A stretch of 64,000 nucleotides of DNA, taken from Escherichia coli (GTDB taxonomy: Bacteria; Pseudomonadota; Gammaproteobacteria; Enterobacterales; Enterobacteriaceae). This document shows, piece by piece, positions 1 to 64,000 of the stretch. Location of the stretch: assembly GCF_024298765.1 (NCBI RefSeq), contig NZ_CP101210.1; one strand, written 5' to 3'. The translations under genes were made by a program, and so were the position numbers. The notes beneath the pieces were generated by a model that was not told the origin of the DNA, made no database searches, and saw only the letters and a program-made list of their open reading frames with translations. Each line of letters begins with the position of its first letter. The first letter of the stretch is position 1.

Positions 1-814
1 CGTGGCCCAGCATATGCGTTGCCCAGTCCTGCGGTACGCCAGCGCCAATCAAACCGTTCAGCGCCTGCGTCGCCGCCCACATGACGTTGGCGCGCACATC
101 GTAGTTTTCTGGCTCTTTCAGGGCTTTCGGACCATCTTCGATCAGCGTCAGCAAAATGCCTTCTGCGAAACGGTCCTGAATTTTGGCATCAACCGGTTTG
201 GTAACATACTGTTCCACGGTGTGTACAAAGGCGTCCACTACGCCGTTAGCCACCTGACGCGGCGGCAGGGGGTAGGTATAAACCGGATCGAGCACGGCAA
301 ATACGGGCTGAACATGGGCAGAATGGAACGCCTGCTTATCGCCTGTGGTTTTACGGGAGATCACCGCACCGGCGTTGGATTCTGAACCGGTTGCTGGCAG
401 CGTCAGCACACAGCCCATCGGGATGGCGCTTTTAATCTCTTTACCGCCCGTTTGCAGAATGTGCCACGGATCGATATTTTCCGGATAGTTAGCCGCTGCG
501 GCGATAAATTTGGTGCCGTCCAGTACAGAACCGCCGCCAACCGCCAGCAGGAAAGTCACTTTCTGTTCACGAACCAGTTTCACGGTGTTCATCAGCGTTT
601 CATAAGCCGGGTTTGGCTCAATACCGCCAAATTCCAGCACGTCCATGCCTTTTAGGGCATCCAGAACTTGATCGAGAACGCCGGTTTTTTTCACGCTGCC
701 GCCACCGTAGGTAATCAATACGCGAGCATCGTGAGGAATTTGTTCGCGTAAACCAGCGATTGCGCCTTTACCAAACAGAATGCGGGTTGGGGTGTGCAGA
801 TTAAAGTTGTTCAT
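1..814 (-). CDS. yqhD: NADPH-dependent aldehyde reductase YqhD, 5' portion (3' end lies before window start)
   Basis: Reverse complement of 781-814 reads ATGAACAACTTTAATCTGCAC ([11 protein letters not shown]); Fe-ADH family sequence recognised; GGGAG RBS upstream on minus strand. Confidence 0.9.
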
Positions 815-950
815 TACTTGCTCCCTTTGCTGGGCCAATATGAGGGCAGAGAACGATCTGCCTGATGTTTTTCATTGTGATCGCCAGCGCCCTGGCTCTC
901 AATGCTCATTTCTGCCAATGTCTTGCCTATTTCTCCAGAGTGCTGGAGAA

Positions 951-1907
951 ATGCTACAAAATTGCGCACAATCATATTGCCGCATTATTCCTAAGAAATT
1001 ACGCGATATGAAACGTGAAGAGATTTGCCGCTTGCTGGCGGATAAAGTTAATAAACTGAAAAATAAAGAAAATAGTTTATCAGAACTGTTGCCCGATGTG
1101 CGTTTGTTGTATGGCGAGACGCCTTTCGCACGTACACCGGTGATGTACGAGCCTGGCATCATAATTCTCTTTTCCGGACATAAAATCGGTTATATCAATG
1201 AACGCGTGTTTCGTTATGATGCCAATGAATACCTGCTGCTGACGGTGCCGTTGCCGTTTGAGTGCGAAACCTATGCCACGTCAGAGGTGCCGCTGGCAGG
1301 GTTGCGTCTCAATGTCGATATTTTGCAGTTACAGGAACTGTTGATGGACATTGGCGAAGATGAGCATTTCCAGCCGTCGATGGCAGCCAGCGGGATTAAC
1401 TCCGCCACGTTATCAGAAGAGATTTTATGCGCGGCGGAGCGGTTACTCGACGTGATGGAGCGACCACTGGATGCGCGTATTCTCGGCAAACAGATCATCC
1501 GCGAAATTCTGTACTACGTGCTGACCGGACCTTGCGGCGGCGCGTTACTGGCGCTGGTCAGTCGCCAGACTCACTTCAGTCTGATTAGCCGCGTGCTGAA
1601 ACGGATTGAGAATAAATACACCGAAAACCTGAGCGTCGAGCAACTGGCGGCAGAAGCCAATATGAGCGTATCGGCGTTCCACCATAATTTTAAGTCTGTC
1701 ACCAGCACCTCGCCGTTGCAGTATTTGAAGAATTACCGTCTGCATAAGGCGCGGATGATGATCATCCATGACGGCATGAAGGCCAGCGCAGCAGCGATGC
1801 GCGTCGGCTATGAAAGCGCATCGCAATTTAGCCGTGAGTTTAAACGTTACTTCGGTGTGACGCCGGGGGAAGATGCGGCAAGAATGCGGGCGATGCAGGG
1901 GAATTAA
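951..1907 (+). CDS. yqhC: AraC-family transcriptional regulator
   Basis: In-frame ATG at 951 inside track ORF 780..1907; C-terminal AraC HTH region; divergent from yqhD. Confidence 0.8.
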
Positions 1908-1946
1908 ATACGTTCCCGGTACAGCAGCCGGGAACGGGGAAAATCG

Positions 1947-2606
1947 TCAGGCGTTACAGTATTTTTTTTTAATCACCACAAACAGCGTGCCTAACAAGCC
2001 AGCGGTTAACAAGGCAATTGGCAGGATCATCAGGAACGTCATTACCTGATCTTCATGGCGTTTAACGAACGGAATCATACTTAAGGCATAGCCGAAACTG
2101 GTTACCACGCTGACCCACAGCAATCCGCTTAACCAGTTGAAAAACTGGAAACGGCGGTTTGGCAGACCGGAAATTCCCGCCATGGTTGGCAGCAGCGTAC
2201 GGACAAATGCAAGAAAACGTCCAGCCAGCAGCGCCAGCAGACCGTGGCGGTCAAACATGCAGGTGGCGCGCTGGTGATATTTAGCAGGAAGCTGTGCCAG
2301 CCAGCCTTTCACCGTTTTGGTATTCCCTAACCAGCGCCCCTGAATATAACTTAGCCAGCAGCCCAGACTTGCTGCGGCGGTCAGAATCGCAATCGTAGGC
2401 AGAAAATCCATAACCCCTTGGGCAATCAATGCGCCTGCCAGTATCAACAAGCTGTCGCCTGGCAAAAATGAGGCGGGCAGCAGGCCGTTTTCTAAAAACA
2501 GCGTGGCAAACATGACAAAGTAAACAACGCTAACAATATGAGGATCCGCCAGCGCGGCAAAGTCGTGTTGCCAGAGCGCAGCGATGATATCTTGAATAAC
2601 AGCCAT
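1947..2606 (-). CDS. yghB: DedA-family inner membrane protein
   Basis: 219-aa hydrophobic ORF; synteny between yqhC and metC. Confidence 0.85.
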
Positions 2607-2745
2607 GGACTTTCCTGTGGAACAGCGTTTAAGCCTTTATGTGCCTATTGTACTCCTGAATCGTCCGGGACGCCTTGATCCCGGACGCAACAATTTAAGA
2701 CTTTTCACAATAAAATGTCTGCAAAATTGTCCAAAAGTGGCAATG

Positions 2746-3933
2746 TTATACAATCCGTGCAAAACCGGCGTCCAGATCGGCAATCAGATCGTCGACATCT
2801 TCCAGACCAATATGCAGGCGAATCAAGGTCCCGCTAAAATCGATCTCGCCTTGTGGGCGAATGGCGGCGATATGTTCTGGTTGATTTGCCAGGATCAACG
2901 ATTCATACCCGCCCCACGAGTAGGCCATGCTGAATAAACTGAAGTTATCCAGATAGTTCGCCAGCTCTTCATCATTGAGTTTTTTCTTAAGCACAAAGGA
3001 AAATAGCCCGCTGCTGCCTGTAAAGTCTCGTTTCCAGAATTCGTGTCCTTTACTGCCAGGCAGGGCAGGGTGGTTAACTCGCGCAACTTGCGGATGTTCT
3101 GCCAGCCATTCGGCCACTTTCAGACTGCTTTCATGATGTTGACGCAAACGCACACCTAATGTGCGCAGGCCACGGCTGGTTATATAGGCGGTATCGGCAT
3201 CGACCATCTGGCCCATCAGATAGGCATTTTCCCGTAGCTGCTCCCAGCAACGGGCATTGCACACGGCAGTGCCAATCATCGCATCTGAATGCCCAACCAG
3301 ATATTTGGTGGCGGCTTGAATAGAAACATCGATGCCAAAATCCAGCGCCTTAAACAGCACACCGGCTGCCCAGGTGTTGTCGATCATAATGATGGCATCC
3401 GGCACCACACTGCGCACGGCGGCAACAATCGCCGGAACGTCGTGGACTTCCATAGTGATGGAACCCGGCGATTCCAGAAACACGATTTTAGTGTTTGGCT
3501 GCAGATGCTTAACGATATCGGCACCAATCAGCGGATCAAACCACGATGTCGTTACGCCCAGTTTGCTGAGGATTTTGCTACAGAAATCCTGACTCGGTTC
3601 ATAGGCGGTGTTGGTCATCAACACATGATCGCCCTGTTCGACAAAAGCAAGAATCGAATTAGCAACCGCTGCCGCCCCGCAGGGAAATAGCGCGCAGCCT
3701 GCGCCACCTTCCAGTTCACACATCGCTTGTTGTAAGGAAAAATGGGTTAACGTTCCGCGCCGTCCATAGAACAACTCGCCATTGGCGCGATTGCGCGTCG
3801 CGTGCTTTTTGGCTTCCATACTCTCAAATACCAGCGAAGAAGCGCGCTGAATCACGCTATTTACCGCGCCGAGAGTGTATTTTTTGCTGCGTCCTGCATT
3901 CACCAGTTGAGTATCAAGCTTTTTGTCCGCCAT
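2746..3933 (-). CDS. metC: cystathionine beta-lyase (PLP-dependent)
   Basis: 395 aa from [15 protein letters not shown]; start codon = cat at 3931-3933; track ORF extends upstream from an alternative start. Confidence 0.9.
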
Positions 3934-4184
3934 GTCGGGATTCCTGTTTTTATACGTCTGGATGTCTAAACTAGCATGAATATTCGCGGGCGCATCCTGA
4001 AGAATTGGCATAAAGCAGAAAATTTTCGCAAATGGCGTGCTGGTGACTTTTTTACTGCGTAAACGCAAGGAAAAGAAAGCAAAGGTACGGCAGTATGCAA
4101 ATAGTAATGAGAACGACTATCAATTCGACGTAGTTTTGATATTATTATGCGCAGATTTTGTGACTTGCGTCCTGGAGATACACA

Positions 4185-4919
4185 GTGGGTAATAATTTAA
4201 TGCAGACGGACCTTTCCGTCTGGGGTATGTATCAGCACGCCGATATTGTCGTTAAGTGCGTGATGATTGGGCTTATTTTGGCCTCCGTAGTCACCTGGGC
4301 AATCTTCTTCAGTAAGAGCGTAGAGTTCTTCAATCAGAAGCGTCGCCTTAAGCGCGAGCAGCAACTGCTGGCTGAAGCGCGTTCCTTAAACCAGGCCAAC
4401 GATATCGCCGCTGATTTTGGTAGCAAAAGCTTAAGCCTGCATTTGCTCAATGAAGCGCAGAATGAGCTGGAACTGTCAGAAGGCAGCGACGATAACGAAG
4501 GTATTAAAGAACGTACCAGCTTCCGTCTGGAGCGTCGGGTCGCCGCAGTAGGTCGTCAAATGGGCCGTGGTAACGGCTATCTGGCAACCATCGGCGCGAT
4601 TTCGCCGTTCGTTGGGCTGTTTGGTACGGTCTGGGGCATCATGAACAGCTTTATTGGTATCGCGCAAACGCAGACTACTAACCTGGCAGTCGTTGCGCCG
4701 GGTATCGCAGAAGCTCTGTTAGCAACGGCAATCGGTCTGGTGGCAGCGATTCCGGCGGTCGTTATCTATAACGTATTCGCGCGTCAGATTGGCGGCTTTA
4801 AAGCGATGCTGGGTGATGTCGCAGCGCAGGTATTGTTGCTGCAAAGCCGTGACCTGGATCTGGAAGCCAGCGCCGCTGCGCATCCGGTTCGTGTCGCACA
4901 AAAATTACGCGCAGGATAA
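4185..4919 (+). CDS. exbB: TonB-system energiser ExbB
   Basis: 244-aa ORF with GTG start, MGNNLMQTDLSVWGMYQ; MotA/TolQ/ExbB family. Confidence 0.9.
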   Translation: MGNNLMQTDLSVWGMYQHADIVVKCVMIGLILASVVTWAIFFSKSVEFFNQKRRLKREQQLLAEARSLNQANDIAADFGSKSLSLHLLNEAQNELELSEGSDDNEGIKERTSFRLERRVAAVGRQMGRGNGYLATIGAISPFVGLFGTVWGIMNSFIGIAQTQTTNLAVVAPGIAEALLATAIGLVAAIPAVVIYNVFARQIGGFKAMLGDVAAQVLLLQSRDLDLEASAAAHPVRVAQKLRAG

Positions 4920-4925
4920 TGTCCG

Positions 4926-5351
4926 ATGGCAATGCATCTTAACGAAAACCTCGACGATAACGGCGAAATGCATGATATCAACGTGACGCCGTTTATCGAC
5001 GTGATGTTGGTTCTGCTGATTATCTTTATGGTGGCGGCACCGTTAGCGACGGTAGATGTGAAGGTTAACTTGCCTGCTTCTACCAGCACGCCGCAGCCGC
5101 GCCCGGAAAAACCGGTTTATCTGTCGGTGAAGGCAGACAACTCGATGTTTATCGGTAACGATCCGGTCACCGATGAAACAATGATTACGGCGTTGAATGC
5201 GTTAACCGAAGGCAAGAAAGACACCACCATCTTCTTCCGAGCGGATAAAACCGTCGATTACGAGACGTTGATGAAGGTAATGGATACGCTGCATCAGGCG
5301 GGTTACCTGAAGATAGGTCTGGTCGGCGAAGAAACCGCCAAAGCGAAATAA
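4926..5351 (+). CDS. exbD: TonB-system protein ExbD
   Basis: 141-aa ORF 7 nt after exbB; single TM segment. Confidence 0.9.
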   Translation: MAMHLNENLDDNGEMHDINVTPFIDVMLVLLIIFMVAAPLATVDVKVNLPASTSTPQPRPEKPVYLSVKADNSMFIGNDPVTDETMITALNALTEGKKDTTIFFRADKTVDYETLMKVMDTLHQAGYLKIGLVGEETAKAK

Positions 5352-5358
5352 AAATGAT

Positions 5359-5391
5359 GCCCGGTTGCTTTTCACAACCGGGCATTTTTTT
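5359..5391. terminator. rho-independent terminator between convergent exbD and yghA
   Basis: Hairpin gcccggttg / caaccgggc followed by attttttt. Confidence 0.6.
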
Positions 5392-6274
5392 AACCTAAAT
5401 GCTCGCCGCCGCACACGCCGTGCACTTCTGCGGTGACGTAGCTCGACTCCTGACTTGCCAGATAAACATATACAGGGGCCAGTTCCGCCGGTTGCCCCGC
5501 ACGTTTCATCGGCGTTTGCTGACCAAACTGCGGGATCTTATCCTGCGTTTGTCCGCCGGAAATTTGCAGTGCTGTCCAGATCGGGCCTGGCGCGACAATA
5601 TTCACCCGAATACCTTTCTCCGCGACCTGTTTTGCCAGGCCTCGGCTGTAGTTCAGAATCGCCGCCTTCGTAGCCGCATAGTCCAGTAAATGCGGACTTG
5701 GCTGGTATGCCTGGATTGACGAAGTGGTGATGATACTTGCACCTTTCGGTAGCAGGGGGATCGCTTCCTGGGTTAGCCAGAACAGCGCGAAAACGTTAAT
5801 GGCAAAGGTCTTTTGAAACTGTTCGCTGGTGAGGTCTGCAATATCAGGAATGGCAACCTGTTTCCCGGCGACCAGCGCCATAATATCCAGCCCGCCTAAC
5901 GCCTTGTGCGCTTCGTGAACCAGCGAACGGGCGAATTTCTCATCGCTTAAATCGCCTGGCAGCAGAACGGCTTTGCGTCCGCATTCTTCAATGATCTTTT
6001 TCACATCCTGAGCGTCTTCTTCTTCCACGGGAAGATAACTGATCGCCACGTCAGCCCCTTCACGCGCGTAAGCGATGGCGGCAGCGCGACCGATTCCGGA
6101 ATCGCCCCCTGTCACCAGGGCTTTACGATCTTTCAGGCGACCGCTACCAACATAGGTTTTCTCGCCGCAATCCGGTACCGGTGTCATCTTCGCCTGGATG
6201 CCTGGCGTCGGTTGTTTCTGTTTGGGATATTCACCAGTGTAATACTGCGTGGTCGGGTCTTTTAAATGAGACAT
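5390..6274 (-). CDS. yghA: short-chain dehydrogenase/reductase family oxidoreductase
   Basis: 294-aa [13 protein letters not shown]ossmann motif. Confidence 0.85.
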
Positions 6275-6395
6275 CGTTTTTCTCCCTTCAGGTTCAACGT
6301 CCTTTAAGGGTAGACGCTCTCGATGCGTTGATAAGGGAACCAGGAAGATCCCTAACCCTCAGAATTATGCGACAAAGGTTTAACGGATATGTTGA

Positions 6396-6959
<564 letters not shown>

Positions 6960-6998
6960 TCTGATTCGGGCGCGGTTCTCGCGCCCGTTATTAACAGG

Positions 6999-8039
6999 TC
7001 ATTTATCGGAAGACGCCTGCCACAGATTCAGCTCGCCATCGGCGATATGCTGATCAATCTGCGCCAGCTCCTCGGTGCTAAATGTCAGATTATTCAGCGC
7101 CTGCACGTTCTCCTCAAGTTGCTCCGCGCGGCTGGCACCAATCAATACCGACGTCACTCGCTCATCTTTCAGCAACCAGCTTAACGCCATTTGCGCCATT
7201 GATTGTCCACGCTGCTGTGCCATTTCATTCAATAAGCGCAGGCTGTTGAGGTTGGCTTCGGTGAGCATTTTCGGCGTCAGGCCACGAACTTTATTCCCTT
7301 CACGATGCATCCGTGAATCTTCAGGAATGCCGTTGAGATATTTTCCGGTCAGCAATCCCTGAGCCAGAGGAGTAAAGGCAATGCAGCCCACGCCGTTATT
7401 TTGCAGGGTATCCAGCAGGCCGCTTTTATCCACCCAGCGGTTTAGTAAATTGTACGAAGGTTGATGAATTAAAAGCGGAATTTTCCACTCGTGCAGCAAC
7501 TCGACCATTTTTTGCGTCCGCTCTGGCGAGTAAGAGGATATCCCGACATACAGCGCCTTACCGCTTTGTACCGCATGAGCCAGCGCAGAGGCGGTTTCTT
7601 CCATCGGCGTATTTTCATCGACGCGATGAGAGTAAAAGATATCGACATACTCAAGCCCCATACGCTTCAGGCTTTGGTCGAGGCTGGAGAGCAGGTATTT
7701 ACGTGAACCGCCAGAGCCGTAAGGGCCAAGCCACATATCGTAGCCAGCCTTGGTAGAGATAATCAGTTCATCGCGATAAGCGGCAAAATCCTCCCGCAGC
7801 AGGCGACCAAAGTTCTCTTCTGCGCTTCCTGGAGGCGGCCCGTAATTGTTGGCTAAATCAAAGTGCGTAATGCCCAAATCAAACGCTTTACGCAGGATCG
7901 CACGCTGTGATTCCAGCGCGTTAACGTGACCGAAATTGTGCCATAAACCGAGCGATAACGCGGGCAGGCGTAAACCGCTTTTTCCGCAATAGCGGTATTG
8001 CATCTGCCCGTAACGTTCGGGATTCGCTAACCAGACCAT
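6999..8039 (-). CDS. gpr: aldo-keto reductase (L-glyceraldehyde 3-phosphate reductase)
   Basis: 346-aa ORF, AKR family sequence; synteny. Confidence 0.85.
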   Translation of the reverse strand: MVWLANPERYGQMQYRYCGKSGLRLPALSLGLWHNFGHVNALESQRAILRKAFDLGITHFDLANNYGPPPGSAEENFGRLLREDFAAYRDELIISTKAGYDMWLGPYGSGGSRKYLLSSLDQSLKRMGLEYVDIFYSHRVDENTPMEETASALAHAVQSGKALYVGISSYSPERTQKMVELLHEWKIPLLIHQPSYNLLNRWVDKSGLLDTLQNNGVGCIAFTPLAQGLLTGKYLNGIPEDSRMHREGNKVRGLTPKMLTEANLNSLRLLNEMAQQRGQSMAQMALSWLLKDERVTSVLIGASRAEQLEENVQALNNLTFSTEELAQIDQHIADGELNLWQASSDK

Positions 8040-8195
8040 GACCTCTCCTTTCCACCGTTCAATTTCGAAACAATGTTTCTAGTTTAGCGATTCGCCAGCG
8101 CGTATCCCGTAGTCTGGCTCACAGAGTGACGAAAAACTGGGCAAAAACACGTGCTTATGCTTTGCTTAAAAAAACACCAACTGAGGAGTGCAACG

Positions 8196-9083
8196 ATGCC
8201 GCGTTTAACCGCCAAAGATTTCCCACAAGAGTTGCTGGATTACTACGACTATTACGCTCACGGGAAAATCTCGAAACGTGAGTTCCTCAACCTTGCGGCG
8301 AAGTATGCGGTAGGCGGGATGACGGCATTAGCGTTGTTTGATTTGCTCAAGCCAAATTATGCGCTGGCGACTCAGGTAGAGTTTACCGACCCGGAGATTG
8401 TTGCTGAGTACATCACGTATCCTTCGCCAAATGGTCACGGCGAGGTACGGGGTTATCTGGTGAAACCCGCAAGGATGAGCGGCAAAACGCCAGCCGTGGT
8501 GGTGGTGCATGAGAATCGTGGACTGAATCCGTATATCGAAGATGTGGCACGGCGAGTGGCGAAGGCGGGGTATATCGCCCTGGCACCTGACGGCTTAAGT
8601 TCCGTTGGAGGTTATCCGGGTAATGATGATAAAGGTCGTGAGCTGCAACAGCAGGTTGATCCAACCAAACTGATGAATGATTTCTTTGCCGCAATTGAGT
8701 TTATGCAACGCTATCCGCAAGCGACAGGCAAAGTGGGTATTACCGGATTTTGCTATGGCGGTGGCGTATCGAACGCGGCGGCTGTCGCGTATCCGGAACT
8801 GGCCTGCGCGGTGCCGTTTTATGGTCGTCAGGCACCCACTGCCGATGTGGCGAAGATTGAAGCGCCTTTACTACTCCACTTCGCGGAACTGGACACCCGA
8901 ATCAACGAGGGCTGGCCTGCTTACGAGGCGGCGTTGAAAGCCAATAATAAGGTTTATGAGGCGTATATCTATCCGGGGGTTAATCACGGATTCCATAATG
9001 ATTCCACGCCCCGTTATGACAAATCTGCCGCCGATCTTGCCTGGCAAAGGACACTGAAATGGTTCGATAAATATCTCTCCTGA
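8196..9083 (+). CDS. yghX: dienelactone hydrolase family protein (uninterrupted reading frame)
   Basis: ATG at 8196 preceded by GAGGAG; 295 aa, uninterrupted alpha/beta-hydrolase-like sequence. Confidence 0.7.
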   Translation: MPRLTAKDFPQELLDYYDYYAHGKISKREFLNLAAKYAVGGMTALALFDLLKPNYALATQVEFTDPEIVAEYITYPSPNGHGEVRGYLVKPARMSGKTPAVVVVHENRGLNPYIEDVARRVAKAGYIALAPDGLSSVGGYPGNDDKGRELQQQVDPTKLMNDFFAAIEFMQRYPQATGKVGITGFCYGGGVSNAAAVAYPELACAVPFYGRQAPTADVAKIEAPLLLHFAELDTRINEGWPAYEAALKANNKVYEAYIYPGVNHGFHNDSTPRYDKSAADLAWQRTLKWFDKYLS

Positions 9084-9201
9084 TAGGTTTATCTCTTACG
9101 GGATTACGTCTTAAACAAGCATGAAAAAATAGCGTGCGCAAAAGTCGTTCTTTGCCTAAAATATCGCTATATATGACAATATATAGCGAATGAGGTGAAC
9201 G

Positions 9202-9489
9202 ATGAATAACCATTTTGGTAAAGGCTTAATGGCGGGATTAAAAGCAACGCATGCCGACAGTGCGGTTAATGTGACAAAATTCTGTGCCGATTATAAACGC
9301 GGTTTTGTATTAGGCTACTCACACCGGATGTACGAAAAGACCGGAGATCGCCAGCTTAGCGCCTGGGAAGCGGGTATTCTGACGCGCCGCTATGGACTGG
9401 ATAAAGAGATGGTAATGGATTTCTTTCGTGAGAATAATTCCTGTTCTACGTTGCGCTTTTTTATGGCCGGTTATCGCCTCGAAAATTGA
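9202..9489 (+). CDS. yghW: small protein of unknown function
   Basis: 95-aa [17 protein letters not shown]; position immediately upstream of hyb operon. Confidence 0.7.
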
Positions 9490-9677
9490 TCAAACATACG
9501 TATTATCTTGCTTTAATTAATTACACTAATGCTTCTTCCCTTCGTTTTAGCGCCCCGCCGCAGTATCATGATATCGATAACCATAATAAATGTGTGGTAA
9601 ATGGCGCATCGATCGCATTATTGATTTTGCGATTGAGGCAAAATATATGCCAGGTCTTCGCAACGGAATAACTATAA

Positions 9678-10796
9678 ATGACTGGAGATAACACCCTCAT
9701 CCATTCTCACGGCATTAACCGTCGTGATTTCATGAAGCTTTGTGCAGCATTAGCCGCCACCATGGGGTTAAGTAGCAAAGCCGCTGCAGAGATGGCCGAA
9801 TCGGTTACTAACCCGCAGCGTCCGCCAGTTATCTGGATTGGCGCGCAGGAGTGCACCGGTTGTACGGAATCTCTGCTTCGTGCAACGCATCCAACGGTAG
9901 AAAACCTCGTACTGGAGACTATCTCTCTGGAGTATCACGAAGTGCTTTCCGCCGCCTTCGGTCATCAGGTCGAAGAGAACAAACATAACGCTCTCGAGAA
10001 GTACAAAGGGCAGTATGTGTTAGTGGTGGATGGTTCCATCCCATTAAAAGATAACGGTATTTATTGCATGGTTGCCGGTGAGCCGATTGTGGATCACATC
10101 CGCAAAGCGGCGGAAGGCGCAGCAGCCATTATCGCTATCGGTTCCTGCTCTGCGTGGGGCGGTGTTGCCGCAGCTGGAGTTAACCCAACTGGCGCAGTCA
10201 GCCTGCAAGAAGTTCTGCCAGGCAAAACCGTTATCAATATTCCGGGCTGCCCGCCGAACCCGCACAACTTCCTCGCGACCGTTGCGCACATCATCACTTA
10301 CGGCAAACCGCCGAAACTGGATGACAAAAACCGTCCGACCTTCGCCTATGGCCGTCTGATTCACGAACACTGTGAACGTCGCCCGCACTTCGATGCTGGT
10401 CGTTTTGCCAAAGAGTTCGGTGATGAAGGCCACCGCGAAGGCTGGTGCCTGTACCACCTCGGCTGTAAAGGGCCAGAAACTTACGGCAACTGCTCAACGC
10501 TGCAATTCTGCGATGTTGGCGGTGTGTGGCCGGTGGCGATTGGTCACCCGTGCTATGGCTGTAACGAAGAAGGTATCGGCTTCCATAAAGGCATCCATCA
10601 GCTTGCCAACGTCGAAAATCAGACTCCGCGTTCACAGAAACCGGATGTTAACGCTAAAGAGGGCGGCAACGTCTCTGCAGGCGCTATTGGTTTTCTCGGC
10701 GGTGTGGTTGGGCTGGTTGCCGGTGTCAGCGTGATGGCGGTGCGTGAACTGGGTCGTCAGCAAAAGAAAGATAACGCTGACTCACGGGGAGAATAA
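9678..10796 (+). CDS. hybO: hydrogenase 2 small subunit
   Basis: 372 aa; twin-arginine signal RRDFMK; Cys-rich Fe-S ligand motifs. Confidence 0.9.
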
Positions 10797-10798
10797 CC

Positions 10799-11785
10799 GT
10801 GAACAGACGTAATTTTATTAAAGCAGCCTCCTGCGGGGCATTGCTGACGGGCGCGCTGCCGTCTGTCAGTCATGCGGCTGCTGAAAACCGCCCGCCAATT
10901 CCGGGATCGCTGGGGATGTTGTACGACTCAACCTTGTGCGTAGGCTGCCAGGCTTGCGTCACCAAGTGTCAGGATATCAACTTCCCTGAACGTAACCCGC
11001 AAGGGGAACAGACCTGGTCGAACAACGACAAACTGTCGCCGTATACCAATAACATCATTCAGGTGTGGACCAGCGGCACAGGGGTCAACAAAGACCAGGA
11101 GGAGAACGGCTACGCGTACATTAAGAAACAGTGTATGCACTGCGTCGATCCGAACTGTGTCTCTGTGTGCCCGGTCTCTGCACTGAAAAAAGATCCGAAA
11201 ACCGGCATTGTCCATTACGACAAAGACGTGTGCACCGGCTGCCGTTACTGCATGGTCGCCTGCCCATACAACGTGCCGAAGTACGACTACAACAACCCGT
11301 TTGGTGCGCTACATAAGTGCGAGCTGTGCAACCAGAAAGGTGTGGAACGTCTCGATAAAGGCGGTCTGCCTGGCTGCGTAGAAGTGTGCCCGGCGGGCGC
11401 GGTGATTTTCGGTACGCGTGAAGAGCTGATGGCGGAGGCGAAAAAACGTCTGGCGCTGAAGCCTGGCAGCGAATACCACTATCCGCGTCAGACGCTGAAA
11501 TCTGGAGACACTTACCTGCATACGGTGCCGAAATATTATCCGCATCTGTACGGCGAGAAAGAGGGCGGCGGTACTCAGGTTCTGGTACTGACGGGTGTGC
11601 CTTATGAAAATCTCGACCTGCCGAAACTGGACGATCTTTCTACCGGTGCGCGTTCCGAAAATATTCAACACACCCTGTATAAAGGCATGATGCTACCACT
11701 GGCTGTGCTGGCGGGCTTAACCGTGCTGGTTCGTCGCAACACCAAAAACGACCATCACGACGGAGGAGACGATCATGAGTCATGA
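10799..11785 (+). CDS. hybA: hydrogenase 2 ferredoxin-type 4Fe-4S subunit
   Basis: 328 aa, GTG start; Tat signal RRNFIK; multiple CxxCxxCxxxCP motifs. Confidence 0.9.
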
Positions 11786-12953
11786 TCCAAAACCGCTGGG
11801 CGGCAAAATCATCAGTAAACCGGTCATGATTTTTGGACCGTTAATCGTCATCTGTATGCTCCTGATTGTGAAGCGTCTGGTGTTCGGTCTGGGCTCTGTC
11901 TCCGACCTGAACGGCGGCTTTCCGTGGGGCGTGTGGATCGCGTTTGACCTGCTGATTGGCACCGGCTTTGCCTGTGGCGGCTGGGCGCTGGCGTGGGCGG
12001 TATACGTCTTTAACCGTGGGCAATACCATCCGCTGGTGCGTCCGGCGCTGTTGGCGAGTCTGTTTGGTTACTCACTGGGTGGTTTGTCGATCACTATCGA
12101 CGTGGGTCGCTACTGGAACCTGCCGTACTTCTACATTCCGGGTCACTTCAACGTGAACTCGGTACTGTTCGAGACGGCGGTCTGTATGACCATCTACATC
12201 GGCGTGATGGCTCTGGAGTTTGTTCCGGCACTGTTTGAACGTCTGGGCTGGAAGGTGTCGCTACAGCGTCTGAACAAGGTGATGTTCTTCATCATCGCGC
12301 TCGGTGCGCTGCTGCCGACCATGCACCAGTCTTCAATGGGGTCGCTGATGATCTCGGCGGGCTACAAGGTGCATCCGCTGTGGCAGAGCTATGAAATGTT
12401 GCCGCTGTTCTCGCTGCTGACGGCGTTCATCATGGGCTTCTCGATTGTCATCTTTGAAGGTTCACTGGTGCAGGCGGGTCTGCGTGGCAACGGTCCGGAT
12501 GAAAAGAGCCTGTTCGTCAAGCTGACCAACACCATCAGTGTGTTGCTGGCGATTTTCATCGTGCTGCGCTTTGGCGAGCTTATCTATCGCGACAAGCTGT
12601 CGTTAGCGTTTGCCGGTGACTTCTACTCCGTGATGTTCTGGATTGAAGTCCTGCTGATGCTCTTCCCGCTGGTCGTTCTGCGTGTGGCGAAGCTGCGTAA
12701 TGATTCCCGCATGCTGTTCCTGTCAGCACTGAGCGCACTGTTAGGTTGTGCAACCTGGCGTCTGACCTATTCGCTGGTGGCATTCAACCCGGGCGGCGGT
12801 TACGCCTACTTCCCGACCTGGGAAGAACTGTTGATTTCTATTGGTTTTGTGGCTATTGAGATTTGCGCTTACATCGTACTCATTCGTCTACTGCCGATAC
12901 TTCCTCCTTTAAAACAAAACGATCATAATCGTCATGAGGCGAGCAAAGCATGA
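11775..12953 (+). CDS. hybB: hydrogenase 2 integral membrane subunit
   Basis: 392 aa polytopic ORF; start overlaps hybA stop. Confidence 0.9.
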
Positions 12954-14653
12954 GCCAGAGAATTACTATTGATCCGGTAACCCGTATTGAGGGGCATTTA
13001 CGCATCGATTGCGAAATCGAAAATGGCGTCGTTTCGAAAGCATGGGCTTCCGGTACCATGTGGCGCGGCATGGAAGAGATCGTGAAAAATCGCGATCCGC
13101 GCGATGCATGGATGATTGTGCAACGTATCTGTGGCGTATGTACTACCACTCACGCGCTGTCTTCCGTTCGTGCGGCAGAAAGTGCGCTGAATATCGACGT
13201 TCCGGTTAACGCGCAATACATCCGTAACATCATTCTGGCTGCGCACACCACGCATGACCATATCGTTCATTTCTATCAGCTCTCGGCGCTGGACTGGGTG
13301 GACATCACTTCTGCACTGCAAGCTGATCCAACCAAAGCCTCTGAAATGCTGAAAGGCGTTTCGACCTGGCATCTGAACAGTCCGGAAGAGTTCACCAAAG
13401 TTCAGAACAAGATTAAAGATCTGGTTGCCAGCGGTCAGTTGGGTATTTTCGCCAATGGCTACTGGGGTCACCCGGCGATGAAACTGCCGCCGGAAGTGAA
13501 CCTGATTGCGGTAGCGCACTACCTGCAGGCGCTGGAGTGCCAGCGTGACGCTAACCGCGTCGTGGCGCTGCTGGGCGGTAAAACGCCGCACATTCAGAAC
13601 CTGGCGGTAGGTGGTGTCGCGAACCCGATCAACCTCGACGGTTTGGGCGTGCTGAACCTTGAGCGCCTGATGTACATCAAGTCTTTCATCGACAAGCTGA
13701 GCGACTTTGTTGAACAGGTTTATAAGGTTGATACCGCAGTTATTGCTGCGTTCTACCCGGAATGGCTGACGCGCGGTAAAGGTGCGGTGAACTACCTGAG
13801 CGTGCCGGAATTCCCGACCGACAGTAAAAACGGCAGCTTCCTGTTCCCGGGCGGCTACATTGAGAATGCGGATCTGTCCTCGTATCGTCCGATCACTTCT
13901 CATTCCGATGAATACCTGATCAAAGGCATTCAGGAAAGCGCGAAGCACTCCTGGTATAAAGACGAAGCGCCGCAGGCACCGTGGGAAGGTACCACCATTC
14001 CGGCTTATGTTGGTTGGTCTGACGACGGGAAATATTCCTGGGTGAAATCACCGACTTTCTACGGCAAAACGGTAGAAGTGGGTCCGCTGGCTAATATGCT
14101 AGTGAAACTGGCGGCAGGACGCGAATCTACCCAGAACAAACTGAATGAAATCGTTGCGATTTATCAGAAACTGACTGGTAACACGCTGGAAGTGGCGCAA
14201 CTGCACTCTACGCTGGGCCGTATTATTGGTCGTACCGTTCACTGCTGTGAATTGCAGGATATCCTGCAAAACCAATACAGTGCACTGATCACCAATATCG
14301 GCAAAGGCGATCACACCACCTTTGTGAAGCCGAACATTCCGGCAACGGGTGAGTTCAAAGGTGTTGGCTTCCTCGAAGCGCCGCGCGGTATGCTCTCTCA
14401 CTGGATGGTTATTAAAGACGGTATCATCAGCAACTACCAGGCGGTTGTTCCATCAACCTGGAACTCTGGTCCGCGTAACTTCAATGATGACGTCGGTCCT
14501 TACGAGCAGTCGTTGGTGGGTACACCGGTTGCCGATCCGAATAAACCGCTGGAAGTGGTGCGTACCATTCACTCCTTCGACCCGTGCATGGCCTGTGCGG
14601 TACACGTAGTGGATGCTGACGGCAACGAAGTGGTTTCAGTGAAGGTTCTGTAA
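12950..14653 (+). CDS. hybC: hydrogenase 2 [NiFe] large subunit
   Basis: 567 aa; N-terminal RICGVCTTTH and C-terminal DPCMACAVH Ni-binding motifs. Confidence 0.92.
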   Translation: MSQRITIDPVTRIEGHLRIDCEIENGVVSKAWASGTMWRGMEEIVKNRDPRDAWMIVQRICGVCTTTHALSSVRAAESALNIDVPVNAQYIRNIILAAHTTHDHIVHFYQLSALDWVDITSALQADPTKASEMLKGVSTWHLNSPEEFTKVQNKIKDLVASGQLGIFANGYWGHPAMKLPPEVNLIAVAHYLQALECQRDANRVVALLGGKTPHIQNLAVGGVANPINLDGLGVLNLERLMYIKSFIDKLSDFVEQVYKVDTAVIAAFYPEWLTRGKGAVNYLSVPEFPTDSKNGSFLFPGGYIENADLSSYRPITSHSDEYLIKGIQESAKHSWYKDEAPQAPWEGTTIPAYVGWSDDGKYSWVKSPTFYGKTVEVGPLANMLVKLAAGRESTQNKLNEIVAIYQKLTGNTLEVAQLHSTLGRIIGRTVHCCELQDILQNQYSALITNIGKGDHTTFVKPNIPATGEFKGVGFLEAPRGMLSHWMVIKDGIISNYQAVVPSTWNSGPRNFNDDVGPYEQSLVGTPVADPNKPLEVVRTIHSFDPCMACAVHVVDADGNEVVSVKVL

Positions 14654-15147
14654 TGCGTATTTTAGTCTTAGGGGTCGGCAATATTTTGCTGACCGATGAA
14701 GCCATCGGTGTGCGGATTGTCGAAGCGTTAGAGCAACGATACATTCTGCCGGATTATGTTGAGATCCTCGATGGCGGCACGGCGGGAATGGAGCTGCTTG
14801 GCGACATGGCAAATCGCGATCATCTGATTATTGCGGATGCCATTGTGTCGAAGAAGAGCGCGCCGGGAACGATGATGATCCTGCGGGATGAAGAAGTTCC
14901 GGCGTTGTTTACCAACAAAATCTCTCCGCATCAGCTTGGCCTGGCCGACGTCTTGTCGGCCCTGCGCTTCACCGGCGAGTTTCCGAAAAAGCTGACCCTG
15001 GTCGGCGTAATTCCGGAATCACTGGAGCCGCACATCGGCTTGACGCCGACGGTCGAAGCGATGATTGAACCAGCGCTTGAGCAGGTTCTGGCTGCGCTGC
15101 GTGAATCTGGCGTGGAAGCCATCCCACGGGAGGCGATTCATGACTGA
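14653..15147 (+). CDS. hybD: hydrogenase 2 maturation endopeptidase
   Basis: 164 aa; TAATG overlap with hybC. Confidence 0.9.
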   Translation: MRILVLGVGNILLTDEAIGVRIVEALEQRYILPDYVEILDGGTAGMELLGDMANRDHLIIADAIVSKKSAPGTMMILRDEEVPALFTNKISPHQLGLADVLSALRFTGEFPKKLTLVGVIPESLEPHIGLTPTVEAMIEPALEQVLAALRESGVEAIPREAIHD

Positions 15148-15628
15148 AGAGATAGCAGGTTTCCAGACCTCCCCGAAGGCGCAAGTACAGGCAGCGTTTG
15201 AAGAAATTGCCCGGCGTTCGATGCACGATCTCTCTTTTCTGCATCCTTCAATGCCGGTGTATGTTTCTGATTTTACGCTGTTCGAAGGTCAGTGGACGGG
15301 GTGTGTGATCACCCCGTGGATGCTGAGTGCAGTTATCTTCCCCGGCCCGGATCAACTCTGGCCGCTGCGCAAAGTGAGTGAAAAAATCGGTCTGCAACTG
15401 CCGTATGGCACCATGACCTTTACCGTTGGCGAACTGGACGGTGTTTCGCAATACCTCTCCTGTTCGCTGATGTCACCGCTTTCGCACAGTATGTCGATTG
15501 AAGAGGGCCAACGCCTGACGGATGACTGCGCACGAATGATCCTTTCGCTGCCAGTCACGAATCCGGATGTACCACACGCAGGGCGTCGCGCCCTGCTGTT
15601 TGGTCGCAGGAGTGGCGAAAATGCATGA
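15140..15628 (+). CDS. hybE: hydrogenase 2-specific chaperone
   Basis: ATG at 15140 (MTEEIAGFQ), 162 aa; overlaps hybD 3' end. Confidence 0.8.
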   Translation: MTEEIAGFQTSPKAQVQAAFEEIARRSMHDLSFLHPSMPVYVSDFTLFEGQWTGCVITPWMLSAVIFPGPDQLWPLRKVSEKIGLQLPYGTMTFTVGELDGVSQYLSCSLMSPLSHSMSIEEGQRLTDDCARMILSLPVTNPDVPHAGRRALLFGRRSGENA

Positions 15629-15962
15629 GTTGTCGCTTTGCCAGAGTGCCGTTGAAATTATCCAACGGCAGGCGGAGCAGCACGATGTTAAGCGCGTCAC
15701 CGCCGTGTGGCTGGAAATTGGCGCGCTCTCCTGCGTTGAGGAGAGCGCCGTCCGTTTTAGTTTTGAAATTGTCTGCCACGGAACGGTGGCGCAAGGGTGC
15801 GATTTACATATCGTCTATAAACCCGCCCAGGCCTGGTGCTGGGATTGCAGCCAGGTGGTGGAGATTCATCAGCACGATGCGCAGTGTCCGCTCTGTCATG
15901 GCGAGCGGTTGCGTGTCGATACCGGCGATTCGCTGATCGTCAAAAGTATTGAAGTTGAATAA
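15621..15962 (+). CDS. hybF: hydrogenase nickel-incorporation protein (HypA-like)
   Basis: ATG at 15621 (MHELSLCQ), 113 aa; CxxC...CPxC zinc motif. Confidence 0.85.
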
Positions 15963-15973
15963 CCGGAGTTACA

Positions 15974-16222
15974 ATGTGTATTGGCGTTCCAGGCCAGGTG
16001 CTGGCTGTCGGTGAAGATATTCACCAGCTTGCGCAGGTTGAAGTATGTGGTATCAAGCGCGACGTGAATATCGCCCTGATTTGTGAAGGTAACCCTGCCG
16101 ATCTACTGGGCCAGTGGGTGCTGGTACACGTCGGATTTGCCATGAGCATCATCGACGAAGATGAAGCCAAAGCCACATTAGACGCGCTGCGCCAAATGGA
16201 TTACGACATTACCAGCGCGTGA
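15974..16222 (+). CDS. hybG: hydrogenase maturation factor (HypC-like)
   Basis: 82 aa beginning MCIGVP (conserved N-terminal Cys). Confidence 0.85.
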
Positions 16223-16229
16223 TGATTAG

Positions 16230-16320
16230 CTTTTGTAGGCCTGATAAGACGCGGCAGCGTCGCATCAGGCATTGTGCTCGATTGCCGGATGCGGCGTGAA
16301 CGCCTTATCCGGCCTGGATG
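16230..16320. repeat. REP/BIME-type extragenic palindromes
   Basis: gcctgataagacgcg...cgcatcaggc and gccggatgcggcg...cgccttatccggcc palindromic units between convergent hybG and yghU. Confidence 0.7.
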
Positions 16321-16344
16321 GCTTGCTGCGACGAATACCAACCC

Positions 16345-17211
16345 TTACCCCTGACGCTTATCTTCCGTATTCGTCTCGAAATCACTGGCGTCATGGCGTT
16401 CATGCAACTGCTCGTTCAGCGGTCCGTTGATGCGGTTAACAATACGCCCACGCTTCACTGCCGGACGTTCGCCCACTTCTTTCGCCCAGTGTTGTACGTG
16501 TTTATAACTTCCCGCATCCAGAAACTCTGCGGCATCATACACGCCGCCTAACACCACGTTGCCAAACCACGGCCAAATCGCCATATCCGCAATGGTGTAC
16601 TCATCGCCTGCAACAAACTTATGCTGCGCCAGTTGCTTATCCAGCACGTCGAGCAGGCGCTTGGCTTCCATGGTAAAGCGATTGATGGCGTACTCAATTT
16701 TCACCGGCGCGTAATGGTAAAAGTGACCAAAACCACCGCCGAGGAACGGTGCAGCCCCCTGTAGCCAGAACAGCCAGTTCATCGTTTCAGTACGCTTTGC
16801 CAGATCCTGCGGCAGGAAGTAGCCAAATTTCTCCGCCAGATAAAGCAGAATCGATCCAGACTCAAACACGCGGATCGGCGGATTATGCGTATGATCGCGC
16901 AGCGCCGGGATCTTCGAGTTTGGGTTCACTTCGACAAAGCCGCTGGAGAATTGATCGCCATCGCCAATACGAATCAGCCAGGCGTCGTACTCTGCACCAG
17001 TAACGCCCAGCGCCAGCAGCTCCTCAAGCATAATCGTTACTTTCTGACCGTTCGGCGTTCCCAGCGAATAAAGTTGCAATGGGTGTTTGCCAACGGGCAG
17101 CGTTTTTTCATGCGTCGGACCAGAAACCGGGCGATTGATATTGGCGAACGCGCCGCCGGCGGATTTGTCCCACGTCCAGACTTTCGCGGGCTGATAAGTG
17201 TTGTCTGTCAT
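16345..17211 (-). CDS. yghU: glutathione S-transferase-like protein
   Basis: ATG (MTDNTYQPAK) at 17211, 288 aa; GST-like sequence. Confidence 0.85.
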   Translation of the reverse strand: MTDNTYQPAKVWTWDKSAGGAFANINRPVSGPTHEKTLPVGKHPLQLYSLGTPNGQKVTIMLEELLALGVTGAEYDAWLIRIGDGDQFSSGFVEVNPNSKIPALRDHTHNPPIRVFESGSILLYLAEKFGYFLPQDLAKRTETMNWLFWLQGAAPFLGGGFGHFYHYAPVKIEYAINRFTMEAKRLLDVLDKQLAQHKFVAGDEYTIADMAIWPWFGNVVLGGVYDAAEFLDAGSYKHVQHWAKEVGERPAVKRGRIVNRINGPLNEQLHERHDASDFETNTEDKRQG

Positions 17212-17415
17212 AGTGAGTTGCCTTCTGAGTGGTAGTGTTGAAGCAGTGTAGCAGGTCACTTGCTGTACAGAATGTGAATTTTTTAACCCTTTGCGCCAGC
17301 CGCTGCGATGAGGTGTATGATTAGTCTGACCTCTGTCCGGTTAATGTCGCTGAGCAGGTAATCAGAGCACAACAATTACGCCAACTGCTTAGGTTGTATT
17401 GTTAAAGGTAAAGTG

Positions 17416-19275
17416 ATGAGCAAAGGAACGACCAGCCAGGATGCCCCGTTCGGGACATTATTGGGCTACGCCCCAGGTGGGGTAGCAATCTACTCTTCAG
17501 ATTACAGTTCTCTCGATCCGCAGGAATACGAAGATGACGCCGTATTCCGTAGCTATATCGACGACGAATATATGGGCCACAAATGGCAATGCGTTGAATT
17601 TGCTCGCCGTTTTCTCTTTCTGAATTACGGTGTGGTCTTCACTGACGTGGGTATGGCGTGGGAGATTTTCTCGCTGCGCTTCCTGCGTGAAGTGGTTAAT
17701 GACAACATCCTGCCATTGCAGGCATTTCCTAACGGCTCGCCGCGTGCGCCGGTCGCGGGTGCGCTTCTTATCTGGGATAAAGGCGGTGAATTTAAAGACA
17801 CTGGTCATGTCGCCATCATTACCCAATTGCATGGCAACAAAGTCCGTATTGCGGAACAGAACGTGATTCATTCCCCGTTACCGCAAGGGCAACAGTGGAC
17901 GCGCGAGCTGGAGATGGTGGTCGAAAACGGCTGCTATACCCTTAAAGACACTTTTGATGACACCACCATTCTCGGCTGGATGATCCAGACGGAAGATACT
18001 GAATACAGCTTACCGCAGCCGGAAATTGCAGGCGAGCTGTTGAAAATCAGCGGAGCGCGCCTGGAAAACAAAGGCCAGTTTGACGGTAAATGGCTGGATG
18101 AAAAAGATCCGCTACAAAACGCCTATGTGCAGGCCAACGGTCAGGTGATCAATCAGGATCCGTATCATTACTACACCATTACCGAGAGCGCAGAGCAGGA
18201 GCTGATTAAAGCCACCAACGAACTGCACCTGATGTATCTTCACGCAACCGACAAGGTGCTGAAAGATGACAACCTGCTGGCGCTGTTCGACATCCCAAAA
18301 ATCCTCTGGCCACGTTTGCGTCTCTCCTGGCAGCGTCGCCGTCACCATATGATCACCGGTCGTATGGATTTCTGTATGGACGAACGTGGCCTGAAGGTCT
18401 ACGAATACAACGCCGACTCCGCCTCCTGTCATACCGAAGCTGGCTTGATCCTCGAACGTTGGGCGGAGCAGGGCTATAAAGGCAACGGCTTCAATCCGGC
18501 GGAAGGGCTGATTAACGAACTGGCTGGTGCCTGGAAACACAGTCGTGCACGTCCGTTTGTCCATATCATGCAGGACAAAGATATCGAGGAAAACTATCAC
18601 GCGCAGTTTATGGAGCAGGCGCTGCACCAGGCGGGCTTTGAAACGCGTATCTTGCGCGGGCTGGATGAACTGGGCTGGGATGCTGCCGGGCAACTGATTG
18701 ATGGGGAAGGGCGACTGGTTAACTGCGTGTGGAAAACCTGGGCGTGGGAAACCGCGTTTGATCAGATTCGTGAAGTTAGCGACCGTGAGTTTGCTGCGGT
18801 GCCGATCCGTACCGGTCATCCGCAAAATGAAGTGCGTCTTATCGACGTATTGCTGCGCCCGGAAGTGCTGGTCTTTGAACCTCTGTGGACAGTGATCCCC
18901 GGCAACAAAGCGATTCTGCCGATCCTCTGGTCGCTGTTCCCGCACCATCGTTACCTGCTGGATACCGATTTCTCCGTGAATGATGAACTGGTGAAAACCG
19001 GTTATGCAGTGAAACCGATCGCCGGTCGCTGTGGCAGTAACATCGACCTCGTCAGCCATCATGAAGAGGTGCTGGACAAAACCAGCGGTAAATTTGCCGA
19101 GCAGAAAAACATCTATCAGCAACTGTGGTGTTTGCCGAAAGTGGACGGTAAATACATTCAGGTATGTACCTTCACCGTTGGCGGCAACTACGGTGGGACG
19201 TGTTTGCGCGGTGATGAATCACTGGTCATCAAAAAAGAGAGTGATATTGAACCGCTAATTGTGGTGAAAGAGTAA
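17416..19275 (+). CDS. gss: bifunctional glutathionylspermidine synthetase/amidase
   Basis: 619 aa MSKGTTSQDAPFG; N-terminal CHAP amidase Cys (WQCVEFARRF). Confidence 0.9.
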   Translation: MSKGTTSQDAPFGTLLGYAPGGVAIYSSDYSSLDPQEYEDDAVFRSYIDDEYMGHKWQCVEFARRFLFLNYGVVFTDVGMAWEIFSLRFLREVVNDNILPLQAFPNGSPRAPVAGALLIWDKGGEFKDTGHVAIITQLHGNKVRIAEQNVIHSPLPQGQQWTRELEMVVENGCYTLKDTFDDTTILGWMIQTEDTEYSLPQPEIAGELLKISGARLENKGQFDGKWLDEKDPLQNAYVQANGQVINQDPYHYYTITESAEQELIKATNELHLMYLHATDKVLKDDNLLALFDIPKILWPRLRLSWQRRRHHMITGRMDFCMDERGLKVYEYNADSASCHTEAGLILERWAEQGYKGNGFNPAEGLINELAGAWKHSRARPFVHIMQDKDIEENYHAQFMEQALHQAGFETRILRGLDELGWDAAGQLIDGEGRLVNCVWKTWAWETAFDQIREVSDREFAAVPIRTGHPQNEVRLIDVLLRPEVLVFEPLWTVIPGNKAILPILWSLFPHHRYLLDTDFSVNDELVKTGYAVKPIAGRCGSNIDLVSHHEEVLDKTSGKFAEQKNIYQQLWCLPKVDGKYIQVCTFTVGGNYGGTCLRGDESLVIKKESDIEPLIVVKE

Positions 19276-19290
19276 TACATGTTGTAGCAA

Positions 19291-19325
19291 CCCCGTACTG
19301 ATTATGAAGAATAATCAGTACGGGG
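19291..19325. terminator. perfect 15-bp-stem hairpin downstream of gss (terminator candidate)
   Basis: ccccgtactgattat-gaag-ataatcagtacgggg; no strong T-run follows on + strand. Confidence 0.45.
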
Positions 19326-19566
19326 ATTAATCAAAACATTCAACGTTTATATATTTCAATATTTATTTATTTAATATATGAATATATTAACCAGTGGAAT
19401 ACCTGTGTTTTGATTATTTCTAAAGATTTTGAATGAATGCTTATTGTCTGATACACAAGAAATAACACTCTTTTTATCGTTAAAAAAAGATATTTCACTT
19501 TGCCCATGCCGTTAAAGTCACTGATAATGCGTCCGTTCGTAAATTCAAAATGGCGTAATCTAATAT

Positions 19567-21066
19567 ATGCTAAATTTATTTGTTGGCCTTGATATATACA
19601 CGGGGCTTTTGTTATTACTTGCTCTGGCATTTGTGTTGTTCTACGAAGCAATCAATGGTTTTCATGACACGGCGAATGCGGTGGCAACCGTTATTTATAC
19701 TCGAGCCATGCAGCCACAGCTTGCCGTGGTGATGGCGGCATTTTTTAACTTTTTTGGCGTATTGCTAGGCGGACTTAGCGTTGCCTATGCCATTGTCCAT
19801 ATGTTACCAACCGATTTGTTGCTGAATATGGGGTCAACTCACGGCCTGGCGATGGTCTTTTCCATGCTGCTGGCGGCGATTATCTGGAACCTGGGAACGT
19901 GGTTCTTTGGTTTACCGGCCTCCAGTTCGCATACCTTGATTGGTGCGATTATCGGCATCGGTTTAACCAACGCGCTGTTAACCGGCTCATCGGTGATGGA
20001 TGCGTTAAACCTGCGTGAAGTGACCAAAATTTTCTCCTCGCTGATTGTTTCCCCTATCGTCGGCCTGGTCATTGCGGGAGGCCTGATATTCCTGCTGCGC
20101 CGCTACTGGAGCGGGACGAAAAAGCGTGACCGTATTCACCGCATTCCGGAAGATCGCAAAAAGAAAAAAGGCAAACGGAAGCCACCATTCTGGACGCGTA
20201 TTGCGCTGATTGTTTCCGCTGCGGGCGTGGCGTTTTCGCACGGTGCTAACGACGGGCAGAAAGGGATCGGCCTGGTGATGCTGGTACTGGTGGGGATTGC
20301 CCCTGCTGGTTTCGTCGTCAATATGAATGCGTCCGGCTATGAAATTACCCGTACCCGCGATGCCGTCACCAACTTCGAACACTACCTGCAACAGCATCCT
20401 GAACTGCCGCAGAAGTTGATTGCGATGGAACCTCCATTGCCTGCGGCATCGACTGATGGCACGCAAGTAACGGAGTTTCACTGTCATCCGGCAAATACCT
20501 TTGATGCGATTGCGCGCGTTAAAACGATGCTGCCAGGCAATATGGAAAGTTACGAGCCGTTAAGCGTGAGTCAGCGCAGCCAGCTGCGCCGCATTATGCT
20601 GTGCATCTCTGATACCTCCGCGAAGCTGGCGAAACTGCCAGGCGTCAGTAAAGAAGACCAGAACCTGCTGAAAAAACTGCGCAGCGATATGTTAAGCACC
20701 ATTGAGTACGCTCCGGTGTGGATCATCATGGCAGTAGCTCTGGCGCTCGGCATTGGCACCATGATTGGCTGGCGTCGTGTAGCGATGACCATCGGTGAGA
20801 AGATTGGTAAGCGCGGCATGACGTATGCGCAAGGCATGGCGGCACAAATGACGGCGGCAGTGTCTATCGGCCTTGCCAGTTATATTGGGATGCCCGTCTC
20901 CACAACACACGTCCTCTCGTCTGCGGTAGCAGGGACGATGGTGGTGGACGGCGGTGGGTTACAGCGTAAAACGGTAACCAGCATCCTGATGGCGTGGGTG
21001 TTTACTTTACCGGCGGCGATTTTTCTTTCTGGTGGGTTGTACTGGATAGCATTGCAGTTGATTTAA
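19567..21066 (+). CDS. pitB: low-affinity inorganic phosphate transporter
   Basis: 499 aa polytopic ORF of the PiT family. Confidence 0.88.
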
Positions 21067-21077
21067 CCTTCCTGAAA

Positions 21078-21112
21078 ATGCCCGGTCCTGGCGATCGGGC
21101 ATTTCCATTTTT
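21078..21112. terminator. bidirectional terminator between convergent pitB and yghT
   Basis: atgcccg...cgggcat hairpin followed by ttccatttttg. Confidence 0.55.
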
Positions 21113-21114
21113 GA

Positions 21115-21807
21115 CTAGTGATAACCACGCGCGGTCATAAAATCCGTAATCGCTTTTTCTGCATCAACCAGCACCTTTTCCAGTGGCTGATTGGCGTCGA
21201 TATCAACCAGTTGTGCACCGCCAAAGGTTAACTGTGGCGTTATGGCAATCTTCCTCGCCAGCGATTCCCGTTTATGGTCGGGTTTACGCGCGCAGGCAAC
21301 TTCAAGGTCAACATTGAGTTTGATGACCAGATCAGGCTTATGGCTCGCCATCCAGTGAAATGCTTTACGTTCCTGGCTTGCCAGCCATGAGACAAACCGG
21401 CCGCCTTCAACGTTAGGTGGGAACACCGTACCATCGTAAGCGCCAGGAATTTGGTCCTGAGGATAACGATCGGTTAAGACAATCAGCCCGCGACGACGAC
21501 AGGCGAGCATATGACGAAAGCGTAACAGTCGGCGGGCGACGAAAGCGGTGATCACCAGGGCCGGAACCGGACCCGGCAATTTTTTTGCCGTTTTCACTTC
21601 ATTTTTTTCAATAGTCTTGTGCAGAGACTTTCCCATCAACGGTAATTTTGTCACTGCACGACCGACATTTCCGGCCTGTTTTCCTAAATGAACTCTTTCG
21701 GCAGCACCATATTTTTCGACAACGGTAATAAGATGTTCACACACCGTTGACTTGCCTGAACCATCGCTACCAATAACGGCAATTAATGGAGGTGTTATTG
21801 ACTGCAT
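21115..21807 (-). CDS. yghT: P-loop NTPase-like protein (paralog 1 of 3)
   Basis: 230 aa; Walker [10 protein letters not shown]; shares DRYPQ and ARKPDH motifs with yghS and yghR. Confidence 0.8.
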
Positions 21808-21980
21808 GAATATATCCTTAAATTTAAATATCCATCCAAAATATTTATTTGATTAATATGTTTTTATGAAAGCGTAATTCAGGTTAATGTCACAATTAAC
21901 CATTGTCACAATAAGGTTGAACGGATATTCTGAGCACGGACCACGTAATATTCAATACATTATTTGCTGCCGGGTTTTTC

Positions 21981-22694
21981 GTGAATCAACGTAATATGTC
22001 AATAATTAATTCCACGCCAGTGCGTGTTATTGCCATTGTAGGATGTGATGGTTCAGGTAAATCGACCCTCACGGCAAGCCTGGTAAATGAACTGGCAGCA
22101 ACAATGCCAACAGAACACATTTATCTCGGGCAATCGTCCGGGCGAATTGGCGAATGGATTTCACAGCTCCCTGTTATTGGCGCACCTTTTGGGCGTTATC
22201 TGCGAAGTAAAGCGGCACATGTGCACGAAAAGCCCTCCACACCACCTGGCAATATTACTGCGCTGGTTATCTATCTGCTTTCCTGCTGGCGGGCGTACAA
22301 GTTTCGCAAAATGTTGTGTAAAAGCCAGCAAGGCTATCTGCTCATCACCGACCGCTACCCGCAGGTTGAAGTGCCGGGTTTTCGCTTTGATGGCCCGCAA
22401 TTGGCAAAAACCACGGGCGGTAACGGTTGGATAAAAATGTTAAGGCAGCGCGAGCTGAAGCTGTACCAATGGATGGCGTCTTATTTGCCCGTATTGTTGA
22501 TTCGTCTTGGCATTGATGAACAAACCGCGTTTGCGCGTAAACCTGACCACCAACTGGCGGCGTTACAGGAAAAAATCGCCGTTACGCCGCAACTGACATT
22601 TAATGGCGCAAAGATCCTTGAACTGGATGGTCGGCAACCCGCCGATGAAATTCTGCAAGCGTCACTACGCGCAATTCACGCCGCGCTTTCCTGA
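21981..22694 (+). CDS. yghS: P-loop NTPase-like protein (paralog 2 of 3)
   Basis: 237 aa from GTG (ATG alternative at 21996); Walker A GCDGSGKST. Confidence 0.8.
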   Translation: MNQRNMSIINSTPVRVIAIVGCDGSGKSTLTASLVNELAATMPTEHIYLGQSSGRIGEWISQLPVIGAPFGRYLRSKAAHVHEKPSTPPGNITALVIYLLSCWRAYKFRKMLCKSQQGYLLITDRYPQVEVPGFRFDGPQLAKTTGGNGWIKMLRQRELKLYQWMASYLPVLLIRLGIDEQTAFARKPDHQLAALQEKIAVTPQLTFNGAKILELDGRQPADEILQASLRAIHAALS

Positions 22695-22725
22695 TCACCA
22701 AAATGGATAGGGGATGATTTAACGA

Positions 22726-23484
22726 ATGGACGCACTACAAACACAAACTGTTAATAGTACAACCGCGCCGCAGCCCAACTACATTCCGGGGCTGATTGCG
22801 GTGGTCGGGTGTGATGGCACCGGTAAATCCACACTGACCACCGACCTGGTGAAATCGCTGCAACAACACTGGCAAACCGAGCGGCGCTATCTGGGGCTGC
22901 TCTCGGGCGAAGACGGCGACAAAATCAAACGATTGCCGTTGGTTGGCGTCTGGCTCGAACGGCGACTGGCGGCCAAATCCTCGAAAACCCAAAGCATGAA
23001 AACCAAATCTCCAGCGCTATGGGCGGCGGTGATTATGTACTGCTTCTCGCTGCGAAGAATGGCGAATCTACGCAAGGTTCAGCGACTGGCGCAAAGTGGC
23101 GTTCTGGTGGTCAGCGATCGCTTCCCGCAGGCTGAAATTTCGGGCTTTTATTATGACGGACCGGGGATCGGCGTCGAACGTGCGACCGGGAAAATCAGCA
23201 TGTTTCTGGCGCAGCGCGAACGGCGTTTATACCAACAAATGGCGCAATACCGTCCTGAATTAATCATTCGTTTGGGGATTGATATTGATACTGCCATCTC
23301 CCGCAAGCCTGACCATGACTATGCCGAGCTGCAGGACAAAATCGGCGTCATGTCGACGATTGGCTATAACGGCACAAAAATTCTTGAGATTGATTCCAGA
23401 GCGCCCTACAGCGAAGTGCTGGAACAGGCACAGAAGGCGGTTTCTCTGGTTGCCATCGTTTCTGACCGCCGAAGTTTAACTTAA
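22726..23484 (+). CDS. yghR: P-loop NTPase-like protein (paralog 3 of 3)
   Basis: 252 aa; Walker A GCDGTGKST; DRFPQ; SRKPDH. Confidence 0.8.
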   Translation: MDALQTQTVNSTTAPQPNYIPGLIAVVGCDGTGKSTLTTDLVKSLQQHWQTERRYLGLLSGEDGDKIKRLPLVGVWLERRLAAKSSKTQSMKTKSPALWAAVIMYCFSLRRMANLRKVQRLAQSGVLVVSDRFPQAEISGFYYDGPGIGVERATGKISMFLAQRERRLYQQMAQYRPELIIRLGIDIDTAISRKPDHDYAELQDKIGVMSTIGYNGTKILEIDSRAPYSEVLEQAQKAVSLVAIVSDRRSLT

Positions 23485-23529
23485 GGCTGGCGGGATACTT
23501 TTTACTATCAACGATAAGGTCAGGCTGAA

Positions 23530-24879
23530 TTGGCGGGTTTTAACATCAAACATTGGTTTGCAGATGGCGCGTTTCGCACCATTATTCGCAATAGCGCCTG
23601 GTTAGGCTCCAGTAATGTCGTGAGCGCTTTGCTGGGTCTGTTGGCGCTCTCGTGTGCCGGTAAAGGGATGACGCCCGCCATGTTTGGCGTACTGGTGATT
23701 GTACAATCGTACGCCAAGTCGATCAGCGATTTTATTAAGTTTCAGACATGGCAGCTGGTGGTTCAGTACGGAACACCAGCATTAACCAACAATAATCCGC
23801 AGCAATTCCGCAATGTCGTCTCATTTTCCTTCTCGCTGGATATCGTCAGCGGCGCGGTGGCGATTGTCGGCGGCATTGCCTTACTCCCTTTTCTTTCCCA
23901 TTCATTAGGTCTGGATGACCAAAGCTTTTGGCTGGCAGCGCTGTATTGCACGCTCATTCCTTCAATGGCTTCCTCCACGCCGACCGGCATTCTGCGTGCG
24001 GTAGATCGCTTCGATCTAATTGCTGTACAGCAAGCGACGAAACCTTTTCTGCGCGCAGCGGGGAGCGTCGTTGCCTGGTATTTTGACTTTGGTTTTGCGG
24101 GTTTTGTTATTGCCTGGTACGCCTCGAATCTTGTTGGCGGCACCATGTACTGGTGGTTTGCCGCACGTGAATTACGCCGCAGAAATATCCATAACGCGTT
24201 CAAATTGAATCTGTTTGAGTCTGCCCGACACATCAAAGGCGCGTGGAGTTTTGTCTGGTCAACCAACATTGCCCATTCCATCTGGTCGGCGCGTAATTCG
24301 TGCAGCACAGTGTTGGTGGGGATCGTGTTAGGACCCGCTGCCGCCGGGTTATTTAAAATCGCCATGACATTCTTCGACGCCGCCGGAACGCCAGCGGGTT
24401 TACTGGGCAAAAGTTTTTACCCAGAGGTGATGCGTTTAGATCCGCGTACCACCAGACCGTGGTTGTTAGGCGTGAAGTCAGGTTTACTGGCGGGCGGAAT
24501 CGGTATTCTGGTGGCGCTCGCGGTGTTGATTGTCGGCAAGCCGCTCATTTCGCTGGTGTTTGGCGTTAAGTATCTCGAAGCGTATGACCTGATTCAGGTG
24601 ATGCTGGGCGCAATTGTGATCTCGATGCTGGGCTTCCCTCAGGAGTCATTGCTATTGATGGCGGGAAAACAGCGCGCTTTTCTCGTGGCGCAAACCATCG
24701 CCTCAATCGGCTACATCGTATTGCTGTTCATGTTCTGTCATCTGTTTGGCGTGCTGGGAGCAGCGTTTGCTTATTTCGGTGGTCAATGTCTGGATGTGGT
24801 GCTTTCGCTAATTCCGACCTTAAAGGCATTTTTTCAGCGCCATTCCTTGCTTTATAACGCAGCCGGAGAGAAATCCTGA
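23530..24879 (+). CDS. yghQ: MOP/Wzx-like multi-pass membrane flippase-family protein (start uncertain)
   Basis: Long hydrophobic ORF; first in-frame ATG at 23668; frame open upstream to TTG at 23530. Confidence 0.65.
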   Translation: MAGFNIKHWFADGAFRTIIRNSAWLGSSNVVSALLGLLALSCAGKGMTPAMFGVLVIVQSYAKSISDFIKFQTWQLVVQYGTPALTNNNPQQFRNVVSFSFSLDIVSGAVAIVGGIALLPFLSHSLGLDDQSFWLAALYCTLIPSMASSTPTGILRAVDRFDLIAVQQATKPFLRAAGSVVAWYFDFGFAGFVIAWYASNLVGGTMYWWFAARELRRRNIHNAFKLNLFESARHIKGAWSFVWSTNIAHSIWSARNSCSTVLVGIVLGPAAAGLFKIAMTFFDAAGTPAGLLGKSFYPEVMRLDPRTTRPWLLGVKSGLLAGGIGILVALAVLIVGKPLISLVFGVKYLEAYDLIQVMLGAIVISMLGFPQESLLLMAGKQRAFLVAQTIASIGYIVLLFMFCHLFGVLGAAFAYFGGQCLDVVLSLIPTLKAFFQRHSLLYNAAGEKS

Positions 24880-25703
24880 TGATGAGAAAATATTTCCCGC
24901 TAGAGGCGAGCGAGCGTCTATTTGTTGCGATTGAAGAAGATGATGTCGTTGATGCACAGGTCAGTTTGCCGCCGACTATCGCACTAAGTTGTACCACCGA
25001 AATCATCCATGATAATTACGCGTTATGCCTGCAATTCTGGCTCAATGGCGTCAATCGCCAGGAGTTACTGCGTTTAATATGCAAACAGGCCAAAGGCGAT
25101 GAGCTGACTGCTGATGAGCGCAAACAATTTAAATACATGCGAGCGCGCTACAAGCACCTGCGTTTTGCGCAACGGCTGTATTTAAAGAAGCATCAGGCCG
25201 GATTTTTATTCGGCAAAACGACCGTTTTTTTGGGGCGTTTTCAGGACGGCTTTCGTAACGGTAAGAAAAATATTGTGTCGTATTACGGCAACCTGTTACG
25301 GGTTTATTTAAGCTCTCCGGTCTGGTCGTTGGTGAACTATTCATTACGCCATAGCCAGTTAGAAAGCGTAAGCGGTTTTATTGCCTATCGGCAAAAGCAA
25401 ATGCATACCCTGAAAGAGATAATTGCCAAACCGCGACTAACCGGCAGGGAATTTCATGATGTGCGAAAAATCATCAGCCAGCAGGTTTCTTATTACGACA
25501 CCCTAAGATCGCTTGATCCTGAAAATAAAGAAGCGTTACAGATTTCCCGCTTCCTCGCCGCCATTAATGGCCTGATGGGGGATAAACACGACGACATGGT
25601 GGCGGATGATATGGAAAACCGCCAGTCGTATGATGCACCGATGGCGCTGGATAGCGATATTCGCCAGCGCTTAGAACTGCTGATTTCGCGTTTTCCGCTA
25701 TAA
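24879..25703 (+). CDS. hypothetical cytoplasmic protein, 274 aa (island gene)
   Basis: ATG overlaps yghQ stop (TGATG); GGAGAG RBS at 24865-24870; no domain recognised. Confidence 0.6.
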   Translation: MMRKYFPLEASERLFVAIEEDDVVDAQVSLPPTIALSCTTEIIHDNYALCLQFWLNGVNRQELLRLICKQAKGDELTADERKQFKYMRARYKHLRFAQRLYLKKHQAGFLFGKTTVFLGRFQDGFRNGKKNIVSYYGNLLRVYLSSPVWSLVNYSLRHSQLESVSGFIAYRQKQMHTLKEIIAKPRLTGREFHDVRKIISQQVSYYDTLRSLDPENKEALQISRFLAAINGLMGDKHDDMVADDMENRQSYDAPMALDSDIRQRLELLISRFPL

Positions 25704-25711
25704 CCGGAGCA

Positions 25712-26275
25712 ATGATGTCATCTCGTTTGATTATTGCGCTGATTATCATGCTCTTAGCCCCGGGTGTGCAGGCACACAATTTCGTCACTGGCAAAACGGT
25801 TACCCCCGTTTATATCCAGGAAGGCGGCGAGCTGCTTCGGAATAGCGACGACGAAATTCACTACCAAAAGTGGAACAGCACCCAATTGGCGGGAAAAGTT
25901 CGCATTATTCAGTATATCGCCGGGCGTAAGTCGGCGAAGAAAAAGAACTCACTGTTAATTAAAGCAGTTGAAGCGGCAAACTTTCCGCAGGATCGTTTTC
26001 AGCCCACCACCATTGTGAACACTGATGATGCCATCTTTGGTACCGGCTATTTTGTCGTTGGCAAAATCGAAAAAAATAAACGCCGCTATCCATGGGCGCA
26101 ATTCGTTATTGACGGCAATGGACAGGGACGCGTTGCCTGGCACTTGCAGGAGCAGAGTTCAACCATTCTGGTGCTGAATAAAACCGGGCAAATTCAGTGG
26201 GCAAAGGACGGCAGCCTGACGCCGGAAGAGGTAGATCATGTCATTGCGCTGGCGCAGAAGCTGATCAATGAATAA
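25712..26275 (+). CDS. YtfJ-family secreted/periplasmic protein paralog
   Basis: 187 aa; signal peptide MMSSRLIIALIIMLLAPGVQA; strong resemblance to E. coli YtfJ as recalled (KVRxxQHIAGR, TTIVNTDDAI, VQWAKDGxLTPEEV). Confidence 0.65.
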   Translation: MMSSRLIIALIIMLLAPGVQAHNFVTGKTVTPVYIQEGGELLRNSDDEIHYQKWNSTQLAGKVRIIQYIAGRKSAKKKNSLLIKAVEAANFPQDRFQPTTIVNTDDAIFGTGYFVVGKIEKNKRRYPWAQFVIDGNGQGRVAWHLQEQSSTILVLNKTGQIQWAKDGSLTPEEVDHVIALAQKLINE

Positions 26276-26304
26276 AAATTCAAAGGATTGAGGGCGTTAG
26301 TGAG

Positions 26305-27375
26305 ATGAAGCTGGTTGAACACTACATCATGCGTGGTACGCGCCGTCTGGTGCTGATTATCGTCGGTTTTCTGATCTTTATTTTCGCCAGCTACTCCGCA
26401 CAGCGTTATCTGACCGAAGCGGCAAATGGGACATTAGCTCTTGATGTTGTGCTGGATATCGTTTTCTACAAAGTGCTGATTGCACTGGAGATGTTGTTAC
26501 CTGTTGGACTGTATGTGTCAGTTGGCGTGACGCTAGGGCAGATGTATACCGACTCGGAAATTACCGCTATCTCTGCGGCGGGGGGCAGTCCGGGACGCTT
26601 GTACAAAGCCGTTCTTTATCTGGCGATACCGCTAAGTATTTTTGTCACCCTTCTGTCGATGTATGGTCGTCCGTGGGCTTATGCGCAGATTTATCAACTG
26701 GAGCAACAGTCACAGTCGGAGCTGGATGTTCGCCAGTTGCGGGCAAAGAAATTTAACACTAACGATAACGGACGAATGATCCTTTCGCAGACGGTTGATC
26801 AGGATAATAATCGCCTGACTGATGCGCTGATTTATACTTCTACTGCTAATCGAACCCGCATTTTCCGCGCCCGTTCGGTTGATGTGGTTGACCCATCACC
26901 TGAGAAACCGACCGTTATGTTGCATAACGGGACCGCCTATCTTCTCGATCATCAGGGGCGTGACGACAACGAACAGATCTACCGTAATCTGCAATTACAT
27001 CTGAATCCGCTGGATCAAAGCCCTAACGTCAAACGCAAAGCAAAATCGGTCACGGAGCTGGCGCGCTCCGCCTTTCCTGCCGATCATGCCGAACTGCAAT
27101 GGCGACAAAGCCGTGGCCTGACAGCATTGTTGATGGCGCTGCTGGCCATTTCATTAAGTCGGGTAAAACCGCGGCAAGGGCGATTTTCAACGTTATTGCC
27201 ACTGACGTTGCTGTTTGTTGCCATTTTTTATGGCGGCGACGTCTGCCGTACGCTGGTGGCTAACGGCGCGATTCCCCTCATTCCTGGTTTGTGGTTAGTA
27301 CCCGGACTCATGCTAATGGGCCTGCTGATGTTGGTCGCACGCGACTTCTCTTTGCTGCAGAAATTTTCCCGATGA
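26305..27375 (+). CDS. LptF-like permease (YjgP/YjgQ family) paralog
   Basis: 356 aa; 6-TM pattern with large periplasmic loop; YTDSEIT and KPRQGRF motifs resembling LptF. Confidence 0.7.
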   Translation: MKLVEHYIMRGTRRLVLIIVGFLIFIFASYSAQRYLTEAANGTLALDVVLDIVFYKVLIALEMLLPVGLYVSVGVTLGQMYTDSEITAISAAGGSPGRLYKAVLYLAIPLSIFVTLLSMYGRPWAYAQIYQLEQQSQSELDVRQLRAKKFNTNDNGRMILSQTVDQDNNRLTDALIYTSTANRTRIFRARSVDVVDPSPEKPTVMLHNGTAYLLDHQGRDDNEQIYRNLQLHLNPLDQSPNVKRKAKSVTELARSAFPADHAELQWRQSRGLTALLMALLAISLSRVKPRQGRFSTLLPLTLLFVAIFYGGDVCRTLVANGAIPLIPGLWLVPGLMLMGLLMLVARDFSLLQKFSR

Positions 27376-28451
27376 ATGTTTTCAGTCGCTATTTAATCCG
27401 TCATCTCTTTCTCGGTTTTGCCGCCGCCGCAGGGCTATTGCTGCCGCTTTTTACCACCTTCAACCTGATTAACGAACTGGATGATGTCAGCCCGGGTGGT
27501 TATCGCTGGACTCAGGCGGTGCTGGTGGTGCTGATGACCTTACCGCGCACACTGGTCGAACTTTCGCCGTTTATCGCCTTATTGGGAGGGATTGTCGGCC
27601 TGGGGCAGTTATCGAAAAACAGTGAGCTTACCGCCATTCGCAGCACGGGGTTTTCTATCTTCCGTATTGCACTGGTGGCGCTGGTTGCCGGGATATTGTG
27701 GACTGTTTCATTAGGCGCGATAGATGAGTGGGTGGCGTCGCCATTGCAGCAACAGGCGCTGCAAATCAAATCGACTGCCACTGCGTTGGGGGAGGACGAT
27801 GACATTACCGGCAATATGCTGTGGGCCAGGCGTGGTAATGAATTTGTGACGGTGAAATCGCTGAACGAGCAGGGCCAGCCGGTGGACGTGGAGATATTTC
27901 ATTACCGCGATGATCTCTCGCTCGAATCCTACATTTATGCGCGCAGTGCTACCATTGAAGACGACAAAACGTGGATCCTGCATGGTGTGAATCATAAAAA
28001 ATGGCTGAATGGCAAAGAAACGCAGGAAACATCTGATAATCTTCCCTGGCAATCGGCCTTCACCAGTATGAATCTTGAAGAGTTATCGATGCCGGGAAAT
28101 ACTTTTTCTGTCCGTCAACTTAATCATTACATCCATTATTTGCAGGAAACCGGGCAACCCAGCAGCGAATACCGCCTTGCACTGTGGGAAAAACTGGGAC
28201 AACCCATCTTGACCCTGGCGATGATTTTGCTGGCTGTGCCGTTTACCTTTAGCGCCCCGCGTTCGCCTGGGATGGGTAGCCGTCTCGCTGTAGGCGTCAT
28301 CGTTGGCTTACTCACCTGGATCAGCTATCAAATCATGGTCAATCTGGGATTGTTATTTGCGTTGAGCGCACCTGTTACCGCGCTCGGTTTACCGGTAGCG
28401 TTTGTGCTGGTGGCGTTGAGCCTGGTGTATTGGTATGACAGACAACATTAA
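27372..28451 (+). CDS. LptG-like permease (YjgP/YjgQ family) paralog
   Basis: ATG at 27372 overlaps upstream stop (ATGA); MNVFSRYLIRHLF N-terminus typical of LptF/G family; 359 aa. Confidence 0.7.
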   Translation: MNVFSRYLIRHLFLGFAAAAGLLLPLFTTFNLINELDDVSPGGYRWTQAVLVVLMTLPRTLVELSPFIALLGGIVGLGQLSKNSELTAIRSTGFSIFRIALVALVAGILWTVSLGAIDEWVASPLQQQALQIKSTATALGEDDDITGNMLWARRGNEFVTVKSLNEQGQPVDVEIFHYRDDLSLESYIYARSATIEDDKTWILHGVNHKKWLNGKETQETSDNLPWQSAFTSMNLEELSMPGNTFSVRQLNHYIHYLQETGQPSSEYRLALWEKLGQPILTLAMILLAVPFTFSAPRSPGMGSRLAVGVIVGLLTWISYQIMVNLGLLFALSAPVTALGLPVAFVLVALSLVYWYDRQH

Positions 28452-28485
28452 ACCCGCCGTGGCGCAACACCACAGCGGGCTCACA

Positions 28486-29658
28486 TTACTGCTTCAGAGT
28501 AGCAAATGCCTGAATGATGGCATCGATTTGCTCACGACTGTGGGCAGCGTTTACGCTACAGCGCAGCAGCGTGATGCCTGCAGGCGCGGCAGGTGGCAGG
28601 ATAAGATTCACATAAACGCCCAGCGAAATAAGCTCGCGCCAGATGCGTAAACCTTCCTCTTTCGAACCGATTATTACTGGCACTACCGGGCTAATATGTG
28701 AACTTAACTCATAACCCAGTTTTTGCAGACCGTCATACAGATGGTTGGCGTTATCCATCAGTTTTTGCCGCAGCTCTGGTTGTGTGGAAATGGTTCTTAA
28801 CGACGAGCGCACGGTCGCAATGCAGGACGGAGAAGGAGAGGCGGTAAAAATATACGGGCGGCTGCCGTAGCGCAGCACTTCCATCGCTTCTGAACCCACG
28901 GCAAAACCACCAATGGAAGCCAAACTTTTACTGAAGGTGCCGACGATAATATCCACGTCGTCTTCAACGCCAACGGCTTCAACCAGTCCGCGGCCTGTTG
29001 CGCCTAACACGCCAAACGAATGTGCTTCATCGACAATCAAATAACCACCGAGACGACGTTTGATATCAACAATTTCTGCCAGCGGCGCAACGTCACCGAG
29101 CATACTGTAGATGCCTTCAACGATAATAATCGCCTCTTTCGCCCGTTCACCGAGGCGGACCATGCGCCGTTCCAGATCGTTGACGTCATTATGGCGGAAA
29201 CGAATAATCTCTGCGCCGCCGAGAGAACAGGCGTCATAAATACTGGCGTGGCTGTCGGCATCCAGTAACACCACGGCGTTATGGTCGGCAAGTGCGCTGA
29301 TGACACCTAAATTAGCGGTATAACCGGTTGAAAAAACGATAGCGGTAGGGCGATTGAAAAACTCGGCAATCTCTTTCTCTAACGCCAGATGCGGCGCATA
29401 ACTGCCGTTTGCCATACGAGAACCGGTGGTGCCAGTGCCTTGGGCCGCTAACGCTGCCTGACCTTCGCGGATAGCATCATGATTAAAGGTTAAACCGAGA
29501 TAATTATTGGTCCCGGCCAGAATCACTTTTTTATTGCCGATCCGGCCTTCGGTGGCGGAATACACTTCATCAATACAGGTGCCAAATGGTGTTAACCCGT
29601 TGTCACTAAATTGCAGGCGCTCGCCAGCAAGGCGCGCATATTTATCGTATAGCCCCAT
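28486..29658 (-). CDS. alpha-oxoamine synthase, serine palmitoyltransferase-like (PLP-dependent)
   Basis: 390 aa; DEAHSFG and GTFSKSLAS motifs (Lys244 codon at 28927-28929) typical of SPT/KBL/AONS family. Confidence 0.75.
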   Translation of the reverse strand: MGLYDKYARLAGERLQFSDNGLTPFGTCIDEVYSATEGRIGNKKVILAGTNNYLGLTFNHDAIREGQAALAAQGTGTTGSRMANGSYAPHLALEKEIAEFFNRPTAIVFSTGYTANLGVISALADHNAVVLLDADSHASIYDACSLGGAEIIRFRHNDVNDLERRMVRLGERAKEAIIIVEGIYSMLGDVAPLAEIVDIKRRLGGYLIVDEAHSFGVLGATGRGLVEAVGVEDDVDIIVGTFSKSLASIGGFAVGSEAMEVLRYGSRPYIFTASPSPSCIATVRSSLRTISTQPELRQKLMDNANHLYDGLQKLGYELSSHISPVVPVIIGSKEEGLRIWRELISLGVYVNLILPPAAPAGITLLRCSVNAAHSREQIDAIIQAFATLKQ

Positions 29659-29906
29659 TATTTATTCTCCAGCCATGGAAGTAGAGTTTCCATTAATTGC
29701 GCAGGGGTTTTGACATCCAGCAGAATATTAATAGGAATGGAAATATCGAATCTGTCTTCCAGCATCATTAAGAGATCCATCACTTTGATCGACTCCAGGC
29801 CAAGATCGTTGACGAGATCGCTGTCGGGCTTAATTTCCACACCGTTTTCGACCAAATCCTGTAAACAGGAAAGGATGTAATCCATTACTATTTCACGATT
29901 TACCAT
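29658..29906 (-). CDS. dedicated acyl carrier protein
   Basis: 82 aa; DLGLESIKVMDLLMMLEDRF helix-2 region with candidate phosphopantetheine Ser; stop overlaps AOS start (TAATG). Confidence 0.65.
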   Translation of the reverse strand: MVNREIVMDYILSCLQDLVENGVEIKPDSDLVNDLGLESIKVMDLLMMLEDRFDISIPINILLDVKTPAQLMETLLPWLENK

Positions 29907-29937
29907 AGAAACGTTAACACACCTTTAAACAAGACAA

Positions 29938-30852
29938 TCAAAATAGCCCGTTGCGTAATGCGTGTTCCAGGCTAATCCCGGGAAACCAATTAATATCTTC
30001 AGAAATACGGTTATTATTTGCCGACCAGTCGGCGTGGGTTAATTCACGAATTTTCGAGCGGGTCAGCATAGGTTCTTTACCTGCCAGGCGACTCAACGCA
30101 GTACTGATATCCGCAAGGCAGGTGAGTAGCGGCAGAGGAATGCCAACCATCCGCACAGAACCACAACGGGCTTCGGCGGCAAGCTGTCGTACGCGTTGCC
30201 AGTCATAGCCGCCAGCGACGCCATCGCATAATTCATAGGTTTGCGTCTGTACAGTTTCGGCGTTTAACCACTGACCCACTGCTTGCGCAAAATCGGTGAC
30301 GTGCAGGAAAGAGAGTTGTGTATCTGGCGCACCAAGTCGTGGCAGCAGGCCGCGCAGCATCCAGTCAAACAGCGGTTTTAACTCTTTATCGCCGGGACCA
30401 TACACGGCTGTCGGGCGAAAAATGCCCAGCGTAATTTCGTCAGCCATTGCGATCAGTCGTTGTTCGGCGACGTGTTTGGAATTTGCGTACCAGGAGAGTT
30501 CGGGATGGCGCGCCGCCAGCGAAGAGATAAACAGAAAACGTTGGCAAAAGCCGCTCTCTTTTGCCGCTTGCATCAGGCGCAGGCTGCCGTCAACGTTACA
30601 GCGGGTAAAAATCTCTTCTTTGTGTCCGCGCACTTGTCCGGCGCAATGGACCACCGCGCTGGCTCCGGCAACCAGTTCGCTAAGCGAATGTGTATCTTCC
30701 AGCGAACCGCGCACCCAGATGAGATTATCATTGACGTGAGCGCGGGCAGTACGCGTCAATGTGCGAACGTGAAAGCCGCGGGCGAGCAGGTTATCGATAA
30801 TATATTTACCGATAAACCCGGTAGCGCCCGTCACCGCGACAGTTTGATTCAT
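29938..30852 (-). CDS. NAD(P)-dependent epimerase/dehydratase-fold reductase
   Basis: ATG at 30852 (MNQTVAVTGATGFIGKYI), 304 aa; YANSK catalytic dyad; track ORF has an N-terminal extension overlapping the upstream gene. Confidence 0.7.
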   Translation of the reverse strand: MNQTVAVTGATGFIGKYIIDNLLARGFHVRTLTRTARAHVNDNLIWVRGSLEDTHSLSELVAGASAVVHCAGQVRGHKEEIFTRCNVDGSLRLMQAAKESGFCQRFLFISSLAARHPELSWYANSKHVAEQRLIAMADEITLGIFRPTAVYGPGDKELKPLFDWMLRGLLPRLGAPDTQLSFLHVTDFAQAVGQWLNAETVQTQTYELCDGVAGGYDWQRVRQLAAEARCGSVRMVGIPLPLLTCLADISTALSRLAGKEPMLTRSKIRELTHADWSANNNRISEDINWFPGISLEHALRNGLF

Positions 30853-32573
30853 GCCAGGGATTCCTGCACATGAAGGCTTGCAGCATAAGCCTTCTGATAA
30901 CGTTTTTTCGCTTCCGCACGGGCAGGCTTGCCGGAGGACGTTCGGGGAATACTGTGGGGCGGCAACAGATCGATAGCCGCGGTCACGCCAAATTCGCTTT
31001 GGATCCGTGCTACCAGTGCGTGGATAAGCTGCCCACGACGTTCTTCGTCGCTGATCCGACACTGGATCTGCAAAATGATTTTTTCCTGGGCGGTAACAAA
31101 AGCAATCGCATCGCCAGAATGAATTTCCGGTTCCTGTTCCGCAATGTATTCAATATCCTGCGGCCAGATATTACGGCCACGAATAATAATCAGATCTTTA
31201 ATGCGTCCGGTGACATACAGATAACCGTCCAGCAGATAACCGAGGTCGCCGGTGTCTAACCAGCCCGTCGCGGCAATCTCGTCTTGCGAAACCTGGTCGC
31301 CAAAGTACCCGCTCATCAGGCTGGGGCCGGAGATGCAAATATGGCCTACCACACGTTCCGCGACAGGTATATCTGCTTCATTGCGGATTTCAATGCCATG
31401 TTCCGGCAACGCTTTACCGCAGTTGACGAAAGTCGATACGGCGCGTGTTTCAGCACCCGGCGCGACGGCTTTACCCTGGTATTCGAGGATGTCGCGATCC
31501 ACTTCGTTAACCACAACCCCGCAGGCTTCATCAGAGAAGCTGACAGCCAGCGCATTTTCTGCCAGTCCGTAGCACGGCATGAAAGTTTTATCGTCAAAGT
31601 TAACCTGACGAAAACATTCAGCGAATTGATGGAGTTGTTCTGCGGAGATCGGTTCTGCTCCAATACCAGCGACGCGCCAGCAGGAAAGATCCAGTTCAGC
31701 GAGATCTTTTTCATTCACGCGGCGCTGGCACAATTCATAGCCAAACGGCGGTGCAACGGAAACGGTGCCGCGATTTTTACTGATCAATTTAAGCCATTGC
31801 AGAGGACGCATGGCAAAATCCTGAGTGCGCAAATAATCTACTGAAAGCTGCGTGGCGACGGGGGTCAGGAGAAAGCCGACCAGTCCCATATCATGGTAGA
31901 AAGGCAGCCAGGAGACGCAGCGGTCGCCAGGGCGTAATTTAATGCCATCGTGGCTTATAGCACGTAGATTAGCCATCACTTCGTGATGGGTGATAATGAC
32001 GCCACGGGGAAAACGGGTGCTGCCGGAGGTGTACTGGAGGTAGGCGATATCGTTCGGAACTGGACGCTGGAGCGCAACATCGGCTTCCGGTAATGCCTTA
32101 AACCAGGCGTGGCTTAAAACATGTAATTCGGGGTTGTTGTTATGCGTCGCGGCATTGACCAGCGGTAACCACTCATCACCAGTGATAATGGCTGCGGGCT
32201 GGCAACTTGCCAGTAAACCCTGCAGTTTGGCGCTCCAGGAATCCCGCTGACCGACGCCCATTGGAATCGCCAACGGGACGGCGACTAAGCCGGCACACTG
32301 GCAGGAAAAAAAAGCCTCTACAAACCCGCTACTCGTTTCGGCAATCAGCGCCACGCGATCGCCTTTTTTCAGGTTCAGCGATAACAACCGCTTCGCACCA
32401 GCTTCGGCACGCGCTTTTAACGTCTGATATTCCAGTTGATCTTCAAGTTGGCAACGTCTGTCATAAAAATTCATTCCGGCGCTACTCAGAGCGGCGTAGT
32501 CCAAAGCATCAACCAGCGTTGGAAAATCGGCATAGCGCATAGGTAGGGAATGCGTAAAGATTTTATTAGACAT
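30849..32573 (-). CDS. fatty acyl-AMP ligase / acyl-ACP synthetase-like adenylating enzyme
   Basis: About 574 aa from ATG at 32573; YTSGSTRFPRG core motif; GRIKDLIIIRGRNIWPQDIE; stop overlaps next start. Confidence 0.7.
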   Translation of the reverse strand: MSNKIFTHSLPMRYADFPTLVDALDYAALSSAGMNFYDRRCQLEDQLEYQTLKARAEAGAKRLLSLNLKKGDRVALIAETSSGFVEAFFSCQCAGLVAVPLAIPMGVGQRDSWSAKLQGLLASCQPAAIITGDEWLPLVNAATHNNNPELHVLSHAWFKALPEADVALQRPVPNDIAYLQYTSGSTRFPRGVIITHHEVMANLRAISHDGIKLRPGDRCVSWLPFYHDMGLVGFLLTPVATQLSVDYLRTQDFAMRPLQWLKLISKNRGTVSVAPPFGYELCQRRVNEKDLAELDLSCWRVAGIGAEPISAEQLHQFAECFRQVNFDDKTFMPCYGLAENALAVSFSDEACGVVVNEVDRDILEYQGKAVAPGAETRAVSTFVNCGKALPEHGIEIRNEADIPVAERVVGHICISGPSLMSGYFGDQVSQDEIAATGWLDTGDLGYLLDGYLYVTGRIKDLIIIRGRNIWPQDIEYIAEQEPEIHSGDAIAFVTAQEKIILQIQCRISDEERRGQLIHALVARIQSEFGVTAAIDLLPPHSIPRTSSGKPARAEAKKRYQKAYAASLHVQESLA

Positions 32574-32600
32574 ATACACCACGAAAAAATTGGATATCAA

Positions 32601-32943
32601 AAATAAAATGACAATAATGCGGTGGATTATATAGGCATAAAAGATAAATGAGATAGTATTTTCATCAGTGTGAAAATGAACATTGATTTAAATAATGAGT
32701 TTGAGTTTTTTTGTTTTTATTGTGAATGATATTTAATTTATGAATATATTAAGAAGAAGCCTTGTCCGGTCGCCTTAAATCGACAAAAGGCATTGTGGCG
32801 CTTCTGTGTAGTCTCTGACCTTATCGTAATCATTAATAATACTATTTATTCGTCGTTTGTATTCATTGGGTTGATTGTTAAGGTGCCGTTCGTTGCTGTT
32901 GCAACCTGTTTGTCACCGTTAATTATTTGTTACCCACAGAACT
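32601..32943. promoter_or_regulatory. AT-rich divergent intergenic region (promoters for lipid operon and yghO)
   Basis: About 340 bp markedly AT-rich with A/T tracts, flanked by divergent start codons. Confidence 0.5.
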
Positions 32944-34086
32944 ATGGAATGCGATCTGCTGATGATTAAAATTGAAAAAGTAATTAATAAAAATGACCTT
33001 AAGGCATTTATCGCTTTTCCGTCATCACTTTATCCCGACGATCCAAACTGGATACCCCCTTTATTCATTGAACGCAACGAGCATTTGTCTGCGAAAAATC
33101 CGGGGACGGACCATATCATCTGGCAGGCGTGGGTGGCAAAAAAAGCGGGGCAGATAGTTGGGCGTATTACCGCGCAAATCGATACCTTGCACCGCGAGCG
33201 TTACGGCAAAGATACCGGTCATTTCGGCATGATTGACGCCATTGATGATCCGCAGGTTTTTGCCGCGTTGTTTGGCGCAGCGGAAGCGTGGTTGAAGTCA
33301 CAAGGTGCAAGTAAGATCAGCGGTCCTTTCAGCCTGAATATCAATCAGGAAAGCGGATTACTGATTGAAGGTTTCGATACACCACCCAGTGCGATGATGC
33401 CACACGGTAAACCGTGGTATGCCGCGCATATTGAACAACTGGGTTATCACAAAGGCATTGATTTACTGGCGTGGTGGATGCAGCGAACCGATCTCACTTT
33501 CTCTCCGGCGCTAAAAAAACTGATGGATCAGGTGCGCAAAAAAGTGACCATTCGCTGCATCAATCGCCAGCGGTTTGCCGAAGAGATACAGATCCTGCGT
33601 GAGATTTTCAATTCTGGCTGGCAGCACAACTGGGGATTTGTGCCGTTTACCGAACATGAATTCGCGACCATGGGCGATCAACTTAAATATCTGGTGCCGG
33701 ACGATATGATCTACATCGCTGAGATTGATTCTGCACCCTGCGCGTTTATTGTTGGCTTGCCGAACATCAACGAGGCGATTGCCGATCTGAACGGATCGCT
33801 CTTTCCCTTCGGCTGGGCAAAATTGCTGTGGCGTTTGAAAGTCAGCGGTGTGCGAACTGCGCGAGTGCCGCTGATGGGCGTGCGGGACGAGTATCAGTTC
33901 AGCCGCATCGGCCCGGTAATTGCGCTGTTATTGATTGAAGCCTTACGCGATCCGTTTGCCCGTCGGAAGATCGATGCGCTGGAGATGTCATGGATCCTCG
34001 AAACCAATACAGGCATGAATAACATGCTGGAACGCATTGGGGCGGAGCCGTACAAGCGTTACCGATTGTATGAAAAGCAGATTTGA
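32944..34086 (+). CDS. yghO: GNAT-fold acyltransferase-like protein (uninterrupted reading frame)
   Basis: 380-aa ORF from ATG 32944 (alternative ATG 32962); divergent from lipid operon. Confidence 0.65.
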   Translation: MECDLLMIKIEKVINKNDLKAFIAFPSSLYPDDPNWIPPLFIERNEHLSAKNPGTDHIIWQAWVAKKAGQIVGRITAQIDTLHRERYGKDTGHFGMIDAIDDPQVFAALFGAAEAWLKSQGASKISGPFSLNINQESGLLIEGFDTPPSAMMPHGKPWYAAHIEQLGYHKGIDLLAWWMQRTDLTFSPALKKLMDQVRKKVTIRCINRQRFAEEIQILREIFNSGWQHNWGFVPFTEHEFATMGDQLKYLVPDDMIYIAEIDSAPCAFIVGLPNINEAIADLNGSLFPFGWAKLLWRLKVSGVRTARVPLMGVRDEYQFSRIGPVIALLLIEALRDPFARRKIDALEMSWILETNTGMNNMLERIGAEPYKRYRLYEKQI

Positions 34087-34092
34087 TGGCAG

Positions 34093-34857
34093 TCACCCCT
34101 GCTTCATCTCCAGCGGCACCGCCGAGCGAATCAAATGGTGGCCTTCCAGCTCGATATCGTGGAGATTCTTTTTCACGGTCCGCACATGATCACGTGCTGC
34201 GCGCTGGGCGACGTGCGGCAGCCGCTGCAACACCGCGTTGTAGATCCGCGCATGCTGGCGATCGATCTGCTTTTTTTGCTGTGGTCGATGGTAGAGATTA
34301 TTTACGCTGGCAAACACTGAATTAAACATCAGATCGGTCAATGATTGCAGCGTAAACACCAGCACCTGATTGTGAGAAGCCTGACAAATGGCGAGATGGA
34401 AAGCGTGATCCAACTGCGCATGTTCGATCAGCGAAATCTCTTTGTTGTTCTCACTGGCGGCGAGCATTTTTTCATAACAGCGGGTTATCACAACAAAATC
34501 AGCCTGGGTTCCCAGCGTTGCCGCCAGCCTTGCCGATTCGCCCTCCAGTAATGCGCGAACGTCGAGCAGATCGTACAGCGTTCGCGGCTGCGTACTGAAC
34601 AGATGGATCAGCGGGCTGGCGTCCTGCACCCGATTAAGCCGTGCGACACGAGAATCGCGACCCTGCGCCGTTTCAATAATCCCGCGCCCGCGCAGCACGG
34701 TCAGCCCTTCACGCAGTGCGGAGCGTGAGAAGCCGAGCTTTTCACACAGTCGACGTTCCGAGGGAAGCGGCTGACCGACCTTCAACACGCCGTCGATAAT
34801 TAACCGTTCGATACTCTCTGCAACCACTTCGCAAATAGGGCGACGTTCATCTTTCAT
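34093..34857 (-). CDS. glcC: GntR-family glycolate operon activator
   Basis: ATG (MKDERRPICEVVAE) at 34857, 254 aa; N-terminal wHTH, FadR-like C-terminal domain. Confidence 0.85.
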   Translation of the reverse strand: MKDERRPICEVVAESIERLIIDGVLKVGQPLPSERRLCEKLGFSRSALREGLTVLRGRGIIETAQGRDSRVARLNRVQDASPLIHLFSTQPRTLYDLLDVRALLEGESARLAATLGTQADFVVITRCYEKMLAASENNKEISLIEHAQLDHAFHLAICQASHNQVLVFTLQSLTDLMFNSVFASVNNLYHRPQQKKQIDRQHARIYNAVLQRLPHVAQRAARDHVRTVKKNLHDIELEGHHLIRSAVPLEMKQG

Positions 34858-35107
34858 TCCCGGACCTCGTGCACAGGTAGGACCAATTTTTCTGTTCTTA
34901 ACTCGCAAAACACGCACATCACGCAAGTGATTATGTTACATCAATTTAACATTAAGTTAACCAAGGCAAGGTCACAGAGCTGGAAAAAAAATGGTCTGAC
35001 CGGTAGCTAAAGAGATAGACGAAAACGAAAAGCCCGCTTAATAACTGTTCACAGAAGCAGCGCGCAAAAATCAGCTGCCACACAACACAACAAAGCGAAG
35101 CCTATTC

Positions 35108-36607
35108 ATGAGCATCTTGTACGAAGAGCGTCTTGATGGCGCTTTACCCGATGTCGACCGCACATCGGTACTGATGGCACTGCGTGAGCATGTCCCTGGA
35201 CTTGAGATCCTGCATACCGATGAGGAGATCATTCCTTACGAGTGTGACGGGTTGAGCGCGTATCGCACGCGTCCATTACTGGTTGTTTTGCCAAAGCAGA
35301 TGGAACAGGTGACGGCGATTCTGGCTGTCTGCCACCGCCTGCGTGTACCGGTCGTGACCCGTGGTGCAGGCACCGGGCTTTCTGGTGGCGCGCTGCCTCT
35401 GGAAAAAGGTGTGTTGTTGGTGATGGCGCGCTTTAAAGAGATCCTCGACATTAACCCCGTTGGTCGCCGCGCGCGCGTGCAGCCGGGCGTGCGTAACCTG
35501 GCGATCTCCCAGGCCGTTGCGCCGCATAATCTCTATTACGCGCCGGATCCTTCCTCACAAATCGCCTGTTCAATTGGCGGCAATGTGGCGGAAAATGCCG
35601 GTGGCGTTCACTGCCTGAAATATGGTCTGACCGTACAGAACCTGCTGAAAATTGAAGTGCAAACGCTGGACGGCGAGGCGCTGACGCTGGGATCGGATGC
35701 GCTGGATTCGCCTGGTTTTGACCTGCTGGCGCTGTTCACCGGATCGGAAGGTATGCTCGGCGTGACCACCGAAGTGACGGTAAAACTGCTGCCGAAGCCG
35801 CCCGTGGCGCGGGTTCTGTTAGCCAGCTTTGACTCGGTAGAAAAAGCCGGACTTGCGGTTGGTGACATCATCGCCAATGGCATTATCCCCGGCGGGCTGG
35901 AGATGATGGATAACCTGTCGATTCGCGCGGCGGAAGATTTTATTCATGCCGGTTATCCCGTCGATGCCGAAGCGATTTTGTTATGCGAACTGGACGGCGT
36001 GGAGTCTGACGTACAGGAAGACTGCGAGCGAGTTAACGACATCTTGTTGAACGCGGGTGCGACTGACGTCCGTCTGGCACAGGACGAAGCAGAGCGAGTA
36101 CGTTTCTGGGCCGGTCGCAAAAATGCGTTCCCGGCGGTAGGACGTATCTCCCCGGATTACTACTGCATGGATGGCACCATCCCGCGCCGCGCCCTGCCTG
36201 GCGTACTGGAAGGCATTGCCCGTTTATCGCAGCAATATGATTTACGCGTTGCCAACGTCTTTCATGCCGGAGACGGCAACATGCACCCGTTAATCCTTTT
36301 CGATGCCAACGAACCCGGTGAATTTGCCCGCGCGGAAGAACTGGGCGGGAAGATCCTCGAACTCTGCGTTGAAGTTGGCGGCAGCATCAGTGGGGAACAT
36401 GGCATCGGGCGCGAAAAAATCAATCAAATGTGCGCCCAGTTCAACAGCGATGAAATCACGACCTTCCATGCGGTCAAGGCGGCGTTTGACCCCGATGGTT
36501 TGCTGAACCCAGGAAAAAACATTCCCACGCTACACCGCTGTGCTGAATTTGGTGCCATGCATGTGCATCACGGTCATTTACCTTTTCCTGAACTGGAGCG
36601 TTTCTGA
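35108..36607 (+). CDS. glcD: glycolate oxidase FAD-binding subunit
   Basis: 499 aa; FAD-binding PCMH-type sequence. Confidence 0.9.
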   Translation: MSILYEERLDGALPDVDRTSVLMALREHVPGLEILHTDEEIIPYECDGLSAYRTRPLLVVLPKQMEQVTAILAVCHRLRVPVVTRGAGTGLSGGALPLEKGVLLVMARFKEILDINPVGRRARVQPGVRNLAISQAVAPHNLYYAPDPSSQIACSIGGNVAENAGGVHCLKYGLTVQNLLKIEVQTLDGEALTLGSDALDSPGFDLLALFTGSEGMLGVTTEVTVKLLPKPPVARVLLASFDSVEKAGLAVGDIIANGIIPGGLEMMDNLSIRAAEDFIHAGYPVDAEAILLCELDGVESDVQEDCERVNDILLNAGATDVRLAQDEAERVRFWAGRKNAFPAVGRISPDYYCMDGTIPRRALPGVLEGIARLSQQYDLRVANVFHAGDGNMHPLILFDANEPGEFARAEELGGKILELCVEVGGSISGEHGIGREKINQMCAQFNSDEITTFHAVKAAFDPDGLLNPGKNIPTLHRCAEFGAMHVHHGHLPFPELERF

Positions 36608-37659
36608 TGCTACGCGAGTGTGATTACAGCCAGGCGCTGCTGGAGCAGGTGAATCAGGCGATTAGCGATAAAACGCCGCTGGTGATTCAGGGCAGCAATA
36701 GCAAAGCCTTTTTAGGTCGCCCTGTCACCGGGCAAACGCTGGATGTGCGTTGTCATCGCGGCATTGTTAATTACGACCCGACCGAGCTGGTGATAACCGC
36801 GCGTGCCGGAACGCCGCTGGTGGCGATTGAAGCAGCGCTGGAGAGCGCCGGGCAAATGCTCCCCTGCGAGCCGCCGCATTATGGTGAAGAAGCCACCTGG
36901 GGCGGGATGGTCGCTTGCGGGCTGGCGGGGCCGCGTCGCCCGTGGAGTGGTTCGGTCCGCGATTTTGTCCTCGGCACGCGCATCATTACCGGCACTGGAA
37001 AACATCTGCGTTTTGGTGGCGAAGTGATGAAAAACGTTGCCGGATACGATCTCTCACGGTTAATGGCCGGAAGCTACGGTTGTCTTGGCGTGCTCACTGA
37101 AATCTCGATGAAAGTGTTACCGCGACCACGCGCCACCCTGAGTCTGCGTCGGGAAATCAGCCTGCAAGAAGCCATGAATGAAATCGCCCAGTGGCAACTC
37201 CAGCCATTACCCATTAGTGGCTTATGTTACTTCGACAATGCGTTGTGGATCCTCCTTGAGGGCGGCGGTGGATCGGTAAAAGCAGCGCGTGAACTGCTGG
37301 GGGGCGAAGAGGTTGCGGGTCAGTTCTGGCAGCAATTGCGTGAACAACAACTGCCGTTCTTCTCGTTACCAGGTACCTTATGGCGCATTTCCTTACCCAG
37401 CGATGCGCCGATGATAGATTTACCCGGCGAGCAACTGATCGACTGGGGCGGGGCGCTACGCTGGCTGAAATCGACAGCCGATGACAATCAAATCCATCGC
37501 ATCGCCCGCAACGCTGGCGGTCATGCGACCCGCTTTAGTGCCGGAGATGGTGGTTTTGCCCCGCTACCGGCTCCTTTATTCCGCTATCACCAGCAGCTTA
37601 AACAGCAGCTCGACCCTTGCGGCGTGTTTAACCCCGGTCGCATGTACGCGGAACTTTGA
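36607..37659 (+). CDS. glcE: glycolate oxidase subunit GlcE
   Basis: 350 aa; ATG overlaps glcD stop. Confidence 0.88.
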   Translation: MLRECDYSQALLEQVNQAISDKTPLVIQGSNSKAFLGRPVTGQTLDVRCHRGIVNYDPTELVITARAGTPLVAIEAALESAGQMLPCEPPHYGEEATWGGMVACGLAGPRRPWSGSVRDFVLGTRIITGTGKHLRFGGEVMKNVAGYDLSRLMAGSYGCLGVLTEISMKVLPRPRATLSLRREISLQEAMNEIAQWQLQPLPISGLCYFDNALWILLEGGGGSVKAARELLGGEEVAGQFWQQLREQQLPFFSLPGTLWRISLPSDAPMIDLPGEQLIDWGGALRWLKSTADDNQIHRIARNAGGHATRFSAGDGGFAPLPAPLFRYHQQLKQQLDPCGVFNPGRMYAEL

Positions 37660-37669
37660 GGAGCAGGCT

Positions 37670-38893
37670 ATGCAAACCCGATTAACAGAAGAGATGCGGC
37701 AGAACGCGCGCGCGCTGGAAGCCGACAGCATCCTGCGCGCCTGTGTTCACTGCGGATTTTGTACCGCAACCTGCCCAACCTATCAGCTTCTGGGCGATGA
37801 ACTGGACGGGCCGCGCGGGCGCATCTATCTGATTAAACAGGTACTGGAAGGCAACGAAGTCACGCTTAAAACACAGGAGCATCTCGATCGCTGTCTCACT
37901 TGCCGCAATTGTGAAACCACCTGTCCTTCTGGTGTGTGTTATCACAATTTGCTGGATATCGGGCGTGATATTGTCGAGCAGAAAGTGAAACGCCCACTGC
38001 CGGAGCGAATGCTGCGCGAAGGATTGCGCCAGGTAGTGCCGCGTCCGGCGGTCTTCCGTGCGCTGACGCAGGTAGGGCTGGTGCTGCGACCGTTTTTACC
38101 GGAACAGGTCAGAGCAAAACTGCCTGCTGAAACCGTGAAAGCTAAACCGCGTCCACCGCTGCGCCATAAGCGTCGGGTTTTAATGCTGGAAGGCTGCGCC
38201 CAGCCTACGCTTTCGCCCAACACCAACGCGGCAACTGCGCGAGTGCTGGATCGTCTGGGGATCAGCGTCATGCCAGCTAACGAAGCAGGCTGTTGTGGCG
38301 CGGTGGACTATCATCTTAATGCGCAAGAGAAAGGGTTAGCGCGGGCGCGCAATAATATTGATGCCTGGTGGCCCGCGATTGAAGCAGGTGCCGAGGCAAT
38401 TTTGCAAACCGCCAGCGGTTGCGGCGCGTTCGTTAAAGAGTATGGGCAGATGCTGAAAAACGATGCGTTGTATGCCGATAAAGCGCGTCAGGTCAGTGAG
38501 CTGGCGGTCGATTTAGTCGAACTTCTGCGCAAGGAACCACTGGAAAAACTGGCAATTCGCGGTGATAAAAAACTGGCCTTCCACTGCCCGTGTACCCTAC
38601 AACATGCGCAAAAGCTGAACGGCGAAGTGGAAAAAGTGTTATTTCGTCTTGGATTTACCTTAACGGACGTTCCCGACAGCCATCTGTGCTGCGGTTCAGC
38701 GGGAACATATGCGTTAACGCATCCCGATCTGGCACGCCAGCTGCGGGATAACAAAATGAATGCGCTGGAAAGCGGCAAACCGGAAATGATCGTCACCGCC
38801 AACATTGGTTGCCAGACGCATCTGGCGAGCGCCGGTCGTACCTCTGTGCGTCACTGGATTGAAATTGTAGAACAAGCCCTTGAAAAGGAATAA
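37670..38893 (+). CDS. glcF: glycolate oxidase iron-sulfur subunit
   Basis: ATG at 37670 (MQTRLTEEMRQ), 407 aa; CxxCxxCxxxCP clusters. Confidence 0.88.
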   Translation: MQTRLTEEMRQNARALEADSILRACVHCGFCTATCPTYQLLGDELDGPRGRIYLIKQVLEGNEVTLKTQEHLDRCLTCRNCETTCPSGVCYHNLLDIGRDIVEQKVKRPLPERMLREGLRQVVPRPAVFRALTQVGLVLRPFLPEQVRAKLPAETVKAKPRPPLRHKRRVLMLEGCAQPTLSPNTNAATARVLDRLGISVMPANEAGCCGAVDYHLNAQEKGLARARNNIDAWWPAIEAGAEAILQTASGCGAFVKEYGQMLKNDALYADKARQVSELAVDLVELLRKEPLEKLAIRGDKKLAFHCPCTLQHAQKLNGEVEKVLFRLGFTLTDVPDSHLCCGSAGTYALTHPDLARQLRDNKMNALESGKPEMIVTANIGCQTHLASAGRTSVRHWIEIVEQALEKE

Positions 38894-38897
38894 CAAA

Positions 38898-39302
38898 ATG
38901 AAAACTAAAGTCATTCTTAGCCAGCAAATGGCGAGTGCAATTATTGCCGCAGGTCAGGAAGAGGCGCAGAAAAACAACTGGTCTGTTTCCATTGCTGTTG
39001 CCGATGACGGCGGTCATCTGCTGGCGTTAAGTCGCATGGACGATTGCGCGCCGATTGCGGCTTACATCTCCCAGGAGAAAGCGCGTACCGCCGCGCTGGG
39101 GCGTCGTGAAACTAAGGGCTATGAAGAGATGGTGAACAACGGACGTACCGCGTTCGTGACTGCGCCGTTACTGACGTCGCTGGAAGGCGGCGTACCGGTT
39201 GTTGTTGATGGGCAAATTATTGGTGCCGTGGGCGTTTCTGGTTTAACCGGAGCACAGGATGCGCAGGTCGCGAAAGCGGCAGCAGCGGTGTTGGCGAAAT
39301 AA
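38898..39302 (+). CDS. glcG: GlcG protein (haem-degrading-like, DUF336)
   Basis: ATG at 38898 (MKTKVILSQQ), 134 aa. Confidence 0.85.
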   Translation: MKTKVILSQQMASAIIAAGQEEAQKNNWSVSIAVADDGGHLLALSRMDDCAPIAAYISQEKARTAALGRRETKGYEEMVNNGRTAFVTAPLLTSLEGGVPVVVDGQIIGAVGVSGLTGAQDAQVAKAAAAVLAK

Positions 39303-39323
39303 GCGAAAACGAGGAGAGAAACA

Positions 39324-41495
39324 ATGAGTCAAACCATAACCCAGGGCCGTTTACGCATTGACGCCAATTTTAAACGTTTTGTGGATGAAGAAGTTTTGCC
39401 GGGCGTGGAACTGGACGCTGCCGCGTTCTGGCGCAATGTTGATGAGATCGTTCACGATCTGGCGCCAGAGAATCGTCAGTTGCTGGCAGAGCGTGATCGC
39501 ATTCAGGCGGCGCTTGATGAGTGGCATCGCAGCAATCCGGGGCCGGTAAAAGATAAAGCGGCCTATAAATCTTTCCTGCGTGAACTGGGCTACCTGGTGC
39601 CACAGCCTGACCACGTTACGGTGGAAACCACGGGCATCGACAGCGAAATCACCAGTCAGGCGGGGCCACAGCTGGTGGTTCCGGCGATGAACGCCCGCTA
39701 CGCGCTGAACGCGGCGAACGCTCGCTGGGGCTCACTGTACGATGCGTTATACGGCAGTGACATCATCCCGCAGGAAGGGGCGATGGTCAGCGGCTACGAT
39801 CCGCAGCGTGGTGAGCAGGTTATCGCCTGGGTTCGGCGTTTCCTCGATGAATCACTACCGCTGGAAAACGGCAGCTATCAGGATGTGGTGGCGTTTAAGG
39901 TGGTCGATAAACAATTACGCATCCAGTTGAAAAATGGTAAAGAAACCACGTTACGTACTCCAGCACAGTTTGTCGGTTACCGTGGCGATACTGCTGCGCT
40001 GACCTGCATTTTGCTGAAAAATAACGGCCTGCATATTGAGCTACAAATCGATGCCAACGGGCGGATTGGCAAAGACGATTCGGCGCACATCAACGATGTT
40101 ATCGTCGAAGCGGCCATCAGTACCATTCTCGACTGCGAAGATTCGGTTGCGGCGGTTGATGCGGAAGATAAAATCCTGCTGTACCGCAACCTGCTGGGCC
40201 TGATGCAGGGGACTCTGCAAGAGAAAATGGAGAAGAACGGTCGGCAAATCGTGCGTAAACTGAATGACGATCGTCAGTACACTGCCGCCGATGGATCTGA
40301 AATTTCTCTGCACGGACGCTCGTTGCTGTTTATCCGCAACGTGGGTCATTTGATGACCATTCCTGTGATTTGGGACAGCGAAGGCAATGAAATCCCGGAA
40401 GGCATTCTTGATGGCGTCATGACTGGCGCGATTGCCCTCTATGATTTAAAAGTGCAGAAAAACTCGCGCACTGGCAGCGTCTATATTGTGAAACCGAAAA
40501 TGCACGGTCCGCAGGAAGTGGCGTTCGCCAACAAACTGTTTTCCCGCGTTGAGACAATGCTCGGTATGGCACCGAATACCCTGAAAATGGGCATTATGGA
40601 TGAAGAACGCCGGACCTCGCTGAACTTGCGTAGCTGTATCGCTCAGGCGCGCAACCGCGTGGCGTTCATCAATACCGGTTTCCTCGACCGTACCGGCGAT
40701 GAAATGCATTCGGTGATGGAAGCGGGCCCGATGCTGCGTAAAAACCAGATGAAATCGACGCCGTGGATCAAAGCCTACGAACGTAATAACGTGCTTTCCG
40801 GTCTGTTCTGTGGGCTACGTGGAAAAGCGCAAATCGGTAAAGGCATGTGGGCAATGCCGGACCTGATGGCAGACATGTACAGCCAGAAGGGCGACCAATT
40901 GCGTGCCGGGGCAAACACGGCCTGGGTTCCGTCGCCAACTGCCGCTACGCTCCATGCGCTACACTACCACCAAACCAACGTACAGAGCGTGCAAGCCAAC
41001 ATTGCCCAGACCGAGTTCAATGCTGAATTTGAACCGCTGCTGGACGATCTGCTGACTATTCCGGTTGCTGAAAACGCTAATTGGTCGGCGCAAGAGATCC
41101 AACAAGAGCTGGATAACAACGTGCAGGGGATTCTGGGGTACGTGGTGCGTTGGGTGGAGCAGGGGATTGGTTGTTCAAAAGTGCCGGATATTCACAACGT
41201 GGCGTTGATGGAAGACCGCGCAACGCTGCGTATTTCCAGCCAGCATATCGCCAACTGGTTACGTCACGGTATTCTGACCAAAGATCAGGTGCAGGCGTCG
41301 CTGGAGAATATGGCGAAAGTGGTTGATCAGCAAAACGCTGGCGATCCGGCTTATCGTCCAATGGTGGAGAATTTCGCTAACTCGTGTGCTTTTAAAGCTG
41401 CCTGCGATTTGATCTTCCTCGGAGTGAAACAGCCAAACGGCTATACCGAACCGTTATTACACGCATGGCGTTTACGCGAAAAAGAAAATCATTAA
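39324..41495 (+). CDS. glcB: malate synthase G
   Basis: 723-aa ORF; sequence recognised. Confidence 0.9.
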
Positions 41496-41850
41496 TAGCG
41501 TCAAAAAAAGCCCCGGCAAGATTTATTGTCGGGGCTATGATAGTAACTGCGGTAGTACATTTATCCCGGAAATAACCGGAGCGATTATCAGGGGTTAACA
41601 ATATTAAATACCCGTAGCGCATCACTAGCGGGATTAAAACAACAATATGGACATCTTAACGATACTCTGCGCCTGCGTGTGCGGAACAGAAACCCTTACC
41701 CGATATACTTGTTATGCCAGAGGTAGCAATTGCGTTAGCGGCGTACTGTTGCTGTAAAGTATAACGCCTATATTTTACAGTTCAGTCCTCTTTTGCTTAT
41801 TACAACCTTAAGTATATCAAGCATATAAAGATAATAAGAGACTGAACAAT

Positions 41851-43533
41851 ATGGTTACCTGGACCCAAATGTATATGCCGATGGGAGGACTGGGGCTATC
41901 CGCTCTGGTCGCCCTGATCCCAATAATATTCTTCTTCGTTGCACTCGCGGTATTACGTCTGAAAGGACATGTCGCTGGAGCAATAACCCTTATATTATCT
42001 ATTCTGATTGCGATATTCGCCTTTAAAATGCCGATTGATATGGCATTTGCTGCTGCGGGCTATGGCTTTATTTATGGTTTATGGCCTATTGCGTGGATTA
42101 TTGTCGCGGCGGTATTCCTGTATAAATTAACCGTTGCCAGCGGCCAGTTCGATATTATCCGCAGCTCGGTTATCTCCATCACCGACGATCAGCGTTTGCA
42201 GGTGTTACTGATTGGTTTCTCCTTTGGTGCGCTGCTGGAAGGGGCGGCTGGCTTTGGCGCGCCGGTGGCGATTACCGGTGCGCTGCTGGTGGGCCTGGGC
42301 TTCAAACCGTTATACGCGGCGGGGCTGTGTCTGATTGCCAATACTGCGCCGGTGGCGTTTGGTGCGTTGGGCGTGCCGATTCTGGTCGCCGGTCAGGTAA
42401 CGGGAATCGATCCGTTCCACATTGGCGCAATGGCGGGACGTCAGTTACCGTTCCTGTCGGTTCTTGTACCGTTCTGGCTGGTAGCAATGATGGACGGCTG
42501 GAAAGGGGTGAAAGAGACGTGGCCAGCGGCGCTGGTTGCTGGGGGAAGCTTCGCTGTCACGCAGTTCTTTACCTCTAACTATATTGGTCCGGAACTGCCG
42601 GATATTACTTCGGCGCTGGTGAGTATCGTCTCACTCGCTTTATTCCTTAAAGTCTGGCGGCCGAAAAATACCGAAACGGCAATCAGCATGGGACAATCCG
42701 CAGGAGCGATGGTGGTGAATAAACCATCTTCTGGCGGTCCCGTGCCTTCAGAATATAGTCTGGGGCAAATCATTCGTGCGTGGTCACCGTTTTTAATCTT
42801 AACGGTGCTGGTCACCATCTGGACCATGAAGCCGTTTAAAGCGTTATTTGCTCCGGGCGGCGCGTTTTATTCACTGGTGATTAATTTCCAGATCCCTCAT
42901 TTGCATCAACAAGTGTTGAAAGCGGCACCCATTGTCGCCCAACCAACGCCAATGGATGCGGTGTTTAAATTCGACCCTCTCTCGGCTGGCGGCACCGCTA
43001 TTTTTATTGCGGCGATTATCTCTATCTTCATCCTCGGCGTGGGCATCAAGAAAGGGATTGGCGTCTTTGCCGAAACGCTAATTAGTCTGAAGTGGCCGAT
43101 ATTGTCGATTGGCATGGTGCTGGCGTTCGCCTTCGTCACCAACTATTCCGGTATGTCCACCACGCTGGCGCTGGTACTGGCAGGTACAGGCGTGATGTTC
43201 CCGTTCTTTTCGCCATTCCTCGGCTGGCTGGGGGTATTCCTTACCGGCTCGGACACCTCCTCTAACGCCCTGTTTGGTTCACTGCAATCGACCACGGCGC
43301 AGCAAATCAACGTCTCTGACACACTGCTGGTGGCAGCAAATACCAGCGGCGGCGTAACTGGCAAGATGATCTCCCCGCAATCTATCGCCGTGGCCTGCGC
43401 CGCGACGGGCATGGTGGGCCGGGAATCTGAACTGTTCCGCTACACCGTGAAGCACAGTCTGATTTTTGCCAGCGTTATCGGCATTATCACGCTGTTGCAG
43501 GCGTATGTGTTTACTGGGATGTTAGTCTCGTAA
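41851..43533 (+). CDS. glcA: glycolate/lactate permease
   Basis: 560 aa polytopic LctP-family ORF. Confidence 0.88.
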
Positions 43534-43542
43534 ATCAATAAT

Positions 43543-43575
43543 GCCGGATGATCGTTAATATCATCCGGCTTCATT
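43543..43575 (+). terminator. rho-independent terminator downstream of glcA
   Basis: gccggatgat...atcatccggc hairpin followed by T-rich stretch. Confidence 0.5.
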
Positions 43576-56281: not shown

Positions 56282-56845
56282 GTGCCTGAACGCGGATTCA
56301 CTCTTCTGGAAATCATGCTGGTGATTTTCCTTATCGGCCTTGCCAGTGCGGGCGTGGTACAGACGTTTGCGACCGATTCTGAATCGCCCGCGAAAAAAGC
56401 GGCGCAGGATTTTCTGACTCGCTTTGCGCAGTTTAAAGACAGGGCAGTGATCGAAGGGCAGACACTCGGTGTACTAATCGACCCGCCGGGATACCAGTTT
56501 ATGCAGCGTCGTCAGGGGCAGTGGTTGCCCGTTTCTGCGACCCGGTTATCGGCACAGGTTACGGTGCCGAAACAGGTGCAGATGCTGTTACAACCCGGAA
56601 GTGATATCTGGCAGAAGGAATATGCGCTGGAGCTGCAGCGTCGCCGCCTGACGCTGCACGATATTGAACTGGAGCTGCAAAAAGAGGCGAAAAAGAAGAC
56701 ACCGCAGATCCGTTTTTCGCCTTTTGAACCCGCCACGCCGTTTACGCTGCGCTTCTACTCGGCGGCGCAAAACGCATGTTGGGCGGTAAAGCTGGCGCAC
56801 AATGGCGTGTTATCCCTCAATCAATGTGATGAGAGGATGCCATGA
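56282..56845 (+). CDS. gspH: type II secretion minor pseudopilin H
   Basis: GTG start; MPERGFTLLEIMLV prepilin signature. Confidence 0.8.
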   Translation: MPERGFTLLEIMLVIFLIGLASAGVVQTFATDSESPAKKAAQDFLTRFAQFKDRAVIEGQTLGVLIDPPGYQFMQRRQGQWLPVSATRLSAQVTVPKQVQMLLQPGSDIWQKEYALELQRRRLTLHDIELELQKEAKKKTPQIRFSPFEPATPFTLRFYSAAQNACWAVKLAHNGVLSLNQCDERMP

Positions 56846-57213
56846 AGCGCGGATTTACCTTGCTGGAAGTGATGCTCGCGCTGGCGATTTTTGCGTTGGC
56901 CGCCATGGCGGTGTTACAGATTGCCAGCGGTGCGCTGAGTAATCAGCAGATTCTTGAGGAGAAAACGGTAGCGGGCTGGGTAGCTGAAAACCAGACCGCG
57001 CTGCTTTACCTGATGACCCGTGAACAACGAGCGGTCAGGCACCAGGGCGAGAGTGATATGGCAGGAAGCCGCTGGTACTGGCGAACCACACCGCTGAGTA
57101 CAGGCAACGCGCTGCTCCAGGCGGTGGATATTGAAGTCAGCCTTCACGAAGACTTTTCGCCGGTGATTCAGTCACGACGCGCCTGGTTTAGCGCCGTGGG
57201 AGGCCAACAGTGA
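56842..57213 (+). CDS. gspI: type II secretion minor pseudopilin I
   Basis: MKRGFTLLEVMLA; overlaps gspH stop. Confidence 0.85.
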   Translation: MKRGFTLLEVMLALAIFALAAMAVLQIASGALSNQQILEEKTVAGWVAENQTALLYLMTREQRAVRHQGESDMAGSRWYWRTTPLSTGNALLQAVDIEVSLHEDFSPVIQSRRAWFSAVGGQQ

Positions 57214-57815
57214 GAAGGACTCGCGCTGGTTTCACGTTACTGGAAATACTGGTGGCGATAGCCATTTTTGCCTCGCTGGCACTGATGGCGCAGCAGGTGA
57301 CTAACGGCGTCGCACGCGTGAATAGCGCCGTCGCCGATCACGATCAAAAACTAAACCTCATGCAGCAAACGATGAGTTTTCTGACCCACGATCTGACCCA
57401 AATAATGCCGCGTCCGGTAAGAAGCGATCAGGGCCAGCGTGAACCAGCGTTACTGGCTGGCCCTGGCGTGCTGGCGTCTGAGAGTGGAGGAATGCGTTTT
57501 GTGCGCGGCGGTGTGGTTAACCCGTTGATGCGTCTGCCACGCAGCAATCTGCTCACCGTCGGTTACCGCATTCATGACGGCTATCTCGAACGGTTAGCCT
57601 GGCCGCTGACCGACGCAGCAGGCAGCGTGAAGCCGACAATGCAAAAGTTGATTCCGGCGGATTCGCTCCGCTTGCAGTTCTACGACGGCACGCGCTGGCA
57701 GGAGAGCTGGTCGTCAGTACAGGCGATCCCTGTGGCAGTGCGCATGACCCTGCATTCGCCGCAATGGGGCGAGATTGAACGCATCTGGTTGTTACGCGGG
57801 CCGCAATTATCATGA
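57210..57815 (+). CDS. gspJ: type II secretion minor pseudopilin J
   Basis: GTG start; RAGFTLLEILVA prepilin signature. Confidence 0.8.
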   Translation: MRRTRAGFTLLEILVAIAIFASLALMAQQVTNGVARVNSAVADHDQKLNLMQQTMSFLTHDLTQIMPRPVRSDQGQREPALLAGPGVLASESGGMRFVRGGVVNPLMRLPRSNLLTVGYRIHDGYLERLAWPLTDAAGSVKPTMQKLIPADSLRLQFYDGTRWQESWSSVQAIPVAVRMTLHSPQWGEIERIWLLRGPQLS

Positions 57816-58789
57816 TCACCTCACCACCAAAACGCGGAATGGCACTGGTCGTGGTGCTGGTATTGCTGGCGGTTATGATGCTGGTGACCATCACGCTTTC
57901 CGGGCGAATGCAGCAACAACTTGGGCGAACGCGCAGCCAGCAGGAGTACCAGCAGGCGCTGTGGTACAGCGCCAGTGCGGAAAGCCTGGCGTTGAGCGCA
58001 CTCAGTCTGAGCCTGAAAAATGAAAAGCGCGTGCATCTGGCGCAGCCGTGGGCTTCCGGCCCTCGTTTTTTCCCACTGCCGCAGGGGCAAATTGCCGTCA
58101 CCCTGCGTGACGCCCAGGCCTGCTTTAACCTGAATGCCCTCGCTCAGCCGACAACGGCGTCGCGTCCTATCGCGGTACAACAACTGATTGCCCTGATCTC
58201 GCGCCTGGATGTGCCTGCTTATCGGGCCGAACTGATAGCCGAAAGCCTGTGGGAGTTTATTGACGAGGACCGCAGCGTGCAGACGCGTCTGGGGCGTGAA
58301 GACAGCGAGTATCTCGCCCGCTCGGTGCCGTTCTACGCCGCCAATCAACCGCTGGCCGATATCAGTGAGATGCGCGTGGTACAGGGAATGGACGCCGGAC
58401 TTTATCAAAAACTGAAACCGCTGGTCTGTGCGCTGCCGATGACCCGCCAGCAAATCAACATCAATACCTTAGACGTCACGCAAAGTGTGATTCTTGAGGC
58501 GCTGTTTGACCCGTGGTTAAGCCCTGTTCAGGCGCGGGCGTTATTACAACAACGTCCGGCGAAGGGCTGGGAAGATGTCGATCAGTTTCTTGCTCAGCCG
58601 CTACTTGCAGACGTCGATGAGCGTACTAAAAAACAGCTAAAAACCATCCTGAGCGTGGACAGCAATTACTTCTGGCTGCGTTCAGATATCACCGTGAATG
58701 AGATTGAACTGACGATGAATTCGTTAATTGTCCGCATGGGCCCACAACACTTTTCTGTTCTCTGGCATCAGACAGGAGAAAGTGAGTGA
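57812..58789 (+). CDS. gspK: type II secretion minor pseudopilin K
   Basis: 325 aa; N-terminal TM helix; overlaps gspJ stop. Confidence 0.85.
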   Translation: MITSPPKRGMALVVVLVLLAVMMLVTITLSGRMQQQLGRTRSQQEYQQALWYSASAESLALSALSLSLKNEKRVHLAQPWASGPRFFPLPQGQIAVTLRDAQACFNLNALAQPTTASRPIAVQQLIALISRLDVPAYRAELIAESLWEFIDEDRSVQTRLGREDSEYLARSVPFYAANQPLADISEMRVVQGMDAGLYQKLKPLVCALPMTRQQININTLDVTQSVILEALFDPWLSPVQARALLQQRPAKGWEDVDQFLAQPLLADVDERTKKQLKTILSVDSNYFWLRSDITVNEIELTMNSLIVRMGPQHFSVLWHQTGESE

Positions 58790-59964
58790 GTTCCATGCTT
58801 GAGATTTTTTTCCCGCTTTGCGCCGCTGATCCCATCCGTTGGCAGCGCCATACACCCGACGTGGAGCACGGTATCTGGCCTGACGTTGCTGACGAACGTC
58901 TCCAGCAATGGCTGCAAACTGATGCGATTCGACTCTACATTCCCGGCGAATGGATCAGCGTCTGGCAGGTTGAACTGCCTGATGTGCCCCGCAAGCAGAT
59001 ACCGACGATTCTGCCCGCCTTGCTGGAAGAAGAGCTGAACCAGGATATCGATGAACTGCATTTCGCCCCGTTGAAAATCGACCAGCAACTGGCAACCGTA
59101 GCTGTGATTCACCAGCAGCATATGCGCAACATTGCGCAGTGGTTGCAGGCAAACGGCATCGCCCGCGCTACCGTCGCGCCGGACTGGATGTCCATTCCTT
59201 GTGGGTTTATGGCTGGCGATGCGCAACGGGTTATCTGCCGTATCGATGAATGCCGGGGATGGAGCGCCGGGCGGGCGCTGGCTCCGGTCATGTTCCGCGC
59301 ACAGCTCAATGAGCAGAATTTACCGATTTCACTAACTGTGGTCGGCATTGCACCGGAAGAACTGTCTGCATGGGCTGGTGCGGACGCCGAACGCCTGACC
59401 GTTACGGCTCTGCCCGCCATTACCACTTATGGCGAACCGGAAGGGAACCTGCTAACAGGGCCGTGGCAGCCTCGTGTTAGCTACCGAAAACAGTGGGCGC
59501 GCTGGCGGGTGATGATTCTGCCGATATTGCTGATTCTGGTTGCGCTGGTAGTGGAACGGGGCGTGACGTTATGGAGCGTCAGCGAACAGGTGGCGCAAAG
59601 CCGCACCCAGGCGGAGAAACAGTTCTTAACGCTATTCCCGGAGCAGAAGCGGATTGTGAATTTACGCTCGCAGGTGACGATGGCGCTGAAAAAATATCGC
59701 CCACAGGCTGATGATACCGATCTGCTTGCCGAGTTGTCTGCGATCGCCAGTACCCTGAAATCCGCATCACTTTCCGACATTGAGATGCGTGGTTTCACCT
59801 TTGATCAAAAACGCCAGACGCTTCACCTCCAGCTACGGGCTGCGAACTTTGCCAGCTTCGACAAACTGCGTAGCGCACTGGCGGTAGATTATGTTGTGCA
59901 ACAGGACGCGTTACAGAAAGAGGGTGATGCGGTTTCCGGCGGCGTAACGTTGCGGAGGAAATAA
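58786..59964 (+). CDS. gspL: type II secretion system protein L
   Basis: 392 aa (GTG 58786 or ATG 58795); single TM near residue 250. Confidence 0.8.
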   Translation: MSSMLEIFFPLCAADPIRWQRHTPDVEHGIWPDVADERLQQWLQTDAIRLYIPGEWISVWQVELPDVPRKQIPTILPALLEEELNQDIDELHFAPLKIDQQLATVAVIHQQHMRNIAQWLQANGIARATVAPDWMSIPCGFMAGDAQRVICRIDECRGWSAGRALAPVMFRAQLNEQNLPISLTVVGIAPEELSAWAGADAERLTVTALPAITTYGEPEGNLLTGPWQPRVSYRKQWARWRVMILPILLILVALVVERGVTLWSVSEQVAQSRTQAEKQFLTLFPEQKRIVNLRSQVTMALKKYRPQADDTDLLAELSAIASTLKSASLSDIEMRGFTFDQKRQTLHLQLRAANFASFDKLRSALAVDYVVQQDALQKEGDAVSGGVTLRRK

Positions 59965-59965
59965 C

Positions 59966-60502
59966 ATGTTACGCGATAAATTTATTCACTATTTTCAGCA
60001 ATGGCGTGAACGCCAGTTAAGCCGTGGCGAACACTGGCTGACACAACACCTGGCGGGGCGTTCGCCGCGTGAAAAGGGCATGTTACTGGCAGCGGCGGTG
60101 TTTCTGTTTAGCGCCGGATATTACGTCCTCATCTGGCAGCCTTTGAGCGAACGGATTGAGCAACAGGAGACGATGTTGCAACAGATGGTGGCGATGAACG
60201 CGCGACTGAAGAGCGCCGCGCCGGATATTATTGCGGCGCGAAAATCCGCCACAACAACGCCTGCACAGGTATCGCGGGTCATCAGCGATAGTGCTTCTGC
60301 GCACTCAGTGGTTATCAAGCGGATAGCCGAGCGCGGGGAGAATATTCAGGTCTGGATAGATCCGGTGGTGTTTAATGACCTGCTGAACTGGTTAAAAGCA
60401 CTGGATGAAAAGTATGCGCTGCGGGTGACACAAATTGATGTCAGCGCAGGTGAGAAGCCTGGAATGGTGAATGTGCAGCGGCTGGAATTTGGACGGGGAT
60501 AA
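59966..60502 (+). CDS. gspM: type II secretion system protein M
   Basis: 178 aa; N-terminal TM; last gene of operon. Confidence 0.8.
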   Translation: MLRDKFIHYFQQWRERQLSRGEHWLTQHLAGRSPREKGMLLAAAVFLFSAGYYVLIWQPLSERIEQQETMLQQMVAMNARLKSAAPDIIAARKSATTTPAQVSRVISDSASAHSVVIKRIAERGENIQVWIDPVVFNDLLNWLKALDEKYALRVTQIDVSAGEKPGMVNVQRLEFGRG

Positions 60503-60615
60503 AGTATCAGGAGATTAATATCAATAAAATTACTCTCGTTAACGTGGCGAGAGTAATTCCCCCAGACTTTATAAGCTAATTTTTTTCGTGAAGGTTATTG
60601 TCAGAGCCAAAAGCA

Positions 60616-60645
60616 AAAACCCGCCTTGTGGCGGGTTCTTAAGAA
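60616..60645 (-). terminator. rho-independent terminator (minus strand)
   Basis: cccgcc-ttgt-ggcggg stem-loop; on the minus strand it is followed by tttttgctttt. Confidence 0.6.
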
Positions 60646-60649
60646 TTAG

Positions 60650-60668
60650 TGGTGCCCGGACTCGGAAT
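60650..60668 (-). other. 19-nt tRNA-Phe 3'-end fragment (att-site direct-repeat remnant; island boundary)
   Basis: tggtgcccggactcggaat equals reverse complement of tRNA-Phe 3' end (...ATTCCGAGTCCGGGCACCA); no full tRNA present. Confidence 0.7.
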
Positions 60669-60915
60669 GAAACTGGTTATATAACCAATTGTTTTGTATC
60701 GACTGTTTTATCCTTGTTCTTTTTGAGGCCACCAATGAGGCCCCCATGTGCAATTCGAATTCTTTTGACGCTATAATCCCTCTTTCTTGTGGTTTGTTGT
60801 AATCATTTTGTCTGGTTCGATATGCTGAATCGCGGAATCGAAGTGACAACAAAATACAGAGATTTATAAAATACCTGGCTACCTGTGTTAGGGAGCGTTA
60901 ACGCACAGATTTTGT

Positions 60916-61242
60916 TTATGGCTGCCAGAAATGATCTGATGGTTTGTCGTCTGGCTCTGCAAGTACCCTGTTGATATCCCGGGAACCATGAACGATACGT
61001 TCGATACGAACTTCAGTATCCAGTACCCTGAACAGCAGAAGGTAACGACCATACGAACAACCTCTGATCCCAGCCCCTAACTCGGGTCTTTCTCTGTAGA
61101 GTACTGGCGATTCGGCTATCAACAGACATTGTTGGTAAAGCTCTTCGGTAAAACTGATTGCACGGACAGGATTATCCTGAGCGATCCAGTCACCTATAGC
61201 TTCAAGATCGTGTTCTGCTAATGGTGAAACAGTCAGTTTCAT
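60916..61242 (-). CDS. ParE/RelE-family type II toxin
   Basis: 108 aa; 4-nt overlap with upstream antitoxin gene; ParE-like sequence. Confidence 0.7.
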   Translation of the reverse strand: MKLTVSPLAEHDLEAIGDWIAQDNPVRAISFTEELYQQCLLIAESPVLYRERPELGAGIRGCSYGRYLLLFRVLDTEVRIERIVHGSRDINRVLAEPDDKPSDHFWQP

Positions 61243-61502
61243 ATTGGCTGTTCACCTTCTGCCATCTTTTTGTATTTGTGCGTCAGTCGCCCGAATACCT
61301 CTTCAGCACTTTTACTTTCACCGCTGTTGATGCCTGCGGCCACGGCGCTCTGGAGTGATTCAAGCTTTATCTGCTGTTCCCGTTCTTCCAGAGCACGAAG
61401 TCCGGCACGAATGACTTCACTTGTATTGTTGTACCGACCACTTTCTATTTGTTCGCGGATAAACGTTTCAAAGTAAGGACTGAGGGATACACTGGTAGGC
61501 AT
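61239..61502 (-). CDS. ParD-like type II antitoxin
   Basis: 87 aa; ribbon-helix-helix-like N-terminus; immediately upstream of the toxin. Confidence 0.7.
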   Translation of the reverse strand: MPTSVSLSPYFETFIREQIESGRYNNTSEVIRAGLRALEEREQQIKLESLQSAVAAGINSGESKSAEEVFGRLTHKYKKMAEGEQPI

Positions 61503-61573
61503 GGTTATTTTCTCGCCGATTGATTACTATCAATTAATAATAGTTAATATTCGCGAATTGTAAAATACCTCTT

Positions 61574-62440
61574 TTATGCCTTGCGGCTTTTGTTCACTGT
61601 GCTTGCCAGGGCTTCCGGGTAGTGTCTGGCAATAATATCATTAAGCCTGTCAACCAGCTCTGGTTTCCTGAACGTGATGTGCGCGGAGCCCTTCTTAAAG
61701 TATCTGATGCTGAACATCTCATCTTCATAGTCCTCTTTACCCTGAACAGACTGGATGTGATCATCCAGATGAATGGTGATGTTTTCCCGGTTGTCGGGGA
61801 TCGGTTTGCCGCTGAACAGGTGCAGCATTCTTTCCAGATCGGCAAGTCGATCGGCCTGTTGTCCGGTGATAAGATGAAACCCCCACCGGTCCCACCTCAC
61901 CAGATTGTTGACGATAATTTTACTGCCAAATTTGCAGGGTGAATTGGTTTTGTAATTCCAGCTCAGTCCTCTGAAAACGTTGAGCACCCCTCGCTCAAAC
62001 ACTTCATCTTTGTTCTGGTGCAGTTGTTCAAACGTGCTCAGGATATTTGCTTCGCTGATTTCCGGAAAATTATCGTACTCCAGTGACCGGTACCATGTAT
62101 CACGGGCTTGTGCATCCATTAATGACAGCATCCCTGAACGTTGCATCAGATCACGCCAGATTTCGCGGTCAAGGTTGCGGGTGATGGCTTTCATTGCGGT
62201 TTCCGGTTTTTCCATCAGCCAGCAACCGCAGCGAAAATCCTGTTTCATGGCCCAGTCCAGTGCAGTTTTACCTCCGATGCTTTCCGTCAGCACCGAGATT
62301 TCTGCCAGTTGCCGGATAAGTGTGTCGATTTGCAGCAGCGCACTCTTTCGTACAGCCAGAATGTGGCGGATGCTGGTTGAGCCGATAACGTCCGTATGCC
62401 CGTTGACCACTTCCGGACGGGGGGCTGTGATTTCAGACAT
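61574..62440 (-). CDS. hypothetical protein, 288 aa (island cargo)
   Basis: Long ORF with no conflicting frame; function not recognisable. Confidence 0.55.
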   Translation of the reverse strand: MSEITAPRPEVVNGHTDVIGSTSIRHILAVRKSALLQIDTLIRQLAEISVLTESIGGKTALDWAMKQDFRCGCWLMEKPETAMKAITRNLDREIWRDLMQRSGMLSLMDAQARDTWYRSLEYDNFPEISEANILSTFEQLHQNKDEVFERGVLNVFRGLSWNYKTNSPCKFGSKIIVNNLVRWDRWGFHLITGQQADRLADLERMLHLFSGKPIPDNRENITIHLDDHIQSVQGKEDYEDEMFSIRYFKKGSAHITFRKPELVDRLNDIIARHYPEALASTVNKSRKA

Positions 62441-62524
62441 AATCGATATTCCTTTTTGCAGATAAATGAAAACGCCAGCCCTGTTCAGGCTGGCGTCAGT
62501 GGAATGAAGTCTGGTGAGTAAGAC

Positions 62525-62767
62525 TCACCGGTTCTGTTGCAGAAGCTGCAACTGGCGCAGGATACGGATATCCTCCCTGGCCTGTTCGATACAGGGCAAC
62601 AGTGCTGCCGAATCCGTTCTATCCTCATCGTTGTCAAAGATAATTCCCGATTCGCAGTCGATATTGTCCTGTAGCCACGCAATCAGAATATCCAGTGCGG
62701 TTTCCGTGGTTAATGATTTCATGTTGTTCCTGGTTACCAGTCGAAAGTGGGCAGGTCCGGCAGACAT
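62525..62767 (-). CDS. hypothetical small protein, 80 aa
   Basis: ORF only; partially overlaps the next ORF. Confidence 0.35.
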   Translation of the reverse strand: MSAGPAHFRLVTRNNMKSLTTETALDILIAWLQDNIDCESGIIFDNDEDRTDSAALLPCIEQAREDIRILRQLQLLQQNR

Positions 62768-63225
62768 TCAGCGCTGGCATCCAGATGAATGAGACTGACG
62801 CCATAACGTCGGGTAAGTGTGACAACCAGACGACGGAACGTTTTTGACAGGCCCAGGCGCTTAAGCCGCAGAACCGGGTATGACCACGCATCGGTACGTA
62901 ACAGATATCCGCTACCTGTGAAATGAATCCATTCTGATTCGCCGGTGCCATTCGTCTGATGTGACAGCGAGTACAGCCAGGCGTTGTCCTTTGCCGTGAT
63001 ATGCGCGGTACTGCAGCGTATGCCGGTAAGGGCCGCCGCAGATGATGGCGTGCGCTCTGCTGATGTCCGGTCAGATTCATCAACAACACGAAGGGAGTAA
63101 CCGTTATCGCAGACCACGTTAATCAGTTCAGCGAGAGTAACACCATCGACGTCAACGACAATGCGCCCCATGTTCAGTGCCTGCACGTTAATGCTGTCGG
63201 CTTCCAGCGTCAGGGCCAGTTTCAT
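62734..63225 (-). CDS. hypothetical protein downstream of CbtA-like toxin (YeeW-position gene)
   Basis: 163-aa ORF; start overlaps toxin stop by 4 nt. Confidence 0.5.
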   Translation of the reverse strand: MKLALTLEADSINVQALNMGRIVVDVDGVTLAELINVVCDNGYSLRVVDESDRTSAERTPSSAAALTGIRCSTAHITAKDNAWLYSLSHQTNGTGESEWIHFTGSGYLLRTDAWSYPVLRLKRLGLSKTFRRLVVTLTRRYGVSLIHLDASAECLPDLPTFDW

Positions 63226-63599
63226 TGTTTCGCCCCCGGATGTTTACCCAGGGTAATGTTATTTACCGTTCTGTAATTGTCGCGGGCCATCAGGCCGGTT
63301 GCCCGGCGGGCCCGGAGGATATCAATACTGTTTATTAACTGAGAACGGGTACAGGCGCTGAATCCTGGCTGGTCGGTACGTACCAGTGCGTATTTTTCAA
63401 CGAGAAAGTTCACCGCATCGCACAGTGAAATGCCTGCCTCAATATGCTGCTCAATCACACGTTCATCAGCGAACGGTGTGTCATTCAGTGTGAGGCCGTA
63501 ATGCTGGTCCAACAGTCGGGTGAGCAGTGTCTGCCAGATGGTGACGGGAGACGGGCAGCGCGATGCCTCCCGTACGTGTGTGTCAGGTAATGTTTTCAT
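63222..63599 (-). CDS. CbtA/YeeV-family type IV toxin (cytoskeleton-binding)
   Basis: ATG at 63599 (MKTLP...), 125 aa; near-identical to the CbtA/YkfI/YpjF family as recalled. Confidence 0.8.
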   Translation of the reverse strand: MKTLPDTHVREASRCPSPVTIWQTLLTRLLDQHYGLTLNDTPFADERVIEQHIEAGISLCDAVNFLVEKYALVRTDQPGFSACTRSQLINSIDILRARRATGLMARDNYRTVNNITLGKHPGAKQ

Positions 63600-63645
63600 C
63601 TTAAGTTCTCTGTAACTGGTAGTGCTAAAGGTGAGATATTCGGGG

Positions 63646-64000
63646 TTATGAGGTGGTTGCGGGTGCCAGTGTCGGATAAACAGCCATATAAACGTAACCA
63701 CAGCTGCCGAGGGTGTCGGCTTCGCAGGTCAGCCCTCTGGCATACAGCGTGACGGTATGCTGATGGCGGGGATTCAGTTCACCGCTGGTGAGCATGAGTT
63801 CCAGTTGTTTCATCAGCAGCGGAAAGGCCTGGTCCAGATGATACGCATCCGCGTCGCTAAACTGCCCCCTGATACCGGCGCGGTCGGCAAGGTAATGCAA
63901 CCGGTTACCCTCCTGCACCAGACGTGCCCCGAAACAGGGCGTCACGGTGCAGGGGAGCCCCCACCAGGGGCGGTCGTTGTTGTTGTCGGGATGCGTTGTC
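63646..64000 (-). CDS. CbeA/YeeU-family antitoxin, 3' portion (5' end beyond window end)
   Basis: Frame stays open to the window edge (…DNNNDRPWWGLPCTVTPCFGARL…); matches CbeA/YfjZ family. Confidence 0.75.
   Translation of the reverse strand, partial: TTHPDNNNDRPWWGLPCTVTPCFGARLVQEGNRLHYLADRAGIRGQFSDADAYHLDQAFPLLMKQLELMLTSGELNPRHQHTVTLYARGLTCEADTLGSCGYVYMAVYPTLAPATTS

Follow-up and report, generated by a model that had tools for sequence, protein, structure and literature searches.

In Escherichia coli K-12, the operator at which MetJ controls metC was listed by Augustus and Spicer (2011, PMC3228920), whose supplementary table gives its metboxes as 'agacatccagacgtat', that is, two boxes with a score of 18.92 bits located 18 nt from the start codon. 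The same study reported a gel shift of the metC–exbB intergenic region with MetJ, and the operators already known from E. coli met genes, including that of metC, were covered by its lacZ repression assay. In binding experiments with an 18-bp metC duplex, two MetJ dimers were bound in a SAM-dependent manner, and the value of EC50 (half-maximal MetJ) was 96 nM with SAM and 2900 nM without it. This duplex was termed the shortest natural operator (PMC2650099, PMC3267017).

A Fur site upstream of the divergent gene exbB was first proposed by Eick-Helmerich and Braun in 1989, as cited in Chen et al. (2007, PMC2189734). Chen et al. used a cutoff of 10 bits for Fur sites. They listed the exbB cluster in their Table 4 with 19.1 bits, three walkers spanning 31 bp, the strongest site at -70 and a positive gel shift, and they reported that a box once proposed upstream of exbD showed no Fur binding. 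Fur ChIP-exo peaks at exbB in MG1655, W3110 and O157:H7 Sakai were listed in supplementary tables by Gao et al. (2023, PMC10164565). The same study assigned both exbB and exbD to the core regulon of Fur, and the two genes were de-repressed in all nine strains tested (log2 1.9-5.5).

We compared these descriptions with a stretch of E. coli DNA of 64,000 nucleotides, which is called the window below. We think, with a probability of about 95%, that the 251-bp region between metC and exbB in the window carries two independent and already characterised repressor operators, that of MetJ for metC and that of Fur for exbB. The binding of the repressors and the regulation of each gene have been shown in the literature on the K-12 sequence, which is identical to the present one apart from position 4132. 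That is, both sites are already known, being the specific sites described in K-12 and not merely members of the same families.

The metC–exbB locus and its surroundings

The features of the locus are listed in Table 1. The stretch 3700-4400, which lies over metC and exbB, matched 5,423 of the 5,426 complete E. coli genomes with an identity of 95-99.9%. The two genes diverge from the 251-bp intergenic region (3934-4184), in which the only difference from K-12 MG1655 is the single base at 4132.

Table 1. Features of the metC–exbB locus in the window. Mean identity is the mean of the column identities over 58 unique Enterobacteriaceae-type sequences.
Feature	Position	Strand	Mean identity	Description and basis
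metC (cystathionine beta-lyase)	2746-3933	-		ATG 3933->3931; open reading frame list and annotation of the matching E. coli entries in RefSeq
MetJ operator, two contiguous 8-bp metboxes	3952-3967	-	0.93	AGACATCC 3967->3960 and AGACGTAT 3959->3952; published matrix, K-12 identity, conservation
Predicted extended -10 element of metC	3968-3976	-		TGcTAGTTT, abutting the metboxes; conservation
Variable spacer	3977-4047		0.52	
Conserved block	4048-4073		0.90	
Full Fur cluster, 31 bp	4094-4124	.	0.93	Strong 19-mer with weak overlapping sites 6 and 12 bp upstream
Fur box, strongest 19-mer	4106-4124	.		AATGAGAACGACTATCAAT; 7-1-7 core TGAGAAC-g-ACTATCA (4108-4122); centre 4115, at -70 from exbB GTG 4185
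Predicted extended -10 element of exbB	4137-4145	+	0.96	TGaTATtAT, motif TGATATTAT; conservation
exbB Shine-Dalgarno sequence	4174-4178	+		GGAGA, 6 nt before GTG 4185; near-invariant in the cross-genus alignment
exbB	4185-4919	+		GTG start; open reading frame list and K-12 annotation
exbD	4926-5351	+		Downstream of exbB; exbB and exbD (4185-5351) form an operon under Fur control, co-regulation reported

Position 4132, which is A in the window and C in both K-12 and O157:H7 TR01, is located outside both operators, and the A is a private variant in the spacer of the exbB promoter. When a 35-bp probe ending at 4132 was used, the best of the 5,389 E. coli matches ended one base before it, and the A appears to be carried by none of the complete genomes of the collection. 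Since this column varies across genera (C in 45, T in 29 and G in 7 sequences), the A probably represents either a neutral change or an error of sequencing.

In many E. coli RefSeq genomes annotated by NCBI PGAP, the product of exbB is named 'tol-pal system-associated acyl-CoA thioesterase', which is the description of YbgC and not of ExbB. The K-12 record gives the correct name, 'Ton complex subunit ExbB'.

Several other parts of the window differ from reference strains. Mapping of the annotation of O157:H7 TR01 onto the window failed past about 20.8 kb, where the strains differ, and K-12 was used instead. The spacer between exbD and yghA (5352/5353) is 38 bp long here, and about 233 bp more are present in K-12 and O157:H7 TR01. 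An accessory segment of 8.4 kb (24598-32984) occupies the place where K-12 has a copy of IS5 next to yghO/yghQ. Its genes code for a YtfJ-like protein, two permeases of the LptF/LptG family, a class I/II aminotransferase, an NAD-dependent epimerase and an AMP-binding enzyme, and its AT-rich end contains several sub-threshold matches to the Fur matrix described below, at 32.7-32.8 kb. About 8 kb within the region of the secretion genes yghJ-pppA-yghF/E/D (51003-59000) are deleted in K-12. The match to K-12 stops at 60671 inside the 3' end of pheV, where no intact tRNA was found, and is followed up to 64000 by genes of the island type, for a ParE toxin, DUF4942 and DUF5983; this part (60671-64000) represents the border of an island associated with pheV. 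The matches to Rfam were the C0719 sRNA at 41551-41772 on the minus strand (294 bits) and the REP-derived naRNA4 at 16238-16314 (90 bits), the latter also on the opposite strand.

Identification of the two operators in the window

An earlier note on this DNA, made by reading the letters, had placed MetJ boxes just upstream of metC and described both 8-mers as agreeing with the met-box at six of eight positions. The boxes are present as quoted, reading from 3967 to 3952. Against the consensus AGACGTCT, the count of six of eight is correct for AGACATCC, but AGACGTAT agrees at seven of eight, so that the pair agrees at 13 of 16. In the 64-kb window the 16-mer consensus with up to three mismatches was matched once, as compared to 0.13 matches expected, and at least one match was obtained in 10 of 100 shuffles.

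The note had also named a weight-matrix scan and a comparison with the K-12 sites as ways of checking its proposals. For MetJ, we used the matrix and the thresholds of Augustus and Spicer, by which every single box needs no less than a quarter of the consensus score, and the boxes together no less than the consensus score itself (12.58 bits). The stretch 3952-3967 was the sole qualifying site in the 64 kb, with a value of 8.96 + 9.96 = 18.92 bits, and 0.7% of 300 first-order Markov simulations of 64 kb produced a site of at least 18.9 bits. The arrangement is that of a MetJ operator, for which at least two boxes are expected. That is, the boxes are contiguous and in register, and 18 nt (aaaaacaggaatcccgac, including the Shine-Dalgarno sequence) separate them from the ATG of metC, a distance below the limit of about 75 bp that is typical of MetJ operators upstream of genes of the methionine pathway. 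We also considered a third metbox at either flank, but the 8-mers GCTAGTTT and AAAAACAG scored about -9 with the published matrix (hand calculation). A third metbox is present in some other genera, namely Atlantibacter, Cedecea and Entomohabitans.

For exbB, the note had pointed to a sequence at about 4100-4125 resembling the AT-rich Fur consensus. The quoted 26-mer is present on the plus strand (aatagtaatgagaacgactatcaatt), and the best 19-mer, 4106-4124, is contained in it. When the window was searched for the Fur consensus TGATAATNATTATCA with up to three mismatches, the stretch 4108-4122 was among five matches, as compared to 2.2 expected, which is no significant enrichment. We therefore built a matrix from footprinted K-12 Fur regions. 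This matrix is symmetrised and 19 bp long, and it was trained on the 12 footprinted K-12 regions in Table 3 of Chen et al. (2007), from which exbB was excluded.

With this matrix, 4106-4124 gave the top score of the 64-kb window, 17.1 bits, the leave-one-out scores of the training regions ranging from 8.7 to 23.9 bits. Window-wide this score is only marginal, as 7% of simulated 64-kb sequences contain a match that high, but the number of matches of at least 17.1 bits expected within the 251-bp intergenic region was 0.0003-0.002. The two secondary sites of the cluster, at 4100 (5.3 bits) and 4094 (3.6 bits), were both weak with our own matrix. The peak of Fur ChIP-exo in MG1655 (3150091-3150113) is located 15-37 bp upstream of the site coordinate of Chen et al. 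(3150076), for which the same coordinate system was used, corresponding to about 4078-4100 in the window. That is, the peak abuts the box at the weak upstream walkers and is not centred on the 19-mer, and the position in W3110 is equivalent.

The other matches to the Fur matrix (38897, 61533, 32832, 10047, 56147 and 9573; 12-15 bits) were rejected, their scores being in the range of chance (mean maximum 13.6) and most of them being located in coding or AT-rich accessory DNA. Two of these, 9573-9591 (12.4 bits) and 10047-10065 (13.4 bits), flank the intergenic region between yghW and hybO, and both are inside coding sequence. A Fur ChIP-exo peak at hybO has been reported in several strains (Gao et al. 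2023, PMC10164565).

Taken together, the metC operator agrees letter for letter with that of K-12, and the position of the exbB site is that of the Fur site gel-shifted at -70. The statement of the earlier note that both genes are known regulon members is also borne out by the published gel shift for MetJ and by the gel shift, the ChIP-exo data and the core regulon for Fur. Thus, the reading from the letters had placed both operators within a few bases. The discovery value is little, as these are textbook regulon members with published evidence on sequence, binding and expression.

Conservation across genera and the block between the operators

Orthologous loci were retrieved from Enterobacterales reference genomes with a degenerate DNA pattern for the N-terminus of ExbB (WGMYQHADI). 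Among the 120 loci obtained, 84 had a divergent metC upstream of exbB, and 82 of the intergenic regions could be used. Located at -68 to -84 relative to the start codon, a Fur box of at least 10 bits was found in every one of the 82, and in nearly all of them its sequence is AATGAGAAC-N-ACTATCAAT. The half-site positions beside the central base are conserved at or near 100%, and the sole freely varying position is the central base itself (G in 35, T in 35 and C in 12 regions), which is the unspecified, non-contacted position of the 7-1-7 motif. The block TGTAAATAsTAATGAGAACnACTATCAATTC is kept from Escherichia to Tatumella. Within E. coli, 35-bp probes at an identity of at least 99% matched 5,354 genomes for the Fur site and 5,104 genomes for the MetJ site.

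These data bear on whether the sequence before exbB might be a chance AT-rich resemblance to the Fur consensus, having no function, with exbB being under indirect iron control. The lack of enrichment in the consensus search and the figure of 7% in simulated sequences would be compatible with such a coincidence, and, according to Chen et al. (2007, PMC2189734), the exbB site had not been detected by the earlier model of McHugh et al. On the other hand, an oligonucleotide with the exbB site was gel-shifted by Chen et al., the ChIP-exo peaks were obtained in three strains (PMC10164565), and the 19-mer is kept in all 82 regions, in two families, amid diverged surroundings. We consider that a chance resemblance has practically no likelihood and that it was effectively refuted already; the sequence is the Fur operator of exbB.

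The distribution of the metboxes is narrower. They passed the published thresholds in 57 of the 82 regions, all of the Enterobacteriaceae type, including those of Escherichia, Salmonella, Citrobacter, Enterobacter, Kosakonia, Cedecea and Buttiauxella, and among the 82 regions scanned none was found in those of Erwinia, Pantoea or Tatumella. This agrees with the report that the metC metboxes are present in only about half of Enterobacterales (PMC3228920). As the Erwiniaceae keep the Fur box and lose the metboxes, the sequence comparison indicates that the metC and exbB operators evolve independently. The exbB Fur box thus leaves a clean cross-genus footprint extending to the Erwiniaceae, whereas the metboxes are limited to regions of the Enterobacteriaceae type.

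The two operators might still be parts of one shared control region, in which MetJ affects exbB or Fur affects metC. The divergent promoters do lie within one 251-bp region, and a MetJ gel shift was positive for a fragment used as the 'exbB' operator. This shift is explained by the fact that the fragment is the same DNA as the metC operator region. Furthermore, the centres of the operators are about 155 bp apart, each beside its own conserved -10 element, the Erwiniaceae show independent evolution of the two, cross-regulation was reported to be absent, and metC is not in the Fur tables of Gao et al. (2023, PMC10164565). We therefore regard shared control as very improbable, and retain the reading of two separate operators.

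A side observation concerns the start of exbB. At the position of the E. coli GTG, the codon is GTA, which is not a start codon, in the loci L022, L023, L029, L030, L053, L067, L081, L096, L099, L108, L120 and L122. These loci belong to Pantoea and Tatumella, including L081, which groups with Pantoea in spite of its label Enterobacter ludwigii. Therefore, ExbB must begin elsewhere in those genomes. The upstream Shine-Dalgarno sequence GGAG is kept in these loci, and ExbB may possibly begin at an ATG located five codons further downstream.

Between the MetJ and Fur operators, a block of 24 bp (4050-4073; TTTTACTGCGTAA[A/G]CGCAA[G/A]GAAA) attracted our attention. In the 58 Enterobacteriaceae-type regions its identity was 0.90, as compared to 0.52-0.65 in its flanks, and the block is as conserved as both operators. 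In the cross-genus alignment it was absent from the regions of Erwinia, Pantoea and Tatumella. The block contains an inverted repeat, TGCG-N4-CGCA, in 54 of the 58 sequences, and a direct repeat resembling that of CpxR, GTAAA-N5-GGAAA, of which the form GTAAR-N5-RGAAD is present in 47 of the 58. No regulator assigned to this block was found in the literature. We tentatively suggest that the block might be bound by a further transcription factor that acts on metC, exbB or both, which we regard as possible and yet rather doubtful.

The same doubt applies in general to further regulators, e.g., FNR and CpxR, which would add to the picture of two repressors and not replace it. The conservation of the block, which matches that of known operators, speaks for such a regulator. 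In an FNR ChIP-chip study, a peak without a recognisable site was reported at exbB/metC (3,150,195 in the version-2 coordinates of K-12; about 3996 in the window), and exbB was reported to be more repressed anaerobically. A screen with a CpxR matrix predicted a site at 4069-4083 (GGAAAagaaaGCAAA), which is adjacent to the block and less conserved, and metC mRNA fell upon Cpx activation in a CpxR study. However, no FNR or CpxR binding assay on metC–exbB DNA has been reported. With regard to the FNR consensus, reading of the sequence gave half-site matches only (ATCAA in the Fur box and TTGAT in the -10 region), and we rejected an FNR site under the ChIP-chip peak as unsupported. The expression changes persisted in a cpxR mutant background (metC 0.08 vs 0.06), which argues against direct control by CpxR. 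We hold additional regulation to be an uncertain and rather doubtful supplement to MetJ and Fur. If it were true, a third-factor site at 4050-4073 might explain the signal in FNR ChIP-chip or the decrease in metC mRNA upon Cpx activation, and within the intergenic region this block alone might still hold something new.

Predicted promoters and comparison with known operators

A standard scan of 3850-4260 for -35/-10 promoters and terminators found neither a promoter nor a terminator. Judging by the conserved motifs, the promoters of metC and exbB both seem to belong to the extended -10 class. On the metC strand (3976->3968), the element TGnTAGTTT has a near-invariant TG and TAG, which are kept in the Erwiniaceae and where the metboxes are absent, and the position 'n' (3974) varies freely. 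On the exbB strand, the TG (4137-4138) is present in all 82 regions and is followed by TATnAT (4140-4145). From these elements, the start of metC is predicted at about 3961-3963, inside the first metbox, and that of exbB at about 4152, in which case the -35 position (4117-4122, CTATCA) would fall inside the Fur box. The distance from the end of the Fur box to the conserved TGnTATnAT element is 15 bp.

The exbB element also lies in the AT-rich sequence TTTGATATTATTATGCGCA (4135-4153), which is nearer to exbB than 4100-4125 and might itself be taken for the functional Fur operator. By eye it contains TGATA..TTAT, like a half-site of Fur, and its conservation is equal to that of the Fur box (mean identity 0.96). 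As a Fur box, this stretch was our first guess by eye, and it was rejected, since its score with the Fur matrix was 1.3 bits and its conservation is of the -10 type, the invariant TG followed by TATnAT being the pattern of an extended -10 promoter. In addition, the published Fur site is at -70, as compared to about -41 for 4135-4153. We judge it very improbable that Fur acts at this stretch, and place the operator at 4106-4124.

On this basis, we propose the following mechanism. Two SAM-loaded MetJ dimers cooperatively occupy the tandem metboxes at 3952-3967, as was shown in the literature, and repress metC. Because the metboxes cover the predicted start of metC, just downstream of the extended -10 element, MetJ located there would block initiation when methionine and SAM are plentiful. 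On the other side, dimers of Fe2+-Fur bind to 4106-4124, with the weaker sites reaching to 4094, and would occlude the recognition of the -35 position of exbB. As the Fur box would cover the -35 of the predicted extended -10 promoter, exbBD would be repressed at iron sufficiency and de-repressed under iron limitation. Each operator, separated from the other by about 140 bp, would act on its own promoter only. This steric mechanism builds on the predicted transcription starts.

Compared with the metC operator of K-12 (the 'F-metC' duplex in PMC2650099 and PMC3267017), the present operator shares the 16-mer agacatccagacgtat, its distance to the ATG and its score, and there is no difference between the two operators. 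The other met operators (metA, metBJ, metE/R, metF, metK, metN and mmuP) have 3-5 boxes, whereas that of metC is the minimal version with two boxes.

Similarly, compared with the exbB Fur cluster of K-12 (Chen et al. 2007), the centre at -70, the three overlapping sites over 31 bp and the sequence are identical, and there is no difference in the site. The score was 17.1 bits here and 19.1 bits in Chen et al., and this difference is due to the training sets, ours consisting of the 12 footprinted regions without exbB and theirs of 24 sites including exbB. The exbB site is known by gel shift and ChIP, whereas the classical Fur boxes are known by footprinted regions (Table 3 of Chen et al.). Its core, TGAGAAC-n-ACTATCA, has three mismatches to TGATAAT-n-ATTATCA, and plain consensus searches miss it for this reason. 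What the exbB site shares with the classical Fur boxes (tonB, fepA-fes, cir, fhuF, entC and sodA) is the 7-1-7 inverted repeat, the overlaps at a spacing of 6 bp and, as predicted for exbB, the location over the promoter of an iron-uptake gene.

Follow-up and report, generated by a model that had tools for sequence, protein, structure and literature searches.

The yghX reading frame and its neighbourhood

The stretch of DNA analysed here (the window) comprises 64,000 nucleotides of Escherichia coli (assembly GCF_024298765.1, contig NZ_CP101210.1). At positions 8196-9083 of the plus strand it contains one uninterrupted frame of 888 nt, from ATG to TGA, which corresponds to 295 codons and a stop in the list of open reading frames as well as in the raw sequence. 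A first-pass annotation made from the letters alone had described one ORF of 295 aa with a strong ribosome-binding site, and both statements were borne out, as the frame runs from the ATG at 8196 to the TGA ending at 9083 and a GAGGAG element is found 7 bases ahead of the ATG. The frame and its start are defined by two features:

8183..8188, plus strand: Shine-Dalgarno-like GAGGAG, 7 nt before the ATG at 8196, read from the sequence
8196..9083, plus strand: yghX coding sequence, 295 aa and stop (YghX family hydrolase), from the ORF list, NF041440 and Pfam DLH

The predicted protein matched the NCBIfam model NF041440 (YghX family hydrolase) with 586.5 bits (cutoff 460), residues 3-294 covering profile positions 1-292 of 292. 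The Pfam dienelactone hydrolase model (DLH, PF01738) was matched with 163.9 bits (cutoff 21; E 5e-48), with residues 85-294 aligned to profile positions 2-217 of 217, and the earlier label "dienelactone-hydrolase-like" was therefore correct. In addition, residues 1-36 matched the Pfam family "YqhI-like" (PF23678). Judged by these Pfam and NCBIfam matches, which exclude a chance ORF, the yghX frame is a genuine gene, and its product, in which every testable defining feature of the family was found, is by sequence a member of the YghX family. The DNA of the window gene is 100% identical to yghX of strain SCU-316, the product of which is WP_001625980.1. A longer in-frame alternative starts at GTG 8151 and would give 310 aa; we rejected it in favour of ATG 8196 on account of the ribosome-binding site, the RefSeq annotation of SCU-316 and the start codon of the small protein YqhI, which is discussed below.

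The gene lies between gpr (6999-8039, minus strand) on one side and yghW (9202-9489, plus strand) and hybO (9678-10796, plus strand) on the other. This order equals that of K-12, and the region was collinear with K-12 by blastn, which places yghX at the orthologous position. In the spacer between yghX and yghW we noticed a perfect palindrome at 9164-9189, TCGCTATATAT-GACA-ATATATAGCGA, with arms of 11 bp and a centre of 4 nt. It lies some 13 nt ahead of the first codon of yghW, was called on the minus strand in the terminator scan and is identical in K-12; a role as operator or as terminator is conceivable.

The whole window was compared to K-12 by blastn, and several differences were noticed away from yghX. 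At 5352/5353, in the exbD-yghA spacer, 233 bp of K-12 (3150584-3150816) are missing from the window. A segment of 8.4 kb at 24599-32983 has no K-12 counterpart, K-12 having IS5 there, between yghO and yghQ. Encoded there are a YtfJ-family protein, permeases resembling LptF and LptG, an SDR/epimerase, a fatty acyl-AMP ligase and an alpha-oxoamine synthase similar to serine palmitoyltransferase (NF047599, 598 bits, cutoff 500). The segment has the appearance of a cluster for lipid biosynthesis and export, lost from K-12 through the IS5 event. Another block of 8 kb at 51004-58999, downstream of the yghJ (sslE) region and absent from K-12, carries the type II secretion genes gspD to gspL (including those for the GspD secretin, the GspE ATPase, GspF, GspK and GspL), of which K-12 keeps only the yghF, yghE and yghD remnants. 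From 60672 onwards collinearity with K-12 ends inside pheV, the match stopping at K-12 position 3110419 within pheV (3110366-3110441). Beyond this 3' fragment of pheV, the remainder of the window (60672-64000) contains DUF4942, DUF5983 and CbtA-family toxin genes, and ARAGORN found no tRNA in the window. Islands associated with pheV typically look like this at their distal end, where a repeat of the 3' tRNA fragment forms the boundary.

The catalytic domain and the N-terminal extension

The protein is composed of an N-terminal extension and a hydrolase domain, to which we assigned the following features:

8196..8369, plus strand: N-terminal 58 codons, with a "YqhI-like" n-region (residues 1-36), K27-R28-E-F-L, a hydrophobic stretch and A56-L-A58; probable Tat-type signal, from PF23678 and the homologue alignment
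8448..9077, plus strand: dienelactone-hydrolase (alpha/beta-hydrolase) domain, residues 85-294, from Pfam PF01738 and the PDB 4ZV9 match
8751..8753, plus strand: codon of Cys186, predicted nucleophile in G-F-C-Y-G-G; aligns with ClcD Cys123 and is nearly invariant in 32 homologues
8892..8894, plus strand: codon of Asp233, predicted triad acid; aligns with ClcD Asp171 and is invariant in 32 homologues
8985..8987, plus strand: codon of His264, predicted triad base; aligns with ClcD His202 and is nearly invariant in 32 homologues

The closest solved structure is that of the E. coli O157:H7 Sakai protein (PDB 4ZV9, crystal at 2.0 Å), which matched residues 59-294 (E 5e-161) with three internal differences from the window protein and a further mismatch where the alignment begins. 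More distant solved relatives were dienelactone hydrolases, among them Pseudomonas ClcD (1DIN and variants, E about 1e-14 to 1e-15), and the equivalents of ClcD residues were mapped through a HMMER alignment. Besides the predicted triad, Glu36 and Arg81 of ClcD are kept, as E106 and R148 of YghX, and E106 is invariant or nearly so in our alignment of 32 full-length homologues (36-68% identity). Two arginines of ClcD, Arg81 and Arg206, bind the substrate carboxylate. In the HMMER alignment the position of Arg206 is occupied by N268 in YghX, so that its equivalent is absent. Because this second carboxylate-binding arginine is replaced by Asn268, the substrate of YghX probably differs from that of ClcD, and hydrolysis of dienelactone (EC 3.1.1.45) should not be assumed from DLH membership. 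By analogy with ClcD, YghX would be a cysteine-nucleophile hydrolase that cuts an ester, lactone or thioester bond via a covalent acyl-cysteine intermediate.

In the literature we found no data on dienelactone hydrolysis by YghX; the only assay found was that of the purified O157 protein ("EcoDLH") for promiscuous phosphotriesterase activity, which was absent; the same recent preprint noted that the active-site cysteine was modified or oxidised in the crystal (10.1101/2025.10.30.685675). A review (PMC3709699) cites an earlier proposal in which yghX, by virtue of a GXCXG motif, is listed as a candidate cPHB polymerase; we found no supporting data, and the proposal was not adopted. The gene appears to stand alone, with a neighbourhood that offers no clue to the substrate, and the contexts of three distant homologues in metagenomic contigs showed no conserved neighbour gene.

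The alignment with PDB 4ZV9 begins at residue 59, directly past A56-L-A58, and the region ahead of it is conserved in the family. Among the 32 homologues, arginine is found at position 27 in 28, at position 28 in 30 and phenylalanine at position 30 in 28, followed by L, M or I. This motif is followed by a stretch rich in Ala, Gly, Ser, Thr and Leu and then by A-x-A, with A56 in 20/32 and A58 in 24/32 sequences. The 26 residues ahead of the motif are themselves conserved, with the consensus L-Y-D-x-Y-x-H (hh-x-L-Y-D-x-Y-x-H), and correspond to the Pfam "YqhI-like" family. As far as the alignment can tell, the layout of the YghX-family N-terminus is that of a twin-arginine (Tat) signal peptide. 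In the window protein the motif reads S26-K27-R28-E-F-L-N and thus has KR where S/T-R-R-x-F-L-K has consecutive arginines, and the two closest relatives in the alignment also carry KR. By inspection, a hydrophobic core is present at Y37-F48 (YAVGGMTALALF, 12 residues), and it is followed by the A-x-A of A56-L-A58.

TIGR01409 produced weak matches in eight of nine homologue N-termini (E 0.003-0.3), two of which reached the 16.7-bit cutoff, and the N-terminus of the window protein matched neither TIGR01409 nor Pfam TAT_signal (PF10518). The reading of this N-terminus as a Tat signal is drawn from the homologues and from inspection. Natural Tat signals with KR exist, for instance that of Salmonella TtrB. 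A literature search for dienelactone hydrolases as Tat substrates returned nothing relevant.

Alternatively, YghX may stay in the cytoplasm, or an N-terminal helix that is not cleaved may anchor it in the inner membrane, with no Tat export and with the "YqhI-like" segment forming a small cytoplasmic domain. The KR in place of RR and the lack of a Tat-model match speak for this possibility, as do the unusual length of the n-region, conserved enough to constitute PF23678, and the N-terminus of one homologue, which with 23.5 bits fell just short of the cutoff of 24 for PF10399, the model of the uncleaved Rieske Tat signal-anchor. However, R-R-x-F-(L/M/I) was found in 28 of the 32 homologues together with the Ala/Gly-rich stretch and the conserved A-x-A, the TIGR01409 cutoff was reached in two of the nine N-termini with six more matching weakly, and the KR is conserved in the two close relatives that have it. 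We therefore regard a cytoplasmic or anchored YghX as a serious contender, though less likely than not, and Tat-dependent export to the periplasm as the most likely localisation, at slightly better than even odds. In the export reading, residues 1-58 would act as a Tat-type signal with KR for RR, a 12-residue core and A-L-A, and the mature enzyme would reside in the periplasm, which is a less certain step of the proposed mechanism.

The K-12 lesions, their spread and the ancestral state

In K-12 MG1655 (NC_000913.3), yghX is annotated as the pseudogene b4658 (3146856-3147691), the 5' end of which is overlapped by the 47-aa gene yqhI (b4755, 3147597-3147740), and PGAP marks yghX as "frameshifted" in a genome of the K-12 lineage. 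The first-pass annotation had described such a frameshifted pseudogene for K-12, and had proposed to locate the frameshift by aligning the two regions. The annotations cited above agree with that description, and our global alignment of the window to NC_000913.3 placed not one lesion but two, of -2 bp and -1 bp:

8304..8305, plus strand: TA dinucleotide in codon 37 (TAT, Tyr37), absent from K-12; first, inactivating frameshift, from the alignment, the census and single-lesion haplotypes
8665..8665, plus strand: C in codon 157 (ACC, Thr157), absent from K-12; second, later, frame-restoring deletion, from the alignment and the census

At codon 37 the deletion changes GAAGTATGCGG into GAAGTGCGG and at codon 157 it changes CCAACCAAAC into CCAACAAAC; besides both deletions, the window and K-12 differ by seven substitutions within yghX. 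The net loss in K-12 is 3 bp, so that the original frame returns past the second deletion. The approximately 120 codons that separate the deletions are out of frame and contain many stops, the first of them after 11 codons. Translation of K-12 from the yghX ATG gives MPRLTAKDFPQELLDYYDYYAHGKISKREFLNLAAK, then CGRRDDGISVV and a stop, 47 codons in total; thus, K-12 does not share the uninterrupted frame of the window.

This translation is exactly the YqhI sequence given in PMC6001520. YqhI thus consists of the first 36 residues of YghX (the signal n-region with the KR motif; window equivalent 8196-8306) and 11 out-of-frame residues. YqhI is among the K-12 small proteins confirmed by chromosomal epitope tagging (PMC6001520), and another study describes its induction by Mg2+ starvation, independently of PhoQP, and a deletion phenotype that YqhI failed to complement (PMC11429745). 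The frameshift at codon 37 ends YqhI ahead of the hydrophobic stretch, which fits its being classed as putatively soluble and lacking membrane helices (PMC11429745). One paper noted a glycosyltransferase-domain hit for YqhI. In the passages of PMC6001520 and PMC11429745 on which we drew, the YghX origin of YqhI is not mentioned. The spacer before the start codon (8040-8195) differs between the window and K-12 by one substitution. Since YqhI shares the start codon and 5' region with yghX, full-length YghX is probably translated from the same ATG and, by analogy, induced by low Mg2+.

To describe the spread of the lesions we used a census of complete E. coli genomes with allele-specific queries of 44-46 nt, in which each 28-mer seed spanned the indel. 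The yghX locus was found in 5,425 of 5,426 genomes. The 2-bp deletion allele was present in 1,251/5,426 and the 1-bp deletion allele in 1,199/5,426, so that the loss is common to about 22-23% of complete E. coli genomes, a figure that covers the two K-12 lesions and no other inactivations. The intact second-site allele was found in 4,221/5,426 genomes, and the two second-site alleles (4,221 + 1,199) together cover 5,420 of the 5,425 loci. At the first site, the intact query matched 3,336 genomes and 838 matched neither query, probably because these carry SNPs within the 28-mer seed; for this reason, only the deletion count was used from the first site, and the second-site counts were relied on. 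The deletions are found in strains that include numerous K-12 derivatives, E. coli C, NCTC86, HS (2-bp deletion only), O6:H16 ETEC and diverse human, animal and environmental isolates, and we take the named strains to be phylogroup A.

Three strains, HS, H1827/12 and CUPS SST 5/1, have the K-12 substitution haplotype with the 2-bp deletion only. This indicates that the 2-bp deletion was the inactivating event and that the 1-bp deletion followed in an already dead gene; in the K-12 lineage, then, the 2-bp lesion is the first and the 1-bp lesion the second. All six alleles without net indels that we inspected are intact genes of 295 codons annotated as functional, and the nearest relatives outside E. 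coli (Citrobacter koseri, Pseudescherichia, Enterobacter, Kosakonia and Leclercia) are full length, with 294-299 aa and 85-92% identity. From these intact alleles and full-length relatives we infer that the intact frame is the ancestral state of yghX, and the census counts make it the E. coli majority. The earlier statement that the strain retains a gene that K-12 has lost thus stands with regard to the full-length frame; it does not stand in so far as the loss is not peculiar to K-12 and the K-12 locus is still translated, as YqhI.

The allele of the window differs from the intact allele of strain R13 at 43 of 888 sites, of which 37 are synonymous and six non-synonymous (dN/dS = 0.044, Nei-Gojobori), which indicates strong purifying selection on yghX where the frame is open. 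An open frame may nevertheless be retained in a gene that is silent or decaying in this strain. In a simple sigma-70 consensus scan no promoter-like site appeared on the plus strand ahead of yghX (such a scan is uninformative here and no proof of silence), roughly one in four complete E. coli genomes manages without the gene, and it is without any known phenotype. Against these points stand the low dN/dS between intact E. coli alleles, catalytic residues that are invariant or nearly so in distant homologues, the detectable and Mg2+-responsive product obtained from the K-12 5' region and start codon (PMC6001520, PMC11429745), and the single substitution in the spacer, all of which make a silent or decaying yghX very unlikely. 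The idea that K-12 makes full-length YghX after all, the frameshifts being sequencing artefacts or sites of programmed frameshifting, could appeal to deletions that add up to -3 and restore the downstream frame, but it is effectively refuted already, with a probability close to nil, by the occurrence of the same two deletions in 1,199 to 1,251 independently assembled complete genomes, by the many stops in the shifted frame between them, by strains with the -2 lesion alone and by the inclusion of YqhI, at its predicted 47 aa, among the epitope-tag-confirmed proteins of PMC6001520.

We conclude, with a probability of about 0.9, that positions 8196-9083 of the window are an intact ancestral yghX, encoding a 295-aa alpha/beta-hydrolase of the DLH family with a predicted Cys186-Asp233-His264 triad, and that the K-12 copy was inactivated by a deletion in codon 37, which was followed by another in codon 157.

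Implications and comparison with known systems

The intact state of yghX in most E. coli and its frameshifts in K-12 are no new finding, being on record in RefSeq, EcoGene-style annotation, the NCBIfam model and the O157:H7 structure. What is added here are the exact positions and the order of the K-12 lesions, their frequency, an estimate of selection and the reading of the N-terminus as a KR-type Tat signal. The K-12 pseudogene is a routine neutral integration site in metabolic engineering, and the W3110 yghX locus has been used in this way (PMC7677707). Three points are of modest practical value. The two ordered lesions span a large lineage and not the laboratory strain alone. The origin of YqhI as the stump of yghX bears on how its induction by low Mg2+ and its uncomplemented deletion phenotype are read. 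If the KR-type Tat signal is true, the enzyme would act in the periplasm, which would narrow the search for a substrate.

These elements can be joined in a tentative synthesis, which as a whole we consider possible and somewhat doubtful. YghX and its relatives would be periplasmic cysteine hydrolases exported by the Tat pathway. The long, conserved n-region of their signals may help in docking or proofreading, much as the n-regions of hydrogenase small subunits bind chaperones. In the enterobacterial branch the KR variant would be a working signal; YqhI would be an orphaned n-region, as opposed to a protein that arose as a small protein, and the full-length enzyme, in strains such as that of the window, would be a periplasmic hydrolase induced by low Mg2+.

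Compared with the K-12 genes b4658 and b4755, the window has the same locus and 5' region, whereas K-12 lacks the TA of codon 37 and the C of codon 157 and has only the 47-aa product. From other members of the YghX family, including that of O157:H7 Sakai, the window protein shows no difference of substance, and the gene neighbourhood is as in other E. coli. The N-terminus resembles Tat signal peptides, such as that of nearby HybO, in having an n-region, an (S/D)-R-R-x-F-L-type motif in most family members, a weakly hydrophobic core rich in Ala and Gly, and A-x-A. It is unlike them in that E. coli YghX has K27-R28 and gives no Tat-profile match, and in that the 26-residue n-region is a Pfam family by itself. 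Unlike Pseudomonas ClcD (carboxymethylenebutenolidase, PDB 1DIN), YghX possesses an N-terminal extension, the alignment beginning at ClcD residue 3-7 and YghX residue 70-74, and it is located outside any chlorocatechol gene cluster; it is like ClcD in the PF01738 fold, in the predicted Cys-Asp-His triad and in the equivalents of Glu36 and Arg81.

Follow-up and report, generated by a model that had tools for sequence, protein, structure and literature searches.

The REP and BIME elements of E. coli, their roles as stabilisers and attenuators in 3' untranslated regions and the use of REPs as targets by IS621 are all established already. REPs are short palindromes, with consensus sequences of 30-40 nt, that occupy hundreds of intergenic gaps in E. 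coli. Under the Gilson/Bachellier naming, REPs are sorted into y, z1 and z2 types and two main BIME classes are defined (PMC3333891). BIME-1 combines a z1 and a y REP in inverse orientation, occurs as a single copy and has a long linker (L), in which an IHF site is usually found; BIME-2 is built of y and z2 REPs with a short S linker and occurs in tandem multiple copies (PMC3333891). One of the closest described systems is REP325, which lies in the yjdM-yjdN gap between two co-directional genes of one operon and consists of six tandem units, each made of a y REP, a 13-nt linker and a z1 REP. Its effect is to stabilise the message of yjdM, the upstream gene, and to attenuate, in part by way of Rho, the transcription that continues into yjdN (bioRxiv 10.64898/2026.03.23.713779). 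In the same preprint, tandem gene pairs with REPs are found genome-wide to be upstream-biased and convergent pairs with REPs to be more highly expressed, and REP effects are described as strongly context-dependent, with no general lengthening of half-life by terminal REPs. Another class consists of REPs located less than 16 nt from a stop codon, which lower translation and stall terminating ribosomes according to the passage of PMC12306157 that cites Liang 2015.

Here we describe two REP clusters, one between hybG and yghU (cluster 1) and one between sslE and pppA (cluster 2), in a 64,000-nt stretch of E. coli DNA (contig NZ_CP101210.1), referred to below as the window. Both share the traits of the E. 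coli REP family, including the consensus, a stem interrupted by two mismatches, an orientation that alternates, an extragenic location and variation in copy number. Cluster 1 could provide a handy natural example of a REP325-type unit, present once and between convergent genes instead of in six tandem copies. Cluster 2, like REP325, is found between co-directional genes of one operon, and could provide a handy natural example of a polymorphic REP array that begins 4 nt past the stop codon of a virulence-associated gene. We hold with high confidence the reading as a whole, namely that both clusters belong, as ordinary examples, to the REP/BIME family of E. coli, that an ORF opening inside cluster 2 is noncoding at its 5' end, and that any function would be that of hairpins, by analogy with the known systems. 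The loci open no new question, and the main value of the analysis is a correct annotation.

REP elements in the hybG-yghU and sslE-pppA gaps

Gene order in the window agrees with the RefSeq annotation of E. coli (hybG, yghU, gss and later sslE, pppA, gspS2, gspC), and by BLAST the region 48450-48900 is 100% identical to the type strain, E. coli ATCC 11775 (DSM 30083). A first-pass annotation of this DNA had assigned typical enterobacterial REP palindromes to the two gaps, at 16230-16320 and 48576-48715. These coordinates correctly enclose the REP elements, and the assignment is borne out by consensus matches, multi-copy occurrence, hairpin folding and, for cluster 1, a match to the naRNA4 model. 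The two clusters sit between annotated CDSs, and both had been described as lying at convergent gene ends. This is true of hybG (+) and yghU (-), where cluster 1 lies in the 3' region common to yghU and the hyb operon, which converge on it. It is not true of sslE and pppA, which are co-directional neighbours on the + strand in the same sslE-pppA-gspS2-gspC operon, so that cluster 2 is intra-operon; the convergent label for this pair is the only error in that annotation. The features of both gaps are as follows.

16220-16222, + strand: stop codon of hybG, neighbour of cluster 1
16235-16270: z1-type REP, consensus matched with 0 mismatches; GTAG foot at 16235-16238 on the + strand, arms 16239-16252 and 16257-16270
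16238-16314, - strand: Rfam RF02564 (naRNA4) match, model positions 1-77 of 77, 90.5 bits
16271-16282: short linker ATTGTGCTCGAT, 12-13 nt, aligning to the 13-nt linker of the naRNA4 model
16283-16317: y-type REP, inverted (iREP), tail CTGG in place of CTAC; y consensus with 2 mismatches in the tail
16345-16347, - strand: stop codon of yghU, neighbour of cluster 1
48572-48574, + strand: stop codon of sslE, neighbour of cluster 2
48579-48613: y-type REP, y consensus with 0 mismatches; GTAG at 48579-48582 on the + strand, arms 48583-48596 and 48599-48612
48614-48643: linker TGATATAAGGCGCATCGGGTCAACACATAT, 30 nt, a repeated BIME linker
48642-48737, + strand: spurious 32-codon 5' extension of pppA; REP and linker sequence, noncoding
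48644-48671: z2-like REP in iREP orientation, GCCCGATGCGCCAGCTTATCGGGCCTGG; match to CTTATCGGGCCT, best consensus z2
48695-48713: y REP remnant, CGCAGG/CCCGCATCCGGCA, from alignment with K-12 MG1655 and four other strains
48738-49547, + strand: pppA, T2SS-beta prepilin peptidase, 269 aa; from RefSeq CDS mapping, Pfam and ortholog N-termini

A REP consensus search, which had been proposed as a check, gives matches in both clusters far above chance. The consensus GCCKGATGCGRCGYNNNNRCGYCTTATCMGGCCTAC matches 16235-16270 without mismatch and is matched 0 times in 100 shuffles. For typing we used the published y, z1 and z2 consensus sequences (PMC11208160). A y consensus is found at 16283-16317, where both mismatches fall in the terminal CTAC, and at 48579-48613, against 0 matches expected. 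Four copies of the 12-mer CTTATCMGGCCT lie in the 64 kb (0.28 expected), each of them inside one of the two clusters. Since this 12-mer (at up to 1 mismatch) and the exact head motif GCCKGATGCG are confined to the two clusters and appear nowhere else in the window, no other canonical y or z REP was found in it. BLAST of both regions gave multi-copy matches in 5,425 of 5,426 complete E. coli genomes, and among the matches listed the repeat part of cluster 1 recurs at a median of at least 36 places per genome and that of cluster 2 at a median of at least 39.

The full REP units have 14-nt arms that are 86% complementary, and folded alone on either strand they reach -20.5 to -21.4 kcal/mol (z -4.4 to -6.1). 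The GTAG/CTAC foot is present at 16235-16238 and 48579-48582, that is, in two of the four full-length units; at 16314-16317 and 48668-48671 CTGG stands in its place, and at 48696-48699 GCAG, where other strains have CTAC. For both clusters the analysis establishes membership of the REP family, multi-copy occurrence, strong hairpins in either orientation and polymorphism between strains.

The z1 REP of cluster 1, which reads GCCTGATGCGACGCTGCCGCGTCTTATCAGGCCTAC on the minus strand, is identical to the published z1 consensus at 35 of 36 positions and folds at -20.5 kcal/mol on the + strand and -21.4 on the - strand (z -5.1 and -6.1); its y REP matches the published y consensus at 32 of 33 positions and folds at -21.3 and -20.9 kcal/mol. 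The whole gap has z values of -3.7 (+) and -4.0 (-). Cluster 1 has in common with BIME-1 a z1 and a y REP in inverse orientation and in single copy, but its linker is of 12-13 nt instead of the long L type. In a pattern scan the IHF consensus WATCARNNNNTTR was absent from both clusters, including this linker. Because the linker is short and without the IHF consensus, cluster 1 is an 'atypical' BIME.

The likeness of cluster 1 to the REP325/naRNA4 unit extends over all 77 model positions, with 90.5 bits on the - strand and 60.4 on the + strand, both above the gathering score of 59.5. Such a full-length match on both strands raises the question of whether cluster 1 gives rise to a discrete naRNA4-family RNA that, together with HU, bridges cruciform DNA and helps to condense the chromosome, an activity that has been reported for the naRNA4 of REP325 by Qian et al. 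2015 (PMC4550694). We consider this highly unlikely. The model is in effect a REP pair, so any BIME of y-linker-z1 structure matches RF02564, and the proposed function is itself contested (bioRxiv 10.64898/2026.03.23.713779). In addition, a scan revealed no sigma-70-like promoter in the hybG-yghU gap; around cluster 2, none was seen on either strand of 48400-48900.

In cluster 2 the y REP folds at -20.9 kcal/mol (z -4.6), and its stem begins 8 nt past the sslE stop codon. Sequence similar to the adjoining linker is also found 3' of y REPs at narP-ccmH and rlmB-rnr, where BLAST matches extend through the linker. Within this linker, GGCGCATCGGG (48622-48632) pairs with 48645-48655 of the next REP as an 11-nt perfect inverted repeat, and in the + RNA the resulting hairpin at 48622-48655 (-24.6 kcal/mol, z -6.2) outcompetes the z2-like unit's own hairpin (-13.5 kcal/mol, z -2.3). 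The z2-like REP is identical to the z2 consensus in 23 of 27 aligned columns, with 3 mismatches and 1 gap, and its two departures from the consensus in the outer stem, T to C and A to G, are mutually complementary, so that stem pairing is kept. A spacer of 23 nt separates it from the remnant of the third REP, in which GCCGGATGCG matches at 48703-48712 on the - strand and of which only a foot and 12 nt that match the y head are left; this REP is a complete y in K-12 and has lost 18 internal nt in our strain and four others.

Folded as a whole, the sslE-pppA gap reaches -78.1 kcal/mol (z -5.8). The naRNA4 model scores 42.2 bits on cluster 2, under its cut-off. A match to Rfam mir-7385 on this cluster (15.8 bits, E 0.94) was dismissed as a chance palindrome match. 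Compared with BIME-2, cluster 2 has a y REP, a variant z2 (GCCCGAT...ATCGGGC) and a y remnant, amounting to about 1.5 units, and a y-z2 spacer of 30 nt. Neither cluster appears to be a textbook BIME-1 or BIME-2, and both seem to fit the 'atypical BIME' class.

Given that 163 nt of untranslated sequence precede pppA and that pppA has no obvious Shine-Dalgarno sequence, cluster 2 might be supposed to contain a promoter of its own, from which pppA and the gsp genes would be expressed without dependence on sslE. We regard this as very improbable: the scan of 48400-48900 described above revealed no sigma-70-like site, the gap consists almost wholly of REP and linker sequence, and the operon is reported, in the part of PMC5012682 that cites Yang 2007, to be a single polycistronic mRNA from the sslE promoter.

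Strain polymorphism and the IS621 target

Both gaps of K-12 (within NC_000913.3 3113400-3115000 and 3133000-3141000) clearly contain REPs, and both loci vary considerably among strains. Among the matches listed, 3,839 of 5,426 genomes have one that covers 80% or more of the cluster 1 query, and in other strains, such as an ST131 strain, the cluster is cut to the y REP alone. In E2348/69 and strain 317 the tail of the y REP carries an extra 10 nt, CTACATTGGT, with CTAC kept; these are absent from the window and from K-12. The CTACATTGGT indel (window 16313-16317) is flanked by CT dinucleotides, and judged by these flanks it would fit the specificity for C|T cleavage that has been reported for TnpA-REP. 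At cluster 2 the gap is of 129, 139, 147, 163 or 197 nt in the strains compared, with three full REPs past the sslE stop in K-12, two and a remnant here, and gaps of 129-147 nt in other lineages. A locus labelled Citrobacter has a degenerate three-REP cluster that resembles K-12. At a locus whose PppA is 71% identical, no REP follows the sslE homologue, and a non-REP, GC-rich hairpin of 14 bp is found there instead.

Attachment sites of IS621 in REPs have been described (Choi 2003; Durrant 2024, PMC11208160), and cluster 1 contains the exact sequence ATCAGGCCTAC that serves as a natural target of this element (PMC11208160). The target lies at 16235-16245 on the - strand, within the z1 REP, and is empty here. 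In strains S42 and Z0117EC0098, IS621, a member of the IS110 family with a bridge-RNA recombinase, is inserted at the foot of the z1 REP with the CT/AG core on both sides. The order in S42 is hybG, IS621, z1 REP, y REP and yghU, with junctions GTAG/ATACTGT... and ...ATACA/AGGCCTGATAAG and the CT core at both. As DNA, the z1 REP of cluster 1 would offer a natural insertion site for IS621. At cluster 1 strains differ in the number of REPs (one or two), in an indel of 10 nt and in the insertion of IS621, and at cluster 2 they differ in the length of the gap (129-197 nt); such polymorphism is typical of BIMEs.

Such variability bears directly on whether the clusters have any effect on their neighbours. 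It is possible, though less likely than not, that they are neutral litter, the decaying products of TnpA-REP (RAYT) proliferation in tolerant intergenic DNA. The shifts between one and two REPs at cluster 1, the varied gap length and partial deletions at cluster 2, and the reduction of its third REP to a remnant in this strain would all be expected of such litter. Two units, the y REP of cluster 1 and the z2-like REP, are moreover without the CTAC/GTAG foot needed for TnpA-REP recognition (PMC3333891), and the lack of a general half-life effect of terminal REPs mentioned above points the same way. However, each E. coli strain inspected has kept one or more intact hairpins of about -21 kcal/mol beside the upstream stop codon, the distant orthologue, which is devoid of REPs, forms a different strong hairpin in this gap, and genome-wide both tandem and convergent gene pairs with REPs differ in expression from controls.

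The pppA start codon

The mechanical ORF list opens pppA at 48642, inside cluster 2, giving an ORF of 301 aa, just as the first-pass annotation had reported; 48738 had been proposed there as the more likely start, and this proposal is now supported by ortholog alignment, frame-breaking indels between strains, the RefSeq length of 269 aa and a functional short clone. The ORF was opened at 48642 because this is the first start codon after a stop. The G of this ATG (48642-48644) is the first base of the z2-like REP, at the linker/REP junction, so the 32 extra codons are repeat DNA. Of five other strains aligned with the window, Rb-3 and K-12 have TTG in place of this ATG, and a deletion has removed it from O111 RM9322, 1070/13 and DA61218. 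Because indels of 16 and 34 nt intervene between the ATG and pppA among the strains compared, the reading frame from 48642 into pppA is not kept; in three strains an in-frame stop lies 90-108 nt upstream of pppA with no start codon in between.

Homologues lead to the same start. A search with the 301-aa ORF returned 4,911 homologues, of which the full-length orthologues cover 89% of the query (equal to 269/301) and none more than 91%, and the main homologue cluster, with 6,190 member sequences, is of 269 aa. An alignment of 17 PppA homologues from Escherichia, Citrobacter, Edwardsiella, Salmonella, Plesiomonas, Vibrio and Aeromonas shows no conserved N-terminal extension over 48642-48737, which had been named beforehand as the observation that would refute the later start. 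Most of the N-termini fall at the 48738 start and a few lie several residues further in. The two longer database proteins in this alignment have extensions unrelated to this sequence. The Pfam domains A24_N_bact (PF06750, 3.2e-34) and Peptidase_A24 (PF01478, 1.1e-23) are both present, the former from residue 53 onwards in the 301-aa form (residue 21 in the 269-aa form); NCBIfam returned no family for the 301-aa ORF. At the Citrobacter-labelled locus and at the 71%-identical locus, an in-frame stop stands 12 nt upstream of the homologous pppA ATG. RefSeq gives pppA as 810 nt and 269 aa in all six strains inspected, mapping to 48738-49547, and a plasmid clone from E. coli W that starts with ATGCTTTTTGATG (primer ATGCTTTTTGATGTTTTTCAGC) complements a pppA deletion (PMC3707838).

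It could be argued that the strain studied here does make an N-terminally extended PppA of 301 aa, as its ATG at 48642 is in frame and no stop precedes 48738. This is extremely improbable in view of the substitution or loss of that ATG and the broken frame in the other strains, the failure of any homologue to align with the extension, the position of the conserved domain and the sufficiency of the short form. The ATG also lies at the loop/stem edge of the -24.6 kcal/mol hairpin in REP/linker sequence and has no Shine-Dalgarno sequence. The opening at 48642 is therefore an artefact of mechanical ORF calling, by which pppA was over-extended by 32 codons into repeat DNA, and pppA starts at 48738, as already annotated in RefSeq. 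The same list over-extends two other genes: sslE by 4 codons (TTG 44000, against a RefSeq CDS of 4563 nt from ATG 44012) and yghU by 16 codons (GTG 17259, giving 304 aa, against the start at 17211 of a RefSeq CDS of 867 nt).

Possible roles of the clusters as RNA hairpins

A scan for intrinsic terminator-like sites found none in either gap, and our literature search returned nothing on a hybG-yghU terminator. Since neither gap has a terminator-like or a sigma-70-like site, any action of the clusters would be as hairpins. By analogy with the described systems, both clusters likely play the known REP role, in which hairpins protect the upstream mRNA and damp read-through. Once transcribed, the hairpins would block 3'-to-5' exonucleases and so stabilise the upstream messages, which would be those of hyb and yghU in the case of cluster 1 and that of sslE in the case of cluster 2. 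They may also attenuate read-through in part, probably with the help of Rho, and at cluster 2 such attenuation would favour sslE over the downstream secretion genes. Cluster 2 fits the tandem-pair case and cluster 1 the convergent-pair case of the genome-wide comparison.

A close parallel for cluster 2 is with REPs that act as stabilisers and attenuators within operons, such as those of malE-malF and of REP325 in yjdMN, where the array is located 3' of the first, most highly needed gene; cluster 2 is located likewise. We infer an effect of this type at cluster 2, the downstream genes presumably being needed in smaller amounts. In addition, because its stem begins so close to the sslE stop, cluster 2 can be placed in the stop-proximal REP class (Liang, Rudd and Deutscher 2015, as cited in the relevant passage of PMC12306157), a likeness of position alone, at 8 nt. 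By this likeness, the REP of cluster 2 may also lower translation of the upstream gene through stalled terminating ribosomes. At cluster 1, the distance from the hybG stop to the z1 REP is 12 nt to GTAG and 16 nt to the stem, which is borderline for the class of less than 16 nt, and the yghU stop is 27-31 nt from the cluster.

Expression data from K-12 are available in supplements to the 2026 preprint. Among these and the RepRanger supplements, searched for hybG, yghU, yghJ and pppA, we found only DESeq2 rows for yghJ, pppA and yghG and no entry at the level of REPs. The baseMean is 1472 for yghJ and 62 for pppA, a drop of about 4-fold per kb, and about 5 for yghG in a different table of the same supplement (bioRxiv 10.64898/2026.03.23.713779). 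These values suggest a steep 5'-to-3' gradient along the K-12 operon that reaches beyond the REP gap. The drop gives weak, circumstantial support for such roles, but because it is uncontrolled and continues past pppA, it is not assignable to the REPs. The 14-bp GC-rich hairpin at the distant locus is a hint that what counts may be the presence of a hairpin 3' of sslE, rather than a REP as such. Any function must also tolerate large changes, since cluster 1 is often a single REP and cluster 2 ranges over 129-197 nt.

SslE is a vaccine-candidate mucinase. We speculate, while regarding the idea as rather unlikely, that the strain-specific number and integrity of REPs past the sslE stop codon act as a dial for the ratio of SslE to the type II secretion machinery. 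Such a dial would combine ribosome stalling at the stop codon, protection of the mRNA 3' end and attenuation of read-through, and, if it exists, could help to account for the unexplained variation of SslE level between ExPEC strains.

Elsewhere in the window, a full-length match to the Rfam C0719 sRNA (RF00117, 294 bits) is found at 41551-41772 on the - strand, just upstream of a glycolate permease-like ORF at 41851-43533.

Follow-up and report, generated by a model that had tools for sequence, protein, structure and literature searches.

A perfect stem-loop without a U-tract at the mapped 3′ end of the gss mRNA in Escherichia coli

In Escherichia coli, the gene gss is followed by a perfect palindrome and then by strongly AT-rich DNA that extends to pitB. 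The locus raises the question of what a long hairpin does at the end of a gene when no T-run follows it, and what kind of DNA separates that hairpin from the next gene. The initial annotation of the 64,000-nucleotide stretch of E. coli DNA analyzed here (contig NZ_CP101210.1; hereafter, the window) recorded the hairpin, proposed a processing or RNase-protective element, and regarded the AT-rich DNA as a pitB leader.

The gene labels used in that description are correct, on the basis of a match to NF007801 (1281 bits) for gss and the RefSeq E. coli annotation of 19567-21066 for pitB. A query of 451 nt around the hairpin is matched in 5,414 of 5,426 complete E. coli genomes, with the flanks annotated as gss and pitB. 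The gene order in K-12, on the minus strand, is yghU, gss, pitB, the same as in the window. The elements on the gss side of the locus are listed below.

17416..19275 (alternative start 17413), + strand: gss coding sequence, bifunctional glutathionylspermidine synthetase/amidase (NF007801)
19276..19290, + strand: spacer from the gss stop codon to the hairpin, 15 nt, invariant in Escherichia except for single changes
19291..19305, + strand: 5′ arm of the hairpin, CCCCGTACTGATTAT, with five G-C pairs at the base
19306..19310, + strand: hairpin loop, GAAGA
19311..19325, + strand: 3′ arm of the hairpin, ATAATCAGTACGGGG, with pairing kept in natural variants
19325..19334, + strand: interval in which gss mRNA 3′ ends map by SMRT-Cappable-seq and TRS, tail AUUAAUCAA

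The hairpin harbors 15 perfect pairs and a 5-nt loop at 19291-19325 and starts 16 nt past the gss stop codon (19273-19275), so the perfect 15-bp stem first described after gss is present in the sequence. The span of 19291-19566 originally assigned to the feature is too long for the hairpin proper, which stops at 19325, while 19566 is the final base before the pitB ATG. The fold-energy check suggested at the outset gives −27.3 kcal/mol for the hairpin RNA, compared with −9.0 ± 2.5 kcal/mol for shuffled sequences (z −7.2), and none of 200 shuffles folds as well. The fold is retained when the sequence is extended by 140 nt into the upstream coding region. Among the perfect short-loop hairpins of the 64-kb window, the one after gss is the longest, with 15 bp against 11 bp for the runner-up, and a perfect hairpin of 15 bp is found in none of 100 Markov shuffles, in which the maximum is 13 bp. 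The hairpin is strong and is not due to chance. Next in length are the perfect short-loop hairpins at window positions 9164-9189, 5357-5385, and 60528-60558, each with an 11-bp stem.

The sequence following the stem does not resemble that of a canonical terminator. The first 8 nt 3′ of the stem are ATTAATCA, in which three of eight bases are T and the first is A. The tail AUUAAUCA is thus not a U-tract, and the published TRS table gives a maximum U-tract of 3. A terminator scan makes no call at the hairpin site on either strand, in agreement with the original view that the + strand lacks a T-run and that the element is not a canonical terminator. The RNA:DNA hybrid formed by the tail is weak, at −6.0 kcal/mol against a window mean of −10.5 kcal/mol, placing it among the weakest 3.7% of the 8-mers in the window. 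In an Rfam search at a permissive threshold, no match reaches its gathering score; the best is rli38, on the − strand, with 32.7 bits against 49.

The position at which the gss mRNA ends can be read from published maps of K-12. The hairpin and the first 11 nt of its tail are identical in K-12 MG1655, and the K-12 3′-end maps therefore apply to the hairpin of the window (window position = 3155938 − K-12 coordinate). SMRT-Cappable-seq, the sequencing of full-length 5′-triphosphate transcripts (Yan et al. 2018, PMC6131387), reports a unit at 3136609-3138610 on the reverse strand that contains b2988 (gss) alone and is labeled “novelTTS”. In M9, 120 reads of this unit start from the TSS; 76 stop at the TTS, 6 run beyond it, and 3 stop within 50 bp; on a second sheet, the corresponding counts are 35, 26, 0, and 1 (PMC6131387). 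The TTS at 3136609 converts to window position 19329, 4 nt past the stem. The published TSS converts to 17328, which lies 7 nt downstream of a TATGAT box.

The TRS data set (PMC10687069) gives a “Primary” gss 3′ terminus at 3136604-3136613 with a signal of 0.97, prints the gss hairpin, and assigns a 3′UTR of 58 nt. Its peak at 3136606 converts to 19332/19333 (+7/+8 from the stem) and the cluster to 19325-19334. The two K-12 maps thus place the 3′ ends of the gss mRNA 4-8 nt past the stem, with longer molecules amounting to at most about 10%. The mapping of RNA 3′ ends downstream of gss, originally proposed as a check, is therefore positive at +4 to +8, and the outcome that was to count against the element, read-through with no 3′ end at the hairpin, is not what the maps show. 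In contrast, the Term-seq and Rho tables of Adams et al. 2021 (PMC7815308) contain no entry for gss or pitB, and none at K-12 31361xx-31368xx. That study also lacks the end that two other methods detect, and its silence is therefore read as a limit of coverage and is uninformative; gss expression may be too low under the conditions used.

Taken together, the hairpin very probably marks the 3′ end of the gss mRNA. On the basis of the ends mapped at the hairpin and the scarcity of longer molecules, gss is monocistronic and pitB is insulated from gss transcription.

Natural variation indicates that the stem is maintained as RNA. Identity over the 49 nt around the hairpin is 99% or higher in 4,035 E. 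coli genomes, 95-99% in 1,291, and 90-95% in 76. Pairing was tallied over nine Escherichia haplotypes, comprising the fetched E. coli variants, E. albertii, and one cryptic-clade genome; 97.8% of the stem cells are paired, and three cells are unpaired. At pair 10, a C to T change yields G.U. In O157:H7, a C to T change at pair 1 and an A to G change at pair 12 both yield U.G, and in E. albertii an A to G change at pair 9 also yields U.G. Pair 6 provides a compensatory series in which U-A is the common state, U.G occurs in strain G5, and C-G occurs in strains Survcare321 and MLI114. One-sided variation is therefore found at four pairs, to G.U only, and compensatory change at one pair. The structure is preserved in six of seven substitution events (one-sided binomial p ~0.06, with small counts).

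In the + strand RNA, the one-sided changes form G.U pairs; RNA of the opposite strand would have C.A at these positions. This asymmetry agrees with a sense 3′ end and argues against a DNA-level or antisense role. As judged from these few substitutions (p ~0.06), the stem appears to be selected as an RNA structure of the + strand. E. albertii has retained the hairpin, and its tail, AGCAUGUC, is neither U-rich nor A/U-rich; the hybrid has an ordinary stability of about −10.5 by the same table.

Insertions are also found at the locus. Strain 360D-1 carries an IS1 within the 3′ arm of the hairpin after ATAATCAG, equivalent to window position 19318/19319, and strain E1 carries a second, independent IS1 in the AT-rich tract at the equivalent of window position ~19391. 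In about 224 of the 5,414 matched genomes, the match extends over less than 80% of the 451 nt, and spacer disruptions are therefore not rare.

Comparison with other genera was based on the best 80 gss loci from 80 species, a set without E. coli, Shigella, E. fergusonii, and S. enterica subsp. enterica; within Escherichia, the comparison comprised E. albertii, one cryptic-clade genome, and the E. coli genome collection. Among the fetched gss loci, the gss to pitB adjacency is restricted to Escherichia. In the remaining genera, the gss stop codon is where similarity to the window ends, at the nucleotide as well as the protein level, while the upstream neighbor yghU is conserved. The junction 19275/19276 is thus a synteny breakpoint across Enterobacteriaceae, beyond which the genes differ by genus and have no relatives in the 64-kb window. 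As read from ORF translations, they are pgaDCB-like in Enterobacter, thioredoxin-like in some Citrobacter, chemoreceptor-like in S. diarizonae, and an aminotransferase in Klebsiella.

A strong hairpin (−13 kcal/mol or lower) is found within 90 nt past the stop codon in all 79 gss orthologue loci. A T-run follows the hairpin in at least 37 of 80 gss loci (about half), a lower bound because the stem-plus-T-run scan misses terminators with imperfect stems; the remainder, including all Escherichia, have none. In three Citrobacter species, the hairpin base reads CCCC(G/T)...GGGG at a similar offset and is followed by the T-rich tails TTATTTGA, TTGTATGT, and TTTTAAC. Judging by this short resemblance, which BLAST does not extend, these hairpins are possibly homologous to that of Escherichia. 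It has been proposed that 3′ stem-loops interchange between an intrinsic and a U-less form as the number of uridines following the stem changes (Dar and Sorek 2018, PMC6061677), and the mix of T-run and U-less hairpins after gss matches this proposal. Separately, 63 nt at window positions 60607-60668 are 89% identical to C. werkmanii sequence at +68 to +128 after gss, in a second hairpin region, and the two stretches may share a terminator-like or repeat sequence.

How the gss 3′ end is made is a separate question. The favoured reading, which is given an even chance of describing the main route, is that of a protective 3′ stem-loop without a U-tract, generated by trimming after termination further downstream. 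The hairpin would form the 3′-terminal stem-loop of the monocistronic gss mRNA, where it would fix and stabilize the end and keep gss transcription from pitB. Given the missing U-tract, most polymerases are thought not to be efficiently released at the hairpin. They would instead stop inside the ~240 nt of untranslated, unstructured AT-rich spacer downstream, with Rho as the likely stopping agent, possibly helped by NusG or H-NS. Some weak hairpin-driven release at the A/U-only tail may occur in addition. The 3′-to-5′ exonucleases PNPase and RNase II would then trim the tails back until the hairpin blocks further trimming. Of the original proposal of a processing or RNase-protective element, the part concerning a 3′-end element agrees with the mapped ends, while the protective role belongs to the favoured reading and shares its even chance.

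A class of protective stem-loops lacking a U-tract has been described where Rho-dependent transcripts of E. coli end (Dar and Sorek 2018, PMC6061677). The gss hairpin resembles this class in that a stable stem-loop without a U-tract lies just upstream of a precise steady-state 3′ end, the RNA downstream is untranslated, and the element, which is not a REP, occurs only once in the genome. Unlike members of the class, the gss locus lacks C-over-G enrichment in the downstream RNA, and its 15 perfect pairs exceed a typical terminator stem; moreover, Rho dependence and exonuclease trimming are only inferred for it.

The spacer itself is consistent with this route in part. The RNA after the hairpin has no significant structure by RNA folding (z −1.3). 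However, C and G account for only 9.3% and 6.7% of 19326-19400, with 4 YC dimers, and for 14% and 12% of 19326-19566; with RNA this poor in C, no good rut site is visible, which counts against the Rho route. The Rho table of PMC7815308 lists no bicyclomycin-sensitive region at K-12 31361xx-31368xx, where gss transcripts may be too scarce. A search for the high-affinity H-NS motif TCGWTWAATT gives no match within the spacer and no enrichment across the window, although H-NS binding is still compatible with the sequence.

The strongest alternative is that the hairpin is a non-canonical, factor-independent terminator, in which the long stem and the A/U-only tail release the RNA at +4 to +8 without Rho, and exonuclease protection is a by-product. 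This alternative is a serious but less probable contender. The five G-C pairs at the stem base lie next to the tail, the tail hybrid is among the weakest in the window, and about 90% or more of the transcripts reaching the site end there. The weak hybrid and the location of the ends, where an intrinsic terminator would release its RNA, mean that direct termination fits these data equally well. No Rho region is called at the locus, the downstream RNA is C-poor, and the Citrobacter hairpins with a like base at the same offset have T-rich tails. In intrinsic terminators, however, the proximal U residues matter most, and with only three U residues among the eight tail bases and A as the first, a high termination efficiency is unexpected here. 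Also weighing against direct termination are the silence of the consensus terminator scan at the site, the ordinary hybrid stability of the tail in E. albertii, which keeps its hairpin all the same, and the shortness of the Citrobacter likeness, which BLAST does not extend.

Relative to a canonical intrinsic terminator, the gss hairpin shares the G-C-rich stem base, a 3′ end 4-8 nt after the stem, and low read-through in vivo, but it lacks both the 7-8 nt U-tract and an upstream A-tract. Canonical terminators stand at the same place after gss in many other Enterobacteriaceae. The most demanding form of the proposal is that of an efficient, factor-independent terminator that lacks a U-tract and releases ~90% of polymerases by means of a long G-C-based stem and a weak A/U-only hybrid; it is rather doubtful.

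Two further readings assign the palindrome a role other than that of the gss 3′ end, and both are unlikely. In the first, the palindrome acts as DNA, either as an operator to which a dimeric regulator of pitB or gss would bind or as a target for recombination or insertion, marking the point at which lineage-specific DNA enters 3′ of gss. The perfect 35-bp palindrome, the synteny breakpoint in the gss 3′ flank with other genes in each genus examined, and the IS1 inside the 3′ arm in strain 360D-1 would be in keeping with such a role. However, the substitutions are asymmetric, breaking the DNA symmetry while giving G.U in the + strand RNA; the palindrome lies 175 bp upstream of the pitB −35 box; its sequence is unique in the genome with no plasmid or phage copies; and RNA 3′ ends map exactly at it. 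As IS1 is also present in the AT-rich spacer of another strain, AT-richness alone explains the insertions, and a DNA-level function is improbable. Least probable of all is a terminator or 3′ end of an opposite-strand transcript, or part of a spacer small RNA: the palindrome folds equally on both strands and has weak Rfam matches on the − strand (rli38, as above), but all of these fall below the gathering score, the SMRT-Cappable-seq and TRS tables have no opposite-strand TSS or 3′ end at the site, and the − strand tail is UUGCUACA, with the natural variants becoming C.A mismatches there.

The hairpin does not belong to a repeat family. It occupies one locus per genome across 5,402 E. coli genomes, and only its two arms match each other within the window; the median of two “places” per E. 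coli genome arises because the palindrome matches both strands in BLAST. Like the REP/BIME stabilizers of mRNA 3′ ends, it is a palindrome that lies between genes, where an mRNA ends, and might block exonucleases. Unlike them, it is found at a single locus and has no REP consensus. A mobile-element origin is likewise not supported, as neither the hairpin nor the AT-rich spacer has a homologue in the plasmid and phage collections and foreign matches are confined to query positions 207-283. The Klebsiella match to this interval that was fetched is pitA upstream sequence in a record mislabeled as a plasmid.

Downstream of the hairpin, the DNA up to and including pitB is divided as follows.

19334..19439, no strand assigned: junction spacer, GC ~20%, fast-evolving, RNA unstructured, IS1 target in strain E1
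19440..19466, no strand assigned: conserved Escherichia block, CTTATTGTCTGATAC..AAGAAATAAC, absent upstream of pitA
19478..19566, + strand: pitB core promoter and short 5′UTR, pitA-homologous, with A-tract, −35, and −10; TSS predicted near 19535
19567..21066, + strand: pitB coding sequence, 499 aa, 81% identity to K-12 PitA, NCBIfam PitA-family transporter, RefSeq E. coli annotation

The strong AT-richness noted over some 240 bp ahead of pitB is real: GC is 20-25% in 100-nt windows over 19300-19500, and the bin 19251-19500, at 27.2% GC, is the lowest 250-nt bin of the window. The gss-pitB spacer is equalled in AT-richness by two other stretches, 32501-33000 and 43501-44000, whose 250-nt bins have 28% GC. 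The junction spacer, in which 19346-19377 consists of 2.1 copies of a 16-nt unit, is poorly conserved even between Escherichia species. No homologue of it was found 3′ of gss in the fetched loci outside Escherichia or in the plasmid and phage collections. A 94-aa ORF with a TTG start lies on the − strand at 19367-19651, in the poorly conserved spacer, and overlaps the pitB start. The block at 19440-19466 (CTTATTGTCTGATACACAAGAAATAAC) is kept in E. coli, Escherichia sp. MOD1, and E. albertii amid the fast-evolving spacer and may be bound by a pitB-specific regulator.

The promoter scan places a −35 element, TTGCCC, at 19500-19505 and a −10 element, GATAAT, at 19523-19528, with the 17-nt spacing of a sigma-70/sigma-S type promoter, such that the predicted pitB 5′UTR is only ~30 nt. 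The promoter region is perfectly conserved in E. coli, Escherichia sp. MOD1, and E. albertii, and the promoter/5′UTR at window positions 19482-19558 is 83-84% identical to Klebsiella and Salmonella sequence. The fetched Klebsiella copy sits between a yhiN-like oxidoreductase gene and uspB, which is the position of pitA in E. coli. Some of the matches to the pitB promoter are chromosomal Klebsiella or Salmonella sequence filed in plasmid and phage collections. Compared with the pitA promoters of E. coli and Klebsiella, the A-tract, TTGCCC, GATAAT, and most of the 5′UTR align. However, the homology ends ~90 bp 5′ of the ATG, and the AT-rich 150 bp and the block at 19440-19466 are present only on the pitB side.

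The designation “pitB leader” is therefore not appropriate, as the −35 and −10 elements shared with pitA lie at 19500-19528 and 19334-19480 is poorly conserved DNA upstream of the promoter. The AT-rich tract is lineage-specific junction DNA together with a pitA-derived core promoter and is not a regulatory leader. The 81% identity of PitB to PitA and the shared ~90 bp upstream indicate that pitB arose from a pitA-like copy with its own promoter. In Escherichia, this pitA-like copy lies downstream of the gss hairpin, with orphan AT-rich DNA between them.

In SELEX with the sigma-S holoenzyme, a peak is reported for the pitB-gsp spacer (PMC5493296). For the pitB transcript start, no TU end is listed at 31363xx-31365xx in the M9 and rich-medium SMRT-Cappable-seq tables, and pitB may be silent under these conditions. 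Control of pitB by PhoB was considered and set aside: the most recent published ChIP-seq/RNA-seq reassessment finds neither binding nor regulation of pitB by PhoB. The gene appears to be dispensable; it is annotated as a pseudogene in several lineages, being frameshifted in 2015C-3101 and truncated in O157:H7 (NADC 5570) and in G5.

A transcriptionally silent protein-occupancy domain (tsEPOD) described as the “pitB locus” was replaced by Bryant et al. 2014, with printed coordinates of 3131588-3133385. Assuming that these refer to the earlier MG1655 record (+1,977 bp), the domain converts to ~3133565-3135362 of NC_000913.3 and to window positions ~20576-22373. By the converted coordinates, it covers yghS, yghT, and the pitB 3′ end, and the gss-pitB spacer is ruled out as part of it. 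The divergent yghT-yghS spacer at 21751-22000 has only 34% GC.

The gss hairpin is a real, selected, and ordinary element whose 3′ end is already present in two public 3′-end tables. Its value lies mainly in annotation, in that gss can be recorded as a single-gene transcription unit with a 58-nt 3′UTR, and that pitB has a promoter of its own, derived from pitA. It is also a clean natural case in which a 3′ stem-loop has undergone compensatory change through G.U pairs inside a single species. The sole question of any breadth is whether this hairpin can terminate transcription efficiently despite lacking a U-tract. If termination here is efficient and Rho-free, the hairpin would be a useful substrate for terminator biochemistry, and if it is a U-tract-less terminator, it would provide a natural test case for the minimum uridine needed by E. 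coli RNAP. Across Enterobacteriaceae, the end of this one gene alternates between U-tract and U-less hairpins.

Follow-up and report, generated by a model that had tools for sequence, protein, structure and literature searches.

Three thymidylate-kinase-fold paralogs at the Escherichia coli ceramide locus are candidate sphingolipid head-group phosphotransferases

What do three neighboring P-loop proteins, YghT, YghS and YghR, do beside a flippase gene and a group of lipid genes in Escherichia coli? The original prediction saw in them a triplicated family of small kinases or NTPases that might phosphorylate or otherwise modify a lipid head group. We examined this trio within a window of 64,000 nucleotides, the whole stretch of DNA analyzed, and compared it with related loci in other taxa.

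Three paralogous kinases with a thymidylate-kinase fold

The three open reading frames lie exactly where they had been placed, at 21115-23484: yghT at 21115..21807 on the minus strand (230 aa), yghS at 21981..22694 on the plus strand (237 aa, with a GTG start) and yghR at 22726..23484 on the plus strand (252 aa). They had been described as three tandem paralogs. They are adjacent paralogs, but because yghT is on the minus strand and divergent from yghS-yghR, the array is not strictly tandem. In E. coli 2014C-3338, where the region is identical, the RefSeq labels are yghT, yghS and, for yghR, an unnamed hypothetical protein. Pairwise comparison showed full-length paralogs with 34-44% identity (BLASTP E 1e-47 to 1e-62), far above chance level: over ~217 residues, YghT shares 37% identity with YghS (E 3e-54) and 34% with YghR (E 3e-47), while YghS and YghR share 44% (E 1e-62). 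A three-way alignment contains 55 invariant columns. The motifs quoted in the original prediction were found in all three proteins, with a Walker A of GSDGSGKST, GCDGSGKST or GCDGTGKST, a second motif of TDRYPQ (in two paralogs) or SDRFPQ, and a distal motif of ARKPDH (again in two) or SRKPDH; these common motifs and the BLASTP paralogy bear out the idea of a triplicated family. The absence of an ABC signature also holds, as LSGG is missing from all three. An ABC ATPase assignment was rejected on this ground and because ABC matches were confined to the ~25-residue P-loop, at E 0.01 or worse.

All three proteins adopt a thymidylate-kinase (TMK) fold in which the P-loop, DR[YF] (DRX) and LID motifs are intact, in agreement with their earlier description as small kinases, and from sequence they are predicted to be catalytically intact phosphotransferases. 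Their closest structural relatives are NMP kinases, which act on a phosphate acceptor. RefSeq labels both YghT and YghS as dTMP kinase. However, scores against the dTMP kinase model TIGR00041 were 25.7, 24.8 and 30.9 bits, about threefold under the curated cut-off of 83.25, so membership in the true dTMP kinases was rejected; the best i-Evalue of the trio for Pfam Thymidylate_kin (PF02223) was 0.02. The trio further differs from TMK in a family-specific basic insertion of ~25 residues (residues ~55-80, low pLDDT), in acceptor-loop signatures that vary by clade, and in a genomic context of lipid export rather than nucleotide metabolism. The FSxxR helix and similar TMK-like elements are retained, so the acceptor could be nucleotide-like. 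Four other assignments were tried and rejected: anti-phage defense (PADLOC matches at the P-loop level alone, E 2e-4 or worse), PPK2 (no match to PF03976, and not the closest fold), an LpxK-like lipid kinase (no sequence match and none among the top-60 fold matches) and a CpgB-like lipid kinase (no DAGK_cat match, no GGDG[TS] motif and no top-60 fold match). YghT, YghS and YghR are soluble, basic, cytoplasmic proteins, and no membrane segment was found in them.

A ceramide and lipid-export locus with a CHAD-fold gene

Directly after yghR comes the MOP-flippase-like neighbor that had been noted, a yghQ-type (Wzx-like) flippase family gene (23530..24879, plus strand) that is intact at 449 aa. 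Its product has a weak NCBIfam MOP-flippase match (E 1.4e-8), and Polysacc_synt_3 is recorded for the Serratia and Pantoea orthologs. A few genes further downstream starts the lipid island of the original prediction, which is the known E. coli ceramide locus, comprising spt, acpR, cerR, aasR and yghO together with LptF2/G2. On the plus strand, a YtfJ-family gene (25712..26275; TIGR01626, 212.5 bits against a cut-off of 151.1) encodes an N-terminus (MMSSRLIIALIIMLLAPGVQA) that by eye looks like a signal peptide. It is followed by an LptF2-type LptF paralog (26305..27375; TIGR04407, 319.8 bits against 230) and an LptG2-type LptG paralog (27372..28451; TIGR04408, 310.1 bits against 240), whose RefSeq start overlaps the lptF2 stop by 4 nt. 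In Caulobacter, LptF2/G2 have a role in sphingolipid transport (bioRxiv 10.64898/2026.04.12.717747). Between the convergent lptG2 and spt genes is a hairpin with a 16-bp stem (28449..28483, minus strand), likely a terminator.

Four ceramide genes then run on the minus strand. They are spt, encoding serine palmitoyltransferase (28486..29658; NF047599, 598.6 bits against 500), an enzyme whose activity has been shown for E. coli BL21 (PMC9386255); acpR, a specialized acyl carrier protein recognized from annotation and translation (29658..29906; function in PMC9386255); a cerR/epi-type NAD-dependent reductase gene, from annotation (29938..30852; PMC9386255, Fig. 9 legend); and aasR, a fatty acyl-AMP ligase/acyl-AcpR synthetase (30849..32600; NF006624, 860.9 bits against 600), which RefSeq starts at 32573. 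On the plus strand, yghO (32944..34086) is annotated as an acyl-CoA N-acyltransferase of the ceramide synthase type ('aca'), and yghO/ECD_02850 has been given as the aca ortholog (PMC9386255). The full gene set of a Rhodobacteria-type sphingolipid (ceramide) locus is thus present, namely spt, acpR, aasR, cerR/epi and aca/cerS (yghO), and the E. coli BL21 orthologs of these ceramide genes have been listed and partly assayed (PMC9386255). The E. coli locus holds no glycosyltransferase, CDP-alcohol transferase or DAGK_cat kinase, which leaves the three kinases as its only candidate head-group enzymes.

Between yghQ and the YtfJ-family gene is an unannotated gene (24879..25703, plus strand). The 274-aa protein it encodes, a partner of the kinases, has a divergent CHAD fold of the polyphosphate-binding type. 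The fold is all-helical with two lobes, and His, Arg and Lys residues are conserved; the protein is basic like the three kinases (pI 9.2-9.8 for all four). The fold is cryptic at the level of Pfam: the E. coli protein has no match to CHAD (PF05235), one family member (P0386) has matches of E 0.0076 and 3.9 only, one per half, and a precomputed PF05235 match exists for 7 of the 120 homologs listed. This gene accompanies the kinases at 65 of 83 loci and is part of the same module, putatively as a polyphosphate-binding type.

Conservation of the trio and its neighborhood

An R-S|T layout is common to 79 loci, found in Enterobacterales, Xanthomonadales, Betaproteobacteria and further groups. In a neighbor-joining tree of 94 sequences, T, S and R form three pure monophyletic clades, each marked by a distinct invariant signature where the proteins align to the acceptor-binding loop of TMK, and each keeping the full set of catalytic motifs. 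The triplication is therefore ancient and non-redundant, giving three distinct orthologous lineages. Fusions of S with R and of T with R exist, predicting contacts within these pairs, and more distant relatives are fused to NTP_transf_5 nucleotidyltransferase-like, GT4 or MOP flippase domains in polysaccharide-type loci; the ~500-aa NTP_transf_5-kinase fusions were seen in two contexts, one a polysaccharide-type locus and the other uninformative. The original prediction did not include the sphingolipid identity of the island, the ancient triplication, the divergent yghT or the CHAD-fold partner.

When neighborhoods of +/-10 kb around the trio were compared, ceramide-synthesis genes were found to surround it, together with the YghQ flippase and LptF2/G2, across several proteobacterial orders. 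In Serratia and Pantoea it sits mid-cluster, between spt and yghQ. Among loci with full flanks, spt lies within 10 kb of the trio at 33 of 34 Enterobacterales-type loci and at 8 of 19 others, with examples in Dyella, Rhodanobacter, Luteibacter, Carnimonas, Methylotenera and Rhodocyclaceae. A yghQ-type flippase gene occurs at 50 of 83 loci, and the YtfJ-family gene is confined to Enterobacterales-type loci. The neighbors also include an LptA-like gene, OlsC/LpxO-like lipid hydroxylases (15 loci), PAP2 lipid phosphatases (23 loci with an LpxE-like one, 14 with a second PAP2) and homologs of LmtA, the lipid A 1-phosphate methyltransferase (10 loci); PAP2 and LmtA-like genes are among the neighbors outside Enterobacterales. 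A DgkA-family gene is linked to the trio at 24 loci, and one locus (L028) has a gene for a DAGK_cat lipid kinase within its operon (Pfam E 2e-15). These linked genes are consistent with a separate first step that phosphorylates a hydroxyl, after which the TMK-like enzymes would act.

Proposed head-group phosphorylation and competing explanations

Because this linkage goes far beyond adjacency in one genome, head-group phosphorylation is the best-supported reading from context, and the trio are the leading candidates for phosphorylation of the E. coli sphingolipid. We consider it highly probable that the trio belongs to this envelope-lipid pathway; whether it phosphorylates a lipid head group directly is evenly balanced. 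More specifically, genomic context leads us to favor, at a little short of even confidence, dedicated phosphotransferases that equip ceramide with an anionic head group of phosphate, possibly oligophosphate. An oligophosphate chain as the product is rather unlikely when judged by analogy.

In such a pathway, AasR, AcpR, Spt, CerR and YghO would make (dihydro)ceramide, to which YghT, YghS and YghR, acting with the CHAD-fold protein on the cytoplasmic side of the inner membrane, would add phosphate, most likely in a short series with one acceptor per paralog. By the reaction typical of the parent fold (X-P + ATP to X-PP), a ceramide phosphate could become a di- or oligophosphate head group, with the anionic chain bound by the CHAD-like protein as it grows. 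YghQ would then flip the product and LptF2/G2 would extract it; in other taxa, it may be trimmed by the PAP2 phosphatases or capped by the LmtA-like methyltransferase. Here we infer the lipid acceptor, the order of steps and the oligophosphate product alike.

How does this compare with known systems? The CpgB/CpgA/C/D module of Caulobacter likewise sits in a sphingolipid locus with the same ceramide core genes and LptF2/G2. CpgB is a ceramide kinase with a DAGK_cat/LCB5 fold and a GGDG motif, not a P-loop enzyme, whereas the trio are P-loop proteins. No Cpg genes occur in the E. coli-type loci, where the TMK-like trio and the CHAD-like gene take their place, in what looks like an alternative head-group module to CpgA-D. 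A second comparison is with archaeal PPK3 (Saci_2019/Saci_2020 and the CHAD protein Saci_2021), where TMK-fold paralogs are also encoded beside a CHAD protein. In that operon polyphosphate is made by the two kinases, and Saci_2019 and Saci_2020 illustrate that TMK-annotated proteins can be without dTMP phosphorylation (bioRxiv 10.1101/2024.08.28.610084). Unlike PPK3, the module described here has three paralogs, all with intact catalytic motifs, has no PPX neighbor and is embedded in a sphingolipid and Lpt cluster. Specific sequence kinship to cPPK3/rPPK3 was rejected, since the match of the trio profile to 2plr (STK_15430, a cPPK3 homolog) is limited to the P-loop at E 0.085 and bacterial TMKs score higher. 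It is possible, if improbable, that archaeal PPK3 has in the trio and the CHAD-fold protein a membrane-directed bacterial counterpart, one that makes a chain of phosphoanhydride-linked phosphates (di-, tri- or oligophosphate) on ceramide.

Lipid phosphoanhydrides like this proposed product include lipid A 1-diphosphate (LpxT), Und-PP and diacylglycerol pyrophosphate (phosphatidate kinase). To our knowledge, the gene for the plant phosphatidate kinase has not been identified, and we know of no ceramide di- or oligophosphate. The lipid A 4'-kinase LpxK, a P-loop kinase like the trio, works at the cytoplasmic face and has a membrane lipid as its substrate. LpxT, in contrast to an ATP-dependent P-loop kinase, is a PAP2-type transferase of the periplasm whose donor is Und-PP (PMC2229476). 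Lipid mono- and diphosphates are substrates of LpxE and PgpB (PMC6581854, PMC7413402), and the PAP2 neighbors of the trio look like LpxE and Und-PP phosphatases.

A phosphoanhydride head group, if real, would define an undescribed lipid class, which YghQ and LptB2F2G2 would export to the outer membrane of roughly three-quarters of E. coli strains, as well as of many beta- and gammaproteobacteria. The anionic surface lipid suggested here would bear on cationic-peptide sensitivity, outer-membrane integrity and host recognition. It would also extend to bacterial envelope biology the pairing of TMK-fold kinases with CHAD proteins, whose link to archaeal polyphosphate is recent. In the literature searched, the E. 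coli-type sphingolipid and the installation of its head group are not described, and standard annotation misses or mislabels the trio and the CHAD-fold protein ('dTMP kinase', 'hypothetical'); these genes are concrete candidates for the enterobacterial head-group pathway.

Alternatively, the paralogs could phosphorylate three different sphingolipid hydroxyls (the C1-OH and C3-OH of the long-chain base and an N-acyl-chain hydroxyl), or one of them could be a ceramide kinase replacing CpgB, giving mono-, bis- or tris-phosphorylated ceramide with no phosphoanhydride. We regard this as unlikely: the nearest structural relatives are NMP kinases, not hydroxyl kinases, the CHAD-fold partner is left unexplained, and a TMK-like ceramide kinase would be superfluous at the many loci where DgkA-family or DAGK_cat lipid-OH kinases accompany the trio.

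The CHAD-like protein could also form with the trio a PPK3-like heteromer that makes or consumes inorganic polyphosphate, some paralogs being regulatory as in Sulfolobus, and that supplies or buffers phosphate or energy for envelope-lipid modification while the lipid itself is untouched. This is quite doubtful, because the full motif set in all three clades means that none looks like an inactive regulatory subunit, and because a PPX gene nearby, specific cPPK3 affinity and a PPK2 Pfam match are all missing; a SixA-like His_Phos_1 gene is confined to the Oecophyllibacter locus. The tight embedding among flippase, Lpt and PAP2 genes points instead to a lipid substrate, and E. coli already has PPK1.

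Soluble kinases of small molecules or nucleotides, including the 'dTMP kinase' of RefSeq, could make a head-group precursor that another enzyme attaches to the lipid. The TMK fold and weak TMK-family matches fit this proposal, as do the NTP_transf_5, GT4 and flippase fusions of distant relatives, which suit a logic of phosphorylating and then activating a precursor, and the Caulobacter head group, which starts from soluble phosphoglycerate and is built through nucleotidyltransferases. We nevertheless judge it similarly improbable, given the low dTMP-kinase scores, the lack of a recognizable precursor-attaching transferase encoded in the E. coli locus, and the oddity of three conserved paralogs without partner enzymes; E. 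coli also has a separate, essential tmk.

Finally, the acceptor might be a different lipid of the envelope (lipid A/LPS core, undecaprenyl phosphate, a glycolipid) with spt linkage secondary, which we think very unlikely even though, of the 19 fully flanked loci outside Enterobacterales, 11 are without a ceramide gene within 10 kb and carry LptF/G-like, LptA-like, LpxE-like and UppP/SepP-like PAP2, LmtA-like and GT4 genes, and K-12-type E. coli keeps the trio without spt. The Oecophyllibacter locus likewise has GT4 genes and a second Wzx-like gene, with no spt in the 21 kb examined.

The trio occurs in 4604 of 5426 complete E. coli genomes and an intact ceramide-synthesis (spt) block in 4067 (~75%). 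About 540 genomes thus carry the trio without the block, where it could have a sphingolipid-independent role or be a remnant. Our literature search found no report of an E. coli sphingolipid product or of yghRST function, and nothing joining thymidylate kinase with sphingolipid; yghR, yghS and yghT appear there in incidental mentions (a silkworm screen, an FlhDC SELEX table and genome-reduction lists). In the silkworm screen, K-12 transposon mutants of yghQ, yghR, yghS and yghT had no marked phenotype. No structured RNA or riboswitch reached the Rfam gathering threshold in 19000-35000. The divergent yghT/yghS intergenic region (21808..21980) is 173 bp long, AT-rich (GC ~0.41) and presumably holds the promoters. 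A scan gave one weak sigma-70-like match at 21903-21931, no better than those in shuffled sequence, where matches were at least as frequent. In K-12, the yghS/yghT spacer is listed with an FlhDC gSELEX peak (PMC9962212).

A kinase trio at the sphingolipid locus

The window lies in the hyb-yghU-gss-pitB-ygh-glc region of the E. coli chromosome, and a 10.2-kb stretch of it matches many complete genomes at 100% identity, the identical region carrying RefSeq annotation. All three ORFs were recovered exactly where the original prediction had placed them: yghT (21115-21807, minus strand, 230 aa), yghS (21981-22694, 237 aa, GTG start) and yghR (22726-23484, 252 aa). Pairwise comparison and a three-way alignment bear out the triplicated family, the products being unambiguous paralogs: YghT and YghS share 37% identity (E 3e-54), YghT and YghR 34% (E 3e-47), and YghS and YghR 44% (E 1e-62), with 55 columns invariant across all three. 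Each protein contains the motifs G(S/C)DG(S/T)GKST, (T/S)DR(Y/F)PQ and (A/S)RKPDH that had been listed for it, and the ABC signature, LSGG, is indeed absent from all three. The genes do stand side by side, but the array is not strictly tandem as had been described, since yghT diverges from yghS-yghR over an AT-rich spacer of 173 bp (21808-21980). This spacer yielded neither a convincing promoter nor an Rfam element; a FlhDC genomic-SELEX peak lies at its K-12 equivalent (PMC9962212).

Beyond the kinases follow a yghQ-type MOP flippase (23530-24879), an unannotated 274-aa protein (24879-25703), a YtfJ-family protein, and paralogs of LptF and LptG (lptF2/lptG2). The eight genes from yghS through the lptG paralog are consecutive, with gaps of at most 45 bp or overlaps, and strong hairpins stand at both ends of this kinase-transport block, consistent with one operon plus the divergent yghT. 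One hairpin (21076-21104, 12-bp stem) falls between the convergent pitB and yghT and the other (28449-28483, 16-bp stem) between the convergent lptG2 and spt; both are likely bidirectional terminators bracketing the block. The start of the lptG paralog is uncertain: the mechanical ORF (27291-28451, GTG start) encodes 386 aa, while the RefSeq start at 27372, which overlaps the lptF2 stop by 4 nt, gives 359 aa.

Further downstream, on the opposite strand, are spt, an acyl carrier protein, an NAD-dependent reductase and a fatty acyl-AMP ligase, and then yghO. With Spt scoring 598.6 bits (cut-off 500), the "lipid island" of the original prediction is the already known E. coli sphingolipid (ceramide) locus, whose BL21 orthologs of aasR, acpR and spt have been assayed and whose epi and aca (yghO) have been assigned (PMC9386255). 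A 2026 preprint draws the UTI89 operon beside the Caulobacter locus and reports that sphingolipid transport requires LptF2/G2 (bioRxiv 10.64898/2026.04.12.717747). The Caulobacter head group is made by the ceramide kinase CpgB, which has a DAGK_cat fold and a GGDG motif, together with CDS-like and CDP-alcohol-transferase-like enzymes and nucleotidyltransferases. None of this set has a counterpart in the E. coli locus, nor is a glycosyltransferase present there, leaving the three kinases as its sole recognisable head-group candidates.

A profile built from eight family members matched the thymidylate kinase of T. maritima (3hjn) at E 5e-7. In this alignment DRYPQ pairs with the kinase DRY motif, ...TAxARKPDH with the LID segment, and the family's LGxxSGxxG segment with the REPGGTxxGE acceptor loop; the earlier reading of small kinases, not ABC ATPases, was thus right. 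Enzymes of the thymidylate-kinase fold transfer a phosphoryl group from ATP to a phosphate monoester. The RefSeq name, dTMP kinase, reflects resemblance at the level of the fold, as the trio scored 24.8-30.9 bits with TIGR00041 (thymidylate kinase), whose cut-off is 83.25. Pfam Thymidylate_kin reached E 0.02 at best, every other library match was to the P-loop only, and a PADLOC search of the trio returned nothing meaningful. Neither a CpgB-type ceramide kinase, nor LpxK, nor an ABC ATPase fits the trio.

Conservation and gene neighbourhoods

The family is large: the search of cluster representatives gave 2929 proteins at E ≤1e-3, of which 284 reached E ≤1e-30. A scan with one genome per species yielded 79 loci, which were analysed by tblastn of the island proteins and clustering of all ORFs. 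The layout R(-) S(-) / T(+), with letters denoting orthologous types, recurs in Escherichia, Citrobacter, Serratia, Erwinia, Pantoea and Rosenbergiella, in Dyella, Rhodanobacter, Luteibacter, Carnimonas, Methylotenera, Rhodocyclaceae and Halioglobus, and in many metagenome-assembled genomes. In a neighbor-joining tree of 94 non-redundant sequences, T, S and R form three pure clades (45, 24 and 25 members), so the triplication is long older than Enterobacterales. Walker A is retained in 220 of 223 copies, and each clade conserves DR[YF]PQ and RKPDH to 90% or more. The acceptor-loop invariants differ: HLGKQxGNxGR in T, YLGQSSGxI..WI in S and YLGxxSGExGDKIK in R. To judge from these sequences, the pattern would fit three active enzymes with three different acceptors, and does not fit redundancy or pseudo-enzymes. 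Natural fusions of S with R (P0121) and of T with R (P0122 and a 493-aa Oecophyllibacter ORF) point to functional or physical coupling among the paralogs. The deposited 438-aa gene call in Oecophyllibacter saccharovorans (L002:9836-11317) cuts short this 493-aa ORF, in which a T-like and an R-like kinase domain are both complete; nearby are the CHAD-like gene, two Wzx-like genes, genes for GT4 glycosyltransferases and a His_Phos_1 gene.

In Serratia and Pantoea the trio sits mid-cluster, in the order yghO / aasR cerR acpR spt / yghT / yghS yghR yghQ 274-aa ytfJ lptF2 lptG2. Methylotenera, Rhodocyclaceae and related genomes have aasR cerR (acpR) spt yghQ ... R S, then the 274-aa gene, a methyltransferase or GT4, then T, and beyond it PAP2 PAP2 NodT RND. 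Genes recurring outside Enterobacterales encode an LpxE-like PAP2 phosphatase (23 loci), a second, SepP/UppP-like PAP2 (14), an OlsC/LpxO-like lipid hydroxylase (15), a homolog of LmtA, the lipid A 1-phosphate O-methyltransferase (10, E 2e-34), a GT4 glycosyltransferase (8) and an LptA-like protein (6). A DgkA-family gene (PF01219, 119-120 aa) accompanies yghO or the kinases at 24 loci (L003:1416-1778, L004:1698-2060, L068 of Carnimonas and 21 more); it is possibly a lipid-OH kinase specific to the cluster, not housekeeping dgkA. One locus has a DAGK_cat (YegS/CpgB-type) lipid kinase in the operon (L028:6392-7453, Pfam E 2e-15), between lptG2 and three TMK-like kinases; its genes are ~70% identical to those of E. 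coli, and the genome is metagenome-assembled and labelled Pseudomonas sp. The neighbours as a whole speak for lipid-phosphate chemistry and subsequent export. In three Halioglobus and Pseudomonadales genomes (L061, L074, L076) a Nudix/IPP-isomerase-like gene follows the T-type kinase and PAP2; Nudix enzymes cleave pyrophosphate bonds.

A CHAD-fold partner and a candidate phosphate head group

The 274-aa gene is the most faithful companion after the kinases themselves, occurring in 65 of 83 loci. Nitrotoga- and Methylotenera-type loci have it beside a lone T-type kinase, and it is also found in Oecophyllibacter. The protein had no match in Pfam, NCBIfam or PDB sequences. Its family alignment has invariant R88, K92, H93, R95, H105, H193, R196, H237 and D238, and a few members match PF05235 (CHAD) weakly. 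The fold is that of CHAD domains, characterised elsewhere as polyphosphate-binding modules (bioRxiv 10.1101/2024.08.28.610084), and the protein is putatively of this binding type.

A close precedent is Sulfolobus PPK3, a polyphosphate kinase made of a catalytic and a regulatory paralog, both of thymidylate-kinase fold, whose operon also encodes a CHAD protein, PPX and SixA (bioRxiv 10.1101/2024.08.28.610084). Among the structural matches of YghT, the S. tokodaii homolog of that catalytic subunit (2plr/5h70) ranks third. Because they combine the chemistry of the fold, three non-redundant active paralogs, a polyphosphate-binding-type partner and flanking genes for ceramide synthesis, a Wzx-like flippase, LptF2/G2, lipid-phosphate phosphatases, a lipid-phosphate methyltransferase homolog and separate lipid-OH kinases (DgkA, DAGK_cat), these loci lead us to propose that YghT, YghS and YghR act on ceramide at the cytoplasmic side of the inner membrane, giving it an anionic head group of phosphate. 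In the likeliest scheme the three kinases would lengthen ceramide phosphate stepwise while the CHAD-like protein holds the growing chain; YghQ would flip the product and LptB2F2G2 would then extract it. We infer this order of steps. Whether the kinases act on the lipid is an evenly balanced question, and a phosphoanhydride chain in the product is a tentative suggestion.

The three acceptors could also be separate hydroxyls, phosphorylated with no phosphoanhydride bonds; beside a fold whose chemistry uses phosphate monoesters, we regard this as unlikely. The trio and its CHAD-like partner are organised like PPK3 but show no specific sequence relationship to it, and a PPK3-like enzyme for inorganic polyphosphate is quite improbable. 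Kinases of soluble precursors or nucleotides are just as improbable: NMP and thymidylate kinases share the fold and putatively a similar action, but the trio falls outside their family. A lipid acceptor other than a sphingolipid is the least probable; it would suit the 11 of 19 non-Enterobacterales loci with no ceramide gene within 10 kb, where the lipid is possibly a different envelope lipid or spt possibly lies elsewhere in the genome. Counting only loci whose 10-kb flanks are complete, Spt occurs in 33 of 34 of Enterobacterales type and 8 of 19 others.

Of 5426 complete E. coli genomes, 4604 have the trio at ≥80% coverage and only 4067 have the spt block, so K-12-like strains keep the kinases without ceramide synthesis. 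The trio without the spt-aasR block characterises ~540 complete genomes of K-12 type, and ~680 lack the trio. The kinases in K-12-like strains are either remnants or have another role; a silkworm screen of K-12 knock-outs of yghQ, yghR, yghS and yghT turned up nothing notable, and loss of yghQ shifted the chlorhexidine MIC by just two-fold. The literature found assigns no function to yghR, yghS or yghT, does not describe the E. coli sphingolipid itself, and does not report that the trio is deeply conserved in the locus, that it comprises three orthologous lineages or that the 274-aa gene encodes a CHAD-fold protein. The main value of the analysis is in supplying named genes with which the question of the head group of enterobacterial sphingolipids can be put to a direct test.

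Distant relatives of the kinase domain occur in polysaccharide-type loci, fused to NTP_transf_5, GT4 or MOP-flippase domains, which ties the wider family to envelope glycoconjugate and lipid synthesis generally. Fusions to an NTP_transf_5-like nucleotidyltransferase (~500 aa) form a large set (P0160, P0165, P0168, P0195, P0208, P0238), and at the two loci looked into, P0160 and P0168, the fusion gene is followed by one for another small protein of 231-243 aa, P-loop-like at P0168. In E. coli the inorganic phosphate transporter gene pitB (19567-21066), convergent to yghT, is noteworthy next to a proposed phosphate-consuming module; the adjacency occurs in only 11 loci, all of Enterobacterales type, and is therefore probably coincidental.

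What the first reader, a model, noticed from the sequence alone, without database searches (positions are those of the whole stretch)
24879..34086. Candidate bacterial ceramide/sphingolipid-like lipid synthesis and export island between yghQ and glcC
Seven uninterrupted genes sit between yghQ and yghO: an unknown 274-aa protein, a YtfJ-like secreted protein, an LptF/LptG-like permease pair, and a four-gene minus-strand operon (acyl-AMP ligase, epimerase/dehydratase-fold reductase, ACP, SPT-like synthase), with the GNAT-fold gene yghO divergent from it. As I recall the Caulobacter work, the five enzymes needed for bacterial ceramide synthesis are exactly an Spt, an ACP, an acyl-ACP synthetase, an epimerase-fold reductase (CerR) and a GNAT-fold ceramide synthase (bCerS). 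All five types are present here, plus a possible envelope transporter. From memory, K-12 carries only a disrupted yghO next to an IS5 copy at this position, which would explain why this has no K-12 phenotype. E. coli is not known to make sphingolipids.
Basis: partly seen in the sequence, partly recalled or inferred. Interest (0 to 1): 0.92.

Follow-up and report, generated by a model that had tools for sequence, protein, structure and literature searches.

The report
E. coli sphingolipid synthesis and export locus
This stretch of the E. coli chromosome encodes the five enzymes that make ceramide (a sphingolipid) plus a dedicated envelope exporter; it is real, intact and present in about three quarters of E. 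coli strains, but it has already been described in the literature, so only its extra accessory genes and its still-unseen natural product are new ground.

Summary
All the ORFs are at the stated coordinates, though there are eight genes between yghQ and yghO, not seven.

The interpretation also holds. Compared directly with the validated Caulobacter locus:
- Spt: 53% identity
- AasR: 43%
- AcpR: 41%
- CerR: 33%
- YghO/bCerS: 44% over the full length

The Spt scores above NCBI's curated serine palmitoyltransferase cut-off and below the BioF and Kbl cut-offs. YghO models as a tandem GNAT. In K-12, an IS5 replaces window 24599-32983.

The finding is not new. Padilla-Gómez et al. 2022 (PMC9386255) described this five-gene cluster in E. 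coli BL21 and showed AcpR, AasR and Spt activity. A 2026 preprint places LptF/G homologues in the E. coli UTI89 sphingolipid locus. RefSeq already names the gene spt.

What I add:
- The unit is a 13-gene module (window 21115-34086), conserved with rearrangement in Serratia, Pantoea and Pluralibacter.
- It is present in 4051 of 5426 complete E. coli genomes.
- All 13 genes are under purifying selection (dN/dS 0.02-0.20).
- yghQ is the homologue of the Caulobacter putative flippase CC_1166.
- The 274-aa protein has a CHAD fold.
- yghR/S/T are dTMP-kinase-like P-loop proteins with no Caulobacter counterpart.

The native lipid and the conditions that induce the locus remain unknown.

The parts
21115..21807 (-). 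yghT, a dTMP-kinase-like P-loop protein (230 aa), divergent from yghS. It is an accessory gene of the conserved module; substrate unknown.
   Evidence: ORF with a Walker A motif. Only a weak dTMP-kinase match, 25.7 bits against a cut-off of 83. 34-37% identical to YghS and YghR, and 66-70% identical in Serratia and Pantoea, where it lies directly beside spt. dN/dS 0.02.
21981..22694 (+). yghS, a dTMP-kinase-like P-loop protein (237 aa) and first gene of the plus-strand run yghS to lptG2.
   Evidence: 44% identical to YghR. No solved relative by sequence. The family has 1072 representative clusters. Of two distant members whose contigs were read, one sits beside a MOP flippase in a glycan cluster and the other beside a PEMT-family gene.
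22726..23484 (+). yghR, a dTMP-kinase-like P-loop protein (252 aa).
   Evidence: Conserved next to yghS and yghQ in all enterobacterial loci examined.
23530..24879 (+). yghQ, a MOP/Wzx-type flippase-family membrane protein (449 aa). It is the homologue of the Caulobacter putative sphingolipid flippase CC_1166.
   Evidence: 26% identity over 406 aa to CC_1166, E 8.5e-44. Weak MOP flippase match. Polysacc_synt Pfam on the orthologues. Its last base, 24879, is also the first base of the next gene. Truncated to 355 aa by IS5 in K-12.
24879..25703 (+). Unnamed 274-aa all-helical protein with a CHAD-like predicted fold. Restricted to Enterobacterales; function unknown.
25715..26275 (+). YtfJ-family protein with a signal peptide. 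It matches the family named after K-12 ytfJ; I made no direct comparison with K-12 YtfJ.
   Evidence: TIGR01626 212 bits against a cut-off of 151. N-terminal hydrophobic leader ending VQA-HN. Conserved between the CHAD-fold gene and lptF2 in Pluralibacter and Pantoea.
26305..27375 (+). lptF2, an LptF-family permease and candidate sphingolipid extractor subunit.
   Evidence: TIGR04407 320 bits. Only 29% identical to housekeeping K-12 LptF and 27% to Caulobacter LptF2.
27372..28451 (+). lptG2, an LptG-family permease that partners lptF2. Its start overlaps the end of lptF2.
   Evidence: TIGR04408 310 bits. 28% identical to K-12 LptG and 22% to Caulobacter LptG2. No ABC ATPase or lptC gene in the locus.
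28449..28483 (.). 16-bp-stem hairpin between the convergent lptG2 and spt stop codons. Likely a bidirectional terminator.
   Evidence: 16 pairs, 9 of them G-C. Sequence shown.
28486..29658 (-). spt, serine palmitoyltransferase (390 aa).
   Evidence: NF047599 598.6 bits against a cut-off of 500. 53% identical to Caulobacter Spt. Best solved match is SPT 2jg2, with the GTFSKS lysine, HASIYD and DEAHS motifs aligned. 98.5% identical to the E. coli B enzyme, whose activity was shown in PMC9386255.
29658..29906 (-). acpR, a specialised acyl carrier protein (82 aa). It shares one base with the spt start.
   Evidence: Weak ACP matches. 41% identical over 51 aa to Caulobacter AcpR. 100% identical to the E. 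coli B protein, which carries 4'-phosphopantetheine.
29938..30852 (-). epi/cerR homologue, an extended-SDR reductase (304 aa).
   Evidence: Pfam Epimerase, E 9.7e-23. 33% identical over 287 aa to Caulobacter CerR, E 3e-35, at the same position in the operon. Its ATG overlaps the aasR stop codon.
30849..32540 (-). aasR, a fatty acyl-AMP-ligase-type acyl-AcpR synthetase (563 aa; alternative start at 32570).
   Evidence: NF006624 861 bits against a cut-off of 600. 43% identical over 560 aa to CC_1165. The E. coli B protein acylates its own AcpR.
32541..32943 (.). AT-rich divergent control region between aasR and yghO, and an IS5 target.
   Evidence: 403 bp at 32% GC, against 52% for the window. 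An IS5-family element is inserted at TTAG 32566-32569 in APEC 102026. One end of the K-12 IS5 deletion lies at 32983. No convincing sigma-70 promoter or Pho box.
32944..34086 (+). yghO, the bacterial ceramide synthase (bCerS) homologue, a tandem-GNAT N-acyltransferase (380 aa).

Best explanation
This is the E. coli version of the proteobacterial sphingolipid (dihydroceramide) synthesis and export locus.

Proposed pathway:
1. AasR adenylates a free fatty acid and loads it on the dedicated carrier AcpR. This step is shown for the E. coli B proteins.
2. Spt condenses acyl-AcpR with L-serine to give 3-oxo-sphinganine. Also shown for the E. coli B enzyme.
3. YghO (bCerS) N-acylates the base, and the epimerase-fold reductase (the CerR homologue) reduces the 3-keto group to give dihydroceramide. 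This is inferred from homology to the validated Caulobacter enzymes. The order of these two steps is disputed in the literature.
4. YghQ, the homologue of Caulobacter CC_1166, flips the lipid across the inner membrane (inferred).
5. LptF2-LptG2, powered by the housekeeping LptB, extract the lipid for transfer to the outer membrane. This is inferred from Caulobacter experiments.

The functional unit is a 13-gene module, window 21115-34086. It also holds three dTMP-kinase-like P-loop proteins (YghT/S/R), a CHAD-fold protein and a YtfJ-family protein with a signal peptide. I take these to be head-group, handling or regulatory functions specific to Enterobacterales (inferred, weakly).

The locus appears silent in laboratory culture. 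K-12 lost eight genes outright and the ends of two more to an IS5-associated deletion.
For: - Direct BLASTP against the Caulobacter locus: Spt 53% (E 3e-146), AasR 43% (5e-152), YghO/bCerS 44% full length (5e-111), CerR 33% (3e-35), AcpR 41% (2e-11), YghQ/CC_1166 26% over 406 aa (8.5e-44), LptG2 22% (1e-15), LptF2 27% (3e-8). The aasR-epi-acpR-spt order is identical.
- Curated HMMs place the synthase in Spt and not in BioF, Kbl, ALAS or CqsA. Solved SPTs are the best structural relatives by sequence, with PLP-site motifs conserved.
- YghO models as a tandem GNAT.
- Published biochemistry on the E. coli B proteins: AcpR carries 4'-phosphopantetheine, AasR acylates AcpR, and Spt makes 3-oxo-sphinganine. 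Those proteins are 97-100% identical to the ones here.
- Published Caulobacter work: lptF2/G2 can be deleted only when sphingolipid synthesis is off, and the proteins pull down LptB.
- The 13 genes stay together despite rearrangement in Serratia, Pantoea and Pluralibacter.
- Start and stop codons overlap or abut within both gene runs.
- dN/dS is 0.02-0.20 for all 13 genes.
- The module is present in 4051 of 5426 complete E. coli genomes.
Against: - In the searched library (CC-licensed PubMed Central papers and bioRxiv) I found no report of a sphingolipid from unmodified E. coli. BL21 with empty vectors shows no sphingolipid spots, and its extracts make no 3-oxo-sphinganine.
- The E. coli YghO and Epi proteins have never been assayed.
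- E. coli LptF2/G2 are no closer to Caulobacter LptF2/G2 (27%, 22%) than to housekeeping LptF/G (29%, 28%). Orthology of the exporter is therefore unproven.
- The locus has no lptC2 or cpgABC homologues.
- Caulobacter CerR is reported to be periplasmic, yet the E. coli protein starts directly with its Rossmann motif and has no signal peptide.
- About a quarter of E. coli genomes have lost the locus, through several different deletions. It is therefore dispensable.
Confidence: 0.85

Rival explanations
1. The locus is a cryptic relic. The genes are intact but are effectively never expressed, and E. coli makes no sphingolipid in nature.
For: - No 3-oxo-sphinganine or sphingolipid spot in BL21 without overexpression.
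- Both control regions are very AT-rich, 30-32% GC, as in silenced loci.
- The locus has been lost repeatedly, by IS5, IS1 and other deletions.
Against: - All 13 genes show dN/dS of 0.02-0.20 between distant E. coli lineages.
- They remain intact and 60-83% identical across enterobacterial genera.
- The locus is retained in 75% of complete genomes.
- A neutral relic would accumulate frameshifts and would show dN/dS near 1.
Confidence: 0.08
2. The pathway makes a lipid that is not a ceramide-type sphingolipid. Examples would be a free or modified long-chain amino-ketone signal, or a base built from an amino acid other than serine. In that case YghO would acylate something else.
For: - Alpha-oxoamine synthases are versatile. 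The CqsA-type autoinducer synthase and cysteate acyltransferase are detectable relatives.
- YghO and Epi activity has never been measured.
- The accessory genes differ completely from those of Caulobacter.
Against: - The E. coli B enzyme incorporates L-[14C]serine into a product that migrates with 3-oxo-sphinganine.
- The Spt model is passed while the CqsA model is failed, 226 bits against a cut-off of 428.
- YghO is 44% identical over its full length to the validated ceramide synthase.
- Spots that migrate like sphinganine and ceramide appear in BL21 when 3-oxo-sphinganine is supplied in vivo.
Confidence: 0.05
3. The LptF/LptG pair is a spare or alternative LPS exporter, as RefSeq names it. 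On this reading it is only a neighbour of the sphingolipid genes and does not carry their product.
For: Both proteins pass the curated LptF and LptG 'equivalog' cut-offs. They are slightly closer to housekeeping LptF/G than to the Caulobacter sphingolipid pair.
Against: - They are only 28-29% identical to the essential LptF/G.
- In the enterobacterial loci where that flank was read (Pluralibacter L008, Pantoea L011, contig L012) they lie beside the sphingolipid genes, and the pair is also in the Caulobacter locus, in different arrangements.
- They lie in one overlapping gene run with yghQ.
- In K-12 they were deleted together with spt, with no LPS defect known (this last point is from general knowledge).
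- Caulobacter genetics ties the paralogues to sphingolipid synthesis.
Confidence: 0.07

Closest known systems
Caulobacter crescentus sphingolipid locus CC_1152-CC_1168 (CCNA_01212-01226): Spt, AcpR, AasR, CerR, bCerS, LptF2/G2/C2, putative flippase CC_1166, CpgABC
   Same: The five ceramide-synthesis proteins are homologous at 33-53% identity, and aasR-cerR-acpR-spt are in the same order. A MOP-type putative flippase is shared (YghQ and CC_1166, E 8.5e-44). Both loci have an LptF/LptG paralogue pair and no lptB of their own.
   Different: E. coli has no homologue of CpgA/B/C, CC_1152, CC_1153, CC_1157, CC_1158, CC_1167 or LptC2. It therefore cannot make ceramide phosphoglycerate by the Caulobacter route. 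In their place it has three dTMP-kinase-like P-loop proteins, a CHAD-fold protein and a YtfJ-family protein. The Lpt paralogues are too diverged to call orthologues.
E. coli BL21(DE3) cluster ECD_02850-ECD_02854 (yghO/aca, aasR, epi, acpR, spt), Padilla-Gómez et al. 2022, PMC9386255
   Same: It is the same locus in another strain. An E. coli B-lineage genome carries it at 97.2% nucleotide identity, and the proteins are 95-100% identical. The paper's identity values against Caulobacter (44, 53, 41, 34 and 42%) match mine.
   Different: That paper treats five genes. It does not discuss yghQ, yghR/S/T, the 274-aa protein, the YtfJ-family gene or lptF2/G2. It also does not cover how widely the locus occurs in E. 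coli.
LptF2-LptG2 sphingolipid transporter of Caulobacter (Uchendu, Isom and Klein, bioRxiv 2026, 10.64898/2026.04.12.717747)
   Same: LptF/LptG-family permeases encoded inside a sphingolipid locus with no ATPase gene of their own. The preprint's Figure 2B draws the E. coli UTI89 locus beside those of Caulobacter and Sphingomonas.
   Different: All the experiments were done in Caulobacter, and nothing has been tested for the E. coli pair. LptC2 is absent here.
Housekeeping LptB2FGC lipopolysaccharide extractor of E. coli
   Same: Same protein family and the same length (356 and 359 aa against 366 and 360 aa). The matches to the LptF and LptG models cover nearly their full length.
   Different: Only 28-29% identity. 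The pair is non-essential, since it is deleted in K-12. It is genetically linked to sphingolipid genes, not to pepA.
CHAD domains (polyphosphate-binding helical domains, e.g. Ricinus 6qv5, Streptomyces PptA 6rn5, E. coli YgiF 5a61)
   Different: No member of the family matches the Pfam CHAD model, and a family profile finds no solved relative. Sequence identity to CHAD structures is 8-17%. There is no CYTH partner domain. Ligand unknown.

Membership tests
Bacterial serine palmitoyltransferase (Spt) | Scores above the curated family cut-off and better than the sister alpha-oxoamine synthases (BioF, Kbl, ALAS, CqsA) | tested here: met
   NF047599 598.6 bits against a cut-off of 500. BioF 336 against 426, Kbl 299 against 460, CqsA-type 226 against 428, ALAS 219 against 339. 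Solved SPTs 377 bits, against Kbl 207 and BioF 181.
Bacterial serine palmitoyltransferase (Spt) | PLP-binding lysine and active-site His/Asp motifs | tested here: met
   GTFSKS, DADSHASIYD and VDEAHS align with the same motifs of S. paucimobilis SPT 2jg2.
Bacterial serine palmitoyltransferase (Spt) | Condenses L-serine with an acyl thioester to give 3-oxo-sphinganine | not testable with these tools
   Published for the E. coli BL21 enzyme. The protein here is 98.5% identical to that of an E. coli B strain.
AcpR/AasR pair (specialised ACP and its acyl-ACP synthetase) | A small PP-binding protein immediately upstream of spt, and a FAAL-type ligase in the same operon, both homologous to CC_1163 and CC_1165 | tested here: met
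   AcpR 41% over 51 aa and AasR 43% over 560 aa. NF006624 861 bits against a cut-off of 600. Same gene order. 4'-phosphopantetheinylation and cognate acylation are published for the E. coli B proteins.
CerR (bacterial ceramide / 3-keto reductase) | Extended-SDR epimerase-fold protein homologous to CC_1164, encoded between aasR and acpR | tested here: met
   Pfam Epimerase, E 9.7e-23. 33% identity over 287 aa, E 3e-35, at the same operon position. GATGFIG and YANSK motifs can be read in the sequence.
CerR (bacterial ceramide / 3-keto reductase) | Reduces oxidised ceramide or 3-oxo-sphinganine; located in the periplasm in Caulobacter | not testable with these tools
   Never assayed for the E. 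coli protein. There is only a sphinganine-like TLC spot in BL21. No signal peptide is visible, which does not fit the reported periplasmic location.
bCerS (bacterial ceramide synthase) | Full-length homology to the validated CC_1154/CCNA_01212 | tested here: met
   44% identity over 380 of 380 aa, E 5e-111. Published value 44%, E 1e-107. Relatives of CC_1154 are named ceramide synthase by NCBI.
bCerS (bacterial ceramide synthase) | GNAT-type acyl-CoA N-acyltransferase fold | tested here: met
bCerS (bacterial ceramide synthase) | N-acylates the long-chain base | not testable with these tools
   Not assayed for YghO. There is only a ceramide-like TLC spot in BL21 when 3-oxo-sphinganine is supplied in vivo.
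Sphingolipid-specific LptF2/LptG2 transporter | LptF/LptG-family permease pair encoded within a sphingolipid locus, without its own ATPase | tested here: met
   TIGR04407 and TIGR04408 passed. The pair is linked to spt in the Pluralibacter locus (L008), the Pantoea locus (L011) and contig L012. No ABC ATPase is annotated in the locus.
Sphingolipid-specific LptF2/LptG2 transporter | Orthology to the Caulobacter LptF2/G2 clade as opposed to housekeeping LptF/G | tested here: inconclusive
   27% and 22% identity to Caulobacter LptF2/G2, against 29% and 28% to K-12 LptF/G. No phylogeny was built.
Sphingolipid-specific LptF2/LptG2 transporter | Binds LptB, and is needed only when sphingolipid is made | not testable with these tools
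   Shown only in Caulobacter.
CHAD domain | Matches the Pfam CHAD profile | tested here: not met
   No CHAD hit for the query or for any of the 29 family members. A family profile finds no PDB sequence.
CHAD domain | Two-bundle helical CHAD fold | tested here: met
dTMP kinase (the RefSeq name for yghS/yghT) | Scores above the curated dTMP-kinase cut-off | tested here: not met
   24.8-30.9 bits against a cut-off of 83.25. They are P-loop proteins of that general kind, not thymidylate kinases.

The most novel reading that the evidence does not exclude
Enterobacterales carry a conserved 13-gene sphingolipid module in which the Caulobacter head-group genes are replaced by three dTMP-kinase-like P-loop proteins (YghR/S/T), a CHAD-fold protein and a YtfJ-family protein with a signal peptide. 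On this reading these genes build or handle a so-far-undescribed sphingolipid, probably phosphorylated and anionic. Wild E. coli, including Nissle 1917 and pathogenic lineages, would export it to the outer membrane through YghQ and LptF2G2-LptB, under conditions not met in laboratory culture. The IS5 deletion in K-12 would explain why it has gone unnoticed.
Probability: 0.3. Interest if true: 0.7.

Novelty: already known. Interest (0 to 1): 0.35.

Why it matters
E. coli is the textbook organism said to have only three membrane phospholipids. Yet three quarters of its sequenced strains keep a complete ceramide pathway with its own exporter, under purifying selection. These include the probiotic Nissle 1917, the colitis-model strain NC101 and the O104:H4 and O111 pathogens.

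The specialist literature already knows the genes. In the searched literature I found no report of the lipid from an unmodified strain, of when it is made or of what it does.

This has practical consequences. Bacterial sphingolipids alter outer-membrane barrier function and polymyxin sensitivity in Caulobacter. Bacteroides sphingolipids enter host metabolism. A recent urinary-tract-infection study attributed the dihydroceramide Cer(d18:0/16:0) in infected urine to the host, on the grounds that bacteria rarely make ceramide. K-12-based work cannot see any of this.

The accessory genes identified here (yghQRST, the CHAD-fold gene, the YtfJ-family gene) give concrete targets for working out the E. 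coli-specific product.

Tried and rejected
- **Anti-phage defence system:** rejected. PADLOC gives only trivial P-loop matches for yghR/S/T and nothing for the 274-aa protein, the YtfJ-family protein or YghO.
- **BioF/Kbl/ALAS/CqsA identity for the synthase:** rejected on curated cut-offs and on PDB ranking.
- **Phosphate control through a Pho box:** 5 matches in the window against 4.6 expected, and none in the control regions.
- **Sigma-70 promoter scan:** no enrichment over shuffled sequence, so no promoter is claimed.
- **Rosetta-stone clue for YghS from fused relatives:** the ~260-aa N-terminal domains of the ~500-aa relatives match no NCBIfam model. Rare fusions to GT4 glycosyltransferase or Wzc-like domains point only loosely to glycoconjugate pathways.
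- **Context of distant YghS relatives:** one shows a MOP-flippase partnership in a sulfotransferase and glycosyltransferase cluster; neither contig read has spt.
- **Stankeviciute et al. 2022 (PMC8891067):** not held in the library. What it says about E. coli was therefore not checked.
- **Stbl4 as a K-12 reference:** it has a rearrangement at this IS5, so MG1655 was used instead.

Full report
**What is in the sequence**

They match RefSeq gene models in two strains that are 100% identical over the region.

Between yghQ (23530-24879) and yghO (32944-34086) there are eight genes, not seven. On the plus strand:
- a 274-aa protein (24879-25703)
- a YtfJ-family protein with a signal peptide (25715-26275)
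- an LptF-like permease (26305-27375)
- an LptG-like permease (27372-28451)

Convergent on the minus strand:
- spt (28486-29658)
- an ACP gene (29658-29906)
- an epimerase-fold SDR gene (29938-30852)
- a fatty acyl-AMP ligase gene (30849-32540)

Start and stop codons overlap or abut at yghQ/274-aa, lptF/lptG, ligase/SDR and ACP/spt. A 16-bp hairpin (28449-28483) separates the two convergent runs. glcC follows yghO.

**Family assignments** (unless stated)

| Gene product | Result |
|---|---|
| Synthase | 598.6 bits on NF047599, serine palmitoyltransferase (cut-off 500) |
| Synthase, sister families | Below cut-off on BioF (336/426), Kbl (299/460), CqsA-type (226/428) and ALAS (219/339) |
| Ligase | NF006624 fatty acyl-AMP ligase, 861 bits (cut-off 600) |
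| Permeases | Pass the LptF and LptG models |
| YtfJ-like protein | Passes TIGR01626 |
| SDR | Pfam Epimerase, E 9.7e-23 |

The test comes out the other way.

The best solved relatives of the synthase are the Sphingomonas SPTs at 377 bits, against 207 for Kbl and 181 for BioF. The PLP-lysine motif GTFSKS and the HASIYD and DEAHS motifs are conserved.

YghO and the 274-aa protein match nothing in Pfam, NCBIfam or PDB sequences.

**Direct comparison with Caulobacter**

I recovered the C. vibrioides locus using a published cpgB cloning primer as an exact DNA probe. I then extended it to the whole CC_1152-CC_1168 region. BLASTP of the E. coli proteins against it:

| E. coli protein | Caulobacter protein | Identity | E-value |
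|---|---|---|---|
| Spt | CC_1162 | 53% over 389 aa | 3e-146 |
| AasR | CC_1165 | 43% over 560 aa | 5e-152 |
| YghO | CC_1154 (bCerS) | 44% over 380 aa | 5e-111 |
| Epi | CC_1164 (CerR) | 33% over 287 aa | 3e-35 |
| AcpR | CC_1163 | 41% over 51 aa | 2e-11 |

The order aasR-epi-acpR-spt is the same in both organisms. Close relatives of the Caulobacter protein I call bCerS are named 'ceramide synthase' by NCBI.

**It is already published**

Padilla-Gómez et al. 2022 (PMC9386255) describe this cluster in E. coli BL21(DE3): ECD_02850 = yghO/aca, then aasR, epi, acpR and spt. They tabulate the same identities to the Caulobacter proteins and note that the five genes are clustered only in Caulobacter and E. 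coli. They show three things experimentally:
- E. coli AcpR carries 4'-phosphopantetheine.
- E. coli AasR acylates its own AcpR.
- E. coli Spt forms 3-oxo-sphinganine and prefers acyl-AcpR.

The proteins in this window are 95-100% identical to those of an E. coli B strain.

A 2026 bioRxiv preprint (Uchendu, Isom and Klein) covers the transporter. It shows that Caulobacter lptF2, lptG2 and lptC2 can be deleted only when sphingolipid or CPG synthesis is off. It also shows that LptF2 and LptG2 bind each other and the housekeeping LptB. It draws the E. coli UTI89 'sphingolipid operons' next to those of Caulobacter and Sphingomonas, and says lptF2/G2 occur in many alpha- and gammaproteobacterial sphingolipid loci.

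RefSeq already annotates the gene as 'spt: serine palmitoyltransferase'. Both the core finding and the transporter idea are therefore correct but known.

**K-12 and distribution**

In MG1655 an IS5 sits between a 5'-truncated yghO and a yghQ cut to 355 aa. The deletion corresponds to window 24599-32983.

| Query | Complete E. coli genomes with at least 80% coverage (of 5426) |
|---|---|
| spt alone | 4092 |
| Full 13-gene block | 4051 |

Carriers of the full block include Nissle 1917, NC101 and O111:H11; the O104:H4 genome was seen only with the 9.2-kb query.

Losses are of several independent kinds: the K-12 IS5 type, an IS1 type, an ST131 variant lacking the spt-to-yghO end, and others.

Against Nissle 1917 and an E. 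coli B strain, all 13 genes show dN/dS of 0.02-0.20. That argues against a decaying relic.

yghQ is the homologue of CC_1166, the Caulobacter 'potential flippase': 26% identity over 406 aa, E 8.5e-44.

In Serratia liquefaciens and Pantoea cypripedii, the homologues of yghT, yghS, yghR, yghQ and the 274-aa gene lie directly beside the spt operon. The arrangement differs from that in E. coli. In a second Pantoea-like contig and another enterobacterial contig, all 13 genes are contiguous. Pluralibacter has the E. coli order with one extra gene.

Linkage that survives rearrangement argues for one functional module, window 21115-34086. So do the overlapping or closely spaced (at most 45 bp apart) genes from yghS to lptG2 in E. 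coli. I found no paper in the library that links yghQ/R/S/T to sphingolipids.

**The accessory genes**

YghT, YghS and YghR are paralogues, 34-44% identical to each other. They have a Walker A motif and only sub-threshold resemblance to dTMP kinase, 25-31 bits against a cut-off of 83. The RefSeq names 'dTMP kinase' are not justified.

Of two distant YghS relatives whose contigs I read, one sits beside a MOP-flippase gene in a glycoconjugate cluster and the other beside a PEMT-family gene.

E. coli has no homologue of CpgA/B/C, CC_1152/1153/1157/1158, CC_1167 or LptC2. Whatever decorates the ceramide here is therefore not made the Caulobacter way.

LptF2 and LptG2 are 29% and 28% identical to the K-12 housekeeping proteins, and 27% and 22% identical to the Caulobacter paralogues. 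They are old paralogues whose orthology to the Caulobacter pair is open.

**Mechanism, with its status**

Shown, in E. coli B proteins by others:
- Fatty acid is loaded on AcpR by AasR.
- Acyl-AcpR and serine are condensed by Spt.

Inferred from homology to validated Caulobacter enzymes:
- N-acylation by YghO and keto-reduction by Epi. The order of these steps is disputed in the literature.

Inferred from homology, and from Caulobacter genetics for the Lpt pair only:
- Flipping by YghQ.
- Extraction by LptF2G2 using the housekeeping LptB.

Open: the roles of YghR/S/T, the CHAD-fold protein and the YtfJ-family protein. My working guess is that they add or handle a phosphate-containing head group.

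One inconsistency stands. Caulobacter CerR is reported to be periplasmic, but the E. coli protein begins directly with its Rossmann motif.

**Why no one has seen the lipid**

BL21 carrying empty vectors shows no sphingolipid spots, and its extracts make no 3-oxo-sphinganine. When 3-oxo-sphinganine is supplied in vivo, spots that migrate like sphinganine and ceramide do appear.

Both control regions are strikingly AT-rich: 32% and 30% GC, against 52% for the window. The aasR-yghO region is a repeated IS5 target. I found no Pho box or convincing promoter. Silencing in laboratory culture is a reasonable inference but was not tested.

**Verdict**

- The finding as written is already known.
- The residual interest lies in the 13-gene enterobacterial module and its accessory genes, in the scale of carriage in E. 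coli, and in the still-unidentified native product.

Noticed in passing
window 32541-32943 (insertion at 32566-32569); K-12 deletion window 24599-32983: The AT-rich aasR-yghO intergenic region (32% GC) is a repeated IS5 target. APEC 102026, otherwise 100% identical, has an IS5-family element at TTAG 32566-32569, just upstream of aasR. One end of the K-12 IS5-associated 8.4-kb deletion lies 40 bp inside yghO. Whether such insertions silence or activate the operons is unknown.
   Followed up: partly
L007 11354-11716; L009 11242-11604; L012 14948-15310: In Serratia, Pantoea and a related contig, a 120-aa DgkA-family lipid kinase gene directly follows yghO. It is only 43-47% identical to E. coli DgkA, so it looks like a paralogue and not the housekeeping gene. 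It is a candidate ceramide kinase. From general knowledge, E. coli DgkA is known to phosphorylate ceramide in vitro. The gene is absent from the E. coli locus.
   Followed up: partly
window 21115-23484 and 26305-28451 (RefSeq names seen in L003, L015, L016, L017): RefSeq names look too specific. yghS and yghT are called 'dTMP kinase' although they score 25-31 bits against a cut-off of 83. The sphingolipid-locus permeases are called 'LPS export ABC transporter permease LptF/LptG' although they are only 28-29% identical to the essential proteins.
   Followed up: yes
E. coli genome hits H83-H92: About 25% of complete E. coli genomes lack an intact module, through several different events. These include the K-12 IS5 type, an IS1-associated type, an ST131 strain missing the spt-to-yghO end, strains keeping only yghT-yghQ or only yghO, and one with a yghT remnant next to gspL. 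I did not map which lineages are affected.
   Followed up: partly
L008 4275-5123: Pluralibacter gergoviae has an extra 282-aa gene between lptG2 and spt, with a weak DJ-1/PfpI match. E. coli has only the terminator hairpin at that position.
   Followed up: no
L014 6457-9494; proteins P0296, P0346, P0385: Distant relatives of YghS are often ~500-aa proteins in which the YghS-like domain follows an unidentified ~260-aa domain. In the one such contig I read (L014) the gene lies immediately after a Polysacc_synt (MOP flippase) gene, in a cluster with sulfotransferases and glycosyltransferases. A flippase plus YghS-like pair may therefore be a module reused outside sphingolipid loci.
   Followed up: partly
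literature, PMC12644811: A 2025 study of recurrent urinary-tract infection found the dihydroceramide Cer(d18:0/16:0) among the lipids that best mark active infection. [quoted passage not shown] Most E. coli carry this locus, so a bacterial origin deserves a test.
   Followed up: no
protein P0152: One E. coli protein cluster named 'type II secretion system protein GspM' (280 aa) matches 81% of the 274-aa CHAD-fold protein at 97% identity. This suggests a rearrangement or mis-assembly joining this locus to the nearby T2SS-beta genes in some strains.
   Followed up: no
roughly window 3100-21100 and 34090-52000 (annotated stretch L017, offset 3114); window ends not examined: The annotated flanks I read are ordinary E. 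coli chromosome in the expected order: exbBD, the hyb hydrogenase-2 operon, yghU, gss and pitB on one side, and glcC-glcDEFGBA, sslE and the start of the T2SS-beta genes on the other. Nothing unusual seen.
   Followed up: partly
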